Shown here: piece by piece, positions 1-64,000 of the stretch
Layout: every line of letters begins with the position of its first letter
How positions within the stretch are numbered: position 1 is the stretch's first letter
Assembly (NCBI GenBank): GCA_033813415.1
Contig: JAPXRV010000001.1
Coordinates: 40,524-104,523, forward strand
Reading direction: 5' to 3'
DNA length: 64,000 nucleotides
DNA from: Opitutales bacterium
GTDB taxonomy: Bacteria > Verrucomicrobiota > Verrucomicrobiia > Opitutales > JAFGAQ01
Position numbers and translations under genes: made by a program
The notes under the pieces: generated by a model
The model's input: the letters and a program-made list of their open reading frames with translations, nothing else
Databases searched by the model: none
Told to the model about the DNA's origin: nothing

Positions 1-155
1 ACCTCATCGAAGTTCATACCCTGGCCTTTGAAAGCCGAGTGGTATTCTCCCGCCAACGTGTCATTCACGAGACGGTTGGTACGGATCTCGATCTGGCGAA
101 CCTTATTGAGGATAGCGCGGGTTTTTTCCGCCGTTTCGTCGTGAGCCGGTTTCAT
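1..155 (-). CDS. DUF58 domain protein, N-terminal fragment (gene continues beyond the left edge)
   Basis: Absent from the ORF track because it is truncated. Minus-strand ATG at 155-153, 32 nt after the MoxR stop. My translation is MKPAHDETAEKTRAILNKVRQIEIRTNRLVNDTLAGEYHSAFKGQGMNFDEV, which carries the GEYxSxFKGxGMxFxEV motif typical of DUF58 partners of MoxR. Confidence 0.6.
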   Translation of the reverse strand, partial: MKPAHDETAEKTRAILNKVRQIEIRTNRLVNDTLAGEYHSAFKGQGMNFDE

Positions 156-187
156 GATCGCATCAGTCAGCTATGCCGGGCTGGCAG

Positions 188-1198
188 TCAGGGAACAGGC
201 AGCGTATTCAGGATCTGGGTGATGATGTCCTCGGATGTGATGCCTTCCGCTTCCGCCTCATAAGAGACTGCCACCCGGTGGCGGAGCACATCGAGAGCCT
301 GGTTTTTGATATCTTCGGGCGTTACAAATCCGCGACCGTTGATGAATGCATTCGCCTTACTGGAGAGGGTCAGGAAGATGGTTCCGCGTGGAGATGCTCC
401 GTTCAGGATGTAGTCCTTGAGTTTGAGTCCGTAATGGGCTGGATCCCGGGTGGCGTGGATGATCGATACAATGTAGTCTTTCACCCGGTCATCCATGAAC
501 ACCGCATTGACCACTTTGCGCGAACGCCAGATGTCCTTCGCACTCACGATCGAGTTAACCGTCAGGTTGACCTCTGATGTTCCCATACGGTCCAGGATGA
601 GGCGCTCTTCAGCCGGAGTCGGGTGTTTGACGATGACCTTGAGCATGAAACGGTCGACCTGCGCCTCGGGCAACGGATACGTGCCTTCCTGCTCGATCGG
701 ATTCTGGGTTGCCATCACCAGGAATACGTCGGGGAGGGGAAAGGTCTGATCTCCGATGGTGACCTGACGTTCCTGCATCCCTTCGAGGAGCGCGCTTTGC
801 ACTTTCGCAGGAGCGCGGTTGATTTCGTCAGCCAATACGAAATTCGAGAAAATAGGTCCTTTTTTGGTGATGAAATTAACGTCCTTCGGGTTGTAGATCT
901 CGGTTCCGATGATGTCCGCCGGCAGCATGTCCGGGGTGAACTGAATGCGTCTGAAGTCCGCGAGCACGGCGCTTGCGAGGGTTTTGAGCGCCAAGGTCTT
1001 GGCGAGCCCCGGGACCCCTTCAAGCAAGACGTGTCCGTTCGCCAGAAGCGAGATGATCAGGCTTTCGATCAGGTGCTCCTGTCCAATGATGTTACGGTGG
1101 AGTTCCTCCTTGAGAGGCCGCAACCAGAACGATGACCGCTGGACGGATTCGTTGAGTTCCTGAATGGTGAGTTTTCTCGGAGGTGTTTGGTTTTCCAT
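188..1198 (-). CDS. MoxR-family AAA+ ATPase
   Basis: Walker A LLEGVPGLAKT, Walker B VLADEINRAPAKVQSALLEGMQERQVTIG, and RIQFTPDMLPADIIG. The likely start is the internal ATG (MENQTPPRK) at 1198, not the ORF maximum at 1282. Confidence 0.9.
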   Translation of the reverse strand: MENQTPPRKLTIQELNESVQRSSFWLRPLKEELHRNIIGQEHLIESLIISLLANGHVLLEGVPGLAKTLALKTLASAVLADFRRIQFTPDMLPADIIGTEIYNPKDVNFITKKGPIFSNFVLADEINRAPAKVQSALLEGMQERQVTIGDQTFPLPDVFLVMATQNPIEQEGTYPLPEAQVDRFMLKVIVKHPTPAEERLILDRMGTSEVNLTVNSIVSAKDIWRSRKVVNAVFMDDRVKDYIVSIIHATRDPAHYGLKLKDYILNGASPRGTIFLTLSSKANAFINGRGFVTPEDIKNQALDVLRHRVAVSYEAEAEGITSEDIITQILNTLPVP

Positions 1199-1364
1199 AG
1201 ACGTAGTGATTGGTGTCTTCCGGGAGCGACTATGTTCAACGGTAAAGGAGCGGTGATTCAATCCTTTTTCGAAATATGTCACCGAAGGATATCCGCAGTT
1301 GAAATTGAAGGTGGGTTGGGGTGGTGATTGAACTCTGGTTTATTGATCAAAAATTCAATCGGAA

Positions 1365-1997
1365 TCAGCGAGAAATTGCCGGAACCGGGGACGCTGGACT
1401 CATCGAGCTGATGACGCGTATCCAGGGCATCCCCGCGCGAACGGCAGCTTCGATTCCAAGATCACCGTCTTCGAACACCAGACAATCCGAAGCCCGGTGT
1501 CCCAGTCTGCAAGCGGCTAGCAGAAACATGTCGGGAGCCGGTTTTCCGCGGCACACATCATCCTGACAGACGATGGTCTGAAAATAGTGCTCCAATCCCA
1601 GGATACGAAGCGTCATCGTGACGGTCTCGCGGTAGCTGCCGGATGCGACGGCCATGGGTATCCTGCCGTGGTGTTCCCGGATGATCTCGACCGTGTCCGC
1701 CACTGACTCCACCGTATTGAGGTGATCCTGATAATAGCGTTCCTTGTCGGAGACCACCGTTTCAATGTCGAGCCGGTCAGCGTGTTTTTCGTTAAGCATC
1801 CGCACGGTGTCGCGGAGTCCGATCCCGGCCATCGAGAGAAAAGTCTCTTCCGGGAATGGAAAGACCGCACCGTTTTGTTCAAAAGCCCAAACCCATGACT
1901 TGTAGTGCAGCGGCATCGTGTCGGCGATTGTGCCATCGCAGTCAAAGATGAAGGCATTGAAGTGATAGGGTGAAAGATCGATCATGATGTATTTCAT
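1365..1997 (-). CDS. HAD-superfamily hydrolase (beta-phosphoglucomutase-like subfamily)
   Basis: Motif I FIFDCDGTIADT and C-terminal CLVFEDGDLGIEAA (motif IV). The start is taken at MKYIMIDLS (ATG at 1997). The upstream ORF extension overlaps the divergent epimerase gene. Confidence 0.8.
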   Translation of the reverse strand: MKYIMIDLSPYHFNAFIFDCDGTIADTMPLHYKSWVWAFEQNGAVFPFPEETFLSMAGIGLRDTVRMLNEKHADRLDIETVVSDKERYYQDHLNTVESVADTVEIIREHHGRIPMAVASGSYRETVTMTLRILGLEHYFQTIVCQDDVCRGKPAPDMFLLAACRLGHRASDCLVFEDGDLGIEAAVRAGMPWIRVISSMSPASPVPAISR

Positions 1998-2136
1998 GAT
2001 AGGCGGGCAAAACGGCGATGAGTCAATCCCATCGTGCATGGAGTAAGGTATGGGCGGCTTGTTTCGTGTCGCCTCAGCAACTGCCCATGCAATTGTGTTG
2101 CCGATCGTCCGGGAGTTTTTCAATATCCGCCGATCC

Positions 2137-3144
2137 ATGAGAATTCTGCTTACAGGTATCGCGGGCTTCATCGGAGCCAGAACCGCATCACTCCTGCTCT
2201 CGCGCGGGCATGAAGTGGTCGGTGTCGATAACATGAACGACTACTACGATGTGCGCCTCAAGCAGCATCGTCTACAGGAGTTGGCCCGTGAGTCAGGACT
2301 TGAGCATCCGGTGGATGGTTTTTCCGCCTTTCAAAACGGGAGATTATCCTACCATCCGATTGATGTGGAGTCCTATGCTGCATTGGAGCCGCTGTTCGCG
2401 GATGGATTTGATGCGATTATCAATTTGGCTGCGCGGGCGGGCGTGCGCTATAGCATGGAGAACCCGTTTGTCTACCTCAACACCAACACCAAAGGGGTGC
2501 TCAATCTGGTCGAACTCGCCCGCAAGAATGGTGTGGGAAAGTTGGTGCAGGCATCCACGTCTTCGCTCTACGCCGGGCAGCAGATGCCCTTTCATGAAGA
2601 CCTGCCTGTAAATACCCCGATTTCACCCTATGCCGCATCCAAAAAGGCTGCGGAGGCGATCGCCTACACCTACCACCATCTGTATGGTTTGGATGTTTCG
2701 ATCCTGCGATACTTTACCGTATTTGGACCTGCCGGCCGGCCTGACATGAGCCCGATCCGTTTCATCCGCTGGGTCGATGAAGGCACCCCCATCACGCTTT
2801 TTGGAGACGGTACTCAATCCCGGGACTTCACTTATATCGACGACATCGCTGAGGGCACCATTCTTGCGCTCAAACCTCTCGGATATGAGGTGATCAATCT
2901 GGGAGGCGGAAACGAACCGGTGACCATCAATGCTTTCATCCAGCGCATCGAAGGACACCTTGGCAAGAGAGCCAGGATTGATCACAAACCTTTCCACAAG
3001 GCGGATATGATGGACACTTCGGCAGCGATCGATAAGGCCCGTCGTCTTCTCGACTGGAGCCCGAAGGTCGATGTCTGGGATGGATTGAAGCGCACTATTG
3101 ATTGGTATCTTGCCCAACCATGGATGCGCGACATCACACTGTGA
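2137..3144 (+). CDS. NAD-dependent epimerase/dehydratase (UDP-glucuronate 4-epimerase-like)
   Basis: Rossmann motif MRILLTGIAGFIGARTAS, VGVDNMNDYYDVRLKQHRL, and catalytic YAASKKAAE. Start at ATG 2137. Confidence 0.85.
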   Translation: MRILLTGIAGFIGARTASLLLSRGHEVVGVDNMNDYYDVRLKQHRLQELARESGLEHPVDGFSAFQNGRLSYHPIDVESYAALEPLFADGFDAIINLAARAGVRYSMENPFVYLNTNTKGVLNLVELARKNGVGKLVQASTSSLYAGQQMPFHEDLPVNTPISPYAASKKAAEAIAYTYHHLYGLDVSILRYFTVFGPAGRPDMSPIRFIRWVDEGTPITLFGDGTQSRDFTYIDDIAEGTILALKPLGYEVINLGGGNEPVTINAFIQRIEGHLGKRARIDHKPFHKADMMDTSAAIDKARRLLDWSPKVDVWDGLKRTIDWYLAQPWMRDITL

Positions 3145-3174
3145 TCTACCTGAGATCCTCCTGCGATTGAAACG

Positions 3175-4227
3175 ATGACCCGAAAAACGATCGGATGGTT
3201 GATGCTCCTGTCCCTTGTTGTGTTTGTTGGCATCGGGATCTGGAAGACCCGTGTGGCCCAGGATGCGCCGACCTGGACATTTGAGAGACGCCCCGAAGGA
3301 ATCATGGGCACCGAGTGTCTGCTGCGAGTAGTGGTGGATCGGGAGATGAGCGCGCGCGCTGAACAAATTTTGGATGCAGCTGAGGCGCGCATACGATTTG
3401 TGGAGGCGGTTGCGAGCAACTGGATCGATAGCTCCGAGCTGTCGAGGCTCAATTCAGCTCCTGCTCTTGAGAAGATCCAACTGTCGTCGACGCTCTCCAG
3501 TATTCTCAAAGAGAGCCAATCGGTGTTTGCCTTGTCCGAAGGCGCCTTTGATGTGACCTGTCGTCCATTGATCGTGCTCTGGAAAGACGCCGGCCGGCTC
3601 GGTCAGGTTCCGGATGAGTCCGCGATTGCGGAGGCCAGAGCCTCCTCACGATGGGACCTGGTTTCCTGGGTTGATGATGGTCTGATCAAACGGGAAGCTG
3701 GCGTGTGTTTTGATCTTGGCGGGGTGGCGAAGGGATTTGCGATGGATGAGGCTGTGGATGTCATGATGCGGCTTGGTGTGGCAGGAGCCTTGGTCGATAT
3801 TGGCGGTGACCTTAAGACAGCCGGTCGCTCATCTGCACAGGATGGGATATGGTCGGTAGATGTGCGCGATCCGGATGGGGAAGGTGTGATCGGAACACTC
3901 CGGGTTTCCGGGGGTATGGCCGTTTGTACCAGCGGTCACTACGCACGGTTTGTGACCATCGCAGGCAAACGCTACAGCCACATACTGGATCCCCGGAGCG
4001 GCATACCTGTGGATAACGTGCCTTCGGTGACGGTTCTCGGCAATTCGGCGATGAGCGTGGATGCATGGGCGACGGCCCTTTCGGTTATTGGTGAGCCTGG
4101 TCTGGAGCGGCTTCCCGCAGGAATGCAGGCCGTTATCGTGAGAAGGAAAACCGCCGCCGATGGTTCCCGCTGGATCACGACCCCTGGAGTGGATTTCACT
4201 CCGACTTTGGATTCAGTCCATCCATAA
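3175..4227 (+). CDS. apbE: FAD:protein FMN transferase (ApbE family), signal-anchored
   Basis: N-terminal hydrophobic anchor, with the ApbE-type motifs FDLGGVAKGFAMDEA, AVCTSGHY and SHILDPRSGIP. Confidence 0.85.
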   Translation: MTRKTIGWLMLLSLVVFVGIGIWKTRVAQDAPTWTFERRPEGIMGTECLLRVVVDREMSARAEQILDAAEARIRFVEAVASNWIDSSELSRLNSAPALEKIQLSSTLSSILKESQSVFALSEGAFDVTCRPLIVLWKDAGRLGQVPDESAIAEARASSRWDLVSWVDDGLIKREAGVCFDLGGVAKGFAMDEAVDVMMRLGVAGALVDIGGDLKTAGRSSAQDGIWSVDVRDPDGEGVIGTLRVSGGMAVCTSGHYARFVTIAGKRYSHILDPRSGIPVDNVPSVTVLGNSAMSVDAWATALSVIGEPGLERLPAGMQAVIVRRKTAADGSRWITTPGVDFTPTLDSVHP

Positions 4228-4302
4228 TTGGCTCGATTGATCCCTCGAAAGGAATGTGGTTTTCGGTTGAATTGTGGGACTGGAGGATCATGTTTGTTGG
4301 CT

Positions 4303-4983
4303 ATGAGTCGAATCCTGTTGTGGTTTTTGTCGGTGGCTGCAGCCAGCATGCTGGCATGTGAAGCTGGAATTGAATGGAAACAAACCAATCTTTCTTTCAA
4401 AGCACGGCCGGGTGAAGATCTGCTGCGGGCTCAGTATGAGTTTTCGGTGAGTGGATCGCCCGTGACCATTCTCCGGACTCAGGCGACCTGCGGATGCACC
4501 ACTGCGATGCTCGAGAAGGATCGTTATCTCCCTGGTGAGACTGGCGTCATTGAAGTGGTGTTTGACACGCGGAACCGGGCGGGAGTGCAGCGCAAGTCGG
4601 TTTTTGTGGATACGGATGACCCGGAGTCGCCGCGATCCGAGTTGGTTCTTGAAGTGTATATCCCTCAGATTCTCCGCATGGACCCGCGCTTTATCTACTG
4701 GGATAAAAACCTGGATGAATGGGCGACGAAAACGATAGTTCTCAATGTGGACGTTGAGGAGGCGGTGATGCTTGAATCGGTCTCATCCGACACCTCCCAA
4801 CTGCAGGTGGAAGTGGAGAATGGTAAGGCTGATGGTGAATGGCTGGTGCATGTGACTCCAGTGGTTCCGGACGGGGAGCTTCCTTTCTTCCGTGCGGTGA
4901 TCACATGCACTGTTCGTGTGGGTGATAAACAGGATGGAGAGGTTCGACATTTCCTGGCCTACGCTTTCATGAAGGAATACTAA
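4303..4983 (+). CDS. DUF1573 domain protein (secreted)
   Basis: Signal peptide MSRILLWFLSVAAASMLA, then the DUF1573-like core VTILRTQATCGCTTA...GVIEVVFDTRNRAGVQRKSVFVDTDDP. ATG at 4303 is preferred over the TTG at 4228. Confidence 0.6.
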   Translation: MSRILLWFLSVAAASMLACEAGIEWKQTNLSFKARPGEDLLRAQYEFSVSGSPVTILRTQATCGCTTAMLEKDRYLPGETGVIEVVFDTRNRAGVQRKSVFVDTDDPESPRSELVLEVYIPQILRMDPRFIYWDKNLDEWATKTIVLNVDVEEAVMLESVSSDTSQLQVEVENGKADGEWLVHVTPVVPDGELPFFRAVITCTVRVGDKQDGEVRHFLAYAFMKEY

Positions 4984-5040
4984 GAGGTGGGAGGACGTAA
5001 CCAACAGGCACAGGCATCGGGAGTCGGGCAGCCGCACGGT

Positions 5041-5463
5041 ATGAGGTGCATTGCTGATACTATCAAAGGGAGCTTCCTGTTGATGGCTTGTGGGGTGGTG
5101 GTGGCACTCGTGGCGTGGATGATGCGACCGGATGGCTTTCCACCTGCGGTCAATGAACCGGCACCGGATCCAAGGCTGGTTTCCGGGGACACCGTGCATC
5201 AATGGACCGAGCCCGTTTTGTGGGTGGTAATGGACGGTGCTCAATCCGGACACCACGGCCGGATGGAAGGGGAAGTCATCATCGTGAGTCCTGATCATTT
5301 CGAAGATGGCTTGGCGGATCTTCTCGGAAAATGGAACCCGGGATGCCGGATCGTGATCATTTGCGCCGGATTGGACTGTGAGGCCTCATTGGATCTGGCC
5401 GGACGGTTGAGAGCAGAAGTCGGGCTTCCCGATGTGTATGTGATGGGGAAAGGAGTGCCATGA
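5041..5463 (+). CDS. membrane-anchored rhodanese-like domain protein
   Basis: One TM segment (FLLMACGVVVALVAWM), then a rhodanese-like C-terminus IVIICAGLDCEASLDLAGRLRAEVGLPDVYVMGKG. The start is uncertain (ATG 5041 or GTG 4987). The stop overlaps the next start (ATGA at 5460-5463). Confidence 0.5.
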   Translation: MRCIADTIKGSFLLMACGVVVALVAWMMRPDGFPPAVNEPAPDPRLVSGDTVHQWTEPVLWVVMDGAQSGHHGRMEGEVIIVSPDHFEDGLADLLGKWNPGCRIVIICAGLDCEASLDLAGRLRAEVGLPDVYVMGKGVP

Positions 5464-5897
5464 TCGGGATCAACGGGCTACGCCGATGGATGGATCCTGT
5501 TCTGATGCTGGTACTCGGCGGGATATTCGTGTATTCGGGCATGATCAAACTCGCCGATGCCAATTCGCTATTTAATGACATCCTGGCATACCGTATCGTC
5601 GGGCGGGAGCTGGCGTATCCCATAACTTTCTTTTTGCCGGCCTTTGAGCTTGTGTGCGGGGTGGCATTGTTCATCCCGAAATTGAGACGTCCAGCGTTGC
5701 TATGGATTTCTATTATGCTGTTGGTCTTCATGCTGGCTATTCTGTCGGCATGGATGCGGGGCATTGATGTGTCTTGCGGATGCTTCGGAAGCACAGATGA
5801 CGGTGTTGCGTCCTATGATCCTCTGGCTTGGATAATGCGGGACGCCGCGATGCTGGCGGTGGCCGGTTGGCTGTGGTTATCGCGAAAAAGCCAGTAG
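5460..5897 (+). CDS. MauE/DoxX-family redox-associated membrane protein
   Basis: Four predicted TM helices, LLGGIFVYSGMIKLADANSLFNDILAYRIV, and SCGCFG near the C-terminus. Translationally coupled to the rhodanese-like gene. Confidence 0.6.
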   Translation: MIGINGLRRWMDPVLMLVLGGIFVYSGMIKLADANSLFNDILAYRIVGRELAYPITFFLPAFELVCGVALFIPKLRRPALLWISIMLLVFMLAILSAWMRGIDVSCGCFGSTDDGVASYDPLAWIMRDAAMLAVAGWLWLSRKSQ

Positions 5898-6064
5898 CTT
5901 TCACTCAACCTTCATGAGTTGAGTTCGATCAGGTTGAGGGCATGTACGAAAACGTGATCCAATAAGGGCTCATGATCTTCTTTCGAATGGGAAGATAGAT
6001 CCTTAACGAAAATTCAGAATCCGCTGAGGGATGGATTAAGAATACCCCTCTATGATGATTCTGT

Positions 6065-7360
6065 ATGATTAAACCAGGCACAGACGGTGCCATGCATGCG
6101 GATGGGGCATCTATCCGGTTGATGGATGTTGTACAATTCTACAGTCCCATCAGTGGCGGTATCCGGAGATATGTGGAGGATAAATCCCGTTTCCTGGCCA
6201 TGGAGGACTCAGCATCCCATTGTGTGGTGATCCCCGGAAAGACTGCGGATGAATGGATGCTCGATCGAACCCGTTTTGTGCAGATCGCCTCACCCGCGAT
6301 GCCAGGATCTAAAAGTTACCGGCTCCTTCTCGATAACAAGCGATTGAGTGCCGTGATGGACGATTTCAGGCCCCATGTGATCGAGCTTGCGGACCCATTT
6401 CAGAATGCGTGGGCAGCGACTGCATGGGCCCGGCGAAATGGGGCCCGAACGGTTGGCTTTTACCATTCCGATTGTCCACGGTCCTGGGCTGGATGGGTGT
6501 CACGAAAGCTGGGACGTCCTGCCGGAAACCTGAGTCAACAAGTGATTGGATCCTATCTGGGTGCCATTCTGGGAAGGATGGATGCGCTCTTTACCGCATC
6601 ACGCAGGTTTGATCGCTACTGGAGTCAGCACTTGGATATTCCGGTGTTTCACACTCCTTTGGGGTTTGACGACCGTATCTTTCATCCGGCCGAACGCACG
6701 GATGCATTGCGGAACCGCATCGGGGCCTCTCCGGAAGCGCCGCTTCTGGTCTTTGCCGGAAGGTTGGCTCCGGAGAAACGCCTTCACCTCATGATTGAAG
6801 CCTATGCACGGTTGGTCCAGGATGGAAGTCCTGCCCGTTTGCTGATCATCGGAGACGGTGAAGACAAGCCAAGGTTGAAGGCCTTGGAAATGGAGATGGG
6901 CGTTCGGATAGATTGGCTCCCCTATGAGGCTGATCGTGCAAAATTGGCTGAGGTCTACCGTTCTTGTGATGGATTTGTTCACACTGGAAGAGGGGAGACA
7001 TTTGGACTGGCTGTGATTGAGGCTGCGGCATGCGGGTGTCAGGTGGTCGCATTCAGCGGATCCGGATTGGAGGATGCGGCAGCTTGCAATAATTACTCCA
7101 GATTGGTAAAAGAGGGAGATATGGGAGGGTTTGTAGACGCGATTGCCGAAATCATCCGCCACCCTCTTTCCCTTGAAGAAAAATCGATGGAATGGCAACG
7201 CATGTGCATGAGTCACTCCACCCGTGCCGTATTTGGACGGAATTTGGGTTATTACCGGAGCCTGTGTCATGGGCAGAATGACTCTAGAATCCCGGGTGTG
7301 CCGGTGCCCCATCCCAAAGCTGTTATGCCGCAGATGGAGAAGGTGTTGAATGTCGGATAA
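6065..7360 (+). CDS. glycosyltransferase family 4 (GT-B fold)
   Basis: C-terminal GT1/GT4 signature FVHTGRGETFGLAVIEAAACGCQVVA and LLVFAGRLAPEKR. Confidence 0.8.
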   Translation: MIKPGTDGAMHADGASIRLMDVVQFYSPISGGIRRYVEDKSRFLAMEDSASHCVVIPGKTADEWMLDRTRFVQIASPAMPGSKSYRLLLDNKRLSAVMDDFRPHVIELADPFQNAWAATAWARRNGARTVGFYHSDCPRSWAGWVSRKLGRPAGNLSQQVIGSYLGAILGRMDALFTASRRFDRYWSQHLDIPVFHTPLGFDDRIFHPAERTDALRNRIGASPEAPLLVFAGRLAPEKRLHLMIEAYARLVQDGSPARLLIIGDGEDKPRLKALEMEMGVRIDWLPYEADRAKLAEVYRSCDGFVHTGRGETFGLAVIEAAACGCQVVAFSGSGLEDAAACNNYSRLVKEGDMGGFVDAIAEIIRHPLSLEEKSMEWQRMCMSHSTRAVFGRNLGYYRSLCHGQNDSRIPGVPVPHPKAVMPQMEKVLNVG

Positions 7361-8534
7361 AACCCAGAATCGGGAGTCTGTGCTTCCAGAATCGATTGAT
7401 CCCGGGAGCTTGATTCCGGGGGAACCGATCACTGCAGGGGCTGGTGATGACACGGTTGCGCGTTTTTCGTTGAACATTCCGATTCAAAATATGTGGAGAA
7501 TCGGGATCGGTTTGCTCTGTGCCTTGCTGGCTTTGGTAGTGGTGGCGAAGTTGAATGGGGAGTCGGTTGATTGGAGCAGGATGAGCGAAATTTCACCTGT
7601 TCTGACTGGGGGGCTCTTCCTTATGATTGCTCTCGCGTGGATTTGCAACGGGCTGAGAACCTGGCTTATGGCAAGAACCCTGGGTTACCCGATGGGCTTA
7701 GTGCGGGCGATCGGGATTACTTTGTCCTCCGAGTTTGCAATTGCAGCGACGCCTGGCGGAGTCGGAGGAGTAGGGGTGAGGGTCTTGTTGCAGAAACGTC
7801 AAGGTATTCCGGCGATGAAATCCATGGCGATGTTTGGGACGGATGTCGCTGCAGATTCCATTTTCTTTGCATTGTTGGCTCCCTTTGGATTAGCCGCGCT
7901 TTTGGGTATCGAGCCTATCTCAAAATGGGCCGGAATCGCGTGGGCGGGCGCTCTCAGTTTTCTGAATCCGGTCGACGGTTACACATCTTGGATACTGCTA
8001 ATGTTGGCCGGCTCAGTTTGTTTCACGGTTTGGTGGCTCCGGCATCTTCGACACCGGCGTCAGGCCAAGGGAAGCGGACGTATTCACCGATATGCCCATG
8101 CAGCAGGGGAACGGTTCCGGCATTGGACGGACTCGATGGGCGACCTTTGGTTTAGAAATAAGAGAGTCTGTGCTCTGGTTGTCGTTATAGCATCGATTCA
8201 ATGGACGTGCCGATACGGGGTTCTGGTGCTACTGCTAAATGCAATGGGAGTATCGATGGATCCACTCGCTCTCTTTTTGCTTCAGGGTAGCCTGTTCGCT
8301 CTGTCTCTTGTCGTCGTCATTCCCGGAGGAGGAGGCAGCGTGGAGTTGCTCTCATCGCTGATTTTGAATCCGATGATGGGAAGCAGTGCTTTGGTCGTGG
8401 TTGTGTTGTGGCGTTTCTTCACCTACTACCTTTACTTGCTGGGAGGGGGTATTGCGTTTGTTCTGCAAGCATTTATCCCAAGCCGGGCTTCAATGGGACG
8501 GGTTGCTGATCCGGTGTCGGAGTCTGTTTCCTGA
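7350..8534 (+). CDS. flippase-like / lysylphosphatidylglycerol-synthase TM-region (UPF0104) family membrane protein
   Basis: Polytopic membrane protein with about 8 hydrophobic segments. It contains IPGGGGSVELLSSLIL, and its 5' end overlaps the upstream GT4 by 11 nt. Confidence 0.55.
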   Translation: MSDKTQNRESVLPESIDPGSLIPGEPITAGAGDDTVARFSLNIPIQNMWRIGIGLLCALLALVVVAKLNGESVDWSRMSEISPVLTGGLFLMIALAWICNGLRTWLMARTLGYPMGLVRAIGITLSSEFAIAATPGGVGGVGVRVLLQKRQGIPAMKSMAMFGTDVAADSIFFALLAPFGLAALLGIEPISKWAGIAWAGALSFLNPVDGYTSWILLMLAGSVCFTVWWLRHLRHRRQAKGSGRIHRYAHAAGERFRHWTDSMGDLWFRNKRVCALVVVIASIQWTCRYGVLVLLLNAMGVSMDPLALFLLQGSLFALSLVVVIPGGGGSVELLSSLILNPMMGSSALVVVVLWRFFTYYLYLLGGGIAFVLQAFIPSRASMGRVADPVSESVS

Positions 8535-8681
8535 TGCTGAGTGAGTGGACTTGGGTGTGTTTCAAACAGATGCTCTGCCCAACGGATGGTTATCCGATCT
8601 CTGACTCTCCTTGGGCGACGCAGACTGCGAGCGGGGGCATCTGAGTAAGTTCGCGATCCATCCCGTCGATAGAATCCGCGC

Positions 8682-8710
8682 AAAAAAAAGCTACCGGGTC
8701 TACCGGTAGC
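8682..8710 (-). terminator. intrinsic terminator downstream of the HU gene
   Basis: On the minus strand: GCTACCGG-TAGAC-CCGGTAGC, an 8 bp perfect stem, followed by TTTTTTTT (plus-strand A-run at 8682-8689). Confidence 0.7.
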
Positions 8711-8784
8711 CTTGCAAATGTATCCACTTTGGAGTCGTGATTCTATTCTCCCGAACAGCCAGATCCAGCGGGATGCTCTTTGTC

Positions 8785-9054
8785 TTACAATACTCCCTTG
8801 AGCTTGGATCCAGCCTTGAACTTGACAGTCTTGGCGGCAGGAATCTTGAGCTTGGCCTTGGTCTTGGGGTTGACGCCTGTGCGAGCAGCCCTCTGACCTA
8901 CGCTGAAGGTTCCGAATCCGATGAGTTGCACTGCGTCACCCTTCTTGAGGGAAGCCTTCACAGATTCCATGAAGCCGTCGAGGGCTTTTTCTGAATCCTT
9001 CTGGGTCAATCCGGAGTGCTTTGCGATGGACTCGATCAGTTCTGATTTATTCAT
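8785..9054 (-). CDS. hup: HU-family DNA-binding protein
   Basis: MNKSELIESIAKHSGLTQKDSEKALDGF...VQLIGFGTFSVGQRAARTGVNPKTKAKLKIPAAKTVKFKAGSKLK is the canonical HU/IHF fold signature. Confidence 0.95.
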   Translation of the reverse strand: MNKSELIESIAKHSGLTQKDSEKALDGFMESVKASLKKGDAVQLIGFGTFSVGQRAARTGVNPKTKAKLKIPAAKTVKFKAGSKLKGVL

Positions 9055-9272
9055 AGGTGTGTGATGAGGATTATTGGTTGAGATTAATTACTCTGCTACC
9101 TTTTGGGGATAGAATCTAGGCGTAGCATTCATCAAGCCGTTGAATTGTTCAAGTCCTTAATGCGAAAAAATGGCTTCCAAGCCTCATTTTCAGGGCGTTT
9201 TCGGCCTTTTTTTTGATTTTTCGGTTCAAATCCGACCATTTTTGCCACGCACATGTATCAAGACGGGCAGAT

Positions 9273-9791
9273 TCAACCTTCGGAATCGGCACGGACAGGA
9301 CGTTCGAGGATGAGATCGTAGTCCGAGAAAGCGTGTTTATGGTAAAACTGAATGGCCGTGGAATTTCCTGCGGAAACGCGGACCGAAATTTTCCCGTATC
9401 CTTCATGATTGCACCAATTGAGAAAGGCGTCGAACAACAAGTGCCCGACCGATCGACCCCGGGCATGGGGTTGAACGAAGAATGTATCGAGTTCGGCCAT
9501 GCGGGCTGAAATACGGTGGGCCGGGTAATCCGCCTCTCCGCCCGTTATAAATCCGAGTAATTTGTGGTTTTCATCTTCTGCCAGAATGACCACCCCGCTG
9601 CTGACAATCCGATCAAGGTAGAACCCGGATCCAAGCGGAGAATGGGTCCAATCGAGGTCCAGTGACGGGTCGAATGCGTGATCGAAGCGGAACAGTGCCG
9701 AATCGAGCGCAAGAATCGCATCCAGGTCCGACGCGTTGGCCGGCCGGGTTTTTATGATGTGAGGTTCTTTTTCCATTGTGCAGGATGACAA
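9273..9791 (-). CDS. GNAT-family N-acetyltransferase
   Basis: Acetyl-CoA binding motif FFVQPHARGRSVGHLLFDAFLNW (Q/RxxGxG/A type), about 170 aa. Confidence 0.8.
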   Translation of the reverse strand: MSSCTMEKEPHIIKTRPANASDLDAILALDSALFRFDHAFDPSLDLDWTHSPLGSGFYLDRIVSSGVVILAEDENHKLLGFITGGEADYPAHRISARMAELDTFFVQPHARGRSVGHLLFDAFLNWCNHEGYGKISVRVSAGNSTAIQFYHKHAFSDYDLILERPVRADSEG

Positions 9792-9844
9792 CTGTGCTTC
9801 AATCGCACCTTTGATGCAACATCATCGTTGGAACGAATTGCTTC

Positions 9845-11401
9845 ATGAAACCTTATTTGCTGGTAACTGATCACCCTGAGCGCTGGAGAGAAATTCTTCC
9901 GGGGGCGTCCCTCATCTCTGCGAGTGCCTATTTTACGGACAGTGAATACGCTGGCAACAAGACGGCCAGAGTGATCAATCTCTGTAACTCATACCGTTAT
10001 CAGAGCAAGGGATACTATGTTTCATTGGTTGCTGAAGCCCGCGGGCACAGGCCGCTGCCAGCCATCGAAACCGTGAGGGATACCCGTCAGCCGTCCATCA
10101 TCCGTTTGCTGTCTTCCGATATTCAGGATGTGATCCACAAGTCCTTTCAGAATTGGAAGGATGATGTGTTTGAGCTGCGGATTTACTTTTCAAGGACGCC
10201 CGAAAAGGCCTTCGAGAAATTGGCCCGGCAGATGTACAATCTTTTTCCGGCTCCTTTGCTGAAGACCCAATTCAAGAAGACGGAGGACGGGTGGACGCTG
10301 GTGAATGTCAGCATGCTTTCACTAACACAGGTTCCATCGCAGGAACGCCCATTTATGAAGGACGCTGTGGAGCGTTTCGTAGGCGGGCATGGGGTGAGCG
10401 TCAGGCGCAAACACTTTTCGAGATACAGCCTTGCGATTCTCTACGATCCCAAGGATCCGGCAGAGAAGGCGTCCGATCAGAAAGCGATCCAGAATTTTGT
10501 GCAGGCTGCGGAGGCCTTGTCCATTGACTGTGAGTTGATCGGGCAGGACGACTACGGAAAAATCGCCGAATTCGATGCGTTGTTTATCCGCGAGACAACC
10601 GGAGTGAACCACTATACCTATCGATTCGCCCGAAAGGCCGAGCACGAAAACCTGGTCGTGATCGATGACCCGAAGTCCATTCTCAAATGCGCCAACAAAG
10701 TGTTTTTGGCTGAGATTCTTTCCCGCTTGAAAATTCCGATTCCAAAAACCGTTTTGATCGACCGGGAGAATCATGCACAGGCCATTGAGCAGCTCGGGTT
10801 TCCAATCGTGTTGAAAAAGCCTGATTCCTCTTTTTCACAAGGAGTGAAGAAAGCAGAAAACCTCAAGCAATGGGAGACTGAGCTCGCTCACATGTTTGAA
10901 AGCTCGGATCTGGTGGTGGCCCAGCAATTCATCCCGACCGAGTTCGACTGGAGGATAGGCGTGCTCAACCGTAAGGTCCTCTATGCCTGCCGTTACTATA
11001 TGGCTCCAAAACACTGGCAGATCTACAACCGGACGAGTGCCCGCAATACCCGCGTTGGAAAGTCGGAAACCGTTCAATTGGAGGAGGTTCCGTTGATTGT
11101 TCTCAACACCGCTCTCAAGGCTGCCAATGCCATCGGAGACGGGTTATATGGGGTTGACATCAAGCTGGTGGGTTCCCAATGCATGGTTGTGGAGATCAAT
11201 GACAACCCGAGTATTGATAGTGGAGTGGAGGACAAGGTGCTCAAGGGCCGGCTTTACTCGGCTGTCATGGAAGAGTTTTTCAGGCGGATGGAACTCAAGG
11301 CCACGGCTTCATCGACTCCGTCAGGAAGCGGTAACGGCCGGGCTCGCAAAAACCAGACGCTTCCAATCCCCGGCGAAATAGGAGAGGTAGGGGTGTCCTG
11401 A
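9845..11401 (+). CDS. RimK-family ATP-grasp ligase with RimK-like N-terminal (RLAN-type) domain
   Basis: N-terminus has VINLCNSYRYQSKGYYVSLVAEARGHRPLP. The ATP-grasp core has VLKKPDSSFSQGVKKAEN, VVAQQFIPTEFDWRIGVLNRKVLYACRYYM and GVDIKLVGSQCMVVEINDNPS. Confidence 0.8.
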   Translation: MKPYLLVTDHPERWREILPGASLISASAYFTDSEYAGNKTARVINLCNSYRYQSKGYYVSLVAEARGHRPLPAIETVRDTRQPSIIRLLSSDIQDVIHKSFQNWKDDVFELRIYFSRTPEKAFEKLARQMYNLFPAPLLKTQFKKTEDGWTLVNVSMLSLTQVPSQERPFMKDAVERFVGGHGVSVRRKHFSRYSLAILYDPKDPAEKASDQKAIQNFVQAAEALSIDCELIGQDDYGKIAEFDALFIRETTGVNHYTYRFARKAEHENLVVIDDPKSILKCANKVFLAEILSRLKIPIPKTVLIDRENHAQAIEQLGFPIVLKKPDSSFSQGVKKAENLKQWETELAHMFESSDLVVAQQFIPTEFDWRIGVLNRKVLYACRYYMAPKHWQIYNRTSARNTRVGKSETVQLEEVPLIVLNTALKAANAIGDGLYGVDIKLVGSQCMVVEINDNPSIDSGVEDKVLKGRLYSAVMEEFFRRMELKATASSTPSGSGNGRARKNQTLPIPGEIGEVGVS

Positions 11402-11444
11402 TCGGGCATCGTTTAATTCTATAATAGAAGGGAATCGGTATTTC

Positions 11445-12368
11445 ATGACAACGAACGGATATGTTCAGGCCAACACCATGGGCAGGCTCCATGATGCAAG
11501 GGAGGCATCACTGTCTCCTCTGGACCGTGGGTTTCTCTATGGTGATGCGATTTACGAAGTGTGGAGAACCTACGACAAGGTTCTTTTCGCGATGGAAGCA
11601 CACTGGGAACGGTTGAACCGTTCGGCAGCGGGGATCGGGATGACCATGCCGTTGACTTCAGAGTCCGTCATGCCGGAAATCCGCCGAACGGTTGATGCGT
11701 GGAGAGCGCATACCGGAATGGATTCTGAGGTTTATGTGCGACTCCAGGTATCGAGGGGCGCGGGTGAGATCGGGTTAAACCCGACCTATTCTGAGACTCC
11801 GAATTGGGTGATTTTGGTAAAAGCGCTTCACGACCTCAGTCCAGCCGCTCTCGACAAGGGATACTCGGTTGGAATCTCGCGGTCGGTCAGGCGCAATCCA
11901 CGCTGGGCGCTTTCGCCCGAACTCAAAACCGGAAACTACCTTAACAACATCATGGGGTTTGCGGATGGACTTGAACAACGCAGAGACGAGGTTCTGATGC
12001 TCAATGGCGAGGGATTGCTCACAGAAGGGACCACCCGTAATATCTGGCTGGTCCTCGAGGATCGTGTCGCAGGTCCGCGACAGGAGGATGGAATACTGGG
12101 TGGGGTAACCCGCAGCATCCTGCTCAGGCATGCGCGGGAGTTCAGCACCTTGCCGTTCACAGAGGAACCACTTCACGAGGATATGCTTTCAAAAGCACGT
12201 GAGGCCTTCTTTTCTTCTACTACACAGGATGTCCAGCCGGTGTCCTGCGTGGACAGCATCGCATTCAAAACCGGACCGGAGACGATCACCCGGGCGATCA
12301 AGAGTCGCTTTCGTGAATGGATTGCCGAATACACCCGCTCACATCCCCAATGGAGGGTGGATTCTTGA
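11445..12368 (+). CDS. class IV (fold type IV) aminotransferase: branched-chain / D-amino-acid aminotransferase or ADC-lyase family
   Basis: LDRGFLYGDAIYEVWRTYDKVLFAMEAHWERLNRSA, ELKTGNYLNNIM and EGTTRNIWLV. Confidence 0.85.
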   Translation: MTTNGYVQANTMGRLHDAREASLSPLDRGFLYGDAIYEVWRTYDKVLFAMEAHWERLNRSAAGIGMTMPLTSESVMPEIRRTVDAWRAHTGMDSEVYVRLQVSRGAGEIGLNPTYSETPNWVILVKALHDLSPAALDKGYSVGISRSVRRNPRWALSPELKTGNYLNNIMGFADGLEQRRDEVLMLNGEGLLTEGTTRNIWLVLEDRVAGPRQEDGILGGVTRSILLRHAREFSTLPFTEEPLHEDMLSKAREAFFSSTTQDVQPVSCVDSIAFKTGPETITRAIKSRFREWIAEYTRSHPQWRVDS

Positions 12369-12397
12369 GTTTCCTCTCTTTCCCCGCATTGGCTTTG

Positions 12398-12414
12398 TTT
12401 GACCTGTGGTCAAA
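12398..12414. promoter_or_regulatory. perfect 17-bp palindrome TTTGACC-TGT-GGTCAAA upstream of yajC-secDF
   Basis: Read directly from the sequence. It lies 30 nt after the aminotransferase stop and about 95 nt before the yajC ATG. A TTGACA hexamer follows at 12441-12446. It may be an operator or a weak terminator; the function is unknown. Confidence 0.3.
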
Positions 12415-12507
12415 ATATCAGCTCCCTTCTTTGCAAACTCTTGACATCCGGGAGCGTGGAAGGTTCATATCTACAATTTTCACAATTTCCACACACAAAG
12501 GATCTCT

Positions 12508-12840
12508 ATGGTCTCCTCACAATTATTGACACTCGCCGCAGGTCAGGCTCCTCAGCAAAGTAACCCGTTGTTCATGCTTGGCTTTTTCGCTCTGATGTTC
12601 GGAGGCATGTATTTCCTGATGATCGCACCCCAGCGCAAGAAACAGAAGGAGCATGAAGAGATGGTGAAAGGGCTCAAGGCCGGGGATGAGGTTTTGACTG
12701 CGTCCGGCATCTACGGGAAAATCAACAGCGTCAAGGATGGCCGTATCGTGGTGACGATCGGCGAGTCCACAAAGGTCGAGATGAGCCCGGCATTTGTTCA
12801 ACAAAAAATCGTGCGGGCGGAAAAGAAAGATAAGGCATAA
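12508..12840 (+). CDS. yajC: preprotein translocase subunit YajC
   Basis: MYFLMIAPQRKKQKEHEEMVKGLKAGDEVLTASGIYGKINSVKDGRIVV. An AAAGGA Shine-Dalgarno-like element lies just upstream. Confidence 0.9.
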   Translation: MVSSQLLTLAAGQAPQQSNPLFMLGFFALMFGGMYFLMIAPQRKKQKEHEEMVKGLKAGDEVLTASGIYGKINSVKDGRIVVTIGESTKVEMSPAFVQQKIVRAEKKDKA

Positions 12841-12896
12841 GATCCAACTTTTTCGAAACATCTGAATCAGATCAATTTTTCAAAACCCCAAACTGA

Positions 12897-15485
12897 ATGA
12901 AGAAGCGTATTATTTGGAAACTTGTTGTATCCGCGATGATCATTGCGTGGTCAGTCATGAGTCTGGTCCCGATCAGCGACATCGATTTTGCGGAATACCT
13001 CGAGAAAGAAGTCAGCGCGAACTACAGCGAGTTTCAGATACTCTTGGATGAAGCCAAGACGGTGATCTCGGAGGATAAGAATGTCAACTCCGTCTATGTC
13101 GCTCTCAGTCAGCTTGTTGCGGAACAGAAGATCGACCTTCGCAAGTTTTTCCCGCACATCAATCTTCGGGACATCAAAAATATCGAACGCAGCAACGAGA
13201 TCCTTCTTAAGCATTTGTTGGCGACGAGCCGCGGAAAGATCAAGAAGGGTCTGGATCTGCAGGGTGGGGTGTCTTTCACGCTCCAGGTTGATGAGTCGGC
13301 AATTTCTGACAAGCAAAGCTATGAGCTTCAGGAGCAGCTCTCCAAGGCGATCGATATCATGGAAAAGCGGGTCAATGGACTCGGTGTGAGTGAGCCGGTC
13401 ATCCGTGCAGTCGGAGACAGCCGCATCGAGATTCAGATTCCCGGACTGAGTGTGCGTGAAAATCCTCAAGTGATTGATGCGGTAAAGAAACCTGCCCGTT
13501 TGGAGTTCCGTCTCGTTCACCGCGACCGCACGCCTCCCGCAACGGCCGAATCGATGGCCGGCACTGACATTCCACCTGCAGGTTACGAGAAACTCCTCAT
13601 GGAGCGGGAAGACCGCAAGACCGGTGAAGTGCAGTATATTCCATACTACGTGAAACGGGTTCCCGAAGCCACGGGCGAGATAGTGGCCCGCTCGGTTCCG
13701 ACCATGGATGAAACCGGCGGGTTTAAGATCAACATGCAGTTCACGGATGAAGGGAGCGACCGTTTTGCCAGGATCACCGGTATGATCGCGGCTGAAAACC
13801 GCCGGCGCGAGCAGGAAACCGGTGCGGCAAATCCAGGACAACTTGCCATCGTGCTTGACGGGATTCTCCACAGCGCACCAACAGTCCGCGACGAAATCCG
13901 CGGAGGAGGTGCCGAGATCAGCGGCGATTTTACGCAGCGCGAAGCAATTGAGCTTTCGAATGTGCTGAATAACCCGTTGGCAGTTGAGTTGGCAGTGGCC
14001 GAAATGTATGAGGTCGGGCCTTCACTCGCAGAGGACGCAAGGGATGCCAGTATCCGGGCCGCACTCCTCGGTGGCTCGATGGTCATGATCTTCATGGTCG
14101 CTTACTATGGTCTCGGAGGGATCGTAGCCGTCATTTCGGTTGCATTCAACATCGTGATCCTGCTTGGCGTTCTCGCCAGTTTCGGTGCCACGATGACCCT
14201 GCCTGGCGTGGCCGGGGTGGTGCTCACTATCGGTATGGCCGTTGACGCAAATATCCTCATTTTTGAACGTATCCGCGAAGAACTGCGTGCCGGAAAGAAC
14301 ACGGTCAACGCGTTGCGCGGTGGCTATGAAAAAGCGCTTTCGACTATTGTGGATGCGAATGTGACGACCCTGATCACATCCATGATCCTGATCTGGATGG
14401 GAAGTGGACCGATCAAAGGATTCGGAGTGACACTAGCAGTCGGTATCGGAGGCACGCTGTTTTGCTCCCTCATCGTGAGCCGGTTGATTCTGGAGGTTCT
14501 GGTGGAAGGACTGAAAGTGAACCGGATTCTCGGATTCACGCTCCTGGGAAACACGGCTTTCGATTTCATGAGATTCCGGGTTCCCGCATTCATCGTGAGC
14601 TGGTCTATTGTGCTGATCGGCTTTGGACACCTCCTCATAAGTAACGATCGCATCTTTGGTATCGATTTTGTGGGTGGGGATGAACTCACGGTTGAGTTCC
14701 AGGAAAAAATCGCCATGAGCGACTTCCAAACGGTGGCACAGGCCGAGAACGCCGGTGAAGTCAGTGCGGTTTATCAGACGCTGATTGGCGACAACAAGTC
14801 GATCATCAAGATCCAGACTGAGATTGGACAGGGAAATCGCTATTTCGATGCACTCCATGCGGCCTTTCCGGATGCCGGTCTCAAGCTGATTGGGGAGAAT
14901 ACGATTGGTGCTTCGGTCAGCAAAGACATTCAGCGCCAAGCGTTTGTTTCCGTTCTGGTGGCTTTGATGGGCATTCTGCTATACGTAGCTTTGCGGTTTG
15001 AAGTTGGATACGGTGTGGGTGCGGTCATCTCGCTGGTGCACGACTTGTTCATGACACTCGGTGTATTTGTGTTTGTGGGAGGTCAATTCACCGCCCCGAT
15101 GATCGCAGCCGTGCTCATGGTTATCGGTTATTCGATCAACGACACCATCGTTATATTTGACCGTATCCGTGAAGAACTTGGATTGCGTCCCGGGATGAGT
15201 CTCTATGACGTGATCAAGCTCTCGATCAACGCCACCCTTGGTCGAAGCATTCTGACAAGCTTCACAACCTTCATTTCGGCTCTTGCTCTTTATATTTTTG
15301 GGGCCGGCGTGATCACCGATTTCGCGTTCATATTCATGACCGGTATCATTACGGGAACCTTCTCCTCGATCTTTATCGCGAGCCCGATCTTCTACTGGTG
15401 GCACAAGGGTGACCGTAAGCATGTGGAAGAGCGCGAGCTTCTGCCAAAGTATGAATGGCAGAGCAGTTCAAAGGCTGCAGATTGA
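12897..15485 (+). CDS. secDF: fused protein translocase subunit SecDF
   Basis: 862 aa. The SecD periplasmic domain is followed by two 6-TM bundles, with GLDLQGG, VDANILIFERIREE and the SecF part INDTIVIFDRIRE. Confidence 0.95.
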   Translation: MKKRIIWKLVVSAMIIAWSVMSLVPISDIDFAEYLEKEVSANYSEFQILLDEAKTVISEDKNVNSVYVALSQLVAEQKIDLRKFFPHINLRDIKNIERSNEILLKHLLATSRGKIKKGLDLQGGVSFTLQVDESAISDKQSYELQEQLSKAIDIMEKRVNGLGVSEPVIRAVGDSRIEIQIPGLSVRENPQVIDAVKKPARLEFRLVHRDRTPPATAESMAGTDIPPAGYEKLLMEREDRKTGEVQYIPYYVKRVPEATGEIVARSVPTMDETGGFKINMQFTDEGSDRFARITGMIAAENRRREQETGAANPGQLAIVLDGILHSAPTVRDEIRGGGAEISGDFTQREAIELSNVLNNPLAVELAVAEMYEVGPSLAEDARDASIRAALLGGSMVMIFMVAYYGLGGIVAVISVAFNIVILLGVLASFGATMTLPGVAGVVLTIGMAVDANILIFERIREELRAGKNTVNALRGGYEKALSTIVDANVTTLITSMILIWMGSGPIKGFGVTLAVGIGGTLFCSLIVSRLILEVLVEGLKVNRILGFTLLGNTAFDFMRFRVPAFIVSWSIVLIGFGHLLISNDRIFGIDFVGGDELTVEFQEKIAMSDFQTVAQAENAGEVSAVYQTLIGDNKSIIKIQTEIGQGNRYFDALHAAFPDAGLKLIGENTIGASVSKDIQRQAFVSVLVALMGILLYVALRFEVGYGVGAVISLVHDLFMTLGVFVFVGGQFTAPMIAAVLMVIGYSINDTIVIFDRIREELGLRPGMSLYDVIKLSINATLGRSILTSFTTFISALALYIFGAGVITDFAFIFMTGIITGTFSSIFIASPIFYWWHKGDRKHVEERELLPKYEWQSSSKAAD

Positions 15486-17254
15486 TCCCTTTTCCGACTC
15501 CGCCCGAATTGTTGCATTCGTTGAATTGGACAGCTCAACCGGTATCAGAGGATGACCTGAATCGGGTCCAGCGCAGCTTGGGCTGTGGCAGGATTACCGC
15601 AACTCTTCTCTGCCAGCGCATCAATGGTGATGAGCGGGAGATGCGGAAATTCCTGGCTCCACGTTTGTCGGGTATCTCCGATCCATTCTCCATTCGGGGA
15701 ATGGATCAGGTGGTCTCACGCGTGTTGCGGGCCCGCATCAATCGCAAACGCATCCACGTATTCGGGGATTACGATGTGGACGGAGTGTCCAGCACGGTAT
15801 TGATGGTGCAGGTGTTGAGCGAAATCGGATGTTCGGTTTCCTATTCGATGCCCCGAAGGAACGAAGAGGGTTACGGGTTAACCTTGTCGCATGTCGAAAA
15901 AGTGGTCTCGGAGCTTCCGGTCGACATCTGGATGGCCTTGGATTGTGGCTCAAACGCTCATGCATCGATCCGGTTTCTTCAGGAAAAAGGTGTGGATGTG
16001 ATCGTGATTGATCACCATCAGGTGCGTAACGGGTTACCGGACAAGGTGATGATGATCAACCCGCACACCGATGGTTGCGAATGTCGTGGGCAGCTCAACC
16101 TATGTACAGGAGCACTGGTTTTCAAATTGATTCAAGCCCTGATGAACCGTATTCAGGATGATCCGGACGATCATTGGGAGGGAGGTGCGCTCAAAGACTA
16201 TTTGGATCTCGTGGCCTTGGCGTGTGTTACCGATCTGGTCCCTCTGGTTCAGGAAAACCGGGTATTGGTTCACTTCGGACTTCAAAGGCTGAGTCGCAGC
16301 ACACGTCCCGGGATTCAGGCGCTCATGGATGTCGCGGGTATCGACTACGGACAGACGCTTGATGCCAGCGATATCAGCTACAAGTTAGGCCCCCGGATCA
16401 ATGCCGGAGGTCGTCTCAATGATGCGATGTTGCCGGTTCGACTGTTGCTCTCCCAGGATTTCAATTCCTGTGTCAAGGACGCTTGCGAGCTCGAAGGCAT
16501 GAATCAGGAACGGCAGTTCATCGAACGCTGTGTCTATGCATCTGCTATTCAGAGTGTGGAGAAAAACGGATTGGGCGACCGCCACGGCTTGGTCCTCTAC
16601 GACCCGGAATGGCACACGGGAGTGGTGGGGATCGTGTCCAACCGTCTGGTGCGTCAATTGAATCGTCCAGTGATTGTGCTTGGTAACGAAGGAGCGATCG
16701 CCAAAGGATCCTGCCGCGGAGTGGATGGCTTGGATATGGTTGAGATACTGGATCAGTGTTCAGAGTTTTTGATCGAGTGGGGTGGACATCCCATGGCTGC
16801 CGGATTGTCACTCCATCCGGACGCGGTGCCTGGTTTCTCGGATCGGTTCAACGCCTTGGTATCCCATGCGAAACCGGTGGATTCCGGCTTTCCCGTTAGG
16901 GAGAACGGCACGAAAGTGGATCTGTGGGTCACAAGGGATCAGATTGACCGGAATCTGACCGACGAGATCCGGCGTTTTGGCCCATTTGGAATTTGCAATC
17001 CTGAACCTATTCTAGGTTTGAGGAATGTGCCGGTTGCCCGTGCTCCGGTTCGCTTCGGTTCCGATCACTACAAGTTCTGGGTAGGGTTGGATCGTCATGA
17101 GTACGATTTGATATGCCTCTCTTGGAATGGGGCTTCCAATATGCCCAGTGCCGGAAAGAGCGTGGACATTCTGTTCCGCTTGAAATGGCATGAGTGGAGA
17201 GGCAAGGGATATCCCGAAGCTACTTTGGTGGAGTGGCGCTACAGTGGGGATTAG
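15455..17254 (+). CDS. recJ: single-stranded-DNA-specific exonuclease RecJ
   Basis: DHH motifs IHVFGDYDVDGVSS, ALDCGS and VIVIDHH, plus DHHA1 GGHPMAAG. The true start may be the in-frame TTG at 15482, which overlaps the secDF stop. Confidence 0.9.
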   Translation: MAEQFKGCRLIPFPTPPELLHSLNWTAQPVSEDDLNRVQRSLGCGRITATLLCQRINGDEREMRKFLAPRLSGISDPFSIRGMDQVVSRVLRARINRKRIHVFGDYDVDGVSSTVLMVQVLSEIGCSVSYSMPRRNEEGYGLTLSHVEKVVSELPVDIWMALDCGSNAHASIRFLQEKGVDVIVIDHHQVRNGLPDKVMMINPHTDGCECRGQLNLCTGALVFKLIQALMNRIQDDPDDHWEGGALKDYLDLVALACVTDLVPLVQENRVLVHFGLQRLSRSTRPGIQALMDVAGIDYGQTLDASDISYKLGPRINAGGRLNDAMLPVRLLLSQDFNSCVKDACELEGMNQERQFIERCVYASAIQSVEKNGLGDRHGLVLYDPEWHTGVVGIVSNRLVRQLNRPVIVLGNEGAIAKGSCRGVDGLDMVEILDQCSEFLIEWGGHPMAAGLSLHPDAVPGFSDRFNALVSHAKPVDSGFPVRENGTKVDLWVTRDQIDRNLTDEIRRFGPFGICNPEPILGLRNVPVARAPVRFGSDHYKFWVGLDRHEYDLICLSWNGASNMPSAGKSVDILFRLKWHEWRGKGYPEATLVEWRYSGD

Positions 17255-17449
17255 AGTTTCGCCATACCCGCATCGGCTACCTGCTCGCTGGTTATTTGGA
17301 ACGATTCAGACAGTGACAGACAGCTGGAATAAGACTGTAATTACAACACTTCTCAGACAGTGTTTCCTGTCTTAAGTGATCATGATATCACAACAACGCC
17401 GCGTCCGGATGCCCTTTGTTTTGGTTCCGCCTTCGCAAAAGAAACCATA

Positions 17450-18403
17450 TCAAAGGTATCCTCTCAGCATGTCGGGAAGCTGGTTCAGACTGTAGCGAAG
17501 GGAAGTCAGGGTGAAGGCGTTTGCGTCGGTGTCAGCCTTCAGAATGAAGTGAAGTTCAGGGCACTCCTCCCAGTATGGCATGTTTGGCATTGGGATCTTG
17601 AATGGTCCGGAGTGGACGTCTGAGGCTTCCTCTGTATCAGAGGTCGCCGTCGTCTCTTCGTCGGAATTCTCTTCTTTTTTTGGTTCGAGGCTGCCAATCA
17701 TGCGCTTGGCAACATACACGGCGGCTGCCTCCGCTCTGAATTCGGAAGCCATCAATGGATCATTCTGGTGCCGGACTGGATGGGTCACTTCAGCCGGAAT
17801 GTTGTGCGACATTAAGTAGTGAGCCGCAATCATGGTATGATCCCATCCGATGATTTGCTGCTGGAGGGTTAGCATCTCCTGTTCGGTGGATGGCGCCATA
17901 CGGATGATCCGGTGCATCTCAGGCGTAAACGCATACAGCGCAACCAAATGTCCAACTCCATGGATCAAGCCCGAGACATAGTCAGAATCTCCCTGAGCTG
18001 AATGCTCGGAGTAGCTCAACAGCTCCCGCGTCATGATGGCGCAACCAATGCTCTGGCGCCAGAAAGAATTCCAGTCCACATCGGGAGCTTTGTCGGTGAA
18101 ACGTTGCAAGTCCTCAAGCACCGGAGTCGCCAAGGCCATTTGCCGGATCTGCTTGGTTCCGAGGTAGAACACGGCATCCTGAACACTATTCACTTTTTCC
18201 GTGAACCCGAAAAATACAGAGTTCACCATCTGCAGTAGTCTGGCTGTGAGCGATGGATCCCGCCGGATGATCTCTGCAATCTGGCCGGTGTAGTCCTGAT
18301 CCGCCGTCGCCAGATCCTGAAACGTCGAATTGATGCGACGGAGTGAGCCCAATCGAGGACAGGACTCAATTGACTTTCGGATTTCTGCGTCAGAAAATGG
18401 CAT
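17450..18403 (-). CDS. HDOD domain protein with acidic C-terminal tail
   Basis: N-terminal HDOD-like region (LPRLGSLRRINSTFQDLATADQDYTGQIAEIIRRDPSLTARLLQMVNSVFFG...HGVGHLV), followed by the acidic stretch KKEENSDEETTATSDTEEASD. Confidence 0.7.
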   Translation of the reverse strand: MPFSDAEIRKSIESCPRLGSLRRINSTFQDLATADQDYTGQIAEIIRRDPSLTARLLQMVNSVFFGFTEKVNSVQDAVFYLGTKQIRQMALATPVLEDLQRFTDKAPDVDWNSFWRQSIGCAIMTRELLSYSEHSAQGDSDYVSGLIHGVGHLVALYAFTPEMHRIIRMAPSTEQEMLTLQQQIIGWDHTMIAAHYLMSHNIPAEVTHPVRHQNDPLMASEFRAEAAAVYVAKRMIGSLEPKKEENSDEETTATSDTEEASDVHSGPFKIPMPNMPYWEECPELHFILKADTDANAFTLTSLRYSLNQLPDMLRGYL

Positions 18404-18474
18404 CGGAATTGAGCATCATAGAATCAGCAATCATCCGCTTCTTCAATTCCAAATCAAATCCCTTTGTCGAAGGG

Positions 18475-20397
18475 CTACTCGCTCCCCGGCAGGTATCCCT
18501 GATTGAGTTGATTGCGAATACGATTGAGCTGGTTCTTGCCTTTCTCGATTTGAATCCGGGTGCTTTCCTTCTGTCCGAGCAGCGCCAGTTTGTCGAACTC
18601 AAGCTGATCAATGAGTTTTTCGGTTTCTCCGCTGTTTGTTTGGGAGAATCCAACCTCCGCAGCTTCCTGAACTGTGATCGAGTGGGATCCCTGGTTTAGG
18701 ATGAAGCCACCGGCTATGCAGAACACCGACAAGGCCAGATAGGTGAAAGAAATTTGCTCAGAGGACAAAATGCTAACGTATAGGAAAACCACACCCATGG
18801 TTTGAATCAGCAGTGAAGTGAAAACTCCTCCCGATCGTGACTGACGACTACGGGTGACAGTATGCTGATGCGCGTGGCGCGAGGGCGGACCCTTGATCGT
18901 CTTTTTCAGCGAATTGAGCTCCTTGTCGATCTTGTCCACCGACACCCCGAGACTGGCCGACTTTTCTTCCATCTCCTTGAGACTTTTCTCTGCAACTTGC
19001 TGTTGGATCCTCAGATCCGCCTGCTTTTCCGCCCAGGCTGAAGCAATTTTGGCACGGATCCTCGAGCGATCTTCCAAAGAGAGCAGCGCATTGTAGGCAT
19101 TGATGGAGGCTCGCGCATTGCTTGCCAGCCGCCATGTTTCACCTGTGTGCCGGAAATAGACTGGCTTGTTCTCCAGGAAAGCCAGCATCGCATCAGCGGT
19201 GTTGGCGAAGACACGTCTCAATAATTCCGGAGTGAAATGGCTGAATTCTGCGAGCAGAGAAAGATAAGCCCGATGATCCTTCTCCGGAATGGTATGGCAA
19301 ATCATCGTGTACTGCTTGAGCTTGACCATGCATTCTTCAAACAGTTTCGGCTGTTCCTGTTCCACTACAAGGCTGATCGCGAGGCGCGTTTCCCGGTCAA
19401 GTGAGTAACCATTGGGATGCTTGCCGAACAGTTTGGGATAACGACTCCGAACCCAATTCATGCATTCCTGACTTTCCCCGGGGCTGCACATCATAGCGAT
19501 GGTTTCATCGTTGCATACCTTCAGCAACGCCGCCCACTTCATCCAGCGTTTTTCAACCTCGTTGAACTGGGAGAGAATGCGATGCCCCCGATCGATCAAC
19601 TCCTGCGTGTTTCCAGACTGGCTTTTCCTGGTTTGGATCAAAGTGTGCAAAAGAGAAGGGTATCCCCGTGTTTCCTGGAAATACTGATGGGCTACGTTGG
19701 GATCAAAGTCGTAAGCCTCAAGCAGTCTAAGCGTCTCTTCAGCATTCAAAGGCTCCAGCCTTATCTGCACCGCCGAATTCACCAGAGACTCCCAGTTATT
19801 GAAGGTTCCAGGGATTTCGATCAGGTTGCTTTCCGACGAAATCAGTAATGAAATAACCTGCGTGGGCAGAATCGATTCAGATATCCGGTTCAGAAAGTGA
19901 GTAAAACTGCTTTTAATCGACGAGGGAATTTCCGGGTAATCGTCAACGATGAAGATGAGCCGGAGATCTTGGATCAAATTGATCCCGGACGCGAGGTTTT
20001 CAGGATTTTCAATCACTGAAAGCAGGGTATCTGCCCAATGCCGTTCCACACTTACCGTTTCACCGCGATCCGCATTCAGCGCCCGTTCTGGTGCATTGAG
20101 TGCCATGATCATGGGCTCCATGTCTCCCATGTTCGTCCGGCCCGATCCGATCAAATCACGGAAAAACGCAAAACCACTGTCATGCGATGTCGCTCCCCCG
20201 ATGTGGAAGGAAACAACCGGAAGCCCCTCCTCTTGAAGGTAGCCGGAAAACTGATTCAGAAACGCGCTTTTCCCAATCCCTTCGGGACCCCATACCAAGG
20301 CAAACTGAAAATGGGCACGCGTGGAGGAACGATGCAGAAGATGCTTCTCCACCATCTGAAGTTCATTTTCGCGTCCAATGAAATACTGGGATGCCAT
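18475..20397 (-). CDS. AAA_16/STAND-like P-loop NTPase with C-terminal coiled-coil, TM hairpin and second coiled-coil
   Basis: FIGRENEL lead-in, Walker A VWGPEGIGKS, Walker B LIFIVDDY, and RLEPLNAEETLRLLE. Two hydrophobic helices are present (VFTSLLIQTMGVVFLYVSIL and ISFTYLALSVFCIAGGFIL), flanked by heptad-like K/E/Q-rich segments. Confidence 0.6.
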   Translation of the reverse strand: MASQYFIGRENELQMVEKHLLHRSSTRAHFQFALVWGPEGIGKSAFLNQFSGYLQEEGLPVVSFHIGGATSHDSGFAFFRDLIGSGRTNMGDMEPMIMALNAPERALNADRGETVSVERHWADTLLSVIENPENLASGINLIQDLRLIFIVDDYPEIPSSIKSSFTHFLNRISESILPTQVISLLISSESNLIEIPGTFNNWESLVNSAVQIRLEPLNAEETLRLLEAYDFDPNVAHQYFQETRGYPSLLHTLIQTRKSQSGNTQELIDRGHRILSQFNEVEKRWMKWAALLKVCNDETIAMMCSPGESQECMNWVRSRYPKLFGKHPNGYSLDRETRLAISLVVEQEQPKLFEECMVKLKQYTMICHTIPEKDHRAYLSLLAEFSHFTPELLRRVFANTADAMLAFLENKPVYFRHTGETWRLASNARASINAYNALLSLEDRSRIRAKIASAWAEKQADLRIQQQVAEKSLKEMEEKSASLGVSVDKIDKELNSLKKTIKGPPSRHAHQHTVTRSRQSRSGGVFTSLLIQTMGVVFLYVSILSSEQISFTYLALSVFCIAGGFILNQGSHSITVQEAAEVGFSQTNSGETEKLIDQLEFDKLALLGQKESTRIQIEKGKNQLNRIRNQLNQGYLPGSE

Positions 20398-20619
20398 GCA
20401 ACATCGATTATCGGACTTCTGTTTCGAATCTTAACTCGTCTTTGACGATTGATCCCTCAAAATAACTGTCAGATCCATTCTCACCGAGGGATAATGAGTG
20501 GGGATAGGAACTCGGGAGCTTGCGGGTTAACGATTCGTATGACACCTTGAGCATCCATACCGCAGGACGGTTTGTGCGGCAGCGTCTCATCCATTTAACA
20601 ACAAGAACCCTCATCAACT

Positions 20620-21471
20620 ATGAATCCATCCGAAAACAGTTTGTGGAAAACAATCAAGGAATACCGTGATATCCGATTCGAGTCCCTCGGAAACGAAGGC
20701 ATTGTCAAGATAACGATCAACCGGCCCTCTAAACGGAATGCTTTTCGTCCTGAGACCGTCCATGAGATGATGGACGCGTTTTCGATTGCAAGGGATGATG
20801 GCAGGGTAGGGGCCATTCTACTCACGGGAGCAGGGCCTCATACTGACGGAAAGTATGCGTTTTGTTCGGGAGGGGATCAAAGCATCCGTGGACATGCCGG
20901 CTATGTTGATGCCGACGGAACCCCGCGCCTCAATGTTCTGGATCTTCAGAAGATGATTCGCTCCATACCCAAAGTCGTCATTGCTCTCGTTGCAGGTTAT
21001 GCGATCGGAGGCGGTCACGTGTTGCATGTGGTGTGTGATCTTTCCATTGCGGCCGACAATGCCATATTCGGACAAACCGGGCCAAGGGTAGGGAGTTTCG
21101 ACGGCGGATTCGGCTCAAGTTTCCTCGCACGTTGTGTCGGGCAGAAAAAGGCGAGGGAAATCTGGTACTTGTGTAGGCAATACTCTGCACAAGAGGCGCT
21201 TGATATGGGTTTGGTCAATACGGTGGTTCCGGTAGGCAAACTGGAGTCGGAAGGCATCCAATGGGCACGGGAAGTCATGGAAAAAAGTCCGTTGGCAATC
21301 CGTTGCCTGAAGTCTGCTTTCAATGCCGAGTTGGACGGACAGGCAGGGATCCAGGAACTGGCTGGAAATGCTACCTTGCTATACTATCTGAGTGACGAAG
21401 GATCCGAAGGGAAAAAAGCTTATCTGGAAAAGCGTCGGCCAAATTTCATCAAATTCCCATGGCTTCCGTAA
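20620..21471 (+). CDS. menB: 1,4-dihydroxy-2-naphthoyl-CoA synthase
   Basis: [41 protein letters not shown] and [38 protein letters not shown] are typical of the crotonase-fold MenB. Confidence 0.95.
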
Positions 21472-21529
21472 TCATTCATCAAATATAAGTCGCATTTTAC
21501 ATCAGTTTGCATCAATATATACCATTATT

Positions 21530-21742
21530 ATGAGGATAACAGTGGATATTGAAGAATCGACGCTCAGGGAATTGCTGGAGTTGACCGGAAATCGCAAGAT
21601 GAGTCCGGCTGTGTCGGATGCGGTGGAAGGCTATGTCAAACGCCTGAAAGCGAGCCAATTTGGAAAGAGGATTCTGTCGGGGACCTACGATTCTGACCAA
21701 GCCATGCATGGATCTGCGGTGGGAGATTTTAATGCCGACTGA
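21530..21742 (+). CDS. VapB-family (DUF2191-type) type II antitoxin
   Basis: MRITVDIEESTLRELLELTGNRKMSPAVSDAVEGYVKRL matches the MRTTIDIDDxLLxEAxxLTG pattern. It is 70 aa, and its stop lies 3 nt before the next ATG. Confidence 0.7.
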   Translation: MRITVDIEESTLRELLELTGNRKMSPAVSDAVEGYVKRLKASQFGKRILSGTYDSDQAMHGSAVGDFNAD

Positions 21743-21745
21743 AAG

Positions 21746-22207
21746 ATGACAATGCAAGGACTCGTCAATAGTGAATCCAATCCGGATGCCAGGGATTGCC
21801 GTGATAAGGTTCTGTTGGACCTTAGCGTATGGAGATCGGCACTTGGATTGCCCGATGGCCCTCCGGTTCAACAGGTGACCCGATTGGTGCTCGGAAACCT
21901 GCTCGACGACTACAGGGTGATGGTAAACGACTGGGTCTACTTTTCACTGTTGCGAGAAGCTCCAGAGAAATGGAAGGCGGAATGGATGGTCTATCTGGAT
22001 GCGATTCCGCGGCTACCGCTCAAAAAGACCACTTTGGACATAGCACTCCAGTTGACCTGGGAACTCAGGAAAAACGGCTTCTCGCTGAACCCCCAATCCG
22101 CAATCAACGCTGCCCAGTCGCTACAGTATCAGATCCCGCTCTATACGCTGGATCCGCTTCATGAGGTGCTCGGAAGATACCGGAAAGTCAGAATCTTCAA
22201 GCCATGA
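21746..22207 (+). CDS. PIN-domain-like (VapC-like) protein, partly degenerate
   Basis: VLLDLSVW (first acidic site), SLLREA (Glu) and YTLDPLH (last Asp) are present. The third acidic site appears to be replaced (SAINAAQS where DxxIAAxA is expected). The position and size fit a toxin partner. Confidence 0.45.
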   Translation: MTMQGLVNSESNPDARDCRDKVLLDLSVWRSALGLPDGPPVQQVTRLVLGNLLDDYRVMVNDWVYFSLLREAPEKWKAEWMVYLDAIPRLPLKKTTLDIALQLTWELRKNGFSLNPQSAINAAQSLQYQIPLYTLDPLHEVLGRYRKVRIFKP

Positions 22208-22212
22208 AAATT

Positions 22213-22719
22213 CTACCGGAGAACGGACAGCAGTTTTTCGGTGCTTTGCCGGATATTGTCCTTCCATCTCAACCCGATGATGGGCTGGCCGGTTTCGGCA
22301 TCGTTGAATGGAAGCAATTCATCGTCGTCCACTAAAAACCTGTAATCGACGGTGAGTTCTTCTCCGGCCTTTATGTCCCTTGCGGCAAAAACGAAGCCCA
22401 GGTGCCACAGCCCATTGGGAGAAAAACTGTGATTGATGTTGCATTCGTCGGGCCAATCCGCGCTGACGGTGTAGAAGCGTTCGAACCACCTCACGGAGGA
22501 AGTGTCTTCGATGCTTCCAGGCTCAAAAGCCAGTTTTTCCTGGAGCGAATAGACGCGATCAATGCGATCCGGTGAAACGATCACAGCGCCCTGACAGACG
22601 TCAACTGTGAGAAAAATACCACGACCGGCACCCGGAATACGGGATCCATCGACACGATACGGAATCGTAAACATACGTTTGATTTGGGATTGGTGAGAAA
22701 CAAAAGAATACTGTGACAT
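22213..22719 (-). CDS. SET-domain protein (putative lysine methyltransferase)
   Basis: GAGRGIFLTVDVCQGAVIV, NHSFSPN and GEELTVDYRF are the three hallmark SET motifs. The start is ambiguous (ATG at 22719; the ORF maximum is 22764). Confidence 0.75.
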   Translation of the reverse strand: MSQYSFVSHQSQIKRMFTIPYRVDGSRIPGAGRGIFLTVDVCQGAVIVSPDRIDRVYSLQEKLAFEPGSIEDTSSVRWFERFYTVSADWPDECNINHSFSPNGLWHLGFVFAARDIKAGEELTVDYRFLVDDDELLPFNDAETGQPIIGLRWKDNIRQSTEKLLSVLR

Positions 22720-23001
22720 TACCGTGGATGCCGGTTCAAATGAAAAGTGTTTTCCCGGGAGCAAAAGAATGAAAGCAATCTGCGCACAATAAATATTATG
22801 TCTAATTCCGGTTTGTCGGGATTCCCTCTGGTTCCATCCTTGGCAATTTTGTAACGCCCAACAATACCTGCGCCAGTTGGTTGCAATCGTCGGGAATCCT
22901 CTATCGTTAGATTGTAATATTCAGCGGTTCACTATCCATGTGGGATTTGGAATCCGTTGGATTCAACCAGCTATCCAAGATCCACCAACAATCCGTATCT
23001 C

Positions 23002-23490
23002 ATGAAGTCCAAACTTTCCCTTTCGCTGTTCACCTTAGCATGGATGATATCCGTTATGGCGTTATCCACTACCCACCTTCATGCTGAGGAATCGGGTCCG
23101 GTTGCTGCATGGGGCACTGTCTTTTCTGTAGCGCTCAAGCAATCGGAGGAATCCGGAAAGCCTGTGTTGGCGAATTTCACGGGCTCGGATTGGTGCGTAT
23201 GGTGTGTTAGGCTCAAGAAGGATCTGTTCGACACTCCGGAGTTTGTGACGTTTGCGGACCAGGCGTTGGTGCTGCTTGAGGTGGATTTCCCTTCCCGGAA
23301 GCCGATTGATCCGGATCTTGCCGCCGCCAACCGTGAACTTGCCGAAAAATTCGGAGTGGAAGGCTTTCCCACCCTTCTGATACTGGATGGAAAAGGCAAT
23401 GAACTGGGTAGGCATGTCGGATATTTCAAAGGAGGCGTGGAAGCGTTCAGCTCCTACATCCGCTCGCTCACCGATAAGTCAAAGCCCTGA
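23002..23490 (+). CDS. secreted thioredoxin-fold protein (CxxC)
   Basis: Signal peptide MKSKLSLSLFTLAWMISVMAL, active site FTGSDWCVWCVRL, and GVEGFPTLLILD. Confidence 0.8.
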   Translation: MKSKLSLSLFTLAWMISVMALSTTHLHAEESGPVAAWGTVFSVALKQSEESGKPVLANFTGSDWCVWCVRLKKDLFDTPEFVTFADQALVLLEVDFPSRKPIDPDLAAANRELAEKFGVEGFPTLLILDGKGNELGRHVGYFKGGVEAFSSYIRSLTDKSKP

Positions 23491-23491
23491 C

Positions 23492-25432
23492 TTATTCGTC
23501 TGCTGATTCTGCATCTTCGAGATCGGACTGGGATTGCTCCCAGTCCTTCATGGCGCTTTCGATTTGATATTTTACTCTCTCGTAGGCTTCCATGTCCGTC
23601 TTCAGGTCGGGTCTTCCCGAAAAGAATTCCGGATTCTTCATTTTTTCCTCCCAATCCAAAAGCGTCTTCTCCAGGGCCATAACGCGGCTTTCCGCAGAGC
23701 TGACGGCCTTTTTGAGAGGCCCGAGCCTTTGGAGCTTTTCGGCTTTCGCCCTTCTCACATCTTTGGCAGACGATCCGCCTGTGGTGTTCTTGCGGCTGTT
23801 GTTTGATTTGCTATCCAAGGCCTGATCTTCTTCAATTTTTGCCAGATAGGCCGATACATTACACCAGAACATCCGGTGGGCCATGGGGCTGATCTCCAGG
23901 GTTTGGGTGACGAGAGGATCGAGGAAGTCCCGGTCGTGGGAAATGATCATGAGCGCACCAGAGTATTCCTTCAAAGCATCCTGTAGGATCTTTTTTGTAG
24001 CAATGTCGAGGTGGTTTGTGGGTTCGTCCAGAACCATCAGGTTGCATGGTTTCAGAAGCATTCGGGCGAGGGCCAAACGGTTCTTCTCCCCACCACTTAG
24101 CACCGCGACTTTTTTGAATGCGGCATCTCCCGAAAACAGAAATGAACCGAGAACGTCCCGTGTGCGTTGTTCGGGTGCACCCGAGATCAAGGCCGATTCA
24201 AGAACCGAATGATCCGGATTCAGTTGGTCTGTCTGGTGTTGGGCAAAGTAACCGATGATGGTTTTGGAACCAACATGGCGATGGCCACTTTGATACGGTT
24301 CCTCTCCGGCGATGATCCGCGCCAAAGTCGATTTTCCGGCTCCGTTGACTCCGACAACGGCAACCCGCTGCCCTTTTTCCAGTTTGAGGTCGAATCCACT
24401 GAAGAGGGTTAGACTGCCATACGATTTATGGATCTGATCCAGTTGGATCAGCAACTGGTGGGAAGGCGGGGTTTCTGCAAATCGAAATCGAAGGGACGCT
24501 TCATCCTGTTCGATCTCGATGCGCTCAACTTTCTCGAGTTGTTTGATCCGGCTTTGAACCTGACTTGCTTTGGTTGCCTTTGCCCTGAAGCGGTCAATGA
24601 AATCCTGAGTCTTTTCGATCTGCCGATCCTGATTGGCCTTCAACGCAATCAGTTGCGCCTTTCTAAACGCACTCTCCCTTTCATAGTACGTGAAGTTGCC
24701 CGCGTAGACATCCAAATGCCCTCTGCTGAGAGCAAATGTTTTTTTGGTCAGCGAATCCAGGAAGGCACGGTCGTGTGAGATGATGACCAGTCCGCCTTGA
24801 TATGACGAAAGAAAAGCCTCGAGCCAACGCTGGGATGGCAAGTCGAGGTGATTGGTGGGCTCGTCGAGAAGAAGGTAGTCAGGATGCTTGAGAAGTAGCT
24901 TGGCAAGGGCGATTCGCATTTGCCAGCCACCGGAGAATTCCTTTGTGGAGCGTTCGAAGTCTTTAATCTGAAAACCCAGTCCCATAAGGACTTTCTCAGT
25001 TCTCATTCTGAGCTTGTGAGCTTCTCTCAACTGGAGCTCACCCTCAATGCGGTGAATCATTTCCCAGTCCTCGAGGTCGTTCTCATCAACCGCCTCGCCC
25101 TCGATCCGCCCCGCAACCCGCTCATAGGCGGCGTCCAGCGTATGCTGAAGGGATAAGATGCTGTCTTCGGCTTTCTCCACCTCTTCGATAAGAGGAAGCC
25201 CATCCCCTTCAATCCCATCCTGAGGCAAATACCCAATCGACATCCCCTTCCCCACTGCAATTTGGCCGTCATCCAGCTCGACCTTACCTAAGATTGCTTT
25301 CAGAAAGGTCGTTTTTCCGGTTCCGTTACGGCCGGCAAGCGCGATGCGATCGCGCACGGATATGTTGCCGGATATGCCGTCAAACACGATCTGGGGACCA
25401 TAACGTAAACTCAGGTTTCGAAATTCAATCAC
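23492..25432 (-). CDS. ABC-F family ATPase (two ABC domains, no TM domain)
   Basis: Two Walker A motifs (GRNGTGKTT and GVNGAGKST), two signature motifs (FSGGWQMR and LSGGEKNR), an inter-domain linker and a C-terminal coiled-coil. Start taken at GTG 25432 (VIEFRNLSLRYG); the ORF maximum is 25555. Confidence 0.9.
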   Translation of the reverse strand: MIEFRNLSLRYGPQIVFDGISGNISVRDRIALAGRNGTGKTTFLKAILGKVELDDGQIAVGKGMSIGYLPQDGIEGDGLPLIEEVEKAEDSILSLQHTLDAAYERVAGRIEGEAVDENDLEDWEMIHRIEGELQLREAHKLRMRTEKVLMGLGFQIKDFERSTKEFSGGWQMRIALAKLLLKHPDYLLLDEPTNHLDLPSQRWLEAFLSSYQGGLVIISHDRAFLDSLTKKTFALSRGHLDVYAGNFTYYERESAFRKAQLIALKANQDRQIEKTQDFIDRFRAKATKASQVQSRIKQLEKVERIEIEQDEASLRFRFAETPPSHQLLIQLDQIHKSYGSLTLFSGFDLKLEKGQRVAVVGVNGAGKSTLARIIAGEEPYQSGHRHVGSKTIIGYFAQHQTDQLNPDHSVLESALISGAPEQRTRDVLGSFLFSGDAAFKKVAVLSGGEKNRLALARMLLKPCNLMVLDEPTNHLDIATKKILQDALKEYSGALMIISHDRDFLDPLVTQTLEISPMAHRMFWCNVSAYLAKIEEDQALDSKSNNSRKNTTGGSSAKDVRRAKAEKLQRLGPLKKAVSSAESRVMALEKTLLDWEEKMKNPEFFSGRPDLKTDMEAYERVKYQIESAMKDWEQSQSDLEDAESADE

Positions 25433-25609
25433 ATAACCAAGGGATAAACCGAAGCGTGCAGGCGCCAAGGAAAATATGATCCGGAACCACAGATAGGATC
25501 TGATTTCCGAATGATTCGAAAACCCTTTGGCCATAGGAAGCAGAAAAGCCTTCACCCGAAGATGAAGGCCTTGTTTGTGCGAAAAACTATGGCTTGCCTG
25601 TTTACCGGA

Positions 25610-27439
25610 TCAGTAGGGCTTGCCCCGCGATAGGATTTTCTGGGCCTGATCGGTTTCGTCCACCAGTTTCGGAAATCTCATGACTTCCGTGTTCGGTTGC
25701 GGCCGCTCAGAAGGAGATACGATCGGCTTTTGGGCTGGTGCCGACATGACGCTTCCAGGCTTGATGGCCGGTTTCGCCACTGGCTGAGCCTGAGCCGGTC
25801 TTGCCACCGGAGTCTGGCCTTGGGCTGGTGCCGGACGTTGGACGGGAACCTGAGCTTGTGCCGCTGGCCTTTGTGCGGCGGCAGGAGCTGGAGTTGCATC
25901 GCCTGCTGGTGCAGCAGCTCCCCTGATGTTGAGTTGGGGCTTTGCCGCAGGCAGCCCGGTTCCGGGCTGACGCAAATTGAGTTGGGGCTTTCTTGCAGGC
26001 AATCCCATCTCTTGTGCAGTCGGGAAATGGAGCCTTCTGGCTTGTTCTGCGGTCGGTGCCGGCCTGGGAGCTGCAGGATTTCCTGCTGGAGCCGATGCGG
26101 CGGGCCTCATACCCTGCTGCGGGGGAACGGCAGACGGACGAGCGGGAGCTGGTCCTGCTCCAGGAACGGCGGGTCTCCTAACCGGGGCACCGGCTGCGGG
26201 TTGTGCACCTGCCGTTGCAGGTCGGACTGGAGGAACAGCAGGAGCTCCTTCCGGGGCACCGGCCGGTTTTGATGGCCGGACCGATGGGGTCTCGACAATG
26301 AAATCCGGTTGGCTGGCAAGCTGTTTGAGCAGATCTTCCCCAATGGGATAACCTTCAGCCAATCTGACCGCGGCGTGAATGGTTGCCTCCAGCTGGGCAT
26401 AGTTGCGTTCCCATTCGTAGTTCTTCAGAAAGTCAATTGCCGAGGAATCAAAACCACGGAATGAAAATTGACGGTTGTCCCGTGCGTAGTTCTTCGCGAT
26501 CGTCAGCGCCATCTCGGGGATGTCGTCTGAGCATTCATTGAGCGTGGGAACGAATATTTCCTTTTGTCCGAGAATCAGATAGAAATCCTCATCAATTTTG
26601 CCCTTGGAATACTGGGTGTCCAGATCCTCATTCAAACAGAACACAAAACGAACCTGATTCTGAATCGCGGAAAATGGACCCGCTTTCCGGTAGAGCTTCA
26701 ATACCACATCTCTGTGGACCGGCTGCAAATCGTAGGCTTCCAGCAGCACCACCATGATGTTCCTCGCTGAATCCTCACCTGAAAGCATGCGAAGAATTTC
26801 GAACGACGTGATTTTGTCGTTCGAAAGGTAAAGGAACAAATGATCCTTCGAGGGATACAGGCTTTCGATATCCTCGCAGATGAGGTGAAAATGGGTTCCT
26901 GCCGGACCTACGAGCACCAGATGGCTAGGACCTTGTTTCATCGAAAGGATCTCACGATGAAACTTCCGGCTCATTTCCGATTTCAACGGGAAGGACATAA
27001 ACGCATCCTTGTCGTCCGTTGCAACCCGCCTGCCAGCCTCTGACATCACTTCCGCCGCATGCGTCGGGCCGGCTGCCGCCATGCCGTTGATAAGTTCCGC
27101 TGTTTTCCTGAGCAGCGAACGCACATTCAATGGCTTGTGGAAAACGTCAATCCTAAGCTGTCTGAGCCTTTCGATCACATCCTCTCCGAGGAAGGCCGAA
27201 ATCATGATCACGGGAATTCGTGGGTTGATCAGCCTGACCTGATCGATGAGATCGATACCCTTGAGGTCCGGCATTGTTTGGTCAACGACGCACAACTGAT
27301 AGTCATCCTTTTTAAATTGCTTGAGCGCCTCCAACGGATTTGCAAACGGGGTTACTTCGTAGTCGGCCTGTGTATACAAATCCGCCAGCAACGAACGGAA
27401 ATCGTCGTCATCGTCTACAATTAGAATGCGGTGCGCCAT
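25610..27439 (-). CDS. response regulator: REC + degenerate sigma54-interaction (AAA+) like domain + Pro/Ala-rich C-terminal tail
   Basis: REC domain has ILIVDDDDDF, VVDQTMPDLKG and FHKP. The central region aligns by eye to the NtrC AAA+ domain (VRFVFCLNEDL..G.IDEDFY, DIPEMALTI, NYEWERNYAQLE). Its Walker A is VGPAGTHFH and its Walker B is VLLEAYD. The last ~200 aa are P/A/Q-rich with no HTH. Confidence 0.75.
   Translation of the reverse strand: MAHRILIVDDDDDFRSLLADLYTQADYEVTPFANPLEALKQFKKDDYQLCVVDQTMPDLKGIDLIDQVRLINPRIPVIMISAFLGEDVIERLRQLRIDVFHKPLNVRSLLRKTAELINGMAAAGPTHAAEVMSEAGRRVATDDKDAFMSFPLKSEMSRKFHREILSMKQGPSHLVLVGPAGTHFHLICEDIESLYPSKDHLFLYLSNDKITSFEILRMLSGEDSARNIMVVLLEAYDLQPVHRDVVLKLYRKAGPFSAIQNQVRFVFCLNEDLDTQYSKGKIDEDFYLILGQKEIFVPTLNECSDDIPEMALTIAKNYARDNRQFSFRGFDSSAIDFLKNYEWERNYAQLEATIHAAVRLAEGYPIGEDLLKQLASQPDFIVETPSVRPSKPAGAPEGAPAVPPVRPATAGAQPAAGAPVRRPAVPGAGPAPARPSAVPPQQGMRPAASAPAGNPAAPRPAPTAEQARRLHFPTAQEMGLPARKPQLNLRQPGTGLPAAKPQLNIRGAAAPAGDATPAPAAAQRPAAQAQVPVQRPAPAQGQTPVARPAQAQPVAKPAIKPGSVMSAPAQKPIVSPSERPQPNTEVMRFPKLVDETDQAQKILSRGKPY
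25919..26005 (-). repeat. in-frame tandem duplication encoding GLPARKPQLNLRQ / GLPAAKPQLNIRG
   Basis: Two copies of about 33 bp (…attgagttggggctttcttgcaggcaatccc… and …gttgagttggggctttgccgcaggcagccc…) lie about 48 bp apart inside the Pro/Ala-rich tail. Confidence 0.6.
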
Positions 27440-27473
27440 GGTATAAGGAGGAATTTTACAATCTGTTTACAGC

Positions 27474-27842
27474 TTATTTTCCCGACATGTTGAGCTTCTC
27501 ATCGGTCTTTCGCAAGAGAGAAATGACATTCAACGGCTTGTGAAATATCTCAGTGTTCACATTCTTGAGATTCTGGATCAAATCCTGATTCAAATATCCA
27601 GATACGAGAATAATCGGAATGTTCGGTTCCGAACTCCGTATGCGTTTGATGAGTTCTTCCCCGGACATTTCCGGCATGTTGTGGTCTGTCACGACCGCGT
27701 CAAATTCGTGCTGGCTGAGCTCTCCCAAAGCATTGTGGGCACTGTTTACAGCAGTAACGGTATGTCCTGCCTGCGTGAACACGTCTTTGAGCAGACCTCT
27801 GAAATCGTCGTCGTCGTCTACAATGAGAATTCTGCCGGGCAT
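27474..27842 (-). CDS. single-domain CheY-like response regulator
   Basis: ILIVDDDDDF, phospho-acceptor VVTDHNMPEMSG, and FHKPLNVISLLRKT. 122 aa. It is a close paralog of the REC domain of the next gene. Confidence 0.9.
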   Translation of the reverse strand: MPGRILIVDDDDDFRGLLKDVFTQAGHTVTAVNSAHNALGELSQHEFDAVVTDHNMPEMSGEELIKRIRSSEPNIPIILVSGYLNQDLIQNLKNVNTEIFHKPLNVISLLRKTDEKLNMSGK

Positions 27843-27991
27843 GGATGGGTATTATTGAATTTGGGTGACTGAGTAAAAATAATTGTCAACTCTCTGGATA
27901 ATCGACCGGACTATGTCCTTCTTAAGGATTATGTGAAAATGGGAGGATCGATTTTGCCGCCAGTCGTAGTCATCCACCGTCTGGCAATCAA

Positions 27992-28486
27992 TCAAGTAAC
28001 AGGTTGGGTCGCCTGTGTTTCGAGTTTTTCCAAGGCCATTGCCATCGAATTCAGAGAGGTGGCATACCAGATCACCGGACGATTGAGGAGTTTTTCCCAA
28101 TGATCCACCGCAGGTTTGCTGAGATAATAGCAGGAAGCGATGCATACACACTCGTCAAGCGTATCGAAAGGAAGACTCCAGGTGGACCAGCAAAGTTCGA
28201 GCGAAGATTCTGCGGTGACCTTGTTCTTCAATTCAAGGTTTCCGAGGCTGATCACTCCGATTTTGTGCGTGTCGATCACGAGATCAATCAGGCTTGCCTC
28301 GTCCAGGACCTGAAGGTCGTATATCAGAATACTCAGGAGTGAAGCCTGCTTGTAATTGCCCGCCTGAATAGCACTGAGCAGACGGGCGTTGGCCTTTTCG
28401 ACGTGTTCGCTTTTGATCAGCTTGGATTCCAATAAGGATGCAGCGAGGTAACGATTGGAACGGATGATGAGTTGCTGGAATTCCAT
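27992..28486 (-). CDS. stand-alone T2SSE_N (GspE/PilB N-terminal, MshEN-like) domain protein
   Basis: By-eye alignment to PilB/GspE N-terminal domains: RYLAASLLESKLIKSEHVEKANARL, LSILIYDLQVLDEASLIDLV, WSLPFDTLDECVCIASCYYLSKPAVDHW and LNSMAMALEKL. It has no ATPase domain. Start at ATG 28486. Confidence 0.5.
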   Translation of the reverse strand: MEFQQLIIRSNRYLAASLLESKLIKSEHVEKANARLLSAIQAGNYKQASLLSILIYDLQVLDEASLIDLVIDTHKIGVISLGNLELKNKVTAESSLELCWSTWSLPFDTLDECVCIASCYYLSKPAVDHWEKLLNRPVIWYATSLNSMAMALEKLETQATQPVT

Positions 28487-28687
28487 GACGCGGATTATGA
28501 ACAAGGTCTCAGCAAGTTCAAGCGTCAAACTGTTTCATCCCGTTGCATTCATGCACGAAACCGAATGAATCCGCGGTCTCAGGCCGTTTTCTCATTGGGG
28601 ATTTGGGATTCGGATTGCTCACAGCCCCCTCCACAATCCATCATTAAGCATTGCTTCCTCACAAGAATGAAACCTTAATTCCAAACT

Positions 28688-30889
28688 GTGAAATCGAAAA
28701 CTTCCGATTCCGAAAAGATCCAGAAAGCCATCCATCCTGACCCGCACTCCTACCTCGGGATGCATTCAAAGGGAGACAATGCGATGGTGGTGCGCGCTTT
28801 CCTGCGCAACGTGCGATCCTGTGAGGTTGTGGACATTCATGGTGATCCGGAACGCCGTTATCCAATGGCTCGGATTTCACCGGAAGGTCTCTATGAAGTC
28901 ACGATCCCGGGGAGAAATGATTTCTTCACCTATCGTCTGCGCGTGGAACAGGCCAATGGTGAGATCCGTCAGTTCTACGACCCCTACAGTTTTCTCCCCT
29001 CGATTGATGAGAAGGGTATCTATTATTTCAACGAAGGTTCGGATCGTCGTCCCTACACCAAACTTGGAGCTCATCTCAGGACAATCGACGGCATCAGCGG
29101 GGTGGCTTTTGCGGTCTGGGCACCAAGTGCGAAAAGGGTTTCAGTGGTTGGCGACTTCAACCAATGGGATGGTCGATACCACCCGATGCGGATTCTGGGA
29201 TCGAGTGGAATATGGGAGTTGTTCGTTCCCGGGCTTGAGGTTGGTACCTATTACAAATACGAAGTCCTCGGTGCGGAAGGTCAGTTGATCTTGAAATCCG
29301 ATCCGTTCGGAAGCTATTTTGAATCCCCTCCACACAATTCATCCATCATTTTTGACTCGTCCGGTTATCAGTGGGGCGATCAGCAGTGGATGGAGCGTCG
29401 GGCGACGCGAAACTGGAAGGATGAACCGGTTAGCATCTATGAGGTGCATCTGGGATCATGGCGTCGGATCGTTGAGGATGCAAGTCGTCCCCCATCCTAT
29501 CGGGAGGTCGCGTATGAACTTGCAAAGTATGCGAAGGATCACGGGTTCACCCATGTTCAGTTCATGCCACTCGCTGAGCATCCGTTTGCCGGATCGTGGG
29601 GCTATCAGGTCACCGGATTCTATGCGCCGACCAACCGCTTCGGAGATCCGCTCGATTTCATGTTCCTGGTGGATACCCTTCACCAGCATGGCATTGGGGT
29701 GATCATTGACTGGGTTCCCGGGCATTTCCCGAAGGACAGTTTTGCGCTGGCCGAATTTGATGGAACGCACCTTTTCGAGCATTCCGACCCGAGGCAGGGA
29801 CAACATCAGGATTGGGGCACCCTTATTTTCAATTTCGGCCGGAATGAGGTCAGATCGTTTCTATTGGGCAGCGCGATTTGTTGGCTCGATCGGTTCCACG
29901 TTGATGGACTGCGTGTGGATGCCGTGGCATCTATGCTCTATCTGGACTACTCACGGAAGGAAGGCGAATGGATTCCAAACCGGTATGGCGGTCGTGAGAA
30001 TATCGAGGCGATTGAGTTTCTGCGACTCGTCAATGATGCGGTTCATGAGGATTTTCCGGGCACCATCACGATCGCGGAAGAGTCTACCGCGTTTGGTGGC
30101 ATCACCCATGAGACCGCAAAAGGCGGACTTGGTTTCGATTTCAAATGGAACATGGGCTGGATGCACGATTCCCTTTCCTATTTCCAGAAAGATCCCATCT
30201 ATCGGAAGTGGCACCATGATGAGCTGACTTTCGGTATGATTTACCAGTATTCGGAATCGTTCGTGCTGGTCTACTCGCATGATGAAGTGGTCCATGGCAA
30301 GGGCTCCATGCTTGGAAAGATGGCGGCCGGTTCAATTTCCGAAAAGGCGCGGCAGTTGCGTGCCCTGTATGCATTCATGTGGGCTTGGCCCGGTAAAAAA
30401 ACGCTGTTCATGGGCTCCGAGTTCGGCCAAAGCCGCGAATGGCGTTACGATAACAGTCTGGACTGGCATTTGCTCCAATATAAGGACCACGAGGGGATCG
30501 CAAGGCTCATTCGCGATCTGAATCGCTGGTATTCGTCCGATCCGGATTTGGCCAAACGGGATCACCGTCCCGATGGCTTTTCATGGATCAATTGCCACGA
30601 TAGCGAAAACAGCGTGTTCAGCATGCTGCGCCTTGGCAGCCGTCCAGGATCAACCTATGCCATTGCAATGAATGCAACTCCCGTTTCCCGCACGGGATAC
30701 CGCTTGGGATTACCCTATCCGGGAAAATGGACTGAATGCCTTAACACGGATGCGGGTGACTATGGCGGATTCGGGGCAGGCAACATGGGTGCGATCTTTG
30801 CAGATCATCAACCATGGGACAATCTTCCCTGCTCGTCGGTGGTGAATCTTCCATCCATGAGCACCCTGATTTTCAGATGCGATTCCTGA
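28688..30889 (+). CDS. glgB: 1,4-alpha-glucan branching enzyme
   Basis: 733 aa. GH13 motifs GVIIDWVPGHF, GLRVDAVASMLY, ITIAEEST and YSHDEVVHGK are present, along with the N-terminal CBM48 region. GTG start. Confidence 0.95.
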   Translation: MKSKTSDSEKIQKAIHPDPHSYLGMHSKGDNAMVVRAFLRNVRSCEVVDIHGDPERRYPMARISPEGLYEVTIPGRNDFFTYRLRVEQANGEIRQFYDPYSFLPSIDEKGIYYFNEGSDRRPYTKLGAHLRTIDGISGVAFAVWAPSAKRVSVVGDFNQWDGRYHPMRILGSSGIWELFVPGLEVGTYYKYEVLGAEGQLILKSDPFGSYFESPPHNSSIIFDSSGYQWGDQQWMERRATRNWKDEPVSIYEVHLGSWRRIVEDASRPPSYREVAYELAKYAKDHGFTHVQFMPLAEHPFAGSWGYQVTGFYAPTNRFGDPLDFMFLVDTLHQHGIGVIIDWVPGHFPKDSFALAEFDGTHLFEHSDPRQGQHQDWGTLIFNFGRNEVRSFLLGSAICWLDRFHVDGLRVDAVASMLYLDYSRKEGEWIPNRYGGRENIEAIEFLRLVNDAVHEDFPGTITIAEESTAFGGITHETAKGGLGFDFKWNMGWMHDSLSYFQKDPIYRKWHHDELTFGMIYQYSESFVLVYSHDEVVHGKGSMLGKMAAGSISEKARQLRALYAFMWAWPGKKTLFMGSEFGQSREWRYDNSLDWHLLQYKDHEGIARLIRDLNRWYSSDPDLAKRDHRPDGFSWINCHDSENSVFSMLRLGSRPGSTYAIAMNATPVSRTGYRLGLPYPGKWTECLNTDAGDYGGFGAGNMGAIFADHQPWDNLPCSSVVNLPSMSTLIFRCDS

Positions 30890-30898
30890 GCGGCGTCC

Positions 30899-30941
30899 CA
30901 TCCGGATCATCTTATCCCTAAGCGGGAGAAGATGCCGGATG
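30899..30941. terminator. long imperfect hairpin between the convergent glgB and ATPase genes
   Basis: CATCCGG-(AT)-CATCTT … AAGATG-CCGGATG gives a 13 bp interrupted stem with a 15 nt loop. There is no U-run, so function as a terminator is uncertain. Confidence 0.3.
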
Positions 30942-30951
30942 TCTCCCCGGA

Positions 30952-32166
30952 TCAAACCGTTTGCAGAATCATTTCCGAAAACTCGATCTCCCCTTGAAGG
31001 ACCAGTTTCCGGGCATGATCCCGCAGACAAGTCATGCCGTTGTTCGATGCAAGTGACCGGATCATCTGCCCGGGAGTTTTGTTTATTACACTCTCCCGGA
31101 TAGCATCGTTCGGGATCATCACTTCAAATATTCCAATCCGCTCGTGCAATGTATGATCGGATGCTTCCTTTGCGCTGGCGCCACTGAGAGCTGCCTTTCT
31201 GCAGAGAACAACGGGTTCGTCATCCTCTCCCTTCCCTAATGCAGCCCTCTCCTCTTCAGATGCAGCGTAGCATTCTTTGAGATGGCCAGGAATCCTCCGC
31301 AAAAGGCGTTGCCCCACGATTCCGGACAGGGTTTCCGCAAGGAGAAACGGCTCAATTCCCATATCGACCATCCGCACAACCGCGCTCGCCGTGTCCTGCG
31401 TATGGAGCGAGCTGAGAACCCGGTGTCCGGTCATTGCCGCATGGATTCCGATTGCCGCGGTTTCCTCATCCCGGATTTCTCCAATCAACATGACATCCGG
31501 ATCATGCCTCAAAAAGGCACGGAGAACCGATGCGAAATCCAACCCGATCGCGGGATTGATGGGAACCTGAACAATTCCTTCCAGCGCATATTCCACTGGA
31601 TCCTCAACGGTGAGGATTTTCAGTTCCGGACGATTGATTTCCTGAAGAGCACAATACAAGGTGGTGGTTTTTCCACTTCCAGTCGGGCCGGTAGCCAGGA
31701 TTATTCCACTGGGTTGCCCAAGAGCGGTGCGGATCCTGCCGAGCTCGGGTTCCGGAATTCCAAGCGCATCCATTGAAAGCCCCACCCTCATTCGATCCAG
31801 AAATCTGAGCACTACGCTTTCTCCAAAACGGGTGGGCAAAGTGGACATTCGCACATCGACCCGTCGAGCACCGGCATTGAGCGTCATCCTTCCATCCTGC
31901 GGAATCCTGAACTCGGCAATGTCCGCACCGTTCATGACTTTGATACCGGACAAAACCGCCGGATAAAGGTGTGGATCAAGCCATGCGGCCGGGACAAAAC
32001 TTCCATTCACACGCTGCCGTATCCGCACCCCGTCCTTCTGCGGTTCGATGTGAAGATCCGACGCCCCGTTATTTACAGCATCAATCAACAAATGCTGCAC
32101 GTAACCCATCAGATCCTGACCGTCTCCGACGGGTGTCGACGCAGCGGCTTTCTGGATCTCTTTCAC
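30952..32166 (-). CDS. GspE/PilB-family secretion ATPase, short form (no N1 domain)
   Basis: Walker [18 protein letters not shown], Asp box ILTVEDPVEY, Walker B DVMLIGEIRDEETA, and His box GHRVLSSLHT. 404 aa. Confidence 0.85.
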   Translation of the reverse strand: MKEIQKAAASTPVGDGQDLMGYVQHLLIDAVNNGASDLHIEPQKDGVRIRQRVNGSFVPAAWLDPHLYPAVLSGIKVMNGADIAEFRIPQDGRMTLNAGARRVDVRMSTLPTRFGESVVLRFLDRMRVGLSMDALGIPEPELGRIRTALGQPSGIILATGPTGSGKTTTLYCALQEINRPELKILTVEDPVEYALEGIVQVPINPAIGLDFASVLRAFLRHDPDVMLIGEIRDEETAAIGIHAAMTGHRVLSSLHTQDTASAVVRMVDMGIEPFLLAETLSGIVGQRLLRRIPGHLKECYAASEEERAALGKGEDDEPVVLCRKAALSGASAKEASDHTLHERIGIFEVMIPNDAIRESVINKTPGQMIRSLASNNGMTCLRDHARKLVLQGEIEFSEMILQTV

Positions 32167-32234
32167 GCCGGATTATGATTCCATGCGAAAGCGTTCGGTT
32201 TTCAAAGTCAGGGATGGGGTCATCCCGCCAGAAA

Positions 32235-33293
32235 TTAAGCCATGAGCTTCTCGCGCATCTCGTTCGGGAACTGCGATTTAACGATGGCTTCGTTGGCGTC
32301 GATGATTCCCTGATTGTAAAGACTGCGAAGATGGTCATCGAGCGTGATCATCCCATGGCGCGCGCCAGTCTGAATGTCGGATGTGATGCGGTAGGTTTTG
32401 TTCTCGCGAATCAGCTGGGCAATAGCGTTCGTTGTGATCATGATCTCGAAAGCAGCCACACGGCCCCCACCGATTCTCTTGCACAGAACCTGCGAGAGCA
32501 CGCATATGATGGAGGAAGCCAGCTGGGTACGAATCTGGTCTTTTGCCCCCGACGGGAAAACGTCAACAATACGGTCTACCGTTCTCGCGGATCCCGTAGT
32601 GTGCAAGGTTGCAAAGACCAAATGCCCGGTTTCAGCTGCGGTAATCGCGGTCTCGATGGTTTCAAGGTCACGCATTTCCCCCACCAGAATGACGTCCGGG
32701 TCTTGCCGAAGCCCTGAGCGGATCGCTTCCGCAAAGGACGAAACGTCAATGCCGACCTCTCTCTGGGTAATGATACACTTCTTGTGGGTGTGATAATACT
32801 CAATCGGGTCTTCGATCGTGATCACGTGATCTTCCCGGTGCGTGTTGATCCAGTCGATCATCGACGCAAGTGTGGTTGACTTCCCGGATCCTGTCGGCCC
32901 CGTCACCAGGAACAAGCCTCTGGGTCTCATCAACAGATCCTTCATCTTGTCCGGAAGTCCCACCTGTCCAAGCGTCAGAATATCATTCGGAATTTGTCGC
33001 AGAACAATTTCAAAACTTCCCTTCGCCTTGAACGCATTCACGCGGAACCGTGCCCTGTCCCTGAACGCAAATCCGAAGTCCGCACCCCCAACCGTCTTGA
33101 TCTTCTGAATGTGGTGTTCGGATGCAATCGCATCCACGAGCTCTTCCGTATCCTTGGGGGTAAGTGCCGGTCCATCCGCGGGAGTGATGGTACCGTTGAT
33201 CCGAAAACAGGGGGGCTGACCGACATGGATGTGAAGGTCGGATGCATTCTCATCCACCATCAATTCCAAAAGCTCATTCATCTGATAACTCAT
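32235..33293 (-). CDS. pilT: type IV pilus retraction ATPase PilT
   Basis: [71 protein letters not shown] and AHxxQLIRENK-like [10 protein letters not shown]. 352 aa. Confidence 0.9.
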
Positions 33294-33362
33294 GGTATCT
33301 GCCTCTGTTATGCGTTGTTACGTAGAAAACGTTAAGGGTATGTTTGAAGTCCTCCGATTGGG

Positions 33363-35063
33363 TTAAGCATCGGTGCCAAATGAATCATCTGAAGAAAAGC
33401 CCAGCACGGCAAGTATTTCTTCTGCCGAAGTCACTCCATTGACGATTTTGTTCCAGGCGTTTTCCCTCATTGAACAGAATCCCGTGTCGTCTAGGTGCCG
33501 TGCTAGACGTCTGCGCGATTCCCCATCGTGCACCAATCGAAGAAACGTGTCATCGGCCTGGAAAGCCTCGTATATTCCTGTTCTCCCTCTGTATGACTTA
33601 TCCTCCACTCCTGCTTTCCAGAAAATGAGTGGCTTATTACCGCAATCCGCGGTGTTCAGGCCAGGTTCGCCCAATGCCCGCCGGAGGCTCGTATCCGGCG
33701 TGTAGGGAATCCGCTCCTCCGGGATCATCTTTCTGACCAATCGCTGCGACATCGCTCCCCGGAACGCCGCACTCAAAAGATAGGACTCGACACCAAGATC
33801 GCGCAAGCGAATCACAGCGCCCAAAGCATCTCTCGTATGGAGCGACGTGAAGACGGCGTGGCCGGTGAATGCAGCTTGGACGGCTATCGATGCGGTTTCG
33901 CGATCCCTGATCTCCCCGATCATGATCGAGTCCGGATTCTGCCTCAGGATGGAGCGCAGAGCCGAAGCGAATGTCATTCCGGACCTTTTGTTGACTTGCA
34001 CCTGATTGACCCCATGAACCACTGACTCGACAGGATCCTCGACCGTGATGATCTTCAGACTGTCCGGATCCATCGCACGGAGAGCCGCGTAAAGCGTGGT
34101 CGATTTCCCTGCTCCCGTCGGTCCGCAAACCACAAAGAGTCCATCCGAACCTTGGATTACCTTTTCAATGGTTTGCCGCACCCCCGCATCCATACCCAGC
34201 TCATCCAAGGTCCTGTTTGCTGAGTTGTCCATGAGCAACCGGACCGCAAGGCATTCGCCATGGAGTGATGGAATCGACGAAACCCGGCAGTCCACGTTGG
34301 TTCCGGCGTGGAGGAAGGTCATGCTTCCGTCCTGCGGCAGTCGCTTCTCACCCAGATTCATTCCGCTCAGAAGCTTCATCCGGGCCGATAGGGCCTGCGA
34401 AAGTTCTTTTTGGGGAGCATCCACCACACAGAGAACCCCGTCCAATCGATACCGCACACGCCCCCCATCTCCAGTTTGCTCGAGATGGATGTCCGACGCT
34501 CCTCGTGAGACCGCATCGCCTATCATCCAATCAATGTAACCCGATACACTGTCCGTTCGCTCCAGTCGACAGAGTGCTGCTCCAATAACCGCCTCCTCTT
34601 CCGGTCGGGTTCCGAATGCCGCCTCCATGAGCCGCTTCCAGTGGTGTGGAGTTGCCAACATGGGCACTACTTTTTTTCCATAGTTTTGGGATAGCAGTTC
34701 GCAATGAACTTCCTGCCATGGATAACACACCGCGGCCTGCACCGAATCATCCGCCCCGATGGATATAGGAAGGATGCGCATCCTTTCAACCTGCTGTTCA
34801 GAAATGCGATCCGTTATCAATTCCGGATCCGGGCGGGAGCTTCCATCGAGCACTGTCACATCAAGTTCAGCCGCCAGACTCCCGAGGATTCTGGCGTTCA
34901 ACTCCTCCGTTCGGCTCAGGCTCAAAGCCTCATAGAGCAGACGTTCGCGCTCAACGTAATCCGCCTCGGCATGAACCCCATCCAGCAGATCATGTGCCTC
35001 GTCTGGCAGGATGAAGTGATGCTTTTCCAGAATCCGGATAATGTAGCTGTGAGCGAGTCCCAC
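33363..35063 (-). CDS. PilB/GspE-family assembly ATPase with T2SSE_N-type N-terminus
   Basis: VCGPTGAGKSTTLYAAL, IITVEDPVE, SIMIGEIRDRETA and GHAVFTSLHT. 566 aa. The GTG start lies 17 nt after the rho stop. Confidence 0.85.
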   Translation of the reverse strand: MGLAHSYIIRILEKHHFILPDEAHDLLDGVHAEADYVERERLLYEALSLSRTEELNARILGSLAAELDVTVLDGSSRPDPELITDRISEQQVERMRILPISIGADDSVQAAVCYPWQEVHCELLSQNYGKKVVPMLATPHHWKRLMEAAFGTRPEEEAVIGAALCRLERTDSVSGYIDWMIGDAVSRGASDIHLEQTGDGGRVRYRLDGVLCVVDAPQKELSQALSARMKLLSGMNLGEKRLPQDGSMTFLHAGTNVDCRVSSIPSLHGECLAVRLLMDNSANRTLDELGMDAGVRQTIEKVIQGSDGLFVVCGPTGAGKSTTLYAALRAMDPDSLKIITVEDPVESVVHGVNQVQVNKRSGMTFASALRSILRQNPDSIMIGEIRDRETASIAVQAAFTGHAVFTSLHTRDALGAVIRLRDLGVESYLLSAAFRGAMSQRLVRKMIPEERIPYTPDTSLRRALGEPGLNTADCGNKPLIFWKAGVEDKSYRGRTGIYEAFQADDTFLRLVHDGESRRRLARHLDDTGFCSMRENAWNKIVNGVTSAEEILAVLGFSSDDSFGTDA

Positions 35064-35080
35064 AGCTCAATCTATAATGA

Positions 35081-37327
35081 CTAGCGATTAACTGTCATCA
35101 AAAATTCGGCATTTGTTCCGGTTTTCTTCACTTTCGAGATCAGCATTTCCATCGCGTCTGTCGAGGGAACTCCCTTCATTGCTCTGCGGAGTGAGTAGAC
35201 TTTGTTCAACTCATCTGGATGGTAAAGCAGTTCTTCCTTGCGTGTGCCACTCTTCTCCATGCTGAGCGCAGGGAAAATACGTTTATCCACCAGCGCGCGG
35301 TCAAGGTGCAACTCCATGTTACCCGTGCCCTTGAACTCCTCAAAAATCACTTCGTCCATCTTGCTGCCGGTTTCGACAAGAGCCGTCGCAATGATGGTCA
35401 GGCTCCCTCCACCTTCGATGTTTCTCGCAGATCCGAAAAAGCGCTTGGGCTTCTGCAGCGCATTGGCTTCCACACCACCCGATAGGATCTTGCCGCTGCT
35501 GGGCATGACCGTGTTGTAGGCGCGCGCCAGACGCGTAATCGAGTCGAGCAATATCACAACGTCCTTGCCTGCCTCTACCATGCGCCTCGATTTCTCAATC
35601 ACCATCTCGGCGGCATGGACATGGCTCTCAGCCGATTCGTCAAACGTGGAAGAAACCACTTCACCCCTTACCCTTCTGCGGAAATCGGTCACTTCCTCAG
35701 GCCGTTCGTCAATCAGAAGAACGATGAGGTGTGCGTCCGGATAATTCGTTTGGATCGAATTCGCCATGCCTTGCAGCAGGACCGTTTTCCCCGTCCGTGG
35801 CGGTGCCACGATCAGGCCTCTTTGTCCAAAACCGATCGGGGAAATCAGGTCGACGACACGCATCGACACTTTGTTGGATTCCTCCTGCTTGTCGCATTCC
35901 AGAAGAATACGGCGGAGAGGATAATAAGGGATCTGTTCGGTGAAGGGAATGATCTGGCCAGCTTGCTCGGCCGTCGTCCCCTGCACTTCGAGGATCGCGG
36001 TAACCAGCGGACATGTGGAGTCCTCCACCGCCGGTATAATCCGGGCGAGAATGTCATGCCCCCTCTTGAGCGCCAGCTTGCGGATAAACAAGGCGGGGAC
36101 AAACGCACTGAGCGCCCTGATCCGATAGCTGTCGGATGAATAGGTCAAGAGTCCGTTTCCGTCTCCAAGGATTTCCAGAACTCCGCGAACCGTGATGATT
36201 CTGCGGTTCGAAAACGCGTGTTTAAGCAAAGCTTCGATCAGCGTCTTGCGATTGGATCCGGACGGAATTTCGGGAGCAAACGGGTGAACAACGGCCCTCA
36301 AGGCTTCCAGAGGCATGTTGTAAATTTCACTGAGGTCAAGAGCTTCGGTTGAAGCGGGAGCGCCTTCAGCGGGAGCGACCTCAGCATGAACCACTTCAGC
36401 TGGTGCGCCTTCAGCGGAAGGTTGCGCTCCCTCATCCGACGCAATAGGCGTTGGATCCATGAGGGACTGGATGCCTTCCAACGTCTGCAGCGCTTGCAGT
36501 CCGTTCAGATTTCCCAGGTCGAGTTGATCGTCCACCTCCGCGTTGAGTCCGTCGATATTGAAACGTTCCCTCCTCGGCTTTTTGTCCACAACCTTGTTTT
36601 TCCAGGGTGGCAGATTCTTCTTCTTGTTCTGCATCTGGGGATTGTTGGAGTGCTGGGAGCCACGGTTTCCTCCATCATGCCGGCCCTGATGGTCATTGCG
36701 GTTGTCAAACCGGGGTCGGAAATCCCGCCCCTGGTGTCCTCCGCCCTGGCGCTGAAAGCCCTGACGGTCCGGACGTCCGCCATGTTCACCCCGGTCGCGT
36801 CCCTGATTCTGCCCTTGCCCCGGATTCTGATTCCGCTGTTGCTGCGGTTGACCTTGATCCCTTGCGCCCCCATCAGCGGGAGTATCCGAATGACTTCTCT
36901 CTTCGCGTTGCTGCGGATGATTGCGTTCCCGCGAATCACCGGAACCGGCATCATCCCGATCCGTTGAGTCCGATGACGGCTGGGGTTCCGGACTCCTTTC
37001 GACTGGAGGATTGTAGTCTTCAGCGTCCGAACTGAACAATAACTCCCGCTGGGCTTCCGGTTTGGGAGGCTTGGGTGCATCCGTGCGGTTGCGGCGCGGC
37101 CCACGCGCCGGATTCCTCTTCTCTGATGCTTCTGGCCGGGGCGTGCCAGACTCTTTTTTTGCAGGCGCTTCGCTTGGAGAAACTGCCGCAGGAACGACAA
37201 CTTCCGCCTGTGCTTCGGAAGCCTCCGCGCGAGGCTTCCTGGGTCTGCGCGTGGATGGCTTGCGTGGGGTTGCGATGGGGGAGATTTCTTCCGGGAGGCC
37301 CTGTTCAGTTTCCTTTGAATCAGTCAT
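35081..37327 (-). CDS. rho: transcription termination factor Rho with an N-terminal extension of about 327 aa
   Basis: The C-terminal ~420 aa align throughout with canonical Rho: [58 protein letters not shown] and [38 protein letters not shown]. Confidence 0.95.
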
Positions 37328-37429
37328 GATGGATAAAATTGGGTGTGCGATTGGGGAAATGCCTGTTTCCGTGGAGGCGTGTGATCACCTGCAGCCAAGC
37401 AAATCCGGAAGCCTTTCAGCTTCTCACGA

Positions 37430-38014
37430 TCAACCTTCGGACCGGAGCCTATCCGTCAGCAGACGAATCTGATCCTTCAAAAAGGTTATCGAACCGTTGT
37501 TTAGTAGTACAAAATGAGAAAGGGTTGCTTTGGTGTTTTGTGGTAGCTGGGCGTTTATGCGTCGTTTGATAGCGGCGAGGTCCATTCCTCTTTGCTCCAG
37601 CCTTCGGATCTTCACATCCGAATGTGCCCATACTGTAACACAAAACCGGAAATCGTTTTCAAGCCTTTTTTCAAACAGCAGTGGGATTTCGACGACATTC
37701 AGATCTCCCTCGTGGGTTCGCAAAAATGCTTTCCACGCTTCTCTCACTCTAGGATGAACGATCGCTTCAAGGGCCTCAAGAGCGGATGAATCGCCAAAGA
37801 CGAGTGCCCCGAGGGATTTTCGATTCACGCTCCCGTCAGGGTTCAATATGCCTGAATCGAAACGCGCCGACACTTCCTGGATCGTGTCCGGATCGGAGGA
37901 AAGCAGACGATGCACCGCTTCATCGGCTGAAAACGTATTCCATCCGAGAGAAGCGAAGATCCTCAGCACGGTTGACTTGCCGGATCCGATGTCTCCTGTG
38001 AGTCCAAGGTTCAT
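37430..38014 (-). CDS. coaE: dephospho-CoA kinase
   Basis: MNLGLTGDIGSGKSTVLRIF, EIPLLFE, about 194 aa. Confidence 0.9.
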   Translation of the reverse strand: MNLGLTGDIGSGKSTVLRIFASLGWNTFSADEAVHRLLSSDPDTIQEVSARFDSGILNPDGSVNRKSLGALVFGDSSALEALEAIVHPRVREAWKAFLRTHEGDLNVVEIPLLFEKRLENDFRFCVTVWAHSDVKIRRLEQRGMDLAAIKRRINAQLPQNTKATLSHFVLLNNGSITFLKDQIRLLTDRLRSEG

Positions 38015-38097
38015 GTAAAGAAATGCATCGAAAGGTTCATCCGATCAATCGGCGTCATTGTCGAAAACTTCAGAAACACGATTTATCCGATCCGTCT

Positions 38098-40308
38098 TCA
38101 GGTGGAAGCCGGTGCAGAAGAAAGGTGCCGCATTTGCCCATCCCTGATCGCCCTCTTTTCATTCTCAGTCCAAAGATGCGGAGGTGGACGGTTTCCCCAC
38201 ACCGGGCGCTGCATTCCTTCGTAAGAGAATGCAACCGAAGGCTTCATGATCAGACTCCACGCCAAACGGGTAAGTTGTTGACCCTCAAGTGTTTGCCCAG
38301 GAATCCACTCCATCGCGACCTTGTGGAAACCTGATCCGACGCCTTCAAGACACCCGCCTGTCCCGTCCCTCAAGCATTCATCTGCGATCCGCAGGTACAG
38401 GTCATCCTTTCGAATCTTTCCCTCTAATAAATCCGGCGATACCAGCGCCCACACGCGTTCCGGCGTTTCCAGCCTCAGCCAGTTCTGAAAGGGGTGCCAT
38501 TGGCCATCCGCACGAATCCGGGATTCTCCTTTTGCCAACCCACATGAAAGAGAATTCTCCTGTGCGTTGGCACCCTTTACAACTAAGTCCAAAGCAGAGT
38601 CCAACTGATTCCAATCCACCGTCAGGTGCAACTTCACCCGATTCTCCCCTTCATGGATTTCTACGCGGACCACGAGTTTACTGTTGTCAAAAGATCCAAC
38701 CGCCTGCCACACCGCTCGCAAAGAACCTTCCTCCACAAGCTGCCATGGTTTCCACGACCATCCCGCTTCCGGATCGGCTCCCTGCGCTCCATCCACGGAA
38801 AAAGTGATTTCGATGGTGTTCGATCGGGTGCCCTTCGCTTCCCCATCCGACAAATCCAGAAGACCCTCCTTTTTCGAGGTCGCCTTCACGAGACCGTTGG
38901 AAATCGAGTTCGCTGAAAGCGAAAATACGCCAGAATCCTTCTTTGCATTGGCGACCGGCTCATCCATCGTTCCCGGTATTCGAATCAGCCCTTCAAAACG
39001 TCCACTCACATCAACCGGAACCTTTGTCAGAAGTCGAACCGCTCCGGGTTCATCGGCGATCAGTTGCACCGGGTATTGCTTCCCACCCAAATCACAGAGC
39101 ATCCTCGAGCCCCAGCAGTCTCCATCCAGATGCGCGACGGCCTCCACCCAACTCTCATTAGCTTTCCCGATCCGGCCTGCCAAATTCTCGATCAGGATCT
39201 GCTGGTGGTGGCTTTGCGTGTTCCGGTGGACCATCCAATCGAGAATCCCTTGCTGAATCAACTCCATGGCATTGGTCTCCGCTCTTGATCGAAGCCGTTC
39301 CAAGGCAGGTTCACAGCCGCGTGTCCCTTCATCCAAAAACGAGGATTCCGCCATCAACAGATCCTTCCAGATGCTTTCATTCTTCAATGCGGCCTCGTTC
39401 TTCCGACCCTTGTCGGTAATCATGCCCGGGATAACTTCTGTGTGCATGGCCAACACTTCGGCCCTGAGTTGTTTCCTCCGAGACTTCAGACTTCCACAGG
39501 CCGGCTTGTCTCTCCCAACACGTCCAATCCGTCCCTCCACGACCGGAAAACTGTCGGACATCAGGAAGGCCTCACTCATGAATTCCTCATAAGAGCTGAA
39601 CTTGAGAAGGACATCCCTGAAGGCGTCCTTGTGCTGCCTCAGGTATTCGATGTTTGCCTTCGTTGGACCTCCACCCCATGGGCCCAATCCATAGGGACAA
39701 GGCACATGGCCAAGCATGAGGCTGCCATTCTCCACGGCTTCCATGAGATGACCATAGAGATCGTCGCTCCGCGTGAGGTGGTTCGGATGGATTCTCGAAC
39801 ACAGTATTTCGCCGCCCTCCGGTCCTTTCCATCGGAATAATGGGGAAGGTAGTGATTCAGGCCAATCCGGTAAGTAGATGAACATCCCTTGGAAATGAAA
39901 CCTCGCTAGCAAGTCAGGCACGAACGCCGGAAGCGACCGGAGTTCCGGATGGAAAAATACTTTTGGAACCACTCCCAGTTTCTCCCGGCAATACCCGATC
40001 CCGATCTCGAATTGCTTGACCCACCCGGCATAGGTCTGGGTATCCGGATCAGGTAACGTGAAACAGCCGTTGATCACACTCCATTGACGTTTCCGGATCA
40101 GCTTCACGATCCGTTTGAACAGCGTTGGATCATAGCGCTCAACCGCCTCATAGGCCCAGATATCGCCATTCGAAAACCTGTAATCCGGCGACTCCGCGCA
40201 CCGGTCAGCCGCAGCTCTAAAGGTTGCGATGGCCTGATCAATCGCAGGTTGCCCAGTTTCGCCCTCGATGGGTCGGAAACGGGCGTTTCCAATCATATGA
40301 ACAATCAT
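38098..40308 (-). CDS. GH38-like (alpha-mannosidase family) protein, divergent
   Basis: N-terminal region resembles the GH38 catalytic domain: FSNGDIWAYEAVERYDPTLFKRIVKLIRKRQWSVINGCFTLPD and YAGWVKQFEIGIGYC. The usual metal and nucleophile motifs look substituted. Family assignment is by eye only. Confidence 0.4.
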   Translation of the reverse strand: MIVHMIGNARFRPIEGETGQPAIDQAIATFRAAADRCAESPDYRFSNGDIWAYEAVERYDPTLFKRIVKLIRKRQWSVINGCFTLPDPDTQTYAGWVKQFEIGIGYCREKLGVVPKVFFHPELRSLPAFVPDLLARFHFQGMFIYLPDWPESLPSPLFRWKGPEGGEILCSRIHPNHLTRSDDLYGHLMEAVENGSLMLGHVPCPYGLGPWGGGPTKANIEYLRQHKDAFRDVLLKFSSYEEFMSEAFLMSDSFPVVEGRIGRVGRDKPACGSLKSRRKQLRAEVLAMHTEVIPGMITDKGRKNEAALKNESIWKDLLMAESSFLDEGTRGCEPALERLRSRAETNAMELIQQGILDWMVHRNTQSHHQQILIENLAGRIGKANESWVEAVAHLDGDCWGSRMLCDLGGKQYPVQLIADEPGAVRLLTKVPVDVSGRFEGLIRIPGTMDEPVANAKKDSGVFSLSANSISNGLVKATSKKEGLLDLSDGEAKGTRSNTIEITFSVDGAQGADPEAGWSWKPWQLVEEGSLRAVWQAVGSFDNSKLVVRVEIHEGENRVKLHLTVDWNQLDSALDLVVKGANAQENSLSCGLAKGESRIRADGQWHPFQNWLRLETPERVWALVSPDLLEGKIRKDDLYLRIADECLRDGTGGCLEGVGSGFHKVAMEWIPGQTLEGQQLTRLAWSLIMKPSVAFSYEGMQRPVWGNRPPPHLWTENEKRAIRDGQMRHLSSAPAST

Positions 40309-40464
40309 GCTGACAAAGCGGTTGGAGTATATGCCTCACTAAGCCCATATTCTGATGGTTCTCCGGTGGATGGATCCGGGTGGGCGTTGTTCTGGTATCG
40401 GGTATAACGATGGCGCTTTGGTATTGTAAAGACAAACCCTAATCCTTTGATTCTTCTCTCCCTT

Positions 40465-40989
40465 ATGAATACCATTGATGCCATCCTGACCCGCCGCAGC
40501 ATACGTTCGTTCAAGCCGGACCCGATCGATCACGGGCAGGTCCTCACCCTCCTGCGCTCCGCGATGCATGCGCCTTCGGCGATTGATGAGCAACCCTGGC
40601 AGTATGTGGTCGTCACAGATCGCGACAAACTCCAGGCGATCCCCACTGCTCACACCCACGCCGGCTTGGTGGCGGGAGCGCCGCTGGCGATTCTGGTGTG
40701 TGGCGATATGTCCCGCCTGAAAGTTGATGGCTACTGGGTTCAGGATTGTTCGTGCGCGGCGCAGAATATCCTGTTGGCGGCTCATGCGTCCGGGCTTGGA
40801 GCGGTTTGGGTCGGAGTATACCCGACAACGGCCAATGTGACTTCGCTCAGCCGGTATTTCGATCTTCCGGAGACTGTAATTCCGTTTGCCCTGATTGCCA
40901 TTGGCCATCCGGCGGAGGAATGTGGCCCCAAAGACACCTTTGATTCCAGTCTTGTCCATTGGGACTCATGGGGAGTTGCCTCAAAATAG
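40465..40989 (+). CDS. nitroreductase family protein
   Basis: IDAILTRRSIRSFKPDPI, QPWQYVVV and ILLAAHASGLGAVWVG. Confidence 0.85.
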   Translation: MNTIDAILTRRSIRSFKPDPIDHGQVLTLLRSAMHAPSAIDEQPWQYVVVTDRDKLQAIPTAHTHAGLVAGAPLAILVCGDMSRLKVDGYWVQDCSCAAQNILLAAHASGLGAVWVGVYPTTANVTSLSRYFDLPETVIPFALIAIGHPAEECGPKDTFDSSLVHWDSWGVASK

Positions 40990-41024
40990 CGTCTCCCACT
41001 CACGGCCCTGCGCGAGATTATGAC

Positions 41025-42056
41025 TTACTTCTCCGTGCGTCGCAACCGGTGCGCGATCACGGGGGCAATCATGAGCTGGACAGGATGGTAAATCAGCAGC
41101 GGGAAAATGATCATGCCCATGTTAGGTGATGCGCCGAACAGCGTCATCAGAATGGGTCCTCCGGTTGCCAATGCCTTTTGCGTGCTCGAAAAAAAGATCG
41201 CCGACCGCACCGCTTGACTCGTTGGCACCCGTTTGCGTAACCACATTACCAGACCGATTTGGATCGCCAGGAACGCCGTCGTGAGCAAAAAGGCCTCCAG
41301 CGTGATCGGCCAGTCATACTTCGTCCAGAGACCATCAGATACGCTGTTCGAGAAAGCGGCAAATACGATCATACACAAGACCGCGTAGTCCACCCACTTG
41401 ATGGCCCTTTTGAAGCGGTCAACCCAGGTGCGAAGAAACGGACGGCACAGCATCCCGAGGGCAAGCGGGATCAGGATCGTGCGCGCAAGCTTCAGGATTG
41501 CCTCTGCCACCGATAGCCCGCCGGTTATCGGTTCACTGATCAAAAACGCGCACATCAACGGTATCGTGAATACCGCGAGCACATTGGACAGTGCGGAGTT
41601 CACGATCGCGATCACCGGATCCCCTCCGGCCCTTTGGGTGAACAAAATCGAGGAAAACACCGTGGTGGGCAGGAAAGACAACAACAACAGCCCGTTCCGC
41701 ATCGCCGGAGCCTGTTCGCCGGGAGCCAATGCCAGAATGATCCATGCCAGCAACGGAGAAACCATCAGAATCCAAATCTGGATCAACACATGGATCCTCC
41801 ACTGGACCAATCCGGCAATCAGTTGTTTACGCGGAAGCGTCAACCCCAGACTGAAAAACACAAACCACACACCGTATCCAGCCAGAATGTCCGTTCTCAG
41901 CACCCCACCCTTTTTCCCTACTTCCGAAAAGAAGTGGGCCAGCCCGATACAGGAAAAAAGGCAGATCAGAAAGCCGTGACTCCATACGAAGCCCGCCAGA
42001 GCCCTCAATGCTCCTTTATGTCTGTCTGTAGCCGAAGAATGTGCCGCTTGCTCCAT
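41025..42056 (-). CDS. bile acid:sodium symporter (BASS/SBF-like, YfeH-type) family transporter
   Basis: About 10 TM segments of SBF-like pattern (LLLSFLPTTVFSSILFTQRAGGD, LLIYHPVQLMIAPVIA). ATG at 42056 is preferred over TTG at 42095. Confidence 0.75.
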   Translation of the reverse strand: MEQAAHSSATDRHKGALRALAGFVWSHGFLICLFSCIGLAHFFSEVGKKGGVLRTDILAGYGVWFVFFSLGLTLPRKQLIAGLVQWRIHVLIQIWILMVSPLLAWIILALAPGEQAPAMRNGLLLLSFLPTTVFSSILFTQRAGGDPVIAIVNSALSNVLAVFTIPLMCAFLISEPITGGLSVAEAILKLARTILIPLALGMLCRPFLRTWVDRFKRAIKWVDYAVLCMIVFAAFSNSVSDGLWTKYDWPITLEAFLLTTAFLAIQIGLVMWLRKRVPTSQAVRSAIFFSSTQKALATGGPILMTLFGASPNMGMIIFPLLIYHPVQLMIAPVIAHRLRRTEK

Positions 42057-42342
42057 GCTCCGGTTCTGTTTGTCAGAGTGTCCGCCCCTGTGCAAGTCGC
42101 ATCAGCGCGCCATGCCCAAACCTGATAATCATCCCGGCGGCAGGAAACCCTGATATTTCAAAATCAAGTCTACCCTTCAGTTTAGCTTGCCAACGACGCG
42201 AATGCGCTGAATCATCCCGCCCCATCCGGACGATCGTGTATGGGATCCCCGCACGGCAGGTTATGAGCCTCAATGGCACATTCAGGCCGAGCAAAACCAC
42301 ACGCTCGCCCTTCTTTTTTTTCATTATCCCACTCAGAATAAT

Positions 42343-43809
42343 ATGTCAGAAAATAATGCCTCTCCACGCGTCGCCTTTTTCAGTGGCGAAAATATCCCGC
42401 TTGAACTGCACAAGGTGCGTATCGTTCAGAAGCTCCATCTCCGTCCTGTAGAAAGGCGCCTGGAAGCTATCCGTGAAGCCGGATTCAACACCTTTCTTCT
42501 CGAGACCAAGGATATCTTCCTCGATATGCTGACCGACAGCGGAACCAATGCGATGAGCGATCAGCAGCTGGGTTCCATGATGGTGGCCGACGATGCGTAT
42601 GCGGGATCCGCCAGCTTCACCCGCATGCAGAAAGCGATCAAGGATGTCTTTGGCATGAGCCTCGTGCTTCCGGTTCACCAAGGTCGCGCCGCTGAAAACG
42701 TTATTTCCAAGACCTTTGTGAAACAGGGCGATGTGGTCCCCATGAACTACCACTTCACCACCACCAAAGCCCACATCGACATCAACGGTGGGGAAATCCT
42801 CGAGATCTTCACGGATCAAGCGCTCAAGATCAAGAGCACCAACCCGTTCAAGGGCAACATCGACACCGCCAAGCTCAAGGACGTGATCCAGAAGTACGGC
42901 CCGGCCCGCATCCCCTACGTCAGAATGGAGGCCTCCACCAACCTCATCGGCGGTCAGCCCTTCTCCATGGCCAACATGCGTGAGGTCAGGGAAATCACCC
43001 GCCAGCACGGTATCATGCTCGTTCTCGACGTCAGCCTGGTCGGTGAGAATGCCTGGTTTATCAAGCAGCGCGAAGAAGGATACTCCAACAAGCCGATCAT
43101 CGATATCCTGCACGAAATGTGCGGCCTGTCGGACATGATCTATTTCTCAAGTCGCAAAGTCAGCTCCACCCGCGGCGGGGCGATTGCGACCAACCGCATG
43201 GATCTCTTCAACAAAATGAAGGATCTCATCCCCCTCTATGAAGGGTTCCTGACCTATGGAGGGATGTCGGTGCGTGAAATTGAGGCGATGGCGGTCGGAC
43301 TCTACGAAACCACGGACGACACCGTGATCGGCCAGTCCCCCTCCTTCATCCGCTACATCGTCGAGGAACTCGACGCCGCCGGAGTGCCGGTCATCACCCC
43401 TCCGGGAGGCCTCGGATGCCACGTCGATGCCGGCGGATTTCTCTCCCACGTGCCGCAGTCCCAATACCCGGCCGGCGCTCTGGCCGCCGCCTTCTTCATC
43501 GCTTCAGGCGTGCGCGGAATGGAAAGAGGCACCATCTCCAGCGTGCGTGACAAAAACGGAAACGATGTGCTGGCGGACGTTGAACTGCTTCGCCTCGCCA
43601 TGCCCCGTCGTGTATTCACCCTTTCCCAGGTGAAATACGCTTCCGACCGCATGCAGTGGTTGTATCAAAACCGCGAACTCATCGGTGGGTTGCGCTTCGT
43701 GGAAGAACCCGCAGTGCTGCGCTTCTTCCTCGGAAGACTCGAGCCCATCAACGACTGGCCCGTCAAACTCATGGAAAAGTTCCGCAAGGACTTCGGCGAC
43801 AGCCTCTGA
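42343..43809 (+). CDS. tnaA: tryptophanase / tyrosine phenol-lyase family beta-eliminating lyase
   Basis: Aligns along its full length with E. coli TnaA by eye: FLDMLTDSGTNAMSDQQ, HQGRAAENV, TNLIGGQPFSMANMREV, ENAWFIKQREEGY, and the PLP-lysine region SSRKVSSTRGG. Confidence 0.85.
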   Translation: MSENNASPRVAFFSGENIPLELHKVRIVQKLHLRPVERRLEAIREAGFNTFLLETKDIFLDMLTDSGTNAMSDQQLGSMMVADDAYAGSASFTRMQKAIKDVFGMSLVLPVHQGRAAENVISKTFVKQGDVVPMNYHFTTTKAHIDINGGEILEIFTDQALKIKSTNPFKGNIDTAKLKDVIQKYGPARIPYVRMEASTNLIGGQPFSMANMREVREITRQHGIMLVLDVSLVGENAWFIKQREEGYSNKPIIDILHEMCGLSDMIYFSSRKVSSTRGGAIATNRMDLFNKMKDLIPLYEGFLTYGGMSVREIEAMAVGLYETTDDTVIGQSPSFIRYIVEELDAAGVPVITPPGGLGCHVDAGGFLSHVPQSQYPAGALAAAFFIASGVRGMERGTISSVRDKNGNDVLADVELLRLAMPRRVFTLSQVKYASDRMQWLYQNRELIGGLRFVEEPAVLRFFLGRLEPINDWPVKLMEKFRKDFGDSL

Positions 43810-43857
43810 TCGCCCTGCTGTATCCGGCAAAAATCGGATTACAGTGTTCTTTTAACC

Positions 43858-43896
43858 AAAGGCGGTTTGCACTTCCCGTGCCGACCGCCTTTTTTG
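43858..43896 (+). terminator. intrinsic terminator after tnaA
   Basis: AAAGGCGGT-17 nt loop-ACCGCCTTT followed by a T-run (43890-43895). Confidence 0.6.
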
Positions 43897-44671
43897 TCCC
43901 CCCACATCTCCTCCAATTACCAATCTGAAGATACTTCATGTGGCATAAAGCCCACAAATTCCCCGATCCAGTTCCTCTCCCCGTACCGGAACGCTTACCT
44001 GTTCCGTCTTTGTTCCATTCCCACTCCCCAGCTCAATACCACGCTGCTTCGGAAGGCTCACGCTTTCCGCTACGGAAGCGGATACCCGAATCCAGTAGGG
44101 CGAGGTGTCCCCACCGAGCCGCTCTCCCTCTGCGTCTCCGCGCCTCTGCGCGAGTCAAATCTTCTGGGAAAAAAATGATTCTCATCCGCAGATTCACGCA
44201 GATTTCCACAGATTATAAGAAATCATCCACCCTTCGTGCTCTCTGCTCCCTTATAGGTTAAAAATCTTCAATCCCTCTTCCTTTGGGCCTTTGCGGCTTA
44301 AGTGCAGACGCTGCAGGCAGCGTCAAACGGGCGTGAGACAAATCTTCGTCAATCCTGTGGATCCTGTCCATAAGCCCTCTTCCGGAGGGGGTGGCTTCAG
44401 CCATCCTCTATTACCATAGCCCACCAGCCGCTCAATCGCCTGCGGATGAGCTAGGACGTTCATCCCTACCCGCAACGTGCCTTCCCATAGTAGCGGGAGC
44501 ATACCTGATCGCGCCATTCTTCGATGCCTTCAAATGGTAAGCATCAGCGCTCCCTGCTCTGGAGAAGACGACGGGCTTGGTCATGAGCGTAGTCGAAGGG
44601 CACGAAGGAGGAAAAAAACTCAGAACGCTTCAATATCAGTGGTTGAAGGCTTCTTATAGCCTCCGGGTGAT
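43897..44671. other. non-coding island rich in hairpins and short degenerate repeats (possible decayed interspersed elements)
   Basis: No credible ORF. Hairpins at 43987-44006 and 44061-44080, three tandem decamers at 44187-44216, and a recurring AAATCTTC motif at 44157, 44262 and 44340. Confidence 0.45.
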
Positions 44672-45958
44672 TCAGTTAATCCCGGACGCAGTATAGTCCA
44701 GAACACTCTCCGGATCCTGATCCGAAGCTTGAATGGTGAACTGGATGGACTGTCCCGCCTGAATCGACTGGTCGCCAACGGATTCAAGAACCGGTGGTTG
44801 ATTATCCCCGTCGCTGTATTCATACGCTCCCAGATCAAGCGCACCAACTGTAGGCCGGGCCCGCACATTGCAGGGATGCACATACTCTTGAGCCGGTGTC
44901 AGTGCGAAACCTGAACCTGTGCCGGGATTCATCCCCTCATTGATCGCCAGTGAACCGGATTCCAAGTGATAGTCGCAAGCCGCCCGGTTGACAAAACCAA
45001 TGCCGGTTGCGGATAGATTGTTCGTCACCGAACCTGTATGTGCCCCATTGATAACGGTCCCATAGTTGTCAAAGATGTTGTTCACAATGGTGACTTCGGG
45101 CGTCCCACCAACATTGATCGGGATGGCATTGGCACTATTCCCGCGATCACTCACAAAGGTATTGTTCACCACAAACAATTGTTGAATCGGGTTGTTTCTG
45201 TTTTCGCGTGCGTAAGAAAACGAACTTGAGTTCGGAGATTGAGCGCCTTCGTGAAAAAGGTTTCCGATCACGTAGGAAAGACCGCCTTCCGGGATATCGA
45301 GCAGGTAACTGGATTGTCCATCGCTTTCGTCAGTAATCCGGTTATACATTGTGTGGTTTTCATCGGCTCTTGTTTTTACCAGATGGCCAGTCAATGAATG
45401 ATGGGAATAGTTGTACCGGAAGATGAATTTCCGGCACCTTCCAATGTAGATGTTGTGACTGTAGCCATCTCCATGTCCGTGATAGGCCAGCTCGCAATAC
45501 TCGACCGTAATCTCGCTGTTGGGCTTATTGGATTCAAGAATTGCATTTTCGTTATGGTGAAAATAGCACGATCGAACGGTGAGATGGTCTCCTTCCTGGC
45601 GAATACCGGCTCCGTTGTGGTCAGGGACTGCAGCCCCGGTAAACTCGATGTTCTCGACGGTGGTATTGTTCCCTTGGATCACCCAGATTGCTTTCCGGTT
45701 TGGAATTGAGATCCCGGTTACATTCATCACCGGCCGCCCTCCCACCCCGCGGATTGTCAGGTTATTCTGTGTCCAGGTCCCTATAGCCGCGTTTGTGTAG
45801 GTTCCCGCATCGATTTCGACCACATCCCCGTCGTTGGCAAGAGACGCAGCGGCGGACGGCGAAGTCACGGCCCGGGATGGACCAACCTGAATCGTCGCCG
45901 CGACAACCGATTGCGTCATCAAAACCGAAACCATCAGAAAATGAGTCAGGTTTTTCAT
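44672..45958 (-). CDS. secreted right-handed parallel beta-helix repeat protein with partial C-terminal Ig/cadherin-like domain
   Basis: Signal peptide MKNLTHFLMVSVLMTQSVVAA. Beta-helix repeats include NLTIRGVGG, IQGNNTTVENIEF, VRSCYFHHNENAILE and VVNNTF. The C-terminus is NQPPVLESVGDQSIQAGQSIQFTIQASD. Start at ATG 45958, not the ORF maximum at 46285. Confidence 0.75.
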   Translation of the reverse strand: MKNLTHFLMVSVLMTQSVVAATIQVGPSRAVTSPSAAASLANDGDVVEIDAGTYTNAAIGTWTQNNLTIRGVGGRPVMNVTGISIPNRKAIWVIQGNNTTVENIEFTGAAVPDHNGAGIRQEGDHLTVRSCYFHHNENAILESNKPNSEITVEYCELAYHGHGDGYSHNIYIGRCRKFIFRYNYSHHSLTGHLVKTRADENHTMYNRITDESDGQSSYLLDIPEGGLSYVIGNLFHEGAQSPNSSSFSYARENRNNPIQQLFVVNNTFVSDRGNSANAIPINVGGTPEVTIVNNIFDNYGTVINGAHTGSVTNNLSATGIGFVNRAACDYHLESGSLAINEGMNPGTGSGFALTPAQEYVHPCNVRARPTVGALDLGAYEYSDGDNQPPVLESVGDQSIQAGQSIQFTIQASDQDPESVLDYTASGIN

Positions 45959-46415
45959 GTATTTATCAAAAGATCCCCGAATGACATTACGAAGCCATTG
46001 AACGGCATGTATCCGACACCGTGAACTATGAAATCCGGGGCAGGAATCGATAGACAACTCCGTGTGCATGAGGAAAGGGCTGAAGGTTTTCAACCTACCC
46101 GATTCGCCCCTCGCATGACAAGTCTTGAATCGAGATACCCCCGCTCCGAAGTGCACGAACAAACAAGATCTCCAAAAAAGCGCATTATCAGTGTTGATCA
46201 TCCCCATCGGCTCCCGAAAGCATCCAGGGCCTCCTCTGTCGTTTCTCAGAGTTCCATGGCAGATCTTGTTTCTTAAAAAGCCCATTCCGTGCGCTTAGTC
46301 CTGTCCTCATGGTAGGGCGCTTTTGTCCATCCTGAAAAGGAGCTTGGCTTTTTTGATTGAATGATGTGCAAGCGGTCTTCATATCCAGTCAACGGCATCA
46401 TATTGGCTACTTCCC

Positions 46416-47240
46416 ATGTTTGATTTCTTTTTGGAGCTATCTCCCATTTGGCAGGCGTTGATTGCGGGAACCTTTACCTGGCTTCTGACTGCAATCGGTG
46501 CGACTGCCGTATTTTTCAAAAACCGTTTCTCCGAAAGAAGCTCCGATATCATGATGGGATTCGCGGCGGGCGTTATGATTGCCGCGAGCTTTTGGTCGCT
46601 GCTATCTCCTGCAATAGAAATACTCGAATTCCGCGACTCGGTGGCATGGTTGGGTGTGGCTCTTGGCTTCCTTGCTGGTGCTGCCTTCCTGCGGATTACC
46701 GACAAACTGATGCCGCACTTGCATCCAGGGTTCATGGAATTGTCGGCGGCGGAGGGTCCACACACCGAATGGCGAAGGTCTACCCTTCTCCTGTCCGCCA
46801 TGACCATTCACAATATACCGGAAGGAGCCGCACTCGGTATCGCATTTGGAGCATTGGCACACAGTACGGACCTTGTCGCAGCCTCATCCATTTCCGGTGC
46901 GATTGCCCTGACCCTCGGTATTGGCCTCCAGAATGTTCCCGAGGGACTGGCCGTCGCCATGCCATTGCGCCGGATGGGGCGCTCCAAACGCAGGGCCTTC
47001 TTTTTTGGGCAGGCTTCCGCTCTGGTGGAGCCTTTGGCCGCAGTTGCAGGGGCATTTTTGGTCATTCAAACGGCTTGGATACTCCCATACGCGCTTGCCT
47101 TTGCCGCTGGTGCCATGATTTTCGTAGCTGTGGAAGAACTTATCCCGGAATCCCAATCCCACGGTAACACCGACCTGGCAACTATGTCCACCATCGTAGG
47201 CTTCACTGTCATGATGTGCCTCGACGTAGGTCTTGGCTAG
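46416..47240 (+). CDS. zupT: ZIP-family divalent metal transporter (ZupT-like)
   Basis: HNIPEGAALGIAFG, GIGLQNVPEGLAVAMPL and FAAGAMIFVAVEELIPES. Confidence 0.9.
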   Translation: MFDFFLELSPIWQALIAGTFTWLLTAIGATAVFFKNRFSERSSDIMMGFAAGVMIAASFWSLLSPAIEILEFRDSVAWLGVALGFLAGAAFLRITDKLMPHLHPGFMELSAAEGPHTEWRRSTLLLSAMTIHNIPEGAALGIAFGALAHSTDLVAASSISGAIALTLGIGLQNVPEGLAVAMPLRRMGRSKRRAFFFGQASALVEPLAAVAGAFLVIQTAWILPYALAFAAGAMIFVAVEELIPESQSHGNTDLATMSTIVGFTVMMCLDVGLG

Positions 47241-47362
47241 TCGTGATAGCATGACGGCTATTACTGGGGCCTGCACTGTCTCAGCCCGTTCAGCAGGTAG
47301 GACCTATGTTCCCGCGGTTACTGCCCTTCAGAGGATTGAATGGATATGATATCTTGAGACAC

Positions 47363-47396
47363 AAAAAAGGCACCGGTTTCAACCGGTGCCTTTTTT
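47363..47396. terminator. bidirectional intrinsic terminator between the ZIP gene (+) and pckG (-)
   Basis: AAAAAA-GGCACCGGT-TTCA-ACCGGTGCC-TTTTTT: a 9 bp perfect stem flanked by an A6 and a T6 run. Confidence 0.8.
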
Positions 47397-47460
47397 AAAA
47401 CCAAGTGTTTCATCTGTGAGCAGCCGGGAGGCCCGGATACCCACTTTAAAACAGCATAGA

Positions 47461-49263
47461 TCAGGCCTGATTCAGGCGGGATTCAAGGCGATCGAGGAAT
47501 GCCCAGAGTTCCTTAGGCATGCGCTCACCGAACTTTGGATAGTGGTTGGCGCGGATGTCCGCGACTTCCTTCTTCCAACCTTCCACGTCAACCTTCAGGA
47601 GTTCATCCATGTCGGCTTCGGAAACACCCTTGGGCAAGCTGATTTCACCCTTGGCCGGAATCTTACCGATCGGGGTGTCAACCGTCTTGGCCTTGCCTTC
47701 ACAGCGGTTGAAAATGTATTCCAACACGCGGGAGTTTTCACCAAAGCCCGGCCAGAGCCAGCGACCGTCAGCCATCTTACGGAACCAGTTGACAAAGAAT
47801 ACCTTTGGCAACTTGACACCGGGCTTCTTGCCCAGGTTGATCCAGTGTTGGAAGTATTCACCCATGTTGTATCCACAGAAGGGCAACATGGCCATCGGGT
47901 CACGACGGACGCTACCAACCTTGAGGTCGAGGGCAGCGGCGGTGATTTCAGAACCCACGATCGAGCCCATGAAGGTTCCATGTTCCCAGCTTTCCGCTTC
48001 GTGAACGAGAGGAATCGTGGAAGGGCGGCGACCGCCGAAGAGGATGGCGTCGATGGCCACACCCTTCGGGTCTTCCCAGTTCGATGCGATGCTCGGGCAA
48101 TTGGAAGCCTTGGCAGTGAAACGGCCATTCGGATGAGCCGCCGTGCCTTCGGACTTGCCCTGTTCCCACTCGTTGCCCTTCCAGTCGATGAGCTTGCCGG
48201 GTGCGGGATAGCCAATGCCTTCCCACCAGATGTCGCCATCTTCGGTCAGCCCGACGTTCGTGAAGACAGTGTCCTTTTCGATCGAATGCATCGCATTCGG
48301 ATTCGAGTCAGTTGATGTTCCGGGAGCCACTCCGAAGAATCCGGCTTCAGGATTGATCGCGTAAAGCTTGCCATCGCTGCCAAACTTCATCCAGGCGATA
48401 TCGTCGCCAACCGTCTCAACCTTCCATCCAGGAATGGTTGGAACCAACATCGCAAGATTGGTCTTGCCGCATGCGCTCGGGAACGCAGCCGCAACATGTT
48501 TGGAAACGCCTTCGGGATTCGTAATCTTGAGGATGAGCATGTGCTCAGCCATCCAACCTTCGTCGCGGGCCTGAACCGATGCAATACGCAGCGCCAGACA
48601 CTTCTTACCGAGCAAGGCATTACCGCCATAACCGGAGCCATAGGACCAAATGAGGCGTTCTTCCGGGAAGTGCGCGATGTACTTCTTGTCGAGAGGAGCA
48701 CAGGGCCACAGGCCATTGTCGGATTCTCCTTCAGCAAGAGGCTTGCCGACAGAATGCAGACAAGGAACGTATTCACCGTCCGAACCCAGAACTTCGAGAA
48801 CCTTGGTTCCGACACGGGTCATGATGTGCATGTTCATCACGACGTATTCGCTGTCGGTCAATTCGATCCCGATCTTGGAAATATCAGATCCGATGGGACC
48901 CATCGAGAAAGGAATCACATACAACGTGCGTCCCTTCATGCAACCCTTGTAGAGGGCCTTCATGGTGGTCTTCAACTCAACCGGATCAATCCAGTTATTG
49001 GTTGGACCTGCATCATCCTTCGTCTTGCTAGCGATGTAGGTGCGGTTTTCCACACGTGCCACATCGCTAGGCTCAGAACGGAAAAGGAGGCTGTTTGGAC
49101 GCTTTTTGAGTGGAGTTGCAACTCCGCTGTCCAAGGTAATCTTGGCCATCCTCTGATACTCAGCTTCGGAACCGTCGCACCATTCGACTGCGTCGGGAGT
49201 CATCAGAGCGGCACATTCATTGACCCACTCGATTAGCTTTTTATGATTCGTTGGTAGATTCAT
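47461..49263 (-). CDS. pckG: phosphoenolpyruvate carboxykinase (GTP)
   Basis: 600 aa. [13 protein letters not shown] (kinase-1a P-loop), [15 protein letters not shown] and VNWFRK are characteristic of GTP-PEPCK. Confidence 0.95.
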
Positions 49264-49587
49264 TGTCTCTCCGTTATTGTTTCACTTTGTACGGGATCGC
49301 GTTTTCGTGCGCCCTTGCGGTTGCACAACCACATTCCCGGCTATCCTAAGGATGGTCGTGATGATTTCCCCTACTAGCGGCTCGAATAGATAGACCCCCC
49401 CCTTGACCTGTCAAAACTTTTCGGGGGATTTCCATCCGATTTACAATTGAAGGCATCTTAAGATCCCTTTCCAAATGGGCGATTGCCCACAAAAAAACGA
49501 TCAGAAATCAAAACCATTTGACTCCACTCCCCGCTCTGCCGACTCTCGTATTCCGAACCCTTTCAACGCGATTTCCAAGAACCACCC

Positions 49588-52500
49588 ATGTCTTCCGACC
49601 CCTCGTTTGTTCACCTTCACCTTCATACTGATTATAGTCTCCTCGATGGATGCTGCCGCATCGATCGCCTCATGGCCAGATGCGCGGAACTGCAAATGCC
49701 GGCAGTCGCGATGACCGATCATGGCAACCTTTTTGGGGCCATTGATTTCTACAACAGCGCCAGGAAAAAAGGGATCAAACCGATCATCGGATGCGAAATC
49801 TATCTGGTCTACGACCACAAGATGTCGGATCGCCCCAAACGCGAGTCCAAGCGCACCGATGATATCGGAGACCTGCCGGAAGACGGAACCCTCAGCCCAG
49901 GACAGTTTCCCAAACACCAAATCCACCACAAAACCCTCCTCGCGCGGGATTTTGAGGGCTATCAAAACCTTGCCCGGATGGTCTCCAAAGCCCACACCGA
50001 AGGCATGTATTACCGACCCAGGGTGGACATGGAAACGCTGGCCCAGTACTCAAAAGGGATCATCGGACTGAGTGGGTGCATCAATGGAGTTGCCTCCCAG
50101 TACTTGCTCTACGGCGAATACGAAAAGGCCCGTGAAGCCACTGCCACTTTCATCGACATTTTCGGGAAGGATTCCTACTACATCGAGATCCAGGATCACG
50201 GATTATCCTTCCAGCGCAGGATCATCCCGGGCTTGCTCAAGCTATCGAAGGAATTCGATCTGCCTTTGGTCGCAACCAATGATTCCCACTACGTCCTGAA
50301 ATCCGACTGGGAAGCCCATGATTCCCTGCTCTGCATCCAAACCGGAAGAGTGCTGACCGACACCAAACGGATGAAGTATCCCTGCAATGAGTTCTACGTA
50401 AAATCCAGGGAGGAAATGCTTTCGCTCTTTCCGGACCATCCGGATGCAATTGATAACACCTTGAGGTTGGCTGAGCAGTGCGACCTGAAGATTCCATTCA
50501 AGGCCAACCACTACCCGGTATTTGAACAAACCCGGGCACTCGAAATTCACACGGACGAAAAGGGATTCAACCGGGTGCTGGATGTGTATGAAAGCGTCAA
50601 GCGCAAGCTCGATCAGTCTAAGAATCCCGATGCGCCTGTGTTTACATTGTCAGACGAGGATCGGGCCAAGCACATGAAGAACGGAACCATTCTGTTCGAT
50701 CTCTGCAAAAAGGGGCTCAAGGAACGGTATGGAGTAGACTACGATCACCCGGAGGATTACACCCTGAAGCCCGGACAGGATGACGATTTCGCCCGCAAGG
50801 TGTGCGAGAAAATGGAATATGAGCTGGCGATCATCACCGGCACTGGGTTCGTTGACTACTTCCTGATCGTATGGGACTACATCGACTGGGCACGCAAACA
50901 CGGAATCTCGGTCGGACCGGGACGTGGGTCCGGGGCTGGCTGTCTCGTGGCATACGTGCTCCACATCACCGACATTGACCCCCTCCGCTTTGGTCTGCTC
51001 TTCGAACGCATGCTCAACCTTGAGCGCGTATCGCCGCCCGACTTTGATATCGACTTCTGCATCCGTCGCCGGGATGAGGTGGTGAACTATGTTCGCGAGA
51101 AATATGGGGCCGATCGTGTTGCCAACATCATCACCTTCAATTGCTTCGGTGCCAAAATAATCGTCAGGGACTTGGCCCGGGTGAACGATGTTCCCTTCGC
51201 CGAAGCCAATCGCATCGCCCGCATGGTGCCGGATGACCTCAACATCTCGCTCAACGATGCGGTCGCCAAGAGCGAAGACCTGCAAAAGGAGGTCAAGATC
51301 AACCCGATCGCGAAAAAGATCATCGATCAGGGACTGATCATTGAATCGATGGTTCGCAACACCGGAAAGCACGCATGCGGGATTATTATCGGAGACCAGC
51401 GCCTGACAAATCTGATTCCGGTGACCTTGCAGGACAGTGACCTCACCACCCAATACCCAAAGGGACCGGTCGAGGATCTGGGCTTGCTCAAGATGGACTT
51501 CCTCGGGCTGAAGAACCTGACCGTTATCTCTGATGCCGAGGAGAACATCCGCAAGGCCCGTGGAATCCAAGACTTCAGTATCGAAAAAGTTCCACTTGAA
51601 GATTCAAAAACCTTTGATCTGCTCAACAGCGGACGCACCACCGCCGTATTCCAGCTCGAATCCTCTGGGATGCAGGCCCTGTGCCGGCAGATTGCACTCT
51701 CCAGTTTCGAGGAAATCATCGCCTTGATCGCGCTTTACCGTCCAGGTCCGATGCAGTTCATTCCCCAGTTCATCGAGGGAAAGAAAAATCCGGCTTCGGT
51801 TCAGGTCCCCCACCCGCTCCTGAGCAATCTGGTTCAGGAAACCTACGGTGTGCTGGTCTATCAGGAGCAGGTCATGCAAGCGGCTCAGATCATTGCGGGA
51901 TACTCGCTCGGGGACGCCGACATCCTCCGTCGGGCCATGGGGAAAAAAAAGCCCGAGGAAATGGCGGCTCAGAAAGAGGTGTTTGTGGAGGGTGCCAGAA
52001 AGAAACATGGCATGAGCCGCTCAACGGCACTGGAAATATTCTCGATCCTCGAACGCTTCGCGGCCTACGGATTCAACAAATCCCACTCCGCCGCGTATGC
52101 GATGGTGAGTTACCGCACCGCCTACCTCAAGGCCAACTACCCGGTCGAGTTCATGGCAGCCGTGCTTTCCAACGACCTCGGAGATGCGAAAAAAGTCGCT
52201 CACTTCATTGGGGAATGCGAATCCATGGGCATTTCGGTTCTTGGTCCGGACGTGAATGTCTCCCGCAACAGTTTCACGCCAGTCTATGACGAAGCGCATC
52301 CGCAAGGAGCCATTCGGTTTGGGATGGCGGCGATCAAGGGGGTGGGCGACTCTGCGGCCGATTCGATCATCCGCGAACGCGAGAAGGATGGCCCATTCAA
52401 AAGCTTCCGGGATTTCGCAAGCCGTATGGATGGCAAGTCCGTCAACCGCAAGGTCATGGAGTGCCTCATCAAAACCGGTGGATTCGACTCCATGGGCGAA

Positions 52501-53370
52501 TGCCGCGCCCAGCTGCTCCTCTCAATTGAAGCCATCCTCAGCGAGGTAGCCTCCATTCAGAAAGACCGGATGGCAGGACAATCCTCGCTCTTTGATCTGT
52601 TCGACGACGGGGCATCCAATGGAGGATTCGGAGCTTCGGGTCCCATTTCAGGAAATGATGCGAACCCGGTCCCGGAATTGGATGATGAGACCCGGCTGAA
52701 CTACGAAAAGGAACTGCTTGGGTTCTACCTGACAGGACACCCGCTTCAGCGTTATGGCACCCTTCCCGACGCGCTCACCAACGTTCACAGTGATCGTCTC
52801 GTCTCCTTGCGCGACCGGTCCAGCTTCCGGATCATGGGCGTTCTCTCCAAGGTTGAAGTCAAGCTATCAAAAAAGGACAACCGCAAATGGGCGATTCTGC
52901 AAATCGGCACAACCCGTGAGCTTTTCGAAAACGTCAATGTTTACTCGGACTCCTTTGAAAAATACGCCCCCTTGCTCCAGGAAAATGCGGTCATAACCGT
53001 ATCGGGGCAAGTGATGAACAAAGCCGGTGATGTCCGGCTGAGCGTGCAGGAGGTGCGGAGCGCCGACGACACGTTATGCAACCTTGTGAAATCCCTCACC
53101 GTGGTTCTCGATGCCCGGCAACCCAACGATCAGGTGCTGCTGCAATTGCGCAACGAAATTGATGCATCCTGGGGAAGTGTCAAAATGGATATCGGATTCC
53201 AGGTATCGGAGGATACGGTTGTGCTGGGAGAAACCAGTACCGCACTGGGCTTCACTCCGAGCACACGCATGATCGCTTTCCTCCGGCAATCACCGGTGGT
53301 GGTAGCGGTGCGATTCCACACCCAGGACATCCCGAGTTACGAAAACAACCGCCGTTATCCGGGAAGCTGA
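49588..53370 (+). CDS. dnaE: DNA polymerase III subunit alpha
   Basis: 1260 aa. PHP domain [15 protein letters not shown], palm/fingers motifs [21 protein letters not shown] and [17 protein letters not shown], and a C-terminal OB-fold region. Confidence 0.97.
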
Positions 53371-53382
53371 AAAACAAATATC

Positions 53383-53577
53383 TCAGCCAGCCGCCTTTTT
53401 GGCATCCTTGACCACAGACTGCTGCCTTGCCTTGTCGTTGACTGCCAGATACTCATCAATCTGAGCCACGGCTTTGGCGAGGGTGGGCGTCACATATTTG
53501 AGCCCGCAGATGTAGAAGGTACCATTCGACTGCTGCGCGATCGTATAGCCCCGGTAGGTTTTGGTTTCACTGCTCAT
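53383..53577 (-). CDS. small hypothetical protein (64 aa)
   Basis: The ORF has balanced, protein-like composition (MSSETKTYRGYTIAQQSNGTFYICGLKYVTPTLAKAVAQIDEYL…). No family was recognised and no obvious SD. It lies tail-to-tail 12 nt from dnaE. Confidence 0.35.
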   Translation of the reverse strand: MSSETKTYRGYTIAQQSNGTFYICGLKYVTPTLAKAVAQIDEYLAVNDKARQQSVVKDAKKAAG

Positions 53578-53856
53578 GCTGTTCTATGGTTTGCGGTAAT
53601 CGTATTCTCCTATCTTCGACCAAAAACCGCGCCGATGAAGCAACAAAATATCTGTCGTCCAATTCCACGCACCAAACCACAAGCGCTTGACCCGGTTTGC
53701 TCGAAAACCCGTTCCATAATTGCGCCTATCCCCCACCCCATTGCGGGATGCCTCGCTTTCGTCGTGTCCAGCATACCCCGCTCAAGGATTTCGAGGGATT
53801 AGGCATTGACGAATCCCCGGGATGAATTAGGGTTAGCCGCTTAATTGTCACCAACT

Positions 53857-54366
53857 ATGACGCAACCAATCGAGAGAAATCCCGCATTTGCCGCCCGGAC
53901 CAGCGTTGAGCAGGTCGAAGAAGGCACCCAGCTTGCACCCAAGTTCGACTCGAACGGGGTCATTCCATGCATCACCATGCACGCCCACACCAAGGAAGTG
54001 TTGATGTTTGCCTTCATGAATGAACAAGCCTTGCTGCTCACGATTGAAACCGGATTGGCTCATTACTGGTCGCGTTCCAGAGGCAAGCTTTGGAAAAAGG
54101 GTGAAAGCTCCGGAATGTTTCAAAAGATCCAGCGCATCCTCATCGACGATGACCAGGATTGCATCGTCTTGGAAGTGACCCTTACCCAGCCGACCGCCGG
54201 CGGTTCCGAAGCCTCCTGTCACGTAGGATACCGCAGTTGTTTCTATCGGGAAATCCCCGTAGGAAAACCTGGAGACGCTCCTGTGGAACTGCGTTTTGTT
54301 GAAGAAAAGAAAGCGTTTGATCCGACCGCCGTTTACGGGGACACGCCGAATCCAACGAAACTCTGA
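53857..54366 (+). CDS. hisI: phosphoribosyl-AMP cyclohydrolase (monofunctional HisI)
   Basis: GVIPCITMHAHTKEVLMFAFMNEQAL, YWSRSRGKLWKKGESSG, DDDQDCIVLEV and SCHVGYRSCFY. ATG at 53857. Confidence 0.9.
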   Translation: MTQPIERNPAFAARTSVEQVEEGTQLAPKFDSNGVIPCITMHAHTKEVLMFAFMNEQALLLTIETGLAHYWSRSRGKLWKKGESSGMFQKIQRILIDDDQDCIVLEVTLTQPTAGGSEASCHVGYRSCFYREIPVGKPGDAPVELRFVEEKKAFDPTAVYGDTPNPTKL

Positions 54367-54408
54367 GGTTCCGGGGATTCTTCTACCGTATCTAAATTTG
54401 GCATTCGA

Positions 54409-54433
54409 GGGCGGGAGTCATCCCGCCCTTTTT
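54409..54433 (+). terminator. intrinsic terminator after hisI
   Basis: GGGCGGGA-GTCA-TCCCGCCC (8 bp GC-rich stem) followed by TTTTT. Confidence 0.8.
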
Positions 54434-54544
54434 CACGGGCCAATCAGTCGATGCGAGCCGCGCATCAACGCACACACAGAATACTTCCGAATAGGGTTGC
54501 CTTACCGCTAGCCCGAGGTCATTTTTGCCGGGTTTGTTTGTTGA

Positions 54545-55972
54545 ATGGATACTTTGGTAAAGAATGTACTCGCTGATCGCTACGCATCCCCTGCGATGGC
54601 CGATCTATGGTCTGAAACGGGCAAGATCCGTCTGGAGCGAAAACTCTGGATTGCCGTGATGCTGGCGCAGCGGGACCTCGGGATCCCGATTCCTATGGAA
54701 GCGATCACAGCCTATGAGCGAGTGGTCGACAAGATCGATCTTGAATCCATCCGCAAACGCGAAAAGGCCACCCGGCACGACGTCAAAGCGAGAATCGACG
54801 AGTTTTGCGAGCTTGCCGGTTTCCAGCACATCCACAAGGGATTGACCAGCCGCGATCTCACCGAAAACGTCGAACAGCTACAGGTTGCGCAAGCCCTGCG
54901 GATGACGCTTGAAAAAGCGGTCAGCAGTTTGTCCGCACTTGGAGATTGCGCCGAGCGTTTCCGTGATTTGGTGCTCGCCGGACGCACGCACAATGTGCCG
55001 GCCCAGCCGACCACCTTGGGCAAACGTTTTGCGATGTTTGGAGAGGAACTCCTACTGGCGATCGCCGAACTCGAACACTTCCTCAACACCTACCCGGTCC
55101 GGGGACTCAAAGGTGCCGTCGGAACACAGACCGACCAGATCACCCTCTTCGACGGGGATTTGGAAAAAACCGCACAGCTTGAGGCATCGATGCTGCGCCA
55201 CCTCGGATTACCTGCGCTCATGAGTAGCGTGGGTCAGGTTTACCCGCGTTCACTGGACTTCGGACTGGTCAGCAAGCTCTACGCCCTGAGTGCGGCTCCT
55301 TCCAATTTTGCCCGGACCATCCGGCTCATGGCTGGACACGAGGCCGCTTCAGAAGGTTTTGCCAAAGGGCAAACGGGATCGTCCGCGATGCCGCACAAAA
55401 TGAACAGCCGGAGTTGCGAGAGAATCCATGGCTTCAGGTCTATTCTGGCTGGACATGTCACCATGGCATCGGCTCTTGCCGGAGATCAGTGGCACGAGGG
55501 CGATGTATCCTGTTCCGTGGTTCGCCGGGTGGTGCTGCCCGATAGTTTCTTTGCCATCGACGGGCTGCTCAACACATTCCTGTCGGTATTGCAGCAACTC
55601 ACAGTGTATCCTGCAGTTATCGGCCAGGAGCTTGAGCAATACGCGCCCTTCCTGCTCACAACCACCATTTTGATGGAAGCGGTCAAAAAGGGAATCGGTC
55701 GCGAGGACGCCCACCATCTCATCAAAACCCATGCGGTGGCGGAAATCGAAACCCGCCGGCAATCGGGAAACCTCGAGAATCACCTGATCGATCGTTTGGC
55801 CGCTGATCCCACCTTCCCTCTCGATCGATCCGAACTCGAACGCATTTCGCACTCAATTCGCAATCAGACGGGCAACGCGCTTCGTCAAATTGACGGATTC
55901 CTTTCACAAGTCGCCTCACTCAAAGCACGCTATCCGGGCCATCGCGAACACGGTGTGGCTGACATCCTGTAA
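54545..55972 (+). CDS. purB: adenylosuccinate lyase
   Basis: LADRYASPAMADLWS, GLTSRDLTEN, GRTHNVPAQPTTLGKRF, and the fumarate-lyase signature GSSAMPHKMNSRSCE. Confidence 0.95.
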   Translation: MDTLVKNVLADRYASPAMADLWSETGKIRLERKLWIAVMLAQRDLGIPIPMEAITAYERVVDKIDLESIRKREKATRHDVKARIDEFCELAGFQHIHKGLTSRDLTENVEQLQVAQALRMTLEKAVSSLSALGDCAERFRDLVLAGRTHNVPAQPTTLGKRFAMFGEELLLAIAELEHFLNTYPVRGLKGAVGTQTDQITLFDGDLEKTAQLEASMLRHLGLPALMSSVGQVYPRSLDFGLVSKLYALSAAPSNFARTIRLMAGHEAASEGFAKGQTGSSAMPHKMNSRSCERIHGFRSILAGHVTMASALAGDQWHEGDVSCSVVRRVVLPDSFFAIDGLLNTFLSVLQQLTVYPAVIGQELEQYAPFLLTTTILMEAVKKGIGREDAHHLIKTHAVAEIETRRQSGNLENHLIDRLAADPTFPLDRSELERISHSIRNQTGNALRQIDGFLSQVASLKARYPGHREHGVADIL

Positions 55973-55990
55973 CTGAGACATTTCAAAATC

Positions 55991-57541
55991 ATGGCACTCA
56001 AACCCTTCCAAAGCACCATTATCGCAGACGTTGGAATTTCCTTCGGAGACGAAGGTAAAGGCCGCGTCGTGTACGAAGTGGCAGACGAAATCGAAAAGAT
56101 GTCCGAGCCTTCAAACCACATCGCAATGGTGTTGAAGGTAAATGGCGGAGCCAATTCCGGACACACCGCCGGAGGATTGAAACACAATCTCCTGCCCTGC
56201 GGAGTTGTGGATTCCCGGATTGAACATCTCGCGATGGGTTCCGGGGTCGTGGCCGATCCGCGCAAGATCTGGTGGGAGGTGAAGCCGATCGAAGCACTCG
56301 GGTATCCCGTTCTTCCGCGACTGCGCATCGACGAGCGCACCCAGGTCAGCGATCTGTGCCATCGACTCCTCGATCTCGCATGGGAACACTATCGGGCGCA
56401 TGTCTTGAAAGAGGAATCCAGAGGTACCACCGGACGCGGCATCACGCCGGCTTTCAGCGACGAGGTAAACCAGTGGCAGATCTTTTTTGATGTGTTCCGG
56501 CACGACAAAGAGAGTTTTCTCCAGAGGCTTTTCACAAGAGCGAGACGGGCACTGGCAACCATCCAGCACACTTGTCAGGTGGATGCGGCTACCTGGGATG
56601 TTTTTTTTGCCCATCTGACACAGGCCGAACTCAAAGCCAATGCGGATTCGATCGAGAAAGGGATCTTCCCTGCTTCCGAATTTGATTTCATGCGCTTCAA
56701 GGGTGAGCGTCCGTTTGACCTCAACTGGGAAGAATTCGGAAACGTCTACTGGCAGGCTGGCAGTTCCTTGGCCCGGCAAATCGACGACGTTCGTGAACTC
56801 ATGCTTGGTGCAATGGATCGCAAGGCCCATGTGATATGCGAATTCGGTCAATCCTATTGGCTGGATAAACGTCAGGGATTCAGCCCGAATGTGACGGCCT
56901 CCCATGCATTCACTCCCGAATTGTTTCAGTCTGCGGGCATTCCACTTCAGCCGGTCCACACCATTGGAGTGTGTAAAGCATACGACACCAAGGTCGGAAC
57001 CCATGTCTTCATCACCCAGATGGATGATCAGGACCCAATCACGACCAGACTCAAACGCATGGAGTATGGAACCTCCACCGGAAGGCAACGCATGGTCGGA
57101 TGGTTTGATGCGGTGGAAAAGGGATCGGCCCTTCGCTATGGAGGATATCAGGATCTGGTCATCAACAAGATTGACGCACTCACCCTCGGGCCGGATTGGC
57201 AAGGCCCGCTGAAGCTTTGCATCGCATACAAGGATGACAAGGGCAACCTCTACCATCGCGTCCCGAGAAACGACGCCGTTCGGCGCGCACTCAAGCCCGT
57301 CTACAAAGAACTGCCCGGATGGACAGTTGATTTGCAGAAGCTCAAATCATTCGCGGATTTTCCAGCCGAAGCAAAACGCTATGTTGGATGGATGCTAAAG
57401 GCTCTGCATGACTGTGCGAACGAAGGGAATCGGGTCAGGCTTGCGCCTCCAAACATCCGGTATATCGGAGTGGGTCCGGACAAAAGCCAGATCATCTCGG
57501 ATATCCCCGATGCGGACCATCTGATATCTCTCGCGGTTTGA
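55991..57541 (+). CDS. purA: adenylosuccinate synthetase family protein, divergent long form
   Basis: GDEGKGRVV (P-loop), [20 protein letters not shown] and [14 protein letters not shown]. It is 516 aa, longer than the usual ~430 aa, and begins 18 nt after purB. Confidence 0.75.
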
Positions 57542-57650
57542 TCCATCTATCGCCGGGTTCCACTCATCATTCTGGATTCCACAGAGTGTCACCCGGCAAA
57601 TAACTCAAACATCCAGACACCGGCACCCAATCCGGGGAACCTCGTTCCTC

Positions 57651-58157
57651 ATGAAAAAAGCAATCTATCCGGGGACATTTGATCCCTTCACCTACGGTCA
57701 CTTCGATGTGCTGACCCGTGCGGCCAGGATATTCGAACATGTCGCGATCGCTGTCACCGACAACCAGAGCAAAAGCCCCATCTTTTCTGTAACGGAACGT
57801 GTGGAGTTGATCCGTGAGAACATCGGGCATCTCAGCAACGTCAGCGTTGTCTCGTTCCGCGGACTTGTGGTTGACTTCGCCAAGGAAATCGAGGCGAAGG
57901 CCTTGATCCGGGGACTGCGTGCGGTTTCGGACTTCGACTACGAGTTTCAGATGGCACAGATGAACCGGCACCTGGATGAAGGGCTGGAGACCATTTTCCT
58001 GATGCCAAACGAGAAATACTTCTTCACCAGCTCAAGTCTGGTCAAGCAGGTCAGTCTTTACACCGACCGGGACACCGGGTTGGTGCCGCCCAATGTCTAC
58101 AAGGCATTGTGCAACCGCTGTGCCACCATTCGGGAGGCAAAAGCCATGTCTTCTTGA
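57651..58157 (+). CDS. coaD: pantetheine-phosphate adenylyltransferase
   Basis: [42 protein letters not shown], and SSSLVKQV. Confidence 0.95.
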
Positions 58158-58214
58158 GGCCGTTCAGGCGCCAATGCGTGTTCCGGCAGCTCATCCGAGC
58201 ATTCCTGGCGCCCG

Positions 58215-59612
58215 ATGAAAAAACCTATCCCCATGCAGGATACATCCATATCACAGTCTTTCGACGAAGCCGGGATCGAGAGGCGCATGCGGGTTACCGC
58301 TCTTTCAGGTCCCATATTTGTGGAGACCTTTCTCCGGATGCTGTTTTTGAACATCGACGTGTTCATGCTCAAATACTATTCGGAAAAGGCGGTAGCTGCG
58401 ATGGGTCCCATCATGCAGTTTTACTTCCTGATCCTGATCATGCTCATGGTGAGCACTTCGGGAGCCGGAATTCTGATTGCACAGTATTTAGGGGCGCGCA
58501 GACGCGACATGGCGGCAGAGTACTCGCTGGCCAGCCTGAACCTGGTTACCCTCTCTGGGATCGTCATCGGGATCGTGTTTTTTATCGCGCCCGATCTCTA
58601 TCTGGGATTTTATGCACTGGAGGACAGTGTCCATAACTATGCCCTCGAATACATGACTGTCATGGGGAGCGCGGCAGCAGCCCTATCCTTCTCCGTTGGA
58701 GTCACCGGTATCGCACGCAGTTACGGGTTCACGCGCATCACACTCATCGCAAGTATCGCCGGAAACATCGTCAATGTGTTCGGTAACGCCTGTTTCATTT
58801 TCGGACTCTTTGGAGTTCCGGTTCTAGGTGTAAAGGGTGTCGCTATTTCCACCCTCACGGGAAACCTGTTCTCGGGCGTTGTTGTCTACATCTTTCTTTC
58901 GCGCCAACCGGGATTCAAGTTGCCATTCAACCGCATCTTTCGCCTTCCGCTCCTTCACTATTGGAACATCCTTAAAATCGGAGCTCCGAGCGCGGGAGAA
59001 CAGCTCTCCTACAACCTCGCTCAGATGGTGACCATGCAGTTCATTTCGCGACTGGGAACCCCATCGCTGACGGCCTACGTGTGTGCATTCAATATCATGC
59101 GCTTCATCTTCATGGTTTCGCTTTCCATCGGGCAGGCCATCCAGATCCTTGTCGGATACCTTGTCGGAAGCAAACGTGCCGATGAAGCGAAAAAACGCAC
59201 ACTGACAAGCCTGCGCTTCTCTGTGATAGTAACCTTCGGCATCGCAATCGCCTTTTCCATCTTCCGCGAATCCCTGATCAGGATATACACCAACGACCCT
59301 GAGGTGATCGCGATCGCGGGAAGCCTCGTGCTCATGACGATGATCCTTGAGCCCAGCCGGGCATTCAACATCATCCTTGGATCCGCGTTGCGGGGAGCGG
59401 GTGACTACAAGTTTCCGATCTCTATCGGGATCGTTTTCATGTGGGGAGTCTCGGTCAATCTTGCCTATTTCCTGGGCATCCGGTGGGGAATGGGAGCTTT
59501 GGGCGTCTGGATCGCGTTCACCGCGGATGAATCCCTGCGTGGGGCATTGATGCTTTGGCGTTGGTTGTCAGGGATCTGGAAAACGAAATCGATCGTATCC
59601 ACCAACTCCTGA
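58215..59612 (+). CDS. MATE-family efflux transporter
   Basis: 12-TM protein with two-fold internal symmetry. LSGPIFVETFL, GAGILIAQYLGARR and ALRGAGDYKFP are typical MATE/NorM motifs. Confidence 0.85.
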   Translation: MKKPIPMQDTSISQSFDEAGIERRMRVTALSGPIFVETFLRMLFLNIDVFMLKYYSEKAVAAMGPIMQFYFLILIMLMVSTSGAGILIAQYLGARRRDMAAEYSLASLNLVTLSGIVIGIVFFIAPDLYLGFYALEDSVHNYALEYMTVMGSAAAALSFSVGVTGIARSYGFTRITLIASIAGNIVNVFGNACFIFGLFGVPVLGVKGVAISTLTGNLFSGVVVYIFLSRQPGFKLPFNRIFRLPLLHYWNILKIGAPSAGEQLSYNLAQMVTMQFISRLGTPSLTAYVCAFNIMRFIFMVSLSIGQAIQILVGYLVGSKRADEAKKRTLTSLRFSVIVTFGIAIAFSIFRESLIRIYTNDPEVIAIAGSLVLMTMILEPSRAFNIILGSALRGAGDYKFPISIGIVFMWGVSVNLAYFLGIRWGMGALGVWIAFTADESLRGALMLWRWLSGIWKTKSIVSTNS

Positions 59613-59629
59613 ATCCAAATCGGCGATCG

Positions 59630-60925
59630 TCACGATCCGGCGGTTTTGATGCCGTCGTAGAGCGTCTTCATGCGTTCACACTGGAGCTCCCGGGTGAACT
59701 CCTTCATGACGGTCTGCCTGGCAGCTTCGCGGAGACTCTCCCTGTCCAACGGTTCAAGAGATAACACGGCTCTTATTTCGCCAGCCAAAGCGGCGGAGTC
59801 ACGTGCAGGAACCAGACGTCCGTTTGCATGGTGCTCAATCATATCGGAAACCCCTCCGACGTCATAGGCGACACATGGGGTTCCACACGACAGTGACTCC
59901 ATCACGGTGTTTGGCAGATTGTCCTGATGCGAAGGGAGCACAAACACATCCGCAGCGGAGTAAACGCAGGCCATTCGGGCCTCATCCTTAACAAAACCCA
60001 GAAAATGTGTCGGAGTTTTGTAGGGAAGCTCACCGCCGGGGTGGTTGGATCCGAATACGACAACCTCCACTCCGGCATTTGAGTCCCGCTCCAGAATGCG
60101 CATCGCCTCCACGAAATCCCCGAATCCCTTGTTCCTGTCCTGAACTGCAAAATTCGCGCCGAAGAGGATGTAGCGTTTGTCTTGCTCCAGACCCAGACGA
60201 TTCCGCGCCTCTGCAGGATCAAGCGGATGAAAAACCTCCGTATCAACCCCGTTGGGAATCCGGACAATTGGATGCCCACCTAGAATCCGGCTTCTGCGCG
60301 CGTCGCGTTCCATCCATCGACTCAGAGTGACAATGTTCCATTTTACTTTGTCCAATGCATCGCACTTCCGTTGCCAAACCCAACGGTCCACATCCCATCC
60401 GCCATCCATCGGATCGCGATTGTCGGGCAGAAATCCCTCCACGAAACGGGAGGATTGATCGCTATGGAGGTGCTGGGCTCCGTTGAAAAGCCACCTTCCG
60501 TGCAGAGTAGCGACCACAGGACAATGGATGTGCCGGAAATACTGAATCGGCAGCATTCCATCGCCGAACCAGTGCAGGTGAACCAGCTTTGGCCGGATAT
60601 CTTTCCAGATTTGATGCATCCGGGGATTCGGAAGGAAGTTAAAAGAGGAGTAGTTCCAATGTGAGTGCCTGCAGAGATATGCCGGCCATTTGTCTATCCT
60701 GGAGCGCAGCCGGATATATAGCCTCGATAGCAGAGAATCAGGACCCCACACGGTGGGATCTTCGCTTGTCTTATGATCCACCCACATGCGGGATCTCACC
60801 CCCATCCGCAAAAGCCCGGTGTGGAGTCGATAGGCCGCACGCCCTACTCCGCCCCCGCCGTCCGAGATGTTGATATGGAGCACATCCGGGGATCCATCAT
60901 TGGTGTCACTGGGTCTCGCCTTCAT
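59630..60925 (-). CDS. glycosyltransferase family 4
   Basis: N-terminal GGGGVGRAAYRL and C-terminal FVLPSHQDNLPNTVMESLSCGTPCVAYDVGG. The ATG at 60925 overlaps the upstream stop (ATGA). Confidence 0.8.
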   Translation of the reverse strand: MKARPSDTNDGSPDVLHINISDGGGGVGRAAYRLHTGLLRMGVRSRMWVDHKTSEDPTVWGPDSLLSRLYIRLRSRIDKWPAYLCRHSHWNYSSFNFLPNPRMHQIWKDIRPKLVHLHWFGDGMLPIQYFRHIHCPVVATLHGRWLFNGAQHLHSDQSSRFVEGFLPDNRDPMDGGWDVDRWVWQRKCDALDKVKWNIVTLSRWMERDARRSRILGGHPIVRIPNGVDTEVFHPLDPAEARNRLGLEQDKRYILFGANFAVQDRNKGFGDFVEAMRILERDSNAGVEVVVFGSNHPGGELPYKTPTHFLGFVKDEARMACVYSAADVFVLPSHQDNLPNTVMESLSCGTPCVAYDVGGVSDMIEHHANGRLVPARDSAALAGEIRAVLSLEPLDRESLREAARQTVMKEFTRELQCERMKTLYDGIKTAGS

Positions 60926-61944
60926 GATTTGCTCCCCGATCGGATCAGTTTTCGGATCAGCAGGCGCCGGAGTCGATCTCCGGAAAGAAAAACATCCGAA
61001 CCGGAACGCTTCTTCGAAAGGGACCTGATATCCGCCATCGAAAGGTGACTCATGTGCGCAAAGGTCCAATCATAGAGGTACACCGCCAGACGCTTGGACA
61101 GAGCCTCCGCATCCACGAGCGGGATCTCAAGGTTCAACGCTGCCATCTTCGACAACCATGCTCTCCCGTCCATCCACCGACTCTTATCCGGTGACTCCGA
61201 CCCTTCACAAATCCGGTGGTGCAATTCCCATTCGCCTTTGGATATGGACGCCGACCATGGAGCCAGCAAATCCGCGCGTATCCTGCGGGCGCCATCAAGC
61301 TGCTGCTGAACGTAGGCACTGAGTTTGACCTTGCGATCCACCCGGTAGTTCAAGAGAACCGCATCCATATTCCCAGCCTCGAGTACACGGCACGCACGCA
61401 CCCAAAGATCATAATCCTCGGCAGTCGGAATCTCGTCCTCGTAGCAGAGTCCCAGTTCATCAAACGCATTCCGTCTCCACGCGACAGCGGGGTGAGCAAA
61501 CGCCGGATTGAAAAGCATCTGAGCTTGAATCTCCGGATGACGCAGCGGGTATCTCACGATTCCACGGACCTCGCCGAATCGCTTCACCGCCCCCCCGCAT
61601 AGGGCGATGGACGGATGCTTATCGAGAAAACCCACCTGCAGTTCCAAGCGGTTCTTCACCGCAATATCATCCGAATCCATGCGGACCACATATTCCCCGC
61701 GGGCTTCGAACATCACCCGGTTCAGTCCAGCTGCCACTCCCATGTTGGATGGCTGACGCACAACCTTTAGGCGCGGATCCCGGAAAGAAGCCAGTATATC
61801 CGGGGTAGCGTCTACAGATCCATCGTCGACAATCAGGAACTCAAAGTCACGAAAAGACTGACCCAGGATACTTTCGACCGCTGTCCGGAGGTATTTCTCC
61901 CCGTTGTAAACGGGCATCAGGACACTGACTCTTGGAGCCGTCAT
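60922..61944 (-). CDS. glycosyltransferase family 2
   Basis: VSVLMPVYNGEKYLRTAVESILGQSFRDFEFLIVDDGSVDAT and MDSDDI (DxD). Confidence 0.85.
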   Translation of the reverse strand: MTAPRVSVLMPVYNGEKYLRTAVESILGQSFRDFEFLIVDDGSVDATPDILASFRDPRLKVVRQPSNMGVAAGLNRVMFEARGEYVVRMDSDDIAVKNRLELQVGFLDKHPSIALCGGAVKRFGEVRGIVRYPLRHPEIQAQMLFNPAFAHPAVAWRRNAFDELGLCYEDEIPTAEDYDLWVRACRVLEAGNMDAVLLNYRVDRKVKLSAYVQQQLDGARRIRADLLAPWSASISKGEWELHHRICEGSESPDKSRWMDGRAWLSKMAALNLEIPLVDAEALSKRLAVYLYDWTFAHMSHLSMADIRSLSKKRSGSDVFLSGDRLRRLLIRKLIRSGSKS

Positions 61945-62855
61945 AGAGCGGAGGGAGCTTTGGATGATTCTGCGGAACCCAGGTTCAGGGGAATTGCCAG
62001 TATGGTATCTCCCTGACGCCCCCTCACCGCACCTCCGGTTCTGGCATCGATCACCCGGTATCCTCTATCCTCAAGAAAACGGCAAACGTTAGCGGAACTG
62101 GTTCCGAATCCGGCCAACAGCCGATCATCCAATTCGGCAAGGATCACCGGGCGATGTTTGGATAGAGTTTCGACCGCGCCCTGAAAAACCTCCCATTCCG
62201 CCCCTTCCACATCCATTTTTATGAAACCGGGTCTCAGACCATGCTCCTCCACCAATGAATCCAAAGTGCAACAGGGTGCCTTAATCTCAACCGTCTCAAA
62301 TTGGAGTGCATGGGTGTGCTGAATCGGTCGCATGGATGAGTATTCCTCGCGCCCTTCGACTACATTGAAGCAAACTTCCCCGGGCTTCGACCCCAATACC
62401 CCCTCCTGAACGACGACATTTGTCACACCATTCCGTTCGAGGTTGTCACGTAAACGCCTCAGCGCCCCCGGTGTGGGCTCTACCGAGCAAACCCGCTGGC
62501 CTTCTGAAGCCAGCAACTTCCCCATTAGCACCGAAAAGAAGCCGACATTTGCACCCACATCCACCGCATCTTTGCCCCGGTCAAGGTGCCGCCGCACGAG
62601 GGCGGCAAGCTCCGGTTCATAGGATCCTTCCCGGATCACGCACTTTAGCAACAACGACTCCCGGCCAATGGAGAATACCCCATCAAAATCCGGGAGCTCC
62701 ACTTCGAGCGACGCTGACTTCACCCGCCCGAGAATGCGGTCAAATGCCCGATCAAACCTCCGTTCATTTGAGCGGAGCCAAAGGCGCCTCACCCATATCA
62801 ATGGGAATAAAACAAAACGGATCAGAGGATGCTTTTTGAGTCTTTGGATAATCAT
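61941..62855 (-). CDS. FkbM-family SAM-dependent methyltransferase
   Basis: VDVGANVGFFSV (SAM motif I), FIKMDVEGAEWEVFQGA. Start at ATG 62855. Its stop overlaps the GT2 start (ATGA at 61941-61944). Confidence 0.8.
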   Translation of the reverse strand: MIIQRLKKHPLIRFVLFPLIWVRRLWLRSNERRFDRAFDRILGRVKSASLEVELPDFDGVFSIGRESLLLKCVIREGSYEPELAALVRRHLDRGKDAVDVGANVGFFSVLMGKLLASEGQRVCSVEPTPGALRRLRDNLERNGVTNVVVQEGVLGSKPGEVCFNVVEGREEYSSMRPIQHTHALQFETVEIKAPCCTLDSLVEEHGLRPGFIKMDVEGAEWEVFQGAVETLSKHRPVILAELDDRLLAGFGTSSANVCRFLEDRGYRVIDARTGGAVRGRQGDTILAIPLNLGSAESSKAPSAL

Positions 62856-63028
62856 GGGAAAGGCAGCATTCGCACTAAGTGTTGCATTTGAATGAAGGAT
62901 CCGCGGGATGGCAAGGGTCTTGAATGAATCCTGAGTTTGATGGTTGATCCTTCGACACATTTGGTTCTAGACTACCTGCTTTCTTTCCTGATCCAGCATA
63001 CGCTTCCCAGCCAATCCATCCGGATATC

Positions 63029-64000
63029 ATGGCAAAACCTCGAAGAGCAAAAACCCGAAAAAAGCCTGTAACCGCGACCTTTGGCCCTCGTCTCCAAAGT
63101 CGCAAGCCTGTGCTTGCGTTTCTCTTATCGCTGGTAGGAATCCTGCATTTGCTCGCGACATGGGATTATCGGCCAGACCAGCAAGGATTCTTCACGGTTA
63201 ATCAGACTGGTGATTTTGGGAGAGACAACATGATTGGCCAAATCGGAGCTGAAGCAGGATTCTGGTCGCTGAGGCTGTTGGGACTTGCTGCTCTGTTCGT
63301 CGGGCCCATACTGATTCGTTTTGCTTCTCTGCTGATTCAAAAGGCACAGCGACAGATCACCCCCACGCACATTTTGGGATCGATTCTTTTCATCCTTGGG
63401 ACCTGTGGGCTCTATCAACTCTCAGATCCGGCTCCAGGATTATGGGCTTCCCATTTTCCACATGGCTCGCTCACTCAGGGAAAAGGTGGAACCATCGGAA
63501 TTCTTCTCATCGAAACCTATCTTGAGCATTCTCTTGGCAAAGCCGGATCGTCAATGCTCATGGGTTCGGTTTGGCTTGCCGGTTTCGTCCTCCTGTTCAG
63601 TCCGCTTTGGACACTTCTGGTGCACTCGCTACGCTGGTTTGCTGGACTCTTGGCAAAGGGCTACCGCAACTACATGGCCCAACCCAAGGGAGAACGCAAA
63701 GTATTCCGTTTGCCGGATTTGAGACCGGTTTCGCTGCCTATTGGGCTCAAAGCCAAACGTTCACTTCTGAGTCCACTTTTTGGAAAACCAGTGACTGGGG
63801 ATGCGGGCAATCCGATCGATCCTGAATACGAAGCATCCAATCAACCCAAAGTCCCTCTTAAGAAGGGGATGTCTTCTTCCGCTTCATCTGCCCCAATTGT
63901 CTTGCCGGAGCCCATCCACCCATCCACGCAAAACCCCACAAAAAAAACCGTTGCTTCCGCCGTGGAGGCCCCACCTCCACCATCAAAAGCTGTTGCAAAA
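63029..64000 (+). CDS. ftsK: DNA translocase FtsK, N-terminal membrane domain and linker (3' end beyond window)
   Basis: Open frame 2 from ATG 63029 to the window edge, 324 codons with no stop by my own translation. It is absent from the ORF track because it has no stop. It has a basic N-terminus and 4 TM segments with NMIGQIGAEAGFWSLRLLG and GGTIGILLIETYLEHSLGKAGS, then a P/S/A-rich linker. Confidence 0.75.
   Translation, partial: MAKPRRAKTRKKPVTATFGPRLQSRKPVLAFLLSLVGILHLLATWDYRPDQQGFFTVNQTGDFGRDNMIGQIGAEAGFWSLRLLGLAALFVGPILIRFASLLIQKAQRQITPTHILGSILFILGTCGLYQLSDPAPGLWASHFPHGSLTQGKGGTIGILLIETYLEHSLGKAGSSMLMGSVWLAGFVLLFSPLWTLLVHSLRWFAGLLAKGYRNYMAQPKGERKVFRLPDLRPVSLPIGLKAKRSLLSPLFGKPVTGDAGNPIDPEYEASNQPKVPLKKGMSSSASSAPIVLPEPIHPSTQNPTKKTVASAVEAPPPPSKAVAK

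Follow-up and report, generated by a model that had tools for sequence, protein, structure and literature searches.

We analysed a 64-kb stretch of DNA, hereafter the window. Its minus strand encodes, at exactly the coordinates of the original prediction, a 609-aa response regulator that we call RR1. The parts of RR1 and the neighbouring genes considered here are as follows.

25610..27439, minus strand: RR1 gene, a 609-aa response regulator with an apparently dead NtrC-class AAA+ module (ORF, domain matches, family alignment, AF2, Foldseek)
27083..27439, minus strand: receiver (REC) domain of RR1, residues 1-119, with an intact phospho-acceptor pocket of D9, D10, D53, S81 and K102 (Pfam)
26978..27082, minus strand: inter-domain linker, residues 120-154, variable and mostly disordered (AF2, identity)
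26315..26977, minus strand: pseudo-AAA+ module, core plus lid, residues 155-375 (alignment columns, AAA_lid_14, Foldseek, dN/dS)
25685..26314, minus strand: P/A/Q-rich disordered tail, residues 376-585 (composition, AF2, dN)
25613..25684, minus strand: conserved C-terminal motif, residues 586-609 (…RFPKLVDETDQAQKILSRGKPY) (alignment, AF2, dN/dS)
27474..27842, minus strand: stand-alone 122-aa receiver, REC122 (Pfam REC, E=2.4e-22)
27992..28486, minus strand: partner, a stand-alone 164-aa protein with a predicted MshEN/GSPII fold (AF2, Foldseek)
30952..32166, minus strand: 404-aa T2SSE ATPase that lacks an N-terminal GSPII domain (Pfam T2SSE, E=2e-105, match from residue 20)
32235..33293, minus strand: PilT/PilU retraction ATPase, 352 aa (TIGR01420, 455 bits against a cutoff of 319)
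33363..35063, minus strand: PilB/GspE-class ATPase, 566 aa, MshEN plus T2SSE (Pfam; NCBIfam GspE and PilB matches, both below cutoff)

The receiver of RR1 matches Response_reg (PF00072) with an E-value of 1.5e-19 in Pfam. Its pocket residues D9, D10, D53, S81 and K102 are near-invariant across 78 orthologues, the only deviations being at D9 or D10 in one or two sequences, which bears out the proposal that the receiver is intact. The domain carries the family-specific motif FHKPLNVRSLLRKT, is modelled by AF2 with a pLDDT of ~90 and has a dN/dS of 0.004. It is the sole domain of RR1 that, judged from its sequence, still looks functional. The linker that follows is poorly ordered (pLDDT <50 at residues 124-144), and the mean pairwise identity within the family is 28% for the linker vs 42% for the AAA+ core. 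No kinase is encoded in the window near RR1.

The central region had been likened by eye to the AAA+ module of sigma-54 activators, and both profile and fold comparisons substantiate this. Residues 3-365 align to the NCBIfam NtrX model with an E-value of 4.9e-26, the lid scores above threshold in Pfam (AAA_lid_14, 35.1 bits vs a gathering score of 27), and residues 248-367 match NtrC1 (1ny5) with a domain E-value of ~2e-9 in phmmer. In Foldseek, the AF2 model of RR1 matches NtrX, NtrC1, NtrC4, LuxO, VpsR, FleQ and ZraR with E-values from 1e-20 to 1e-13, and its AAA+ part superposes on isolated bEBP AAA+ domains with a TM-score of ~0.7. The core models remain under threshold for RR1 itself (Sigma54_activ_2, PF14532, 20.2 vs 25 bits; Sigma54_activat, PF00158, 11.5 vs 20.2 bits), and a typical orthologue passes PF14532 with 37.5 bits. 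These profile and model comparisons indicate that the central domain is genuinely homologous to NtrC-class AAA+ modules rather than similar by chance, and RR1 is best read as an orphan response regulator descended from NtrC/PilR-class sigma-54 activators.

The motifs that make such activators work are lost. In the multiple alignment, the Walker A sequence GESGTGKE is GPAGTHFH in RR1, with Phe (F184) in place of the Lys. The same column holds Phe in 48, Tyr in 21 and Leu in 7 of the 78 orthologues and Lys in none, so the missing Walker A Lys is borne out. The G..GTHF motif in this P-loop region is conserved rather than random. The Walker B motif was thought to be missing as well, which is correct only for its Asp: DE is LE in RR1 (VVLLEA), with L233 at the Asp position, but the Glu is retained. 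Across the 78 orthologues the Asp column holds 59 Leu and no Asp, and the Glu column 33 Glu and 23 Asp. The GAFTGA motif, which had not been found, is deleted outright, as a gap of 14-16 residues spans the motif in the L1 loop of all family members, and L2 is shortened by 5 residues. Beyond the Walker and GAFTGA changes already proposed, RR1 has lost the Arg fingers and the sensor II Arg. FReDLyyRL is IDEDFYLIL in RR1, with D283 and I289 at the finger positions, and GNVRELE is RNYAQLE, with A348 at the sensor II position. The two finger columns hold Asp in 69 and Leu or Phe in 52 and 16 of the 78 orthologues, the sensor II column holds Glu, Ala or Asn, and none of them contains an Arg. RR1 has presumably lost both its ATPase and its sigma-54-contact activities.

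The gene is nevertheless conserved as a family. Intact ORFs of the family occur in >100 species genomes, almost all of which carry the label Opitutia or Verrucomicrobiota; the operon is conserved and the family-specific motifs are invariant. A conserved surface particular to the family comprises the segments FCL.EDLD, IDEDFY and KPLN..SLL. The dN/dS of the dead AAA+ module is ~0.02, and the values for the receiver, the AAA+ module and the C-terminal motif span 0.004-0.02. Strong purifying selection maintains the AAA+ module, now a well-folded pseudo-ATPase. We found no equivalent in the literature on dead-AAA+ response regulators, on Verrucomicrobia NtrC proteins and pili, or on PilB cofactors; the family is previously undescribed and almost confined to Opitutia.

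Apart from a long-tailed group, family members are 407-516 aa long, most of them ~433 aa. The long tail is restricted to RR1, to L002 and L003, which are its two nearest genome homologues, and to their protein-cluster counterparts. The whole tail of RR1 comprises 237 aa, of which 51% are Pro, Ala or Gln, and is predicted to be disordered (pLDDT 30-40, all <50). Compared with L002 and L003, its dN is ~5 times that of the AAA+ module and it has accumulated indels. The tail contains a conserved island, RRLHFPT.QEMGLPARKPQLNLRQPG.GLP.AKPQLN.R, and ends in the C-terminal motif, which has a dN/dS of 0.013-0.019 and a predicted short helix at residues 596-605 (pLDDT ~63). The pattern F..L.DE..LA..IL is common to the C-terminus of RR1 and to subclade relatives of 450-480 aa. 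The terminal helix presumably represents a docking motif.

The original prediction held that ~200 aa of P/A/Q-rich low complexity replace the helix-turn-helix (HTH). HTH_8 gave no Pfam match in RR1 at E-values up to 10, and neither Pfam nor profile-profile comparison detected a DNA-binding domain in the tail; the absence of the HTH and the long tail thus stand, but the conserved islands and the terminal helix make the tail more than low complexity. Two candidate origins of the C-terminal motif were rejected. MAFFT placed F..L.DE..LA..IL under helix 2 of HTH_8, yet the hhalign comparison was not significant (E=0.33 vs canonical HTH tails, 0.18 vs typical-orthologue tails), and derivation from the C-terminus of a second regulator in the operon, paralogue #2 (hPLh.P.L..L), gave an hhalign E-value of 0.3. 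Typical orthologues retain a Fis-like three-helix domain (hhalign probability 92%, E=6e-7) with a degenerate recognition helix: its net charge is -0.9 vs +2.8 in canonical activators (p=4e-26), its conserved R/R/K positions are lost, and HTH_8 went undetected by Pfam in every orthologue tested. The terminal helix, the large conserved family and the degenerate Fis-like domain of typical members had all escaped the first reading of the sequence. The long disordered tail is a recent elaboration of one subclade, that of the window, which lost the Fis-like HTH and gained the tail and an extra single-domain receiver. Since RR1 lacks catalytic, sigma-54 and HTH determinants, it cannot be filed as a functional bEBP. 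None of the three outcomes named beforehand as refuting the original prediction was seen.

The usual operon order is a stand-alone MshEN/GSPII-fold protein, RR1, paralogue #2, which is likewise a regulator with a dead AAA+ domain, and a PilB-class ATPase. The partner gene lies directly upstream of RR1 in 51 of the 71 typical loci and in 6/6 subclade loci, paralogue #2 is present in 48/67 loci, and the PilB-class ATPase follows downstream on the same strand at 47 of the 56 assessable typical loci. REC122 is a duplicate of the RR1 receiver, with the motifs DDDDDF and FHKPLNV.SLLRKT in both. Only in the window subclade does it separate the partner gene from RR1, and it adjoins RR1 only in the window, L001-L006 and L069. 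A scan for operon promoters and terminators returned counts at the shuffle expectation. Neither rpoN nor a canonical bEBP was found in the 64-kb window or in the conserved operon. Among the recurring neighbours at other loci, which look housekeeping, no kinase, rpoN or bEBP was recognised by eye.

MshEN/GSPII is the N-terminal regulatory domain of T2SS and type IV pilus (T4P) ATPases. The AF2 model of the partner is confident (pLDDT 94, pTM 0.88) and its top 20 Foldseek matches are ATPase N-domains only, the best being PilF-GSPIIA (E=1.5e-8, TM 0.70-0.73). The partner has no Pfam match, the MshEN model included, and its assignment to this fold is established by predicted structure only. At the sequence level, a canonical tandem-MshEN protein (P0273) is a weak match (E=7e-6), and in fusion proteins the partner domain is joined to a REC-like domain or to an N-domain of the ATPase type. 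A sequence comparison of the partner with the operon ATPase's N-domain was not significant (hhalign probability 4%, P=0.011). MshEN receptors bind c-di-GMP through two tandem 24-residue motifs, RLGxx(L/V/I)(L/V/I)xxG(L/V/I)(L/V/I)xxxxLxxxLxxQ (PMC5013675). In the partner family the strict motif occurs in 0/106 members, the published relaxed form in 1/106 and the tandem in 0/106, and the partner was rejected as a c-di-GMP receptor on these grounds.

By its full-length match to TIGR02538 (564 bits), the operon ATPase is of the PilB class, but it reaches neither the PilB nor the GspE equivalog cutoff, so the machine concerned may be a pilus or a T2SS. In the window, RR1 is not adjacent to the genes for PilB, PilT and a third T2SSE ATPase, which are 3.5-8 kb away. 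Among the fetched loci, the closest relatives of the 404-aa ATPase are the operon PilB-class ATPases; its identity to these +2 ATPases is 39-41%, and that of the 566-aa ATPase 31-37%, values that do not settle orthology. In the subclade locus L001 there is no T2SSE gene within 10 kb, and flagellar export genes are close by. We infer the link between RR1 and a pilus or secretion motor from gene order only. The adjacency of RR1 and the ATPase could also be a mere inheritance from an ancestral pilR-pilB arrangement, without direct contact. In the pil clusters of Myxococcus and Geobacter, pilR adjoins pilB.

Together, our results make it somewhat probable that RR1 is an adaptor under phosphorylation control that serves a type IV pilus or secretion motor without acting on transcription. 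This builds on the demonstrated homology, loss of catalytic, sigma-54 and DNA-reading determinants, purifying selection and gene order, together with the predicted fold of the partner; RR1 would act through protein-protein contacts and have a pilus-related output. That the protein is an adaptor or scaffold rather than a transcription factor had been proposed at the outset, and the operon with an MshEN/GSPII-fold protein and, mostly, a PilB-class ATPase strengthens the proposal.

We then propose how such an adaptor might work. On phosphorylation of D53, the pseudo-AAA+ platform would change its conformation or its oligomeric state. The altered platform would bind differently to the MshEN-like partner, to the homologous N-domain that the PilB-class ATPase carries, or to both, and this could tune the assembly, activity or placement of the type IV pilus (or T2SS-like) motor. 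In the window subclade, the degenerate HTH has given way to a long disordered Pro/Ala-rich tether ending in the conserved helix, and REC122 could serve as a phosphate sink or competitor. A broader picture, possible but rather doubtful, is that in Opitutia the NtrC/PilR enhancer-binding scaffold ceased to be a transcription motor and became a phosphorylation-gated regulator, structural in nature, of a pilus or secretion motor. One or two pseudo-AAA+ regulators would assemble with a free-standing GSPII/MshEN domain, and the assembly would either dock on the N-domain of a hexameric PilB-class ATPase or compete with it. One ATPase ring would then come under the direct control of a bEBP ring that itself uses no DNA, sigma-54 or ATP turnover; in the window subclade, a single regulator with a long disordered tether and a terminal docking helix would fill this role, together with a decoy receiver.

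One alternative is that RR1 is still a transcription factor, namely a sigma-54-independent atypical EBP of the VpsR, TyrR, HupR, PhhR, HsfA or NtrX type that reaches DNA through an unrecognised element or a heteromer and controls pilus genes. Atypical EBPs without GAFTGA and with altered Walker motifs are known transcription factors (PMC6158489), typical members of the RR1 family retain the Fis-like three-helix domain, and the ancestor of RR1 was probably PilR-like. However, every characterised atypical EBP retains its DNA-binding domain (PMC6158489), whereas RR1 has no detectable HTH and a disordered tail, and in typical members the acidic recognition helix, the lost R/R/K positions and the lack of HTH_8 matches in the orthologues tested argue against DNA reading. 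We consider this alternative unlikely.

A dead AAA+ protein might instead act as an anti-activator or poison subunit that co-assembles with an active sigma-54 activator, such as a PilR or NtrC paralogue elsewhere in the genome, and blocks or tunes the hexamer in a phosphorylation-dependent manner. We regard this as very unlikely, because neither the window nor the conserved operon contains a canonical bEBP or rpoN; the conserved neighbours are the MshEN-fold protein and the T2SSE ATPase rather than an activator, and the second regulator of the operon is also dead. The idea draws on the strong conservation of the AAA+ fold and of the inter-subunit (Arg-finger) region, chemically altered as it is, on the hetero-oligomeric EBP pair HrpR/HrpS (PMC3105312), on the regulation of active ATPases by inactive AAA+-like partners, as in LAP1/LULL1-TorsinA (PMC4999309), and on the sigma-54 regulons predicted in Opitutia (PMC12316311).

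Distinctly improbable, too, is a role of RR1 as a small-molecule receptor that binds c-di-GMP or another nucleotide through its remodelled P-loop region, possibly with the MshEN-like partner. MshEN domains are high-affinity c-di-GMP receptors (PMC5013675), yet the partner family lacks their 24-residue motif. Two structural neighbours of RR1, FleQ and VpsR, use their AAA+ domains to bind c-di-GMP, and the conservation of the G..GTHF motif also speaks for such a role; but the usual phosphate-contacting Arg residues are lost, and the position five residues past the P-loop Lys, which is Arg or Asn in FleQ, is acidic in RR1 by eye. Finally, that RR1 is a decaying, functionless remnant of an NtrC-type gene, as the loss of all catalytic motifs and the low-complexity tail with its indels might suggest, has practically no probability and is ruled out by the intact ORFs in >100 species, the low dN/dS (that of the dead AAA+ module above all), the invariant motifs, the conserved operon and the confident fold prediction.

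Enhancer-binding proteins are textbook AAA+ ATPases that remodel sigma-54 polymerase. Their known atypical relatives remain DNA-binding transcription factors, and the RR1 family has lost the ATP, sigma-54 and DNA determinants together while its fold stays under strong selection. By gene order, the family is tied to a PilB-class motor and also to the regulatory domain of that motor in detached form. If our favoured reading, a non-transcriptional adaptor, is true, RR1 would represent a new class of PilB/T2SS-ATPase cofactor and a clear case of a transcription machine turned into a post-translational signalling adaptor. In Opitutia, which are abundant marine and soil polysaccharide degraders (Coraliomargarita, Lentimonas, Puniceicoccaceae), hardly any work has addressed how type IV pili are regulated. 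None of the sources consulted has a name for the family, its partner or the second dead regulator, and thus several hundred genes labelled 'hypothetical' or misnamed 'NtrC family' can be given a concrete annotation.

Compared with known systems, RR1 shares the REC-linker-AAA+ (core plus lid) architecture of the NtrC/PilR-class activators NtrC1, NtrC4, ZraR and LuxO, with significant sequence and fold similarity, and the lid motif, a P..L..R..DI-like segment and a W..N..L segment are recognisable. Unlike them, it lacks the Walker A Lys, Walker B Asp, Arg fingers, sensor II Arg, GAFTGA/L1 and HTH, and its L2 is shortened. The atypical sigma-70-dependent EBPs VpsR, TyrR, PhhR, HupR, HsfA and NtrX resemble RR1 in being bEBP-derived, without a functional GAFTGA and in some cases with altered Walker motifs (PMC6158489), and NtrX and VpsR are among its top structural neighbours in Foldseek. 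However, the characterised ones keep the HTH, are transcription factors and mostly still bind nucleotide, whereas RR1 has lost every class of nucleotide-contacting residue and the HTH. Linkage in an operon with an MshEN-fold protein and a T2SSE ATPase sets the RR1 family apart from atypical EBPs.

Control of PilB or PilT activity or localisation by a phospho-switch without transcription, as proposed for RR1, is known from PilG/PilH, the PATAN-REC proteins PixG/PixE, DrdR and EmvR. Response regulators acting directly on PilB or PilT include DrdR (PMC13507683), PATAN-REC proteins (10.1101/2021.06.11.447907) and PilG/PilH (PMC10519157). All of these are single-domain, tandem-REC or PATAN-REC proteins and none has a bEBP-derived AAA+ domain, unlike RR1; no NtrC-like or enhancer-binding protein appears in a 2024 review of PilB cofactors. 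The partner has the same fold as the MshEN/GSPII domains of MshE, PilF (GSPII-A/B/C), XpsE-N and PilB-N, but is free-standing, lacks the 24-residue c-di-GMP motif and goes undetected by the Pfam MshEN model.

RssB consists of a receiver and an inactive PP2C domain, and PopA of two receivers and a degenerate GGDEF domain. FimX is a degenerate GGDEF-EAL protein that binds PilZ-PilB, and FimX-PilZ docks on the MshEN-like N-domain of PilB (PMC5595344). The FimX-PilZ/PilB-related structure 7lkm is among the fold matches of the partner in Foldseek. RR1, which is known from its sequence and predicted structure, differs from these three in that its output fold is a bEBP AAA+ domain. The logic that we propose for RR1 is the same as in RssB, PopA and FimX: an intact receiver or sensor controls a dead but conserved domain that acts by protein-protein binding.

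The coordinates originally predicted for the response regulator RR1 are exact. RR1 and the two genes beside it are as follows:

25610..27439 (-): RR1, 609 aa, ATG start; receiver (REC), dead NtrC-class AAA+ module and tail
27474..27842 (-): REC122, a 122-aa single-domain receiver, duplicated from that of RR1 together with its family-specific KPLNV.SLLRKT motif
27992..28486 (-): the partner, a 164-aa free-standing MshEN/GSPII-fold protein with probable start MEFQQL, upstream of RR1

The receiver, predicted to be intact, matches Pfam Response_reg (E=1.5e-19) and keeps the pocket residues D9, D10, D53, S81 and K102, which are essentially invariant in 78 family sequences (deviations only at D9/D10, in 1-2/78); the phospho-acceptor site is intact. 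The homology of RR1's centre to the sigma-54 AAA+ module, proposed earlier from an alignment by eye, is real. The NCBIfam NtrX model covers residues 3-365 (E=4.9e-26), the AAA+ lid model PF25601 scores 35.1 bits against a gathering threshold of 27, and phmmer aligns residues 248-370 with Aquifex NtrC1/NtrC4, ZraR, LuxO and NifA. An AlphaFold2 model built from 20 family sequences is confident at residues 1-119 and 155-375 (pLDDT ~90), and with it Foldseek retrieved NtrX, NtrC1, NtrC4, LuxO, VpsR, FleQ, ZraR and PspF at E=1e-20 to 1e-10, with TM ~0.7 to isolated AAA+ domains. Both core Pfam AAA+ models score under threshold in RR1 itself; PF14532 is above threshold in a typical orthologue (37.5 bits).

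RR1 and 77 orthologues were aligned with four canonical activators.

Functional sites in canonical activators, in RR1 and across the family (n=78)
Walker A: canonical GESGTGKE; RR1 GPAGTHFH; family Lys column F48/Y21/L7, 0 Lys
Walker B: canonical DE; RR1 LE; family Asp column L59, 0 Asp, Glu column E33/D23
GAFTGA / L1 loop: canonical present; RR1 deleted (14-16 residues); deleted in whole family
L2 loop: canonical full length; RR1 5-residue deletion; likewise in whole family
Arg fingers: canonical FReDLyyRL; RR1 IDEDFYLIL; family D69 and L52/F16, 0 Arg
Sensor II: canonical GNVRELEN; RR1 RNYAQLEA; family E/A/N, 0 Arg

The Walker A Lys and the GAFTGA loop, both reported missing in the original prediction, are absent from RR1 and from every family sequence. 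The Walker B pair had also been called lost; its Asp is, but the Glu is still there in RR1.

Typical orthologues (~433 aa) end in 57 residues, …DYVRA..IL.GGD..KVA.FFG.D…IE..L, for which hhalign shows homology with the Fis-type HTH found in canonical activators (probability 92%, E=6e-7) and which Pfam HTH_8 fails to detect. The conserved R/R/K positions of their recognition helix are gone, and its net charge is -0.9 versus +2.8 in 82 canonical activators (Mann-Whitney p=4e-26). In the subclade of the window and its nearest loci the DNA-reading helix is gone altogether. Judged from these alignments, ATPase, sigma-54 contact and DNA-reading helix have degenerated together across the family. RR1 descends from NtrC-class activators; the determinants needed to hydrolyse ATP, to contact sigma-54 and to read DNA in the canonical way have all been lost from it. 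For typical members, with their Fis-like C-terminus, the main alternative is that they act as transcription factors independent of sigma-54, like VpsR, TyrR or NtrX (PMC6158489); for RR1 this is unlikely, since it has no HTH. Sigma-54 regulons are predicted in Opitutia in general (PMC12316311).

RR1 residues 373-609 are 51% P/A/Q and predicted disordered (pLDDT 30-40), and no HTH_8 match came up at E up to 10. The original description of a low-complexity tail replacing the HTH stands to that extent, but parts of the tail are conserved: an island, RRLHFPT.QEMGLPARKPQLNLRQPG.GLP.AKPQLN.R, and, at the very end, 24 residues in which a helix is predicted at 596-605, a motif that 450-480-aa relatives share as F..L.DE..LA..IL. 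The terminal motif as an HTH remnant is unsupported (hhalign E=0.18-0.33), and kinship with the C-terminus of paralogue #2, the second REC and dead-AAA+ regulator of the typical operon, was rejected by comparison. The ~230-aa tail is confined to RR1 and to L002 and L003, its two nearest homologues among the genomes; most orthologues have 431-440 aa. Within it LPA.KPQLN[LI]R is near-duplicated (25913-26048 (-), residues ~464-509) and kept in L002 and L003; this repeat may be a linear binding motif.

RR1 is 87-89% identical to L002/L003. In these comparisons dN/dS is 0.004 for REC, about 0.02 for the dead AAA+ module and 0.013-0.019 for the C-terminal motif, ratios that are approximate as dS is close to saturation; the tail shows about five times more non-synonymous change, together with indels. 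The dead AAA+ module is under purifying selection, and the conservation data exclude decay of the gene. A protein search returned ~22 unnamed RR1-type clusters; the next matches were canonical activators, far lower at ~25% identity. Scanning one genome per species yielded 101 family loci, nearly all labelled Opitutia/Opitutales/Puniceicoccales, or more broadly Verrucomicrobiota or PVC (among them Coraliomargarita, Lentimonas, Cerasicoccus arenae, Thalassobacterium sedimentorum and Ruficoccus); one MAG bears the label Polaribacter. This distribution assigns the window to an Opitutales bacterium.

The conserved operon that encodes the family also contains the gene for the MshEN-fold protein; in most species it includes one for a PilB-class ATPase as well.

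Gene order around RR1 orthologues (loci with enough flanking sequence)
Partner directly upstream, same strand: typical clade 51/71; window's subclade 6/6
Paralogue #2 downstream: typical clade 48/67; window's subclade 0/5
PilB-class ATPase downstream: typical clade 47/56; window's subclade 0/5

Paralogue #2 (~436-466 aa; gene +1 after the orthologue at loci L007-L081, e.g. L016 9349-10659) keeps all receiver residues and has an AAA+ core more eroded than that of RR1 (Walker A 0 Lys, Walker B R-L, GAFTGA deleted) and a conserved C-terminus, hPLh.P.L..L. The operon ATPase, which begins with a GSPII-type domain and carries GPTGSGKS and a tetra-Cys motif, aligns full length with TIGR02538 PilB (564 bits) and GspE (533 bits), both under the equivalog cutoffs. 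By eye, the outer neighbours resemble unrelated housekeeping genes. It is improbable that RR1 poisons a canonical activator by joining it as a subunit, since no such activator is a conserved neighbour.

REC122 sits between partner and RR1 only in the window, L001-L006 and L069; speculatively, it may be a phosphate sink. In the window, rho and then three T2SSE-type ATPase genes lie 3.5-8 kb from the operon on the same strand, separated from it by glgB. The window encodes a 566-aa PilB/GspE-class ATPase (MshEN+T2SSE), a bona fide PilT/PilU (TIGR01420 455 bits, cutoff 319) and the following:

30952-32166 (-): T2SSE ATPase without N-terminal GSPII/MshEN domain, 404 aa

Its nearest relatives among the fetched loci are the operon PilB-class ATPases (39-41% identity). 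A split arrangement of ATPase and N-domain is a possibility, with the 404-aa ATPase and the free-standing MshEN-fold protein encoded 3.5 kb apart. Other features of the neighbourhood are:

17450-20397 (-): HDOD-domain protein (317 aa) adjoining a 640-aa STAND/NACHT-like NTPase
22213-22764 (-): bacterial SET-domain protein, 183 aa (Pfam SET E=4e-8)
23492-25555 (-): ABC-F ATPase (two ABC_tran and ABC_tran_Xtn), start 54 bp downstream of RR1, same strand; adjacency kept only in L002 and L003
35081-37327 (-): rho, 748 aa; RNA-binding domain from ~residue 381, N-terminal extension of ~380 aa without Pfam match
40339-40959 (-) and 44672-46285 (-): ORFs of 206 and 537 aa without Pfam family at E up to 1e-3
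L001 14873-21181 (Puniceicoccaceae relative, P0003 genome): flagellar export genes fliP-fliQ-fliR-flhB-flhA, 3.5 kb downstream of the operon, beside an SRP54-type GTPase gene, probably flhF

The partner belongs to no Pfam family, and its profile-profile comparison with the ATPase N-domain was not significant. An exhaustive HMMER search found 181 partner clusters, almost all free-standing and ~165 aa. The AF2 model (50 sequences; pLDDT 94, pTM 0.88) has as its best 20 PDB matches only N-terminal GSPII/MshEN domains of T2SS/T4P ATPases, led by Thermus PilF GSPII-A (E=1.5e-8, TM 0.70-0.73) and including XpsE-N, X. citri PilB-N complexed with PilZ, PilF GSPII-B and MshE with c-di-GMP. Two rare fusions, of a degenerate REC-like domain (P0168) or an ATPase-type N-domain (P0227) to a following partner domain, support the assignment. 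MshEN domains bind c-di-GMP through a 24-residue motif (PMC5013675); even in its authors' relaxed form it occurs in 1/106 partner sequences, and in tandem in 0/106. This makes a docking role likelier for the partner than c-di-GMP reception. For RR1, the reading as a nucleotide-messenger receptor is doubtful, as the expected motifs are absent.

We propose a model in which the pseudo-AAA+ platform would change its conformation or oligomeric state when the receiver is phosphorylated. This switch could decide how the platform binds the MshEN-like partner, the homologous N-domain of the ATPase, or both, and the change in binding would provide post-translational control of a type IV pilus (or T2SS-like) motor. 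As a speculative extension, a new docking function in the lineage of the window probably comes from the Pro/Ala-rich tether with its terminal helix. The pilus connection, drawn from gene order, is the weakest link: this order could go back to a pilR-pilB arrangement in an ancestor, and it has become looser in the subclade of the window itself, where L001 has no T2SSE ATPase gene within 10 kb.

Several response regulators have PilB or PilT as their direct target, among them PilG/PilH (PMC10519157), the PATAN-REC proteins PixG/PixE (10.1101/2021.06.11.447907), DrdR (PMC13507683) and EmvR, and MshEN-like N-domains are known regulator docking sites, as in FimX-PilZ-PilB (PMC5595344). Nothing NtrC-like appears in a 2024 review of PilB cofactors. 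The full-text literature searched has no description of an RR1-like family, and none of the sources names its proteins beyond generic 'NtrC family' labels. RR1 is a response regulator derived from a sigma-54 enhancer-binding protein that departs further from that ancestry than the known atypical members, with a distinctive conserved genomic partnership.
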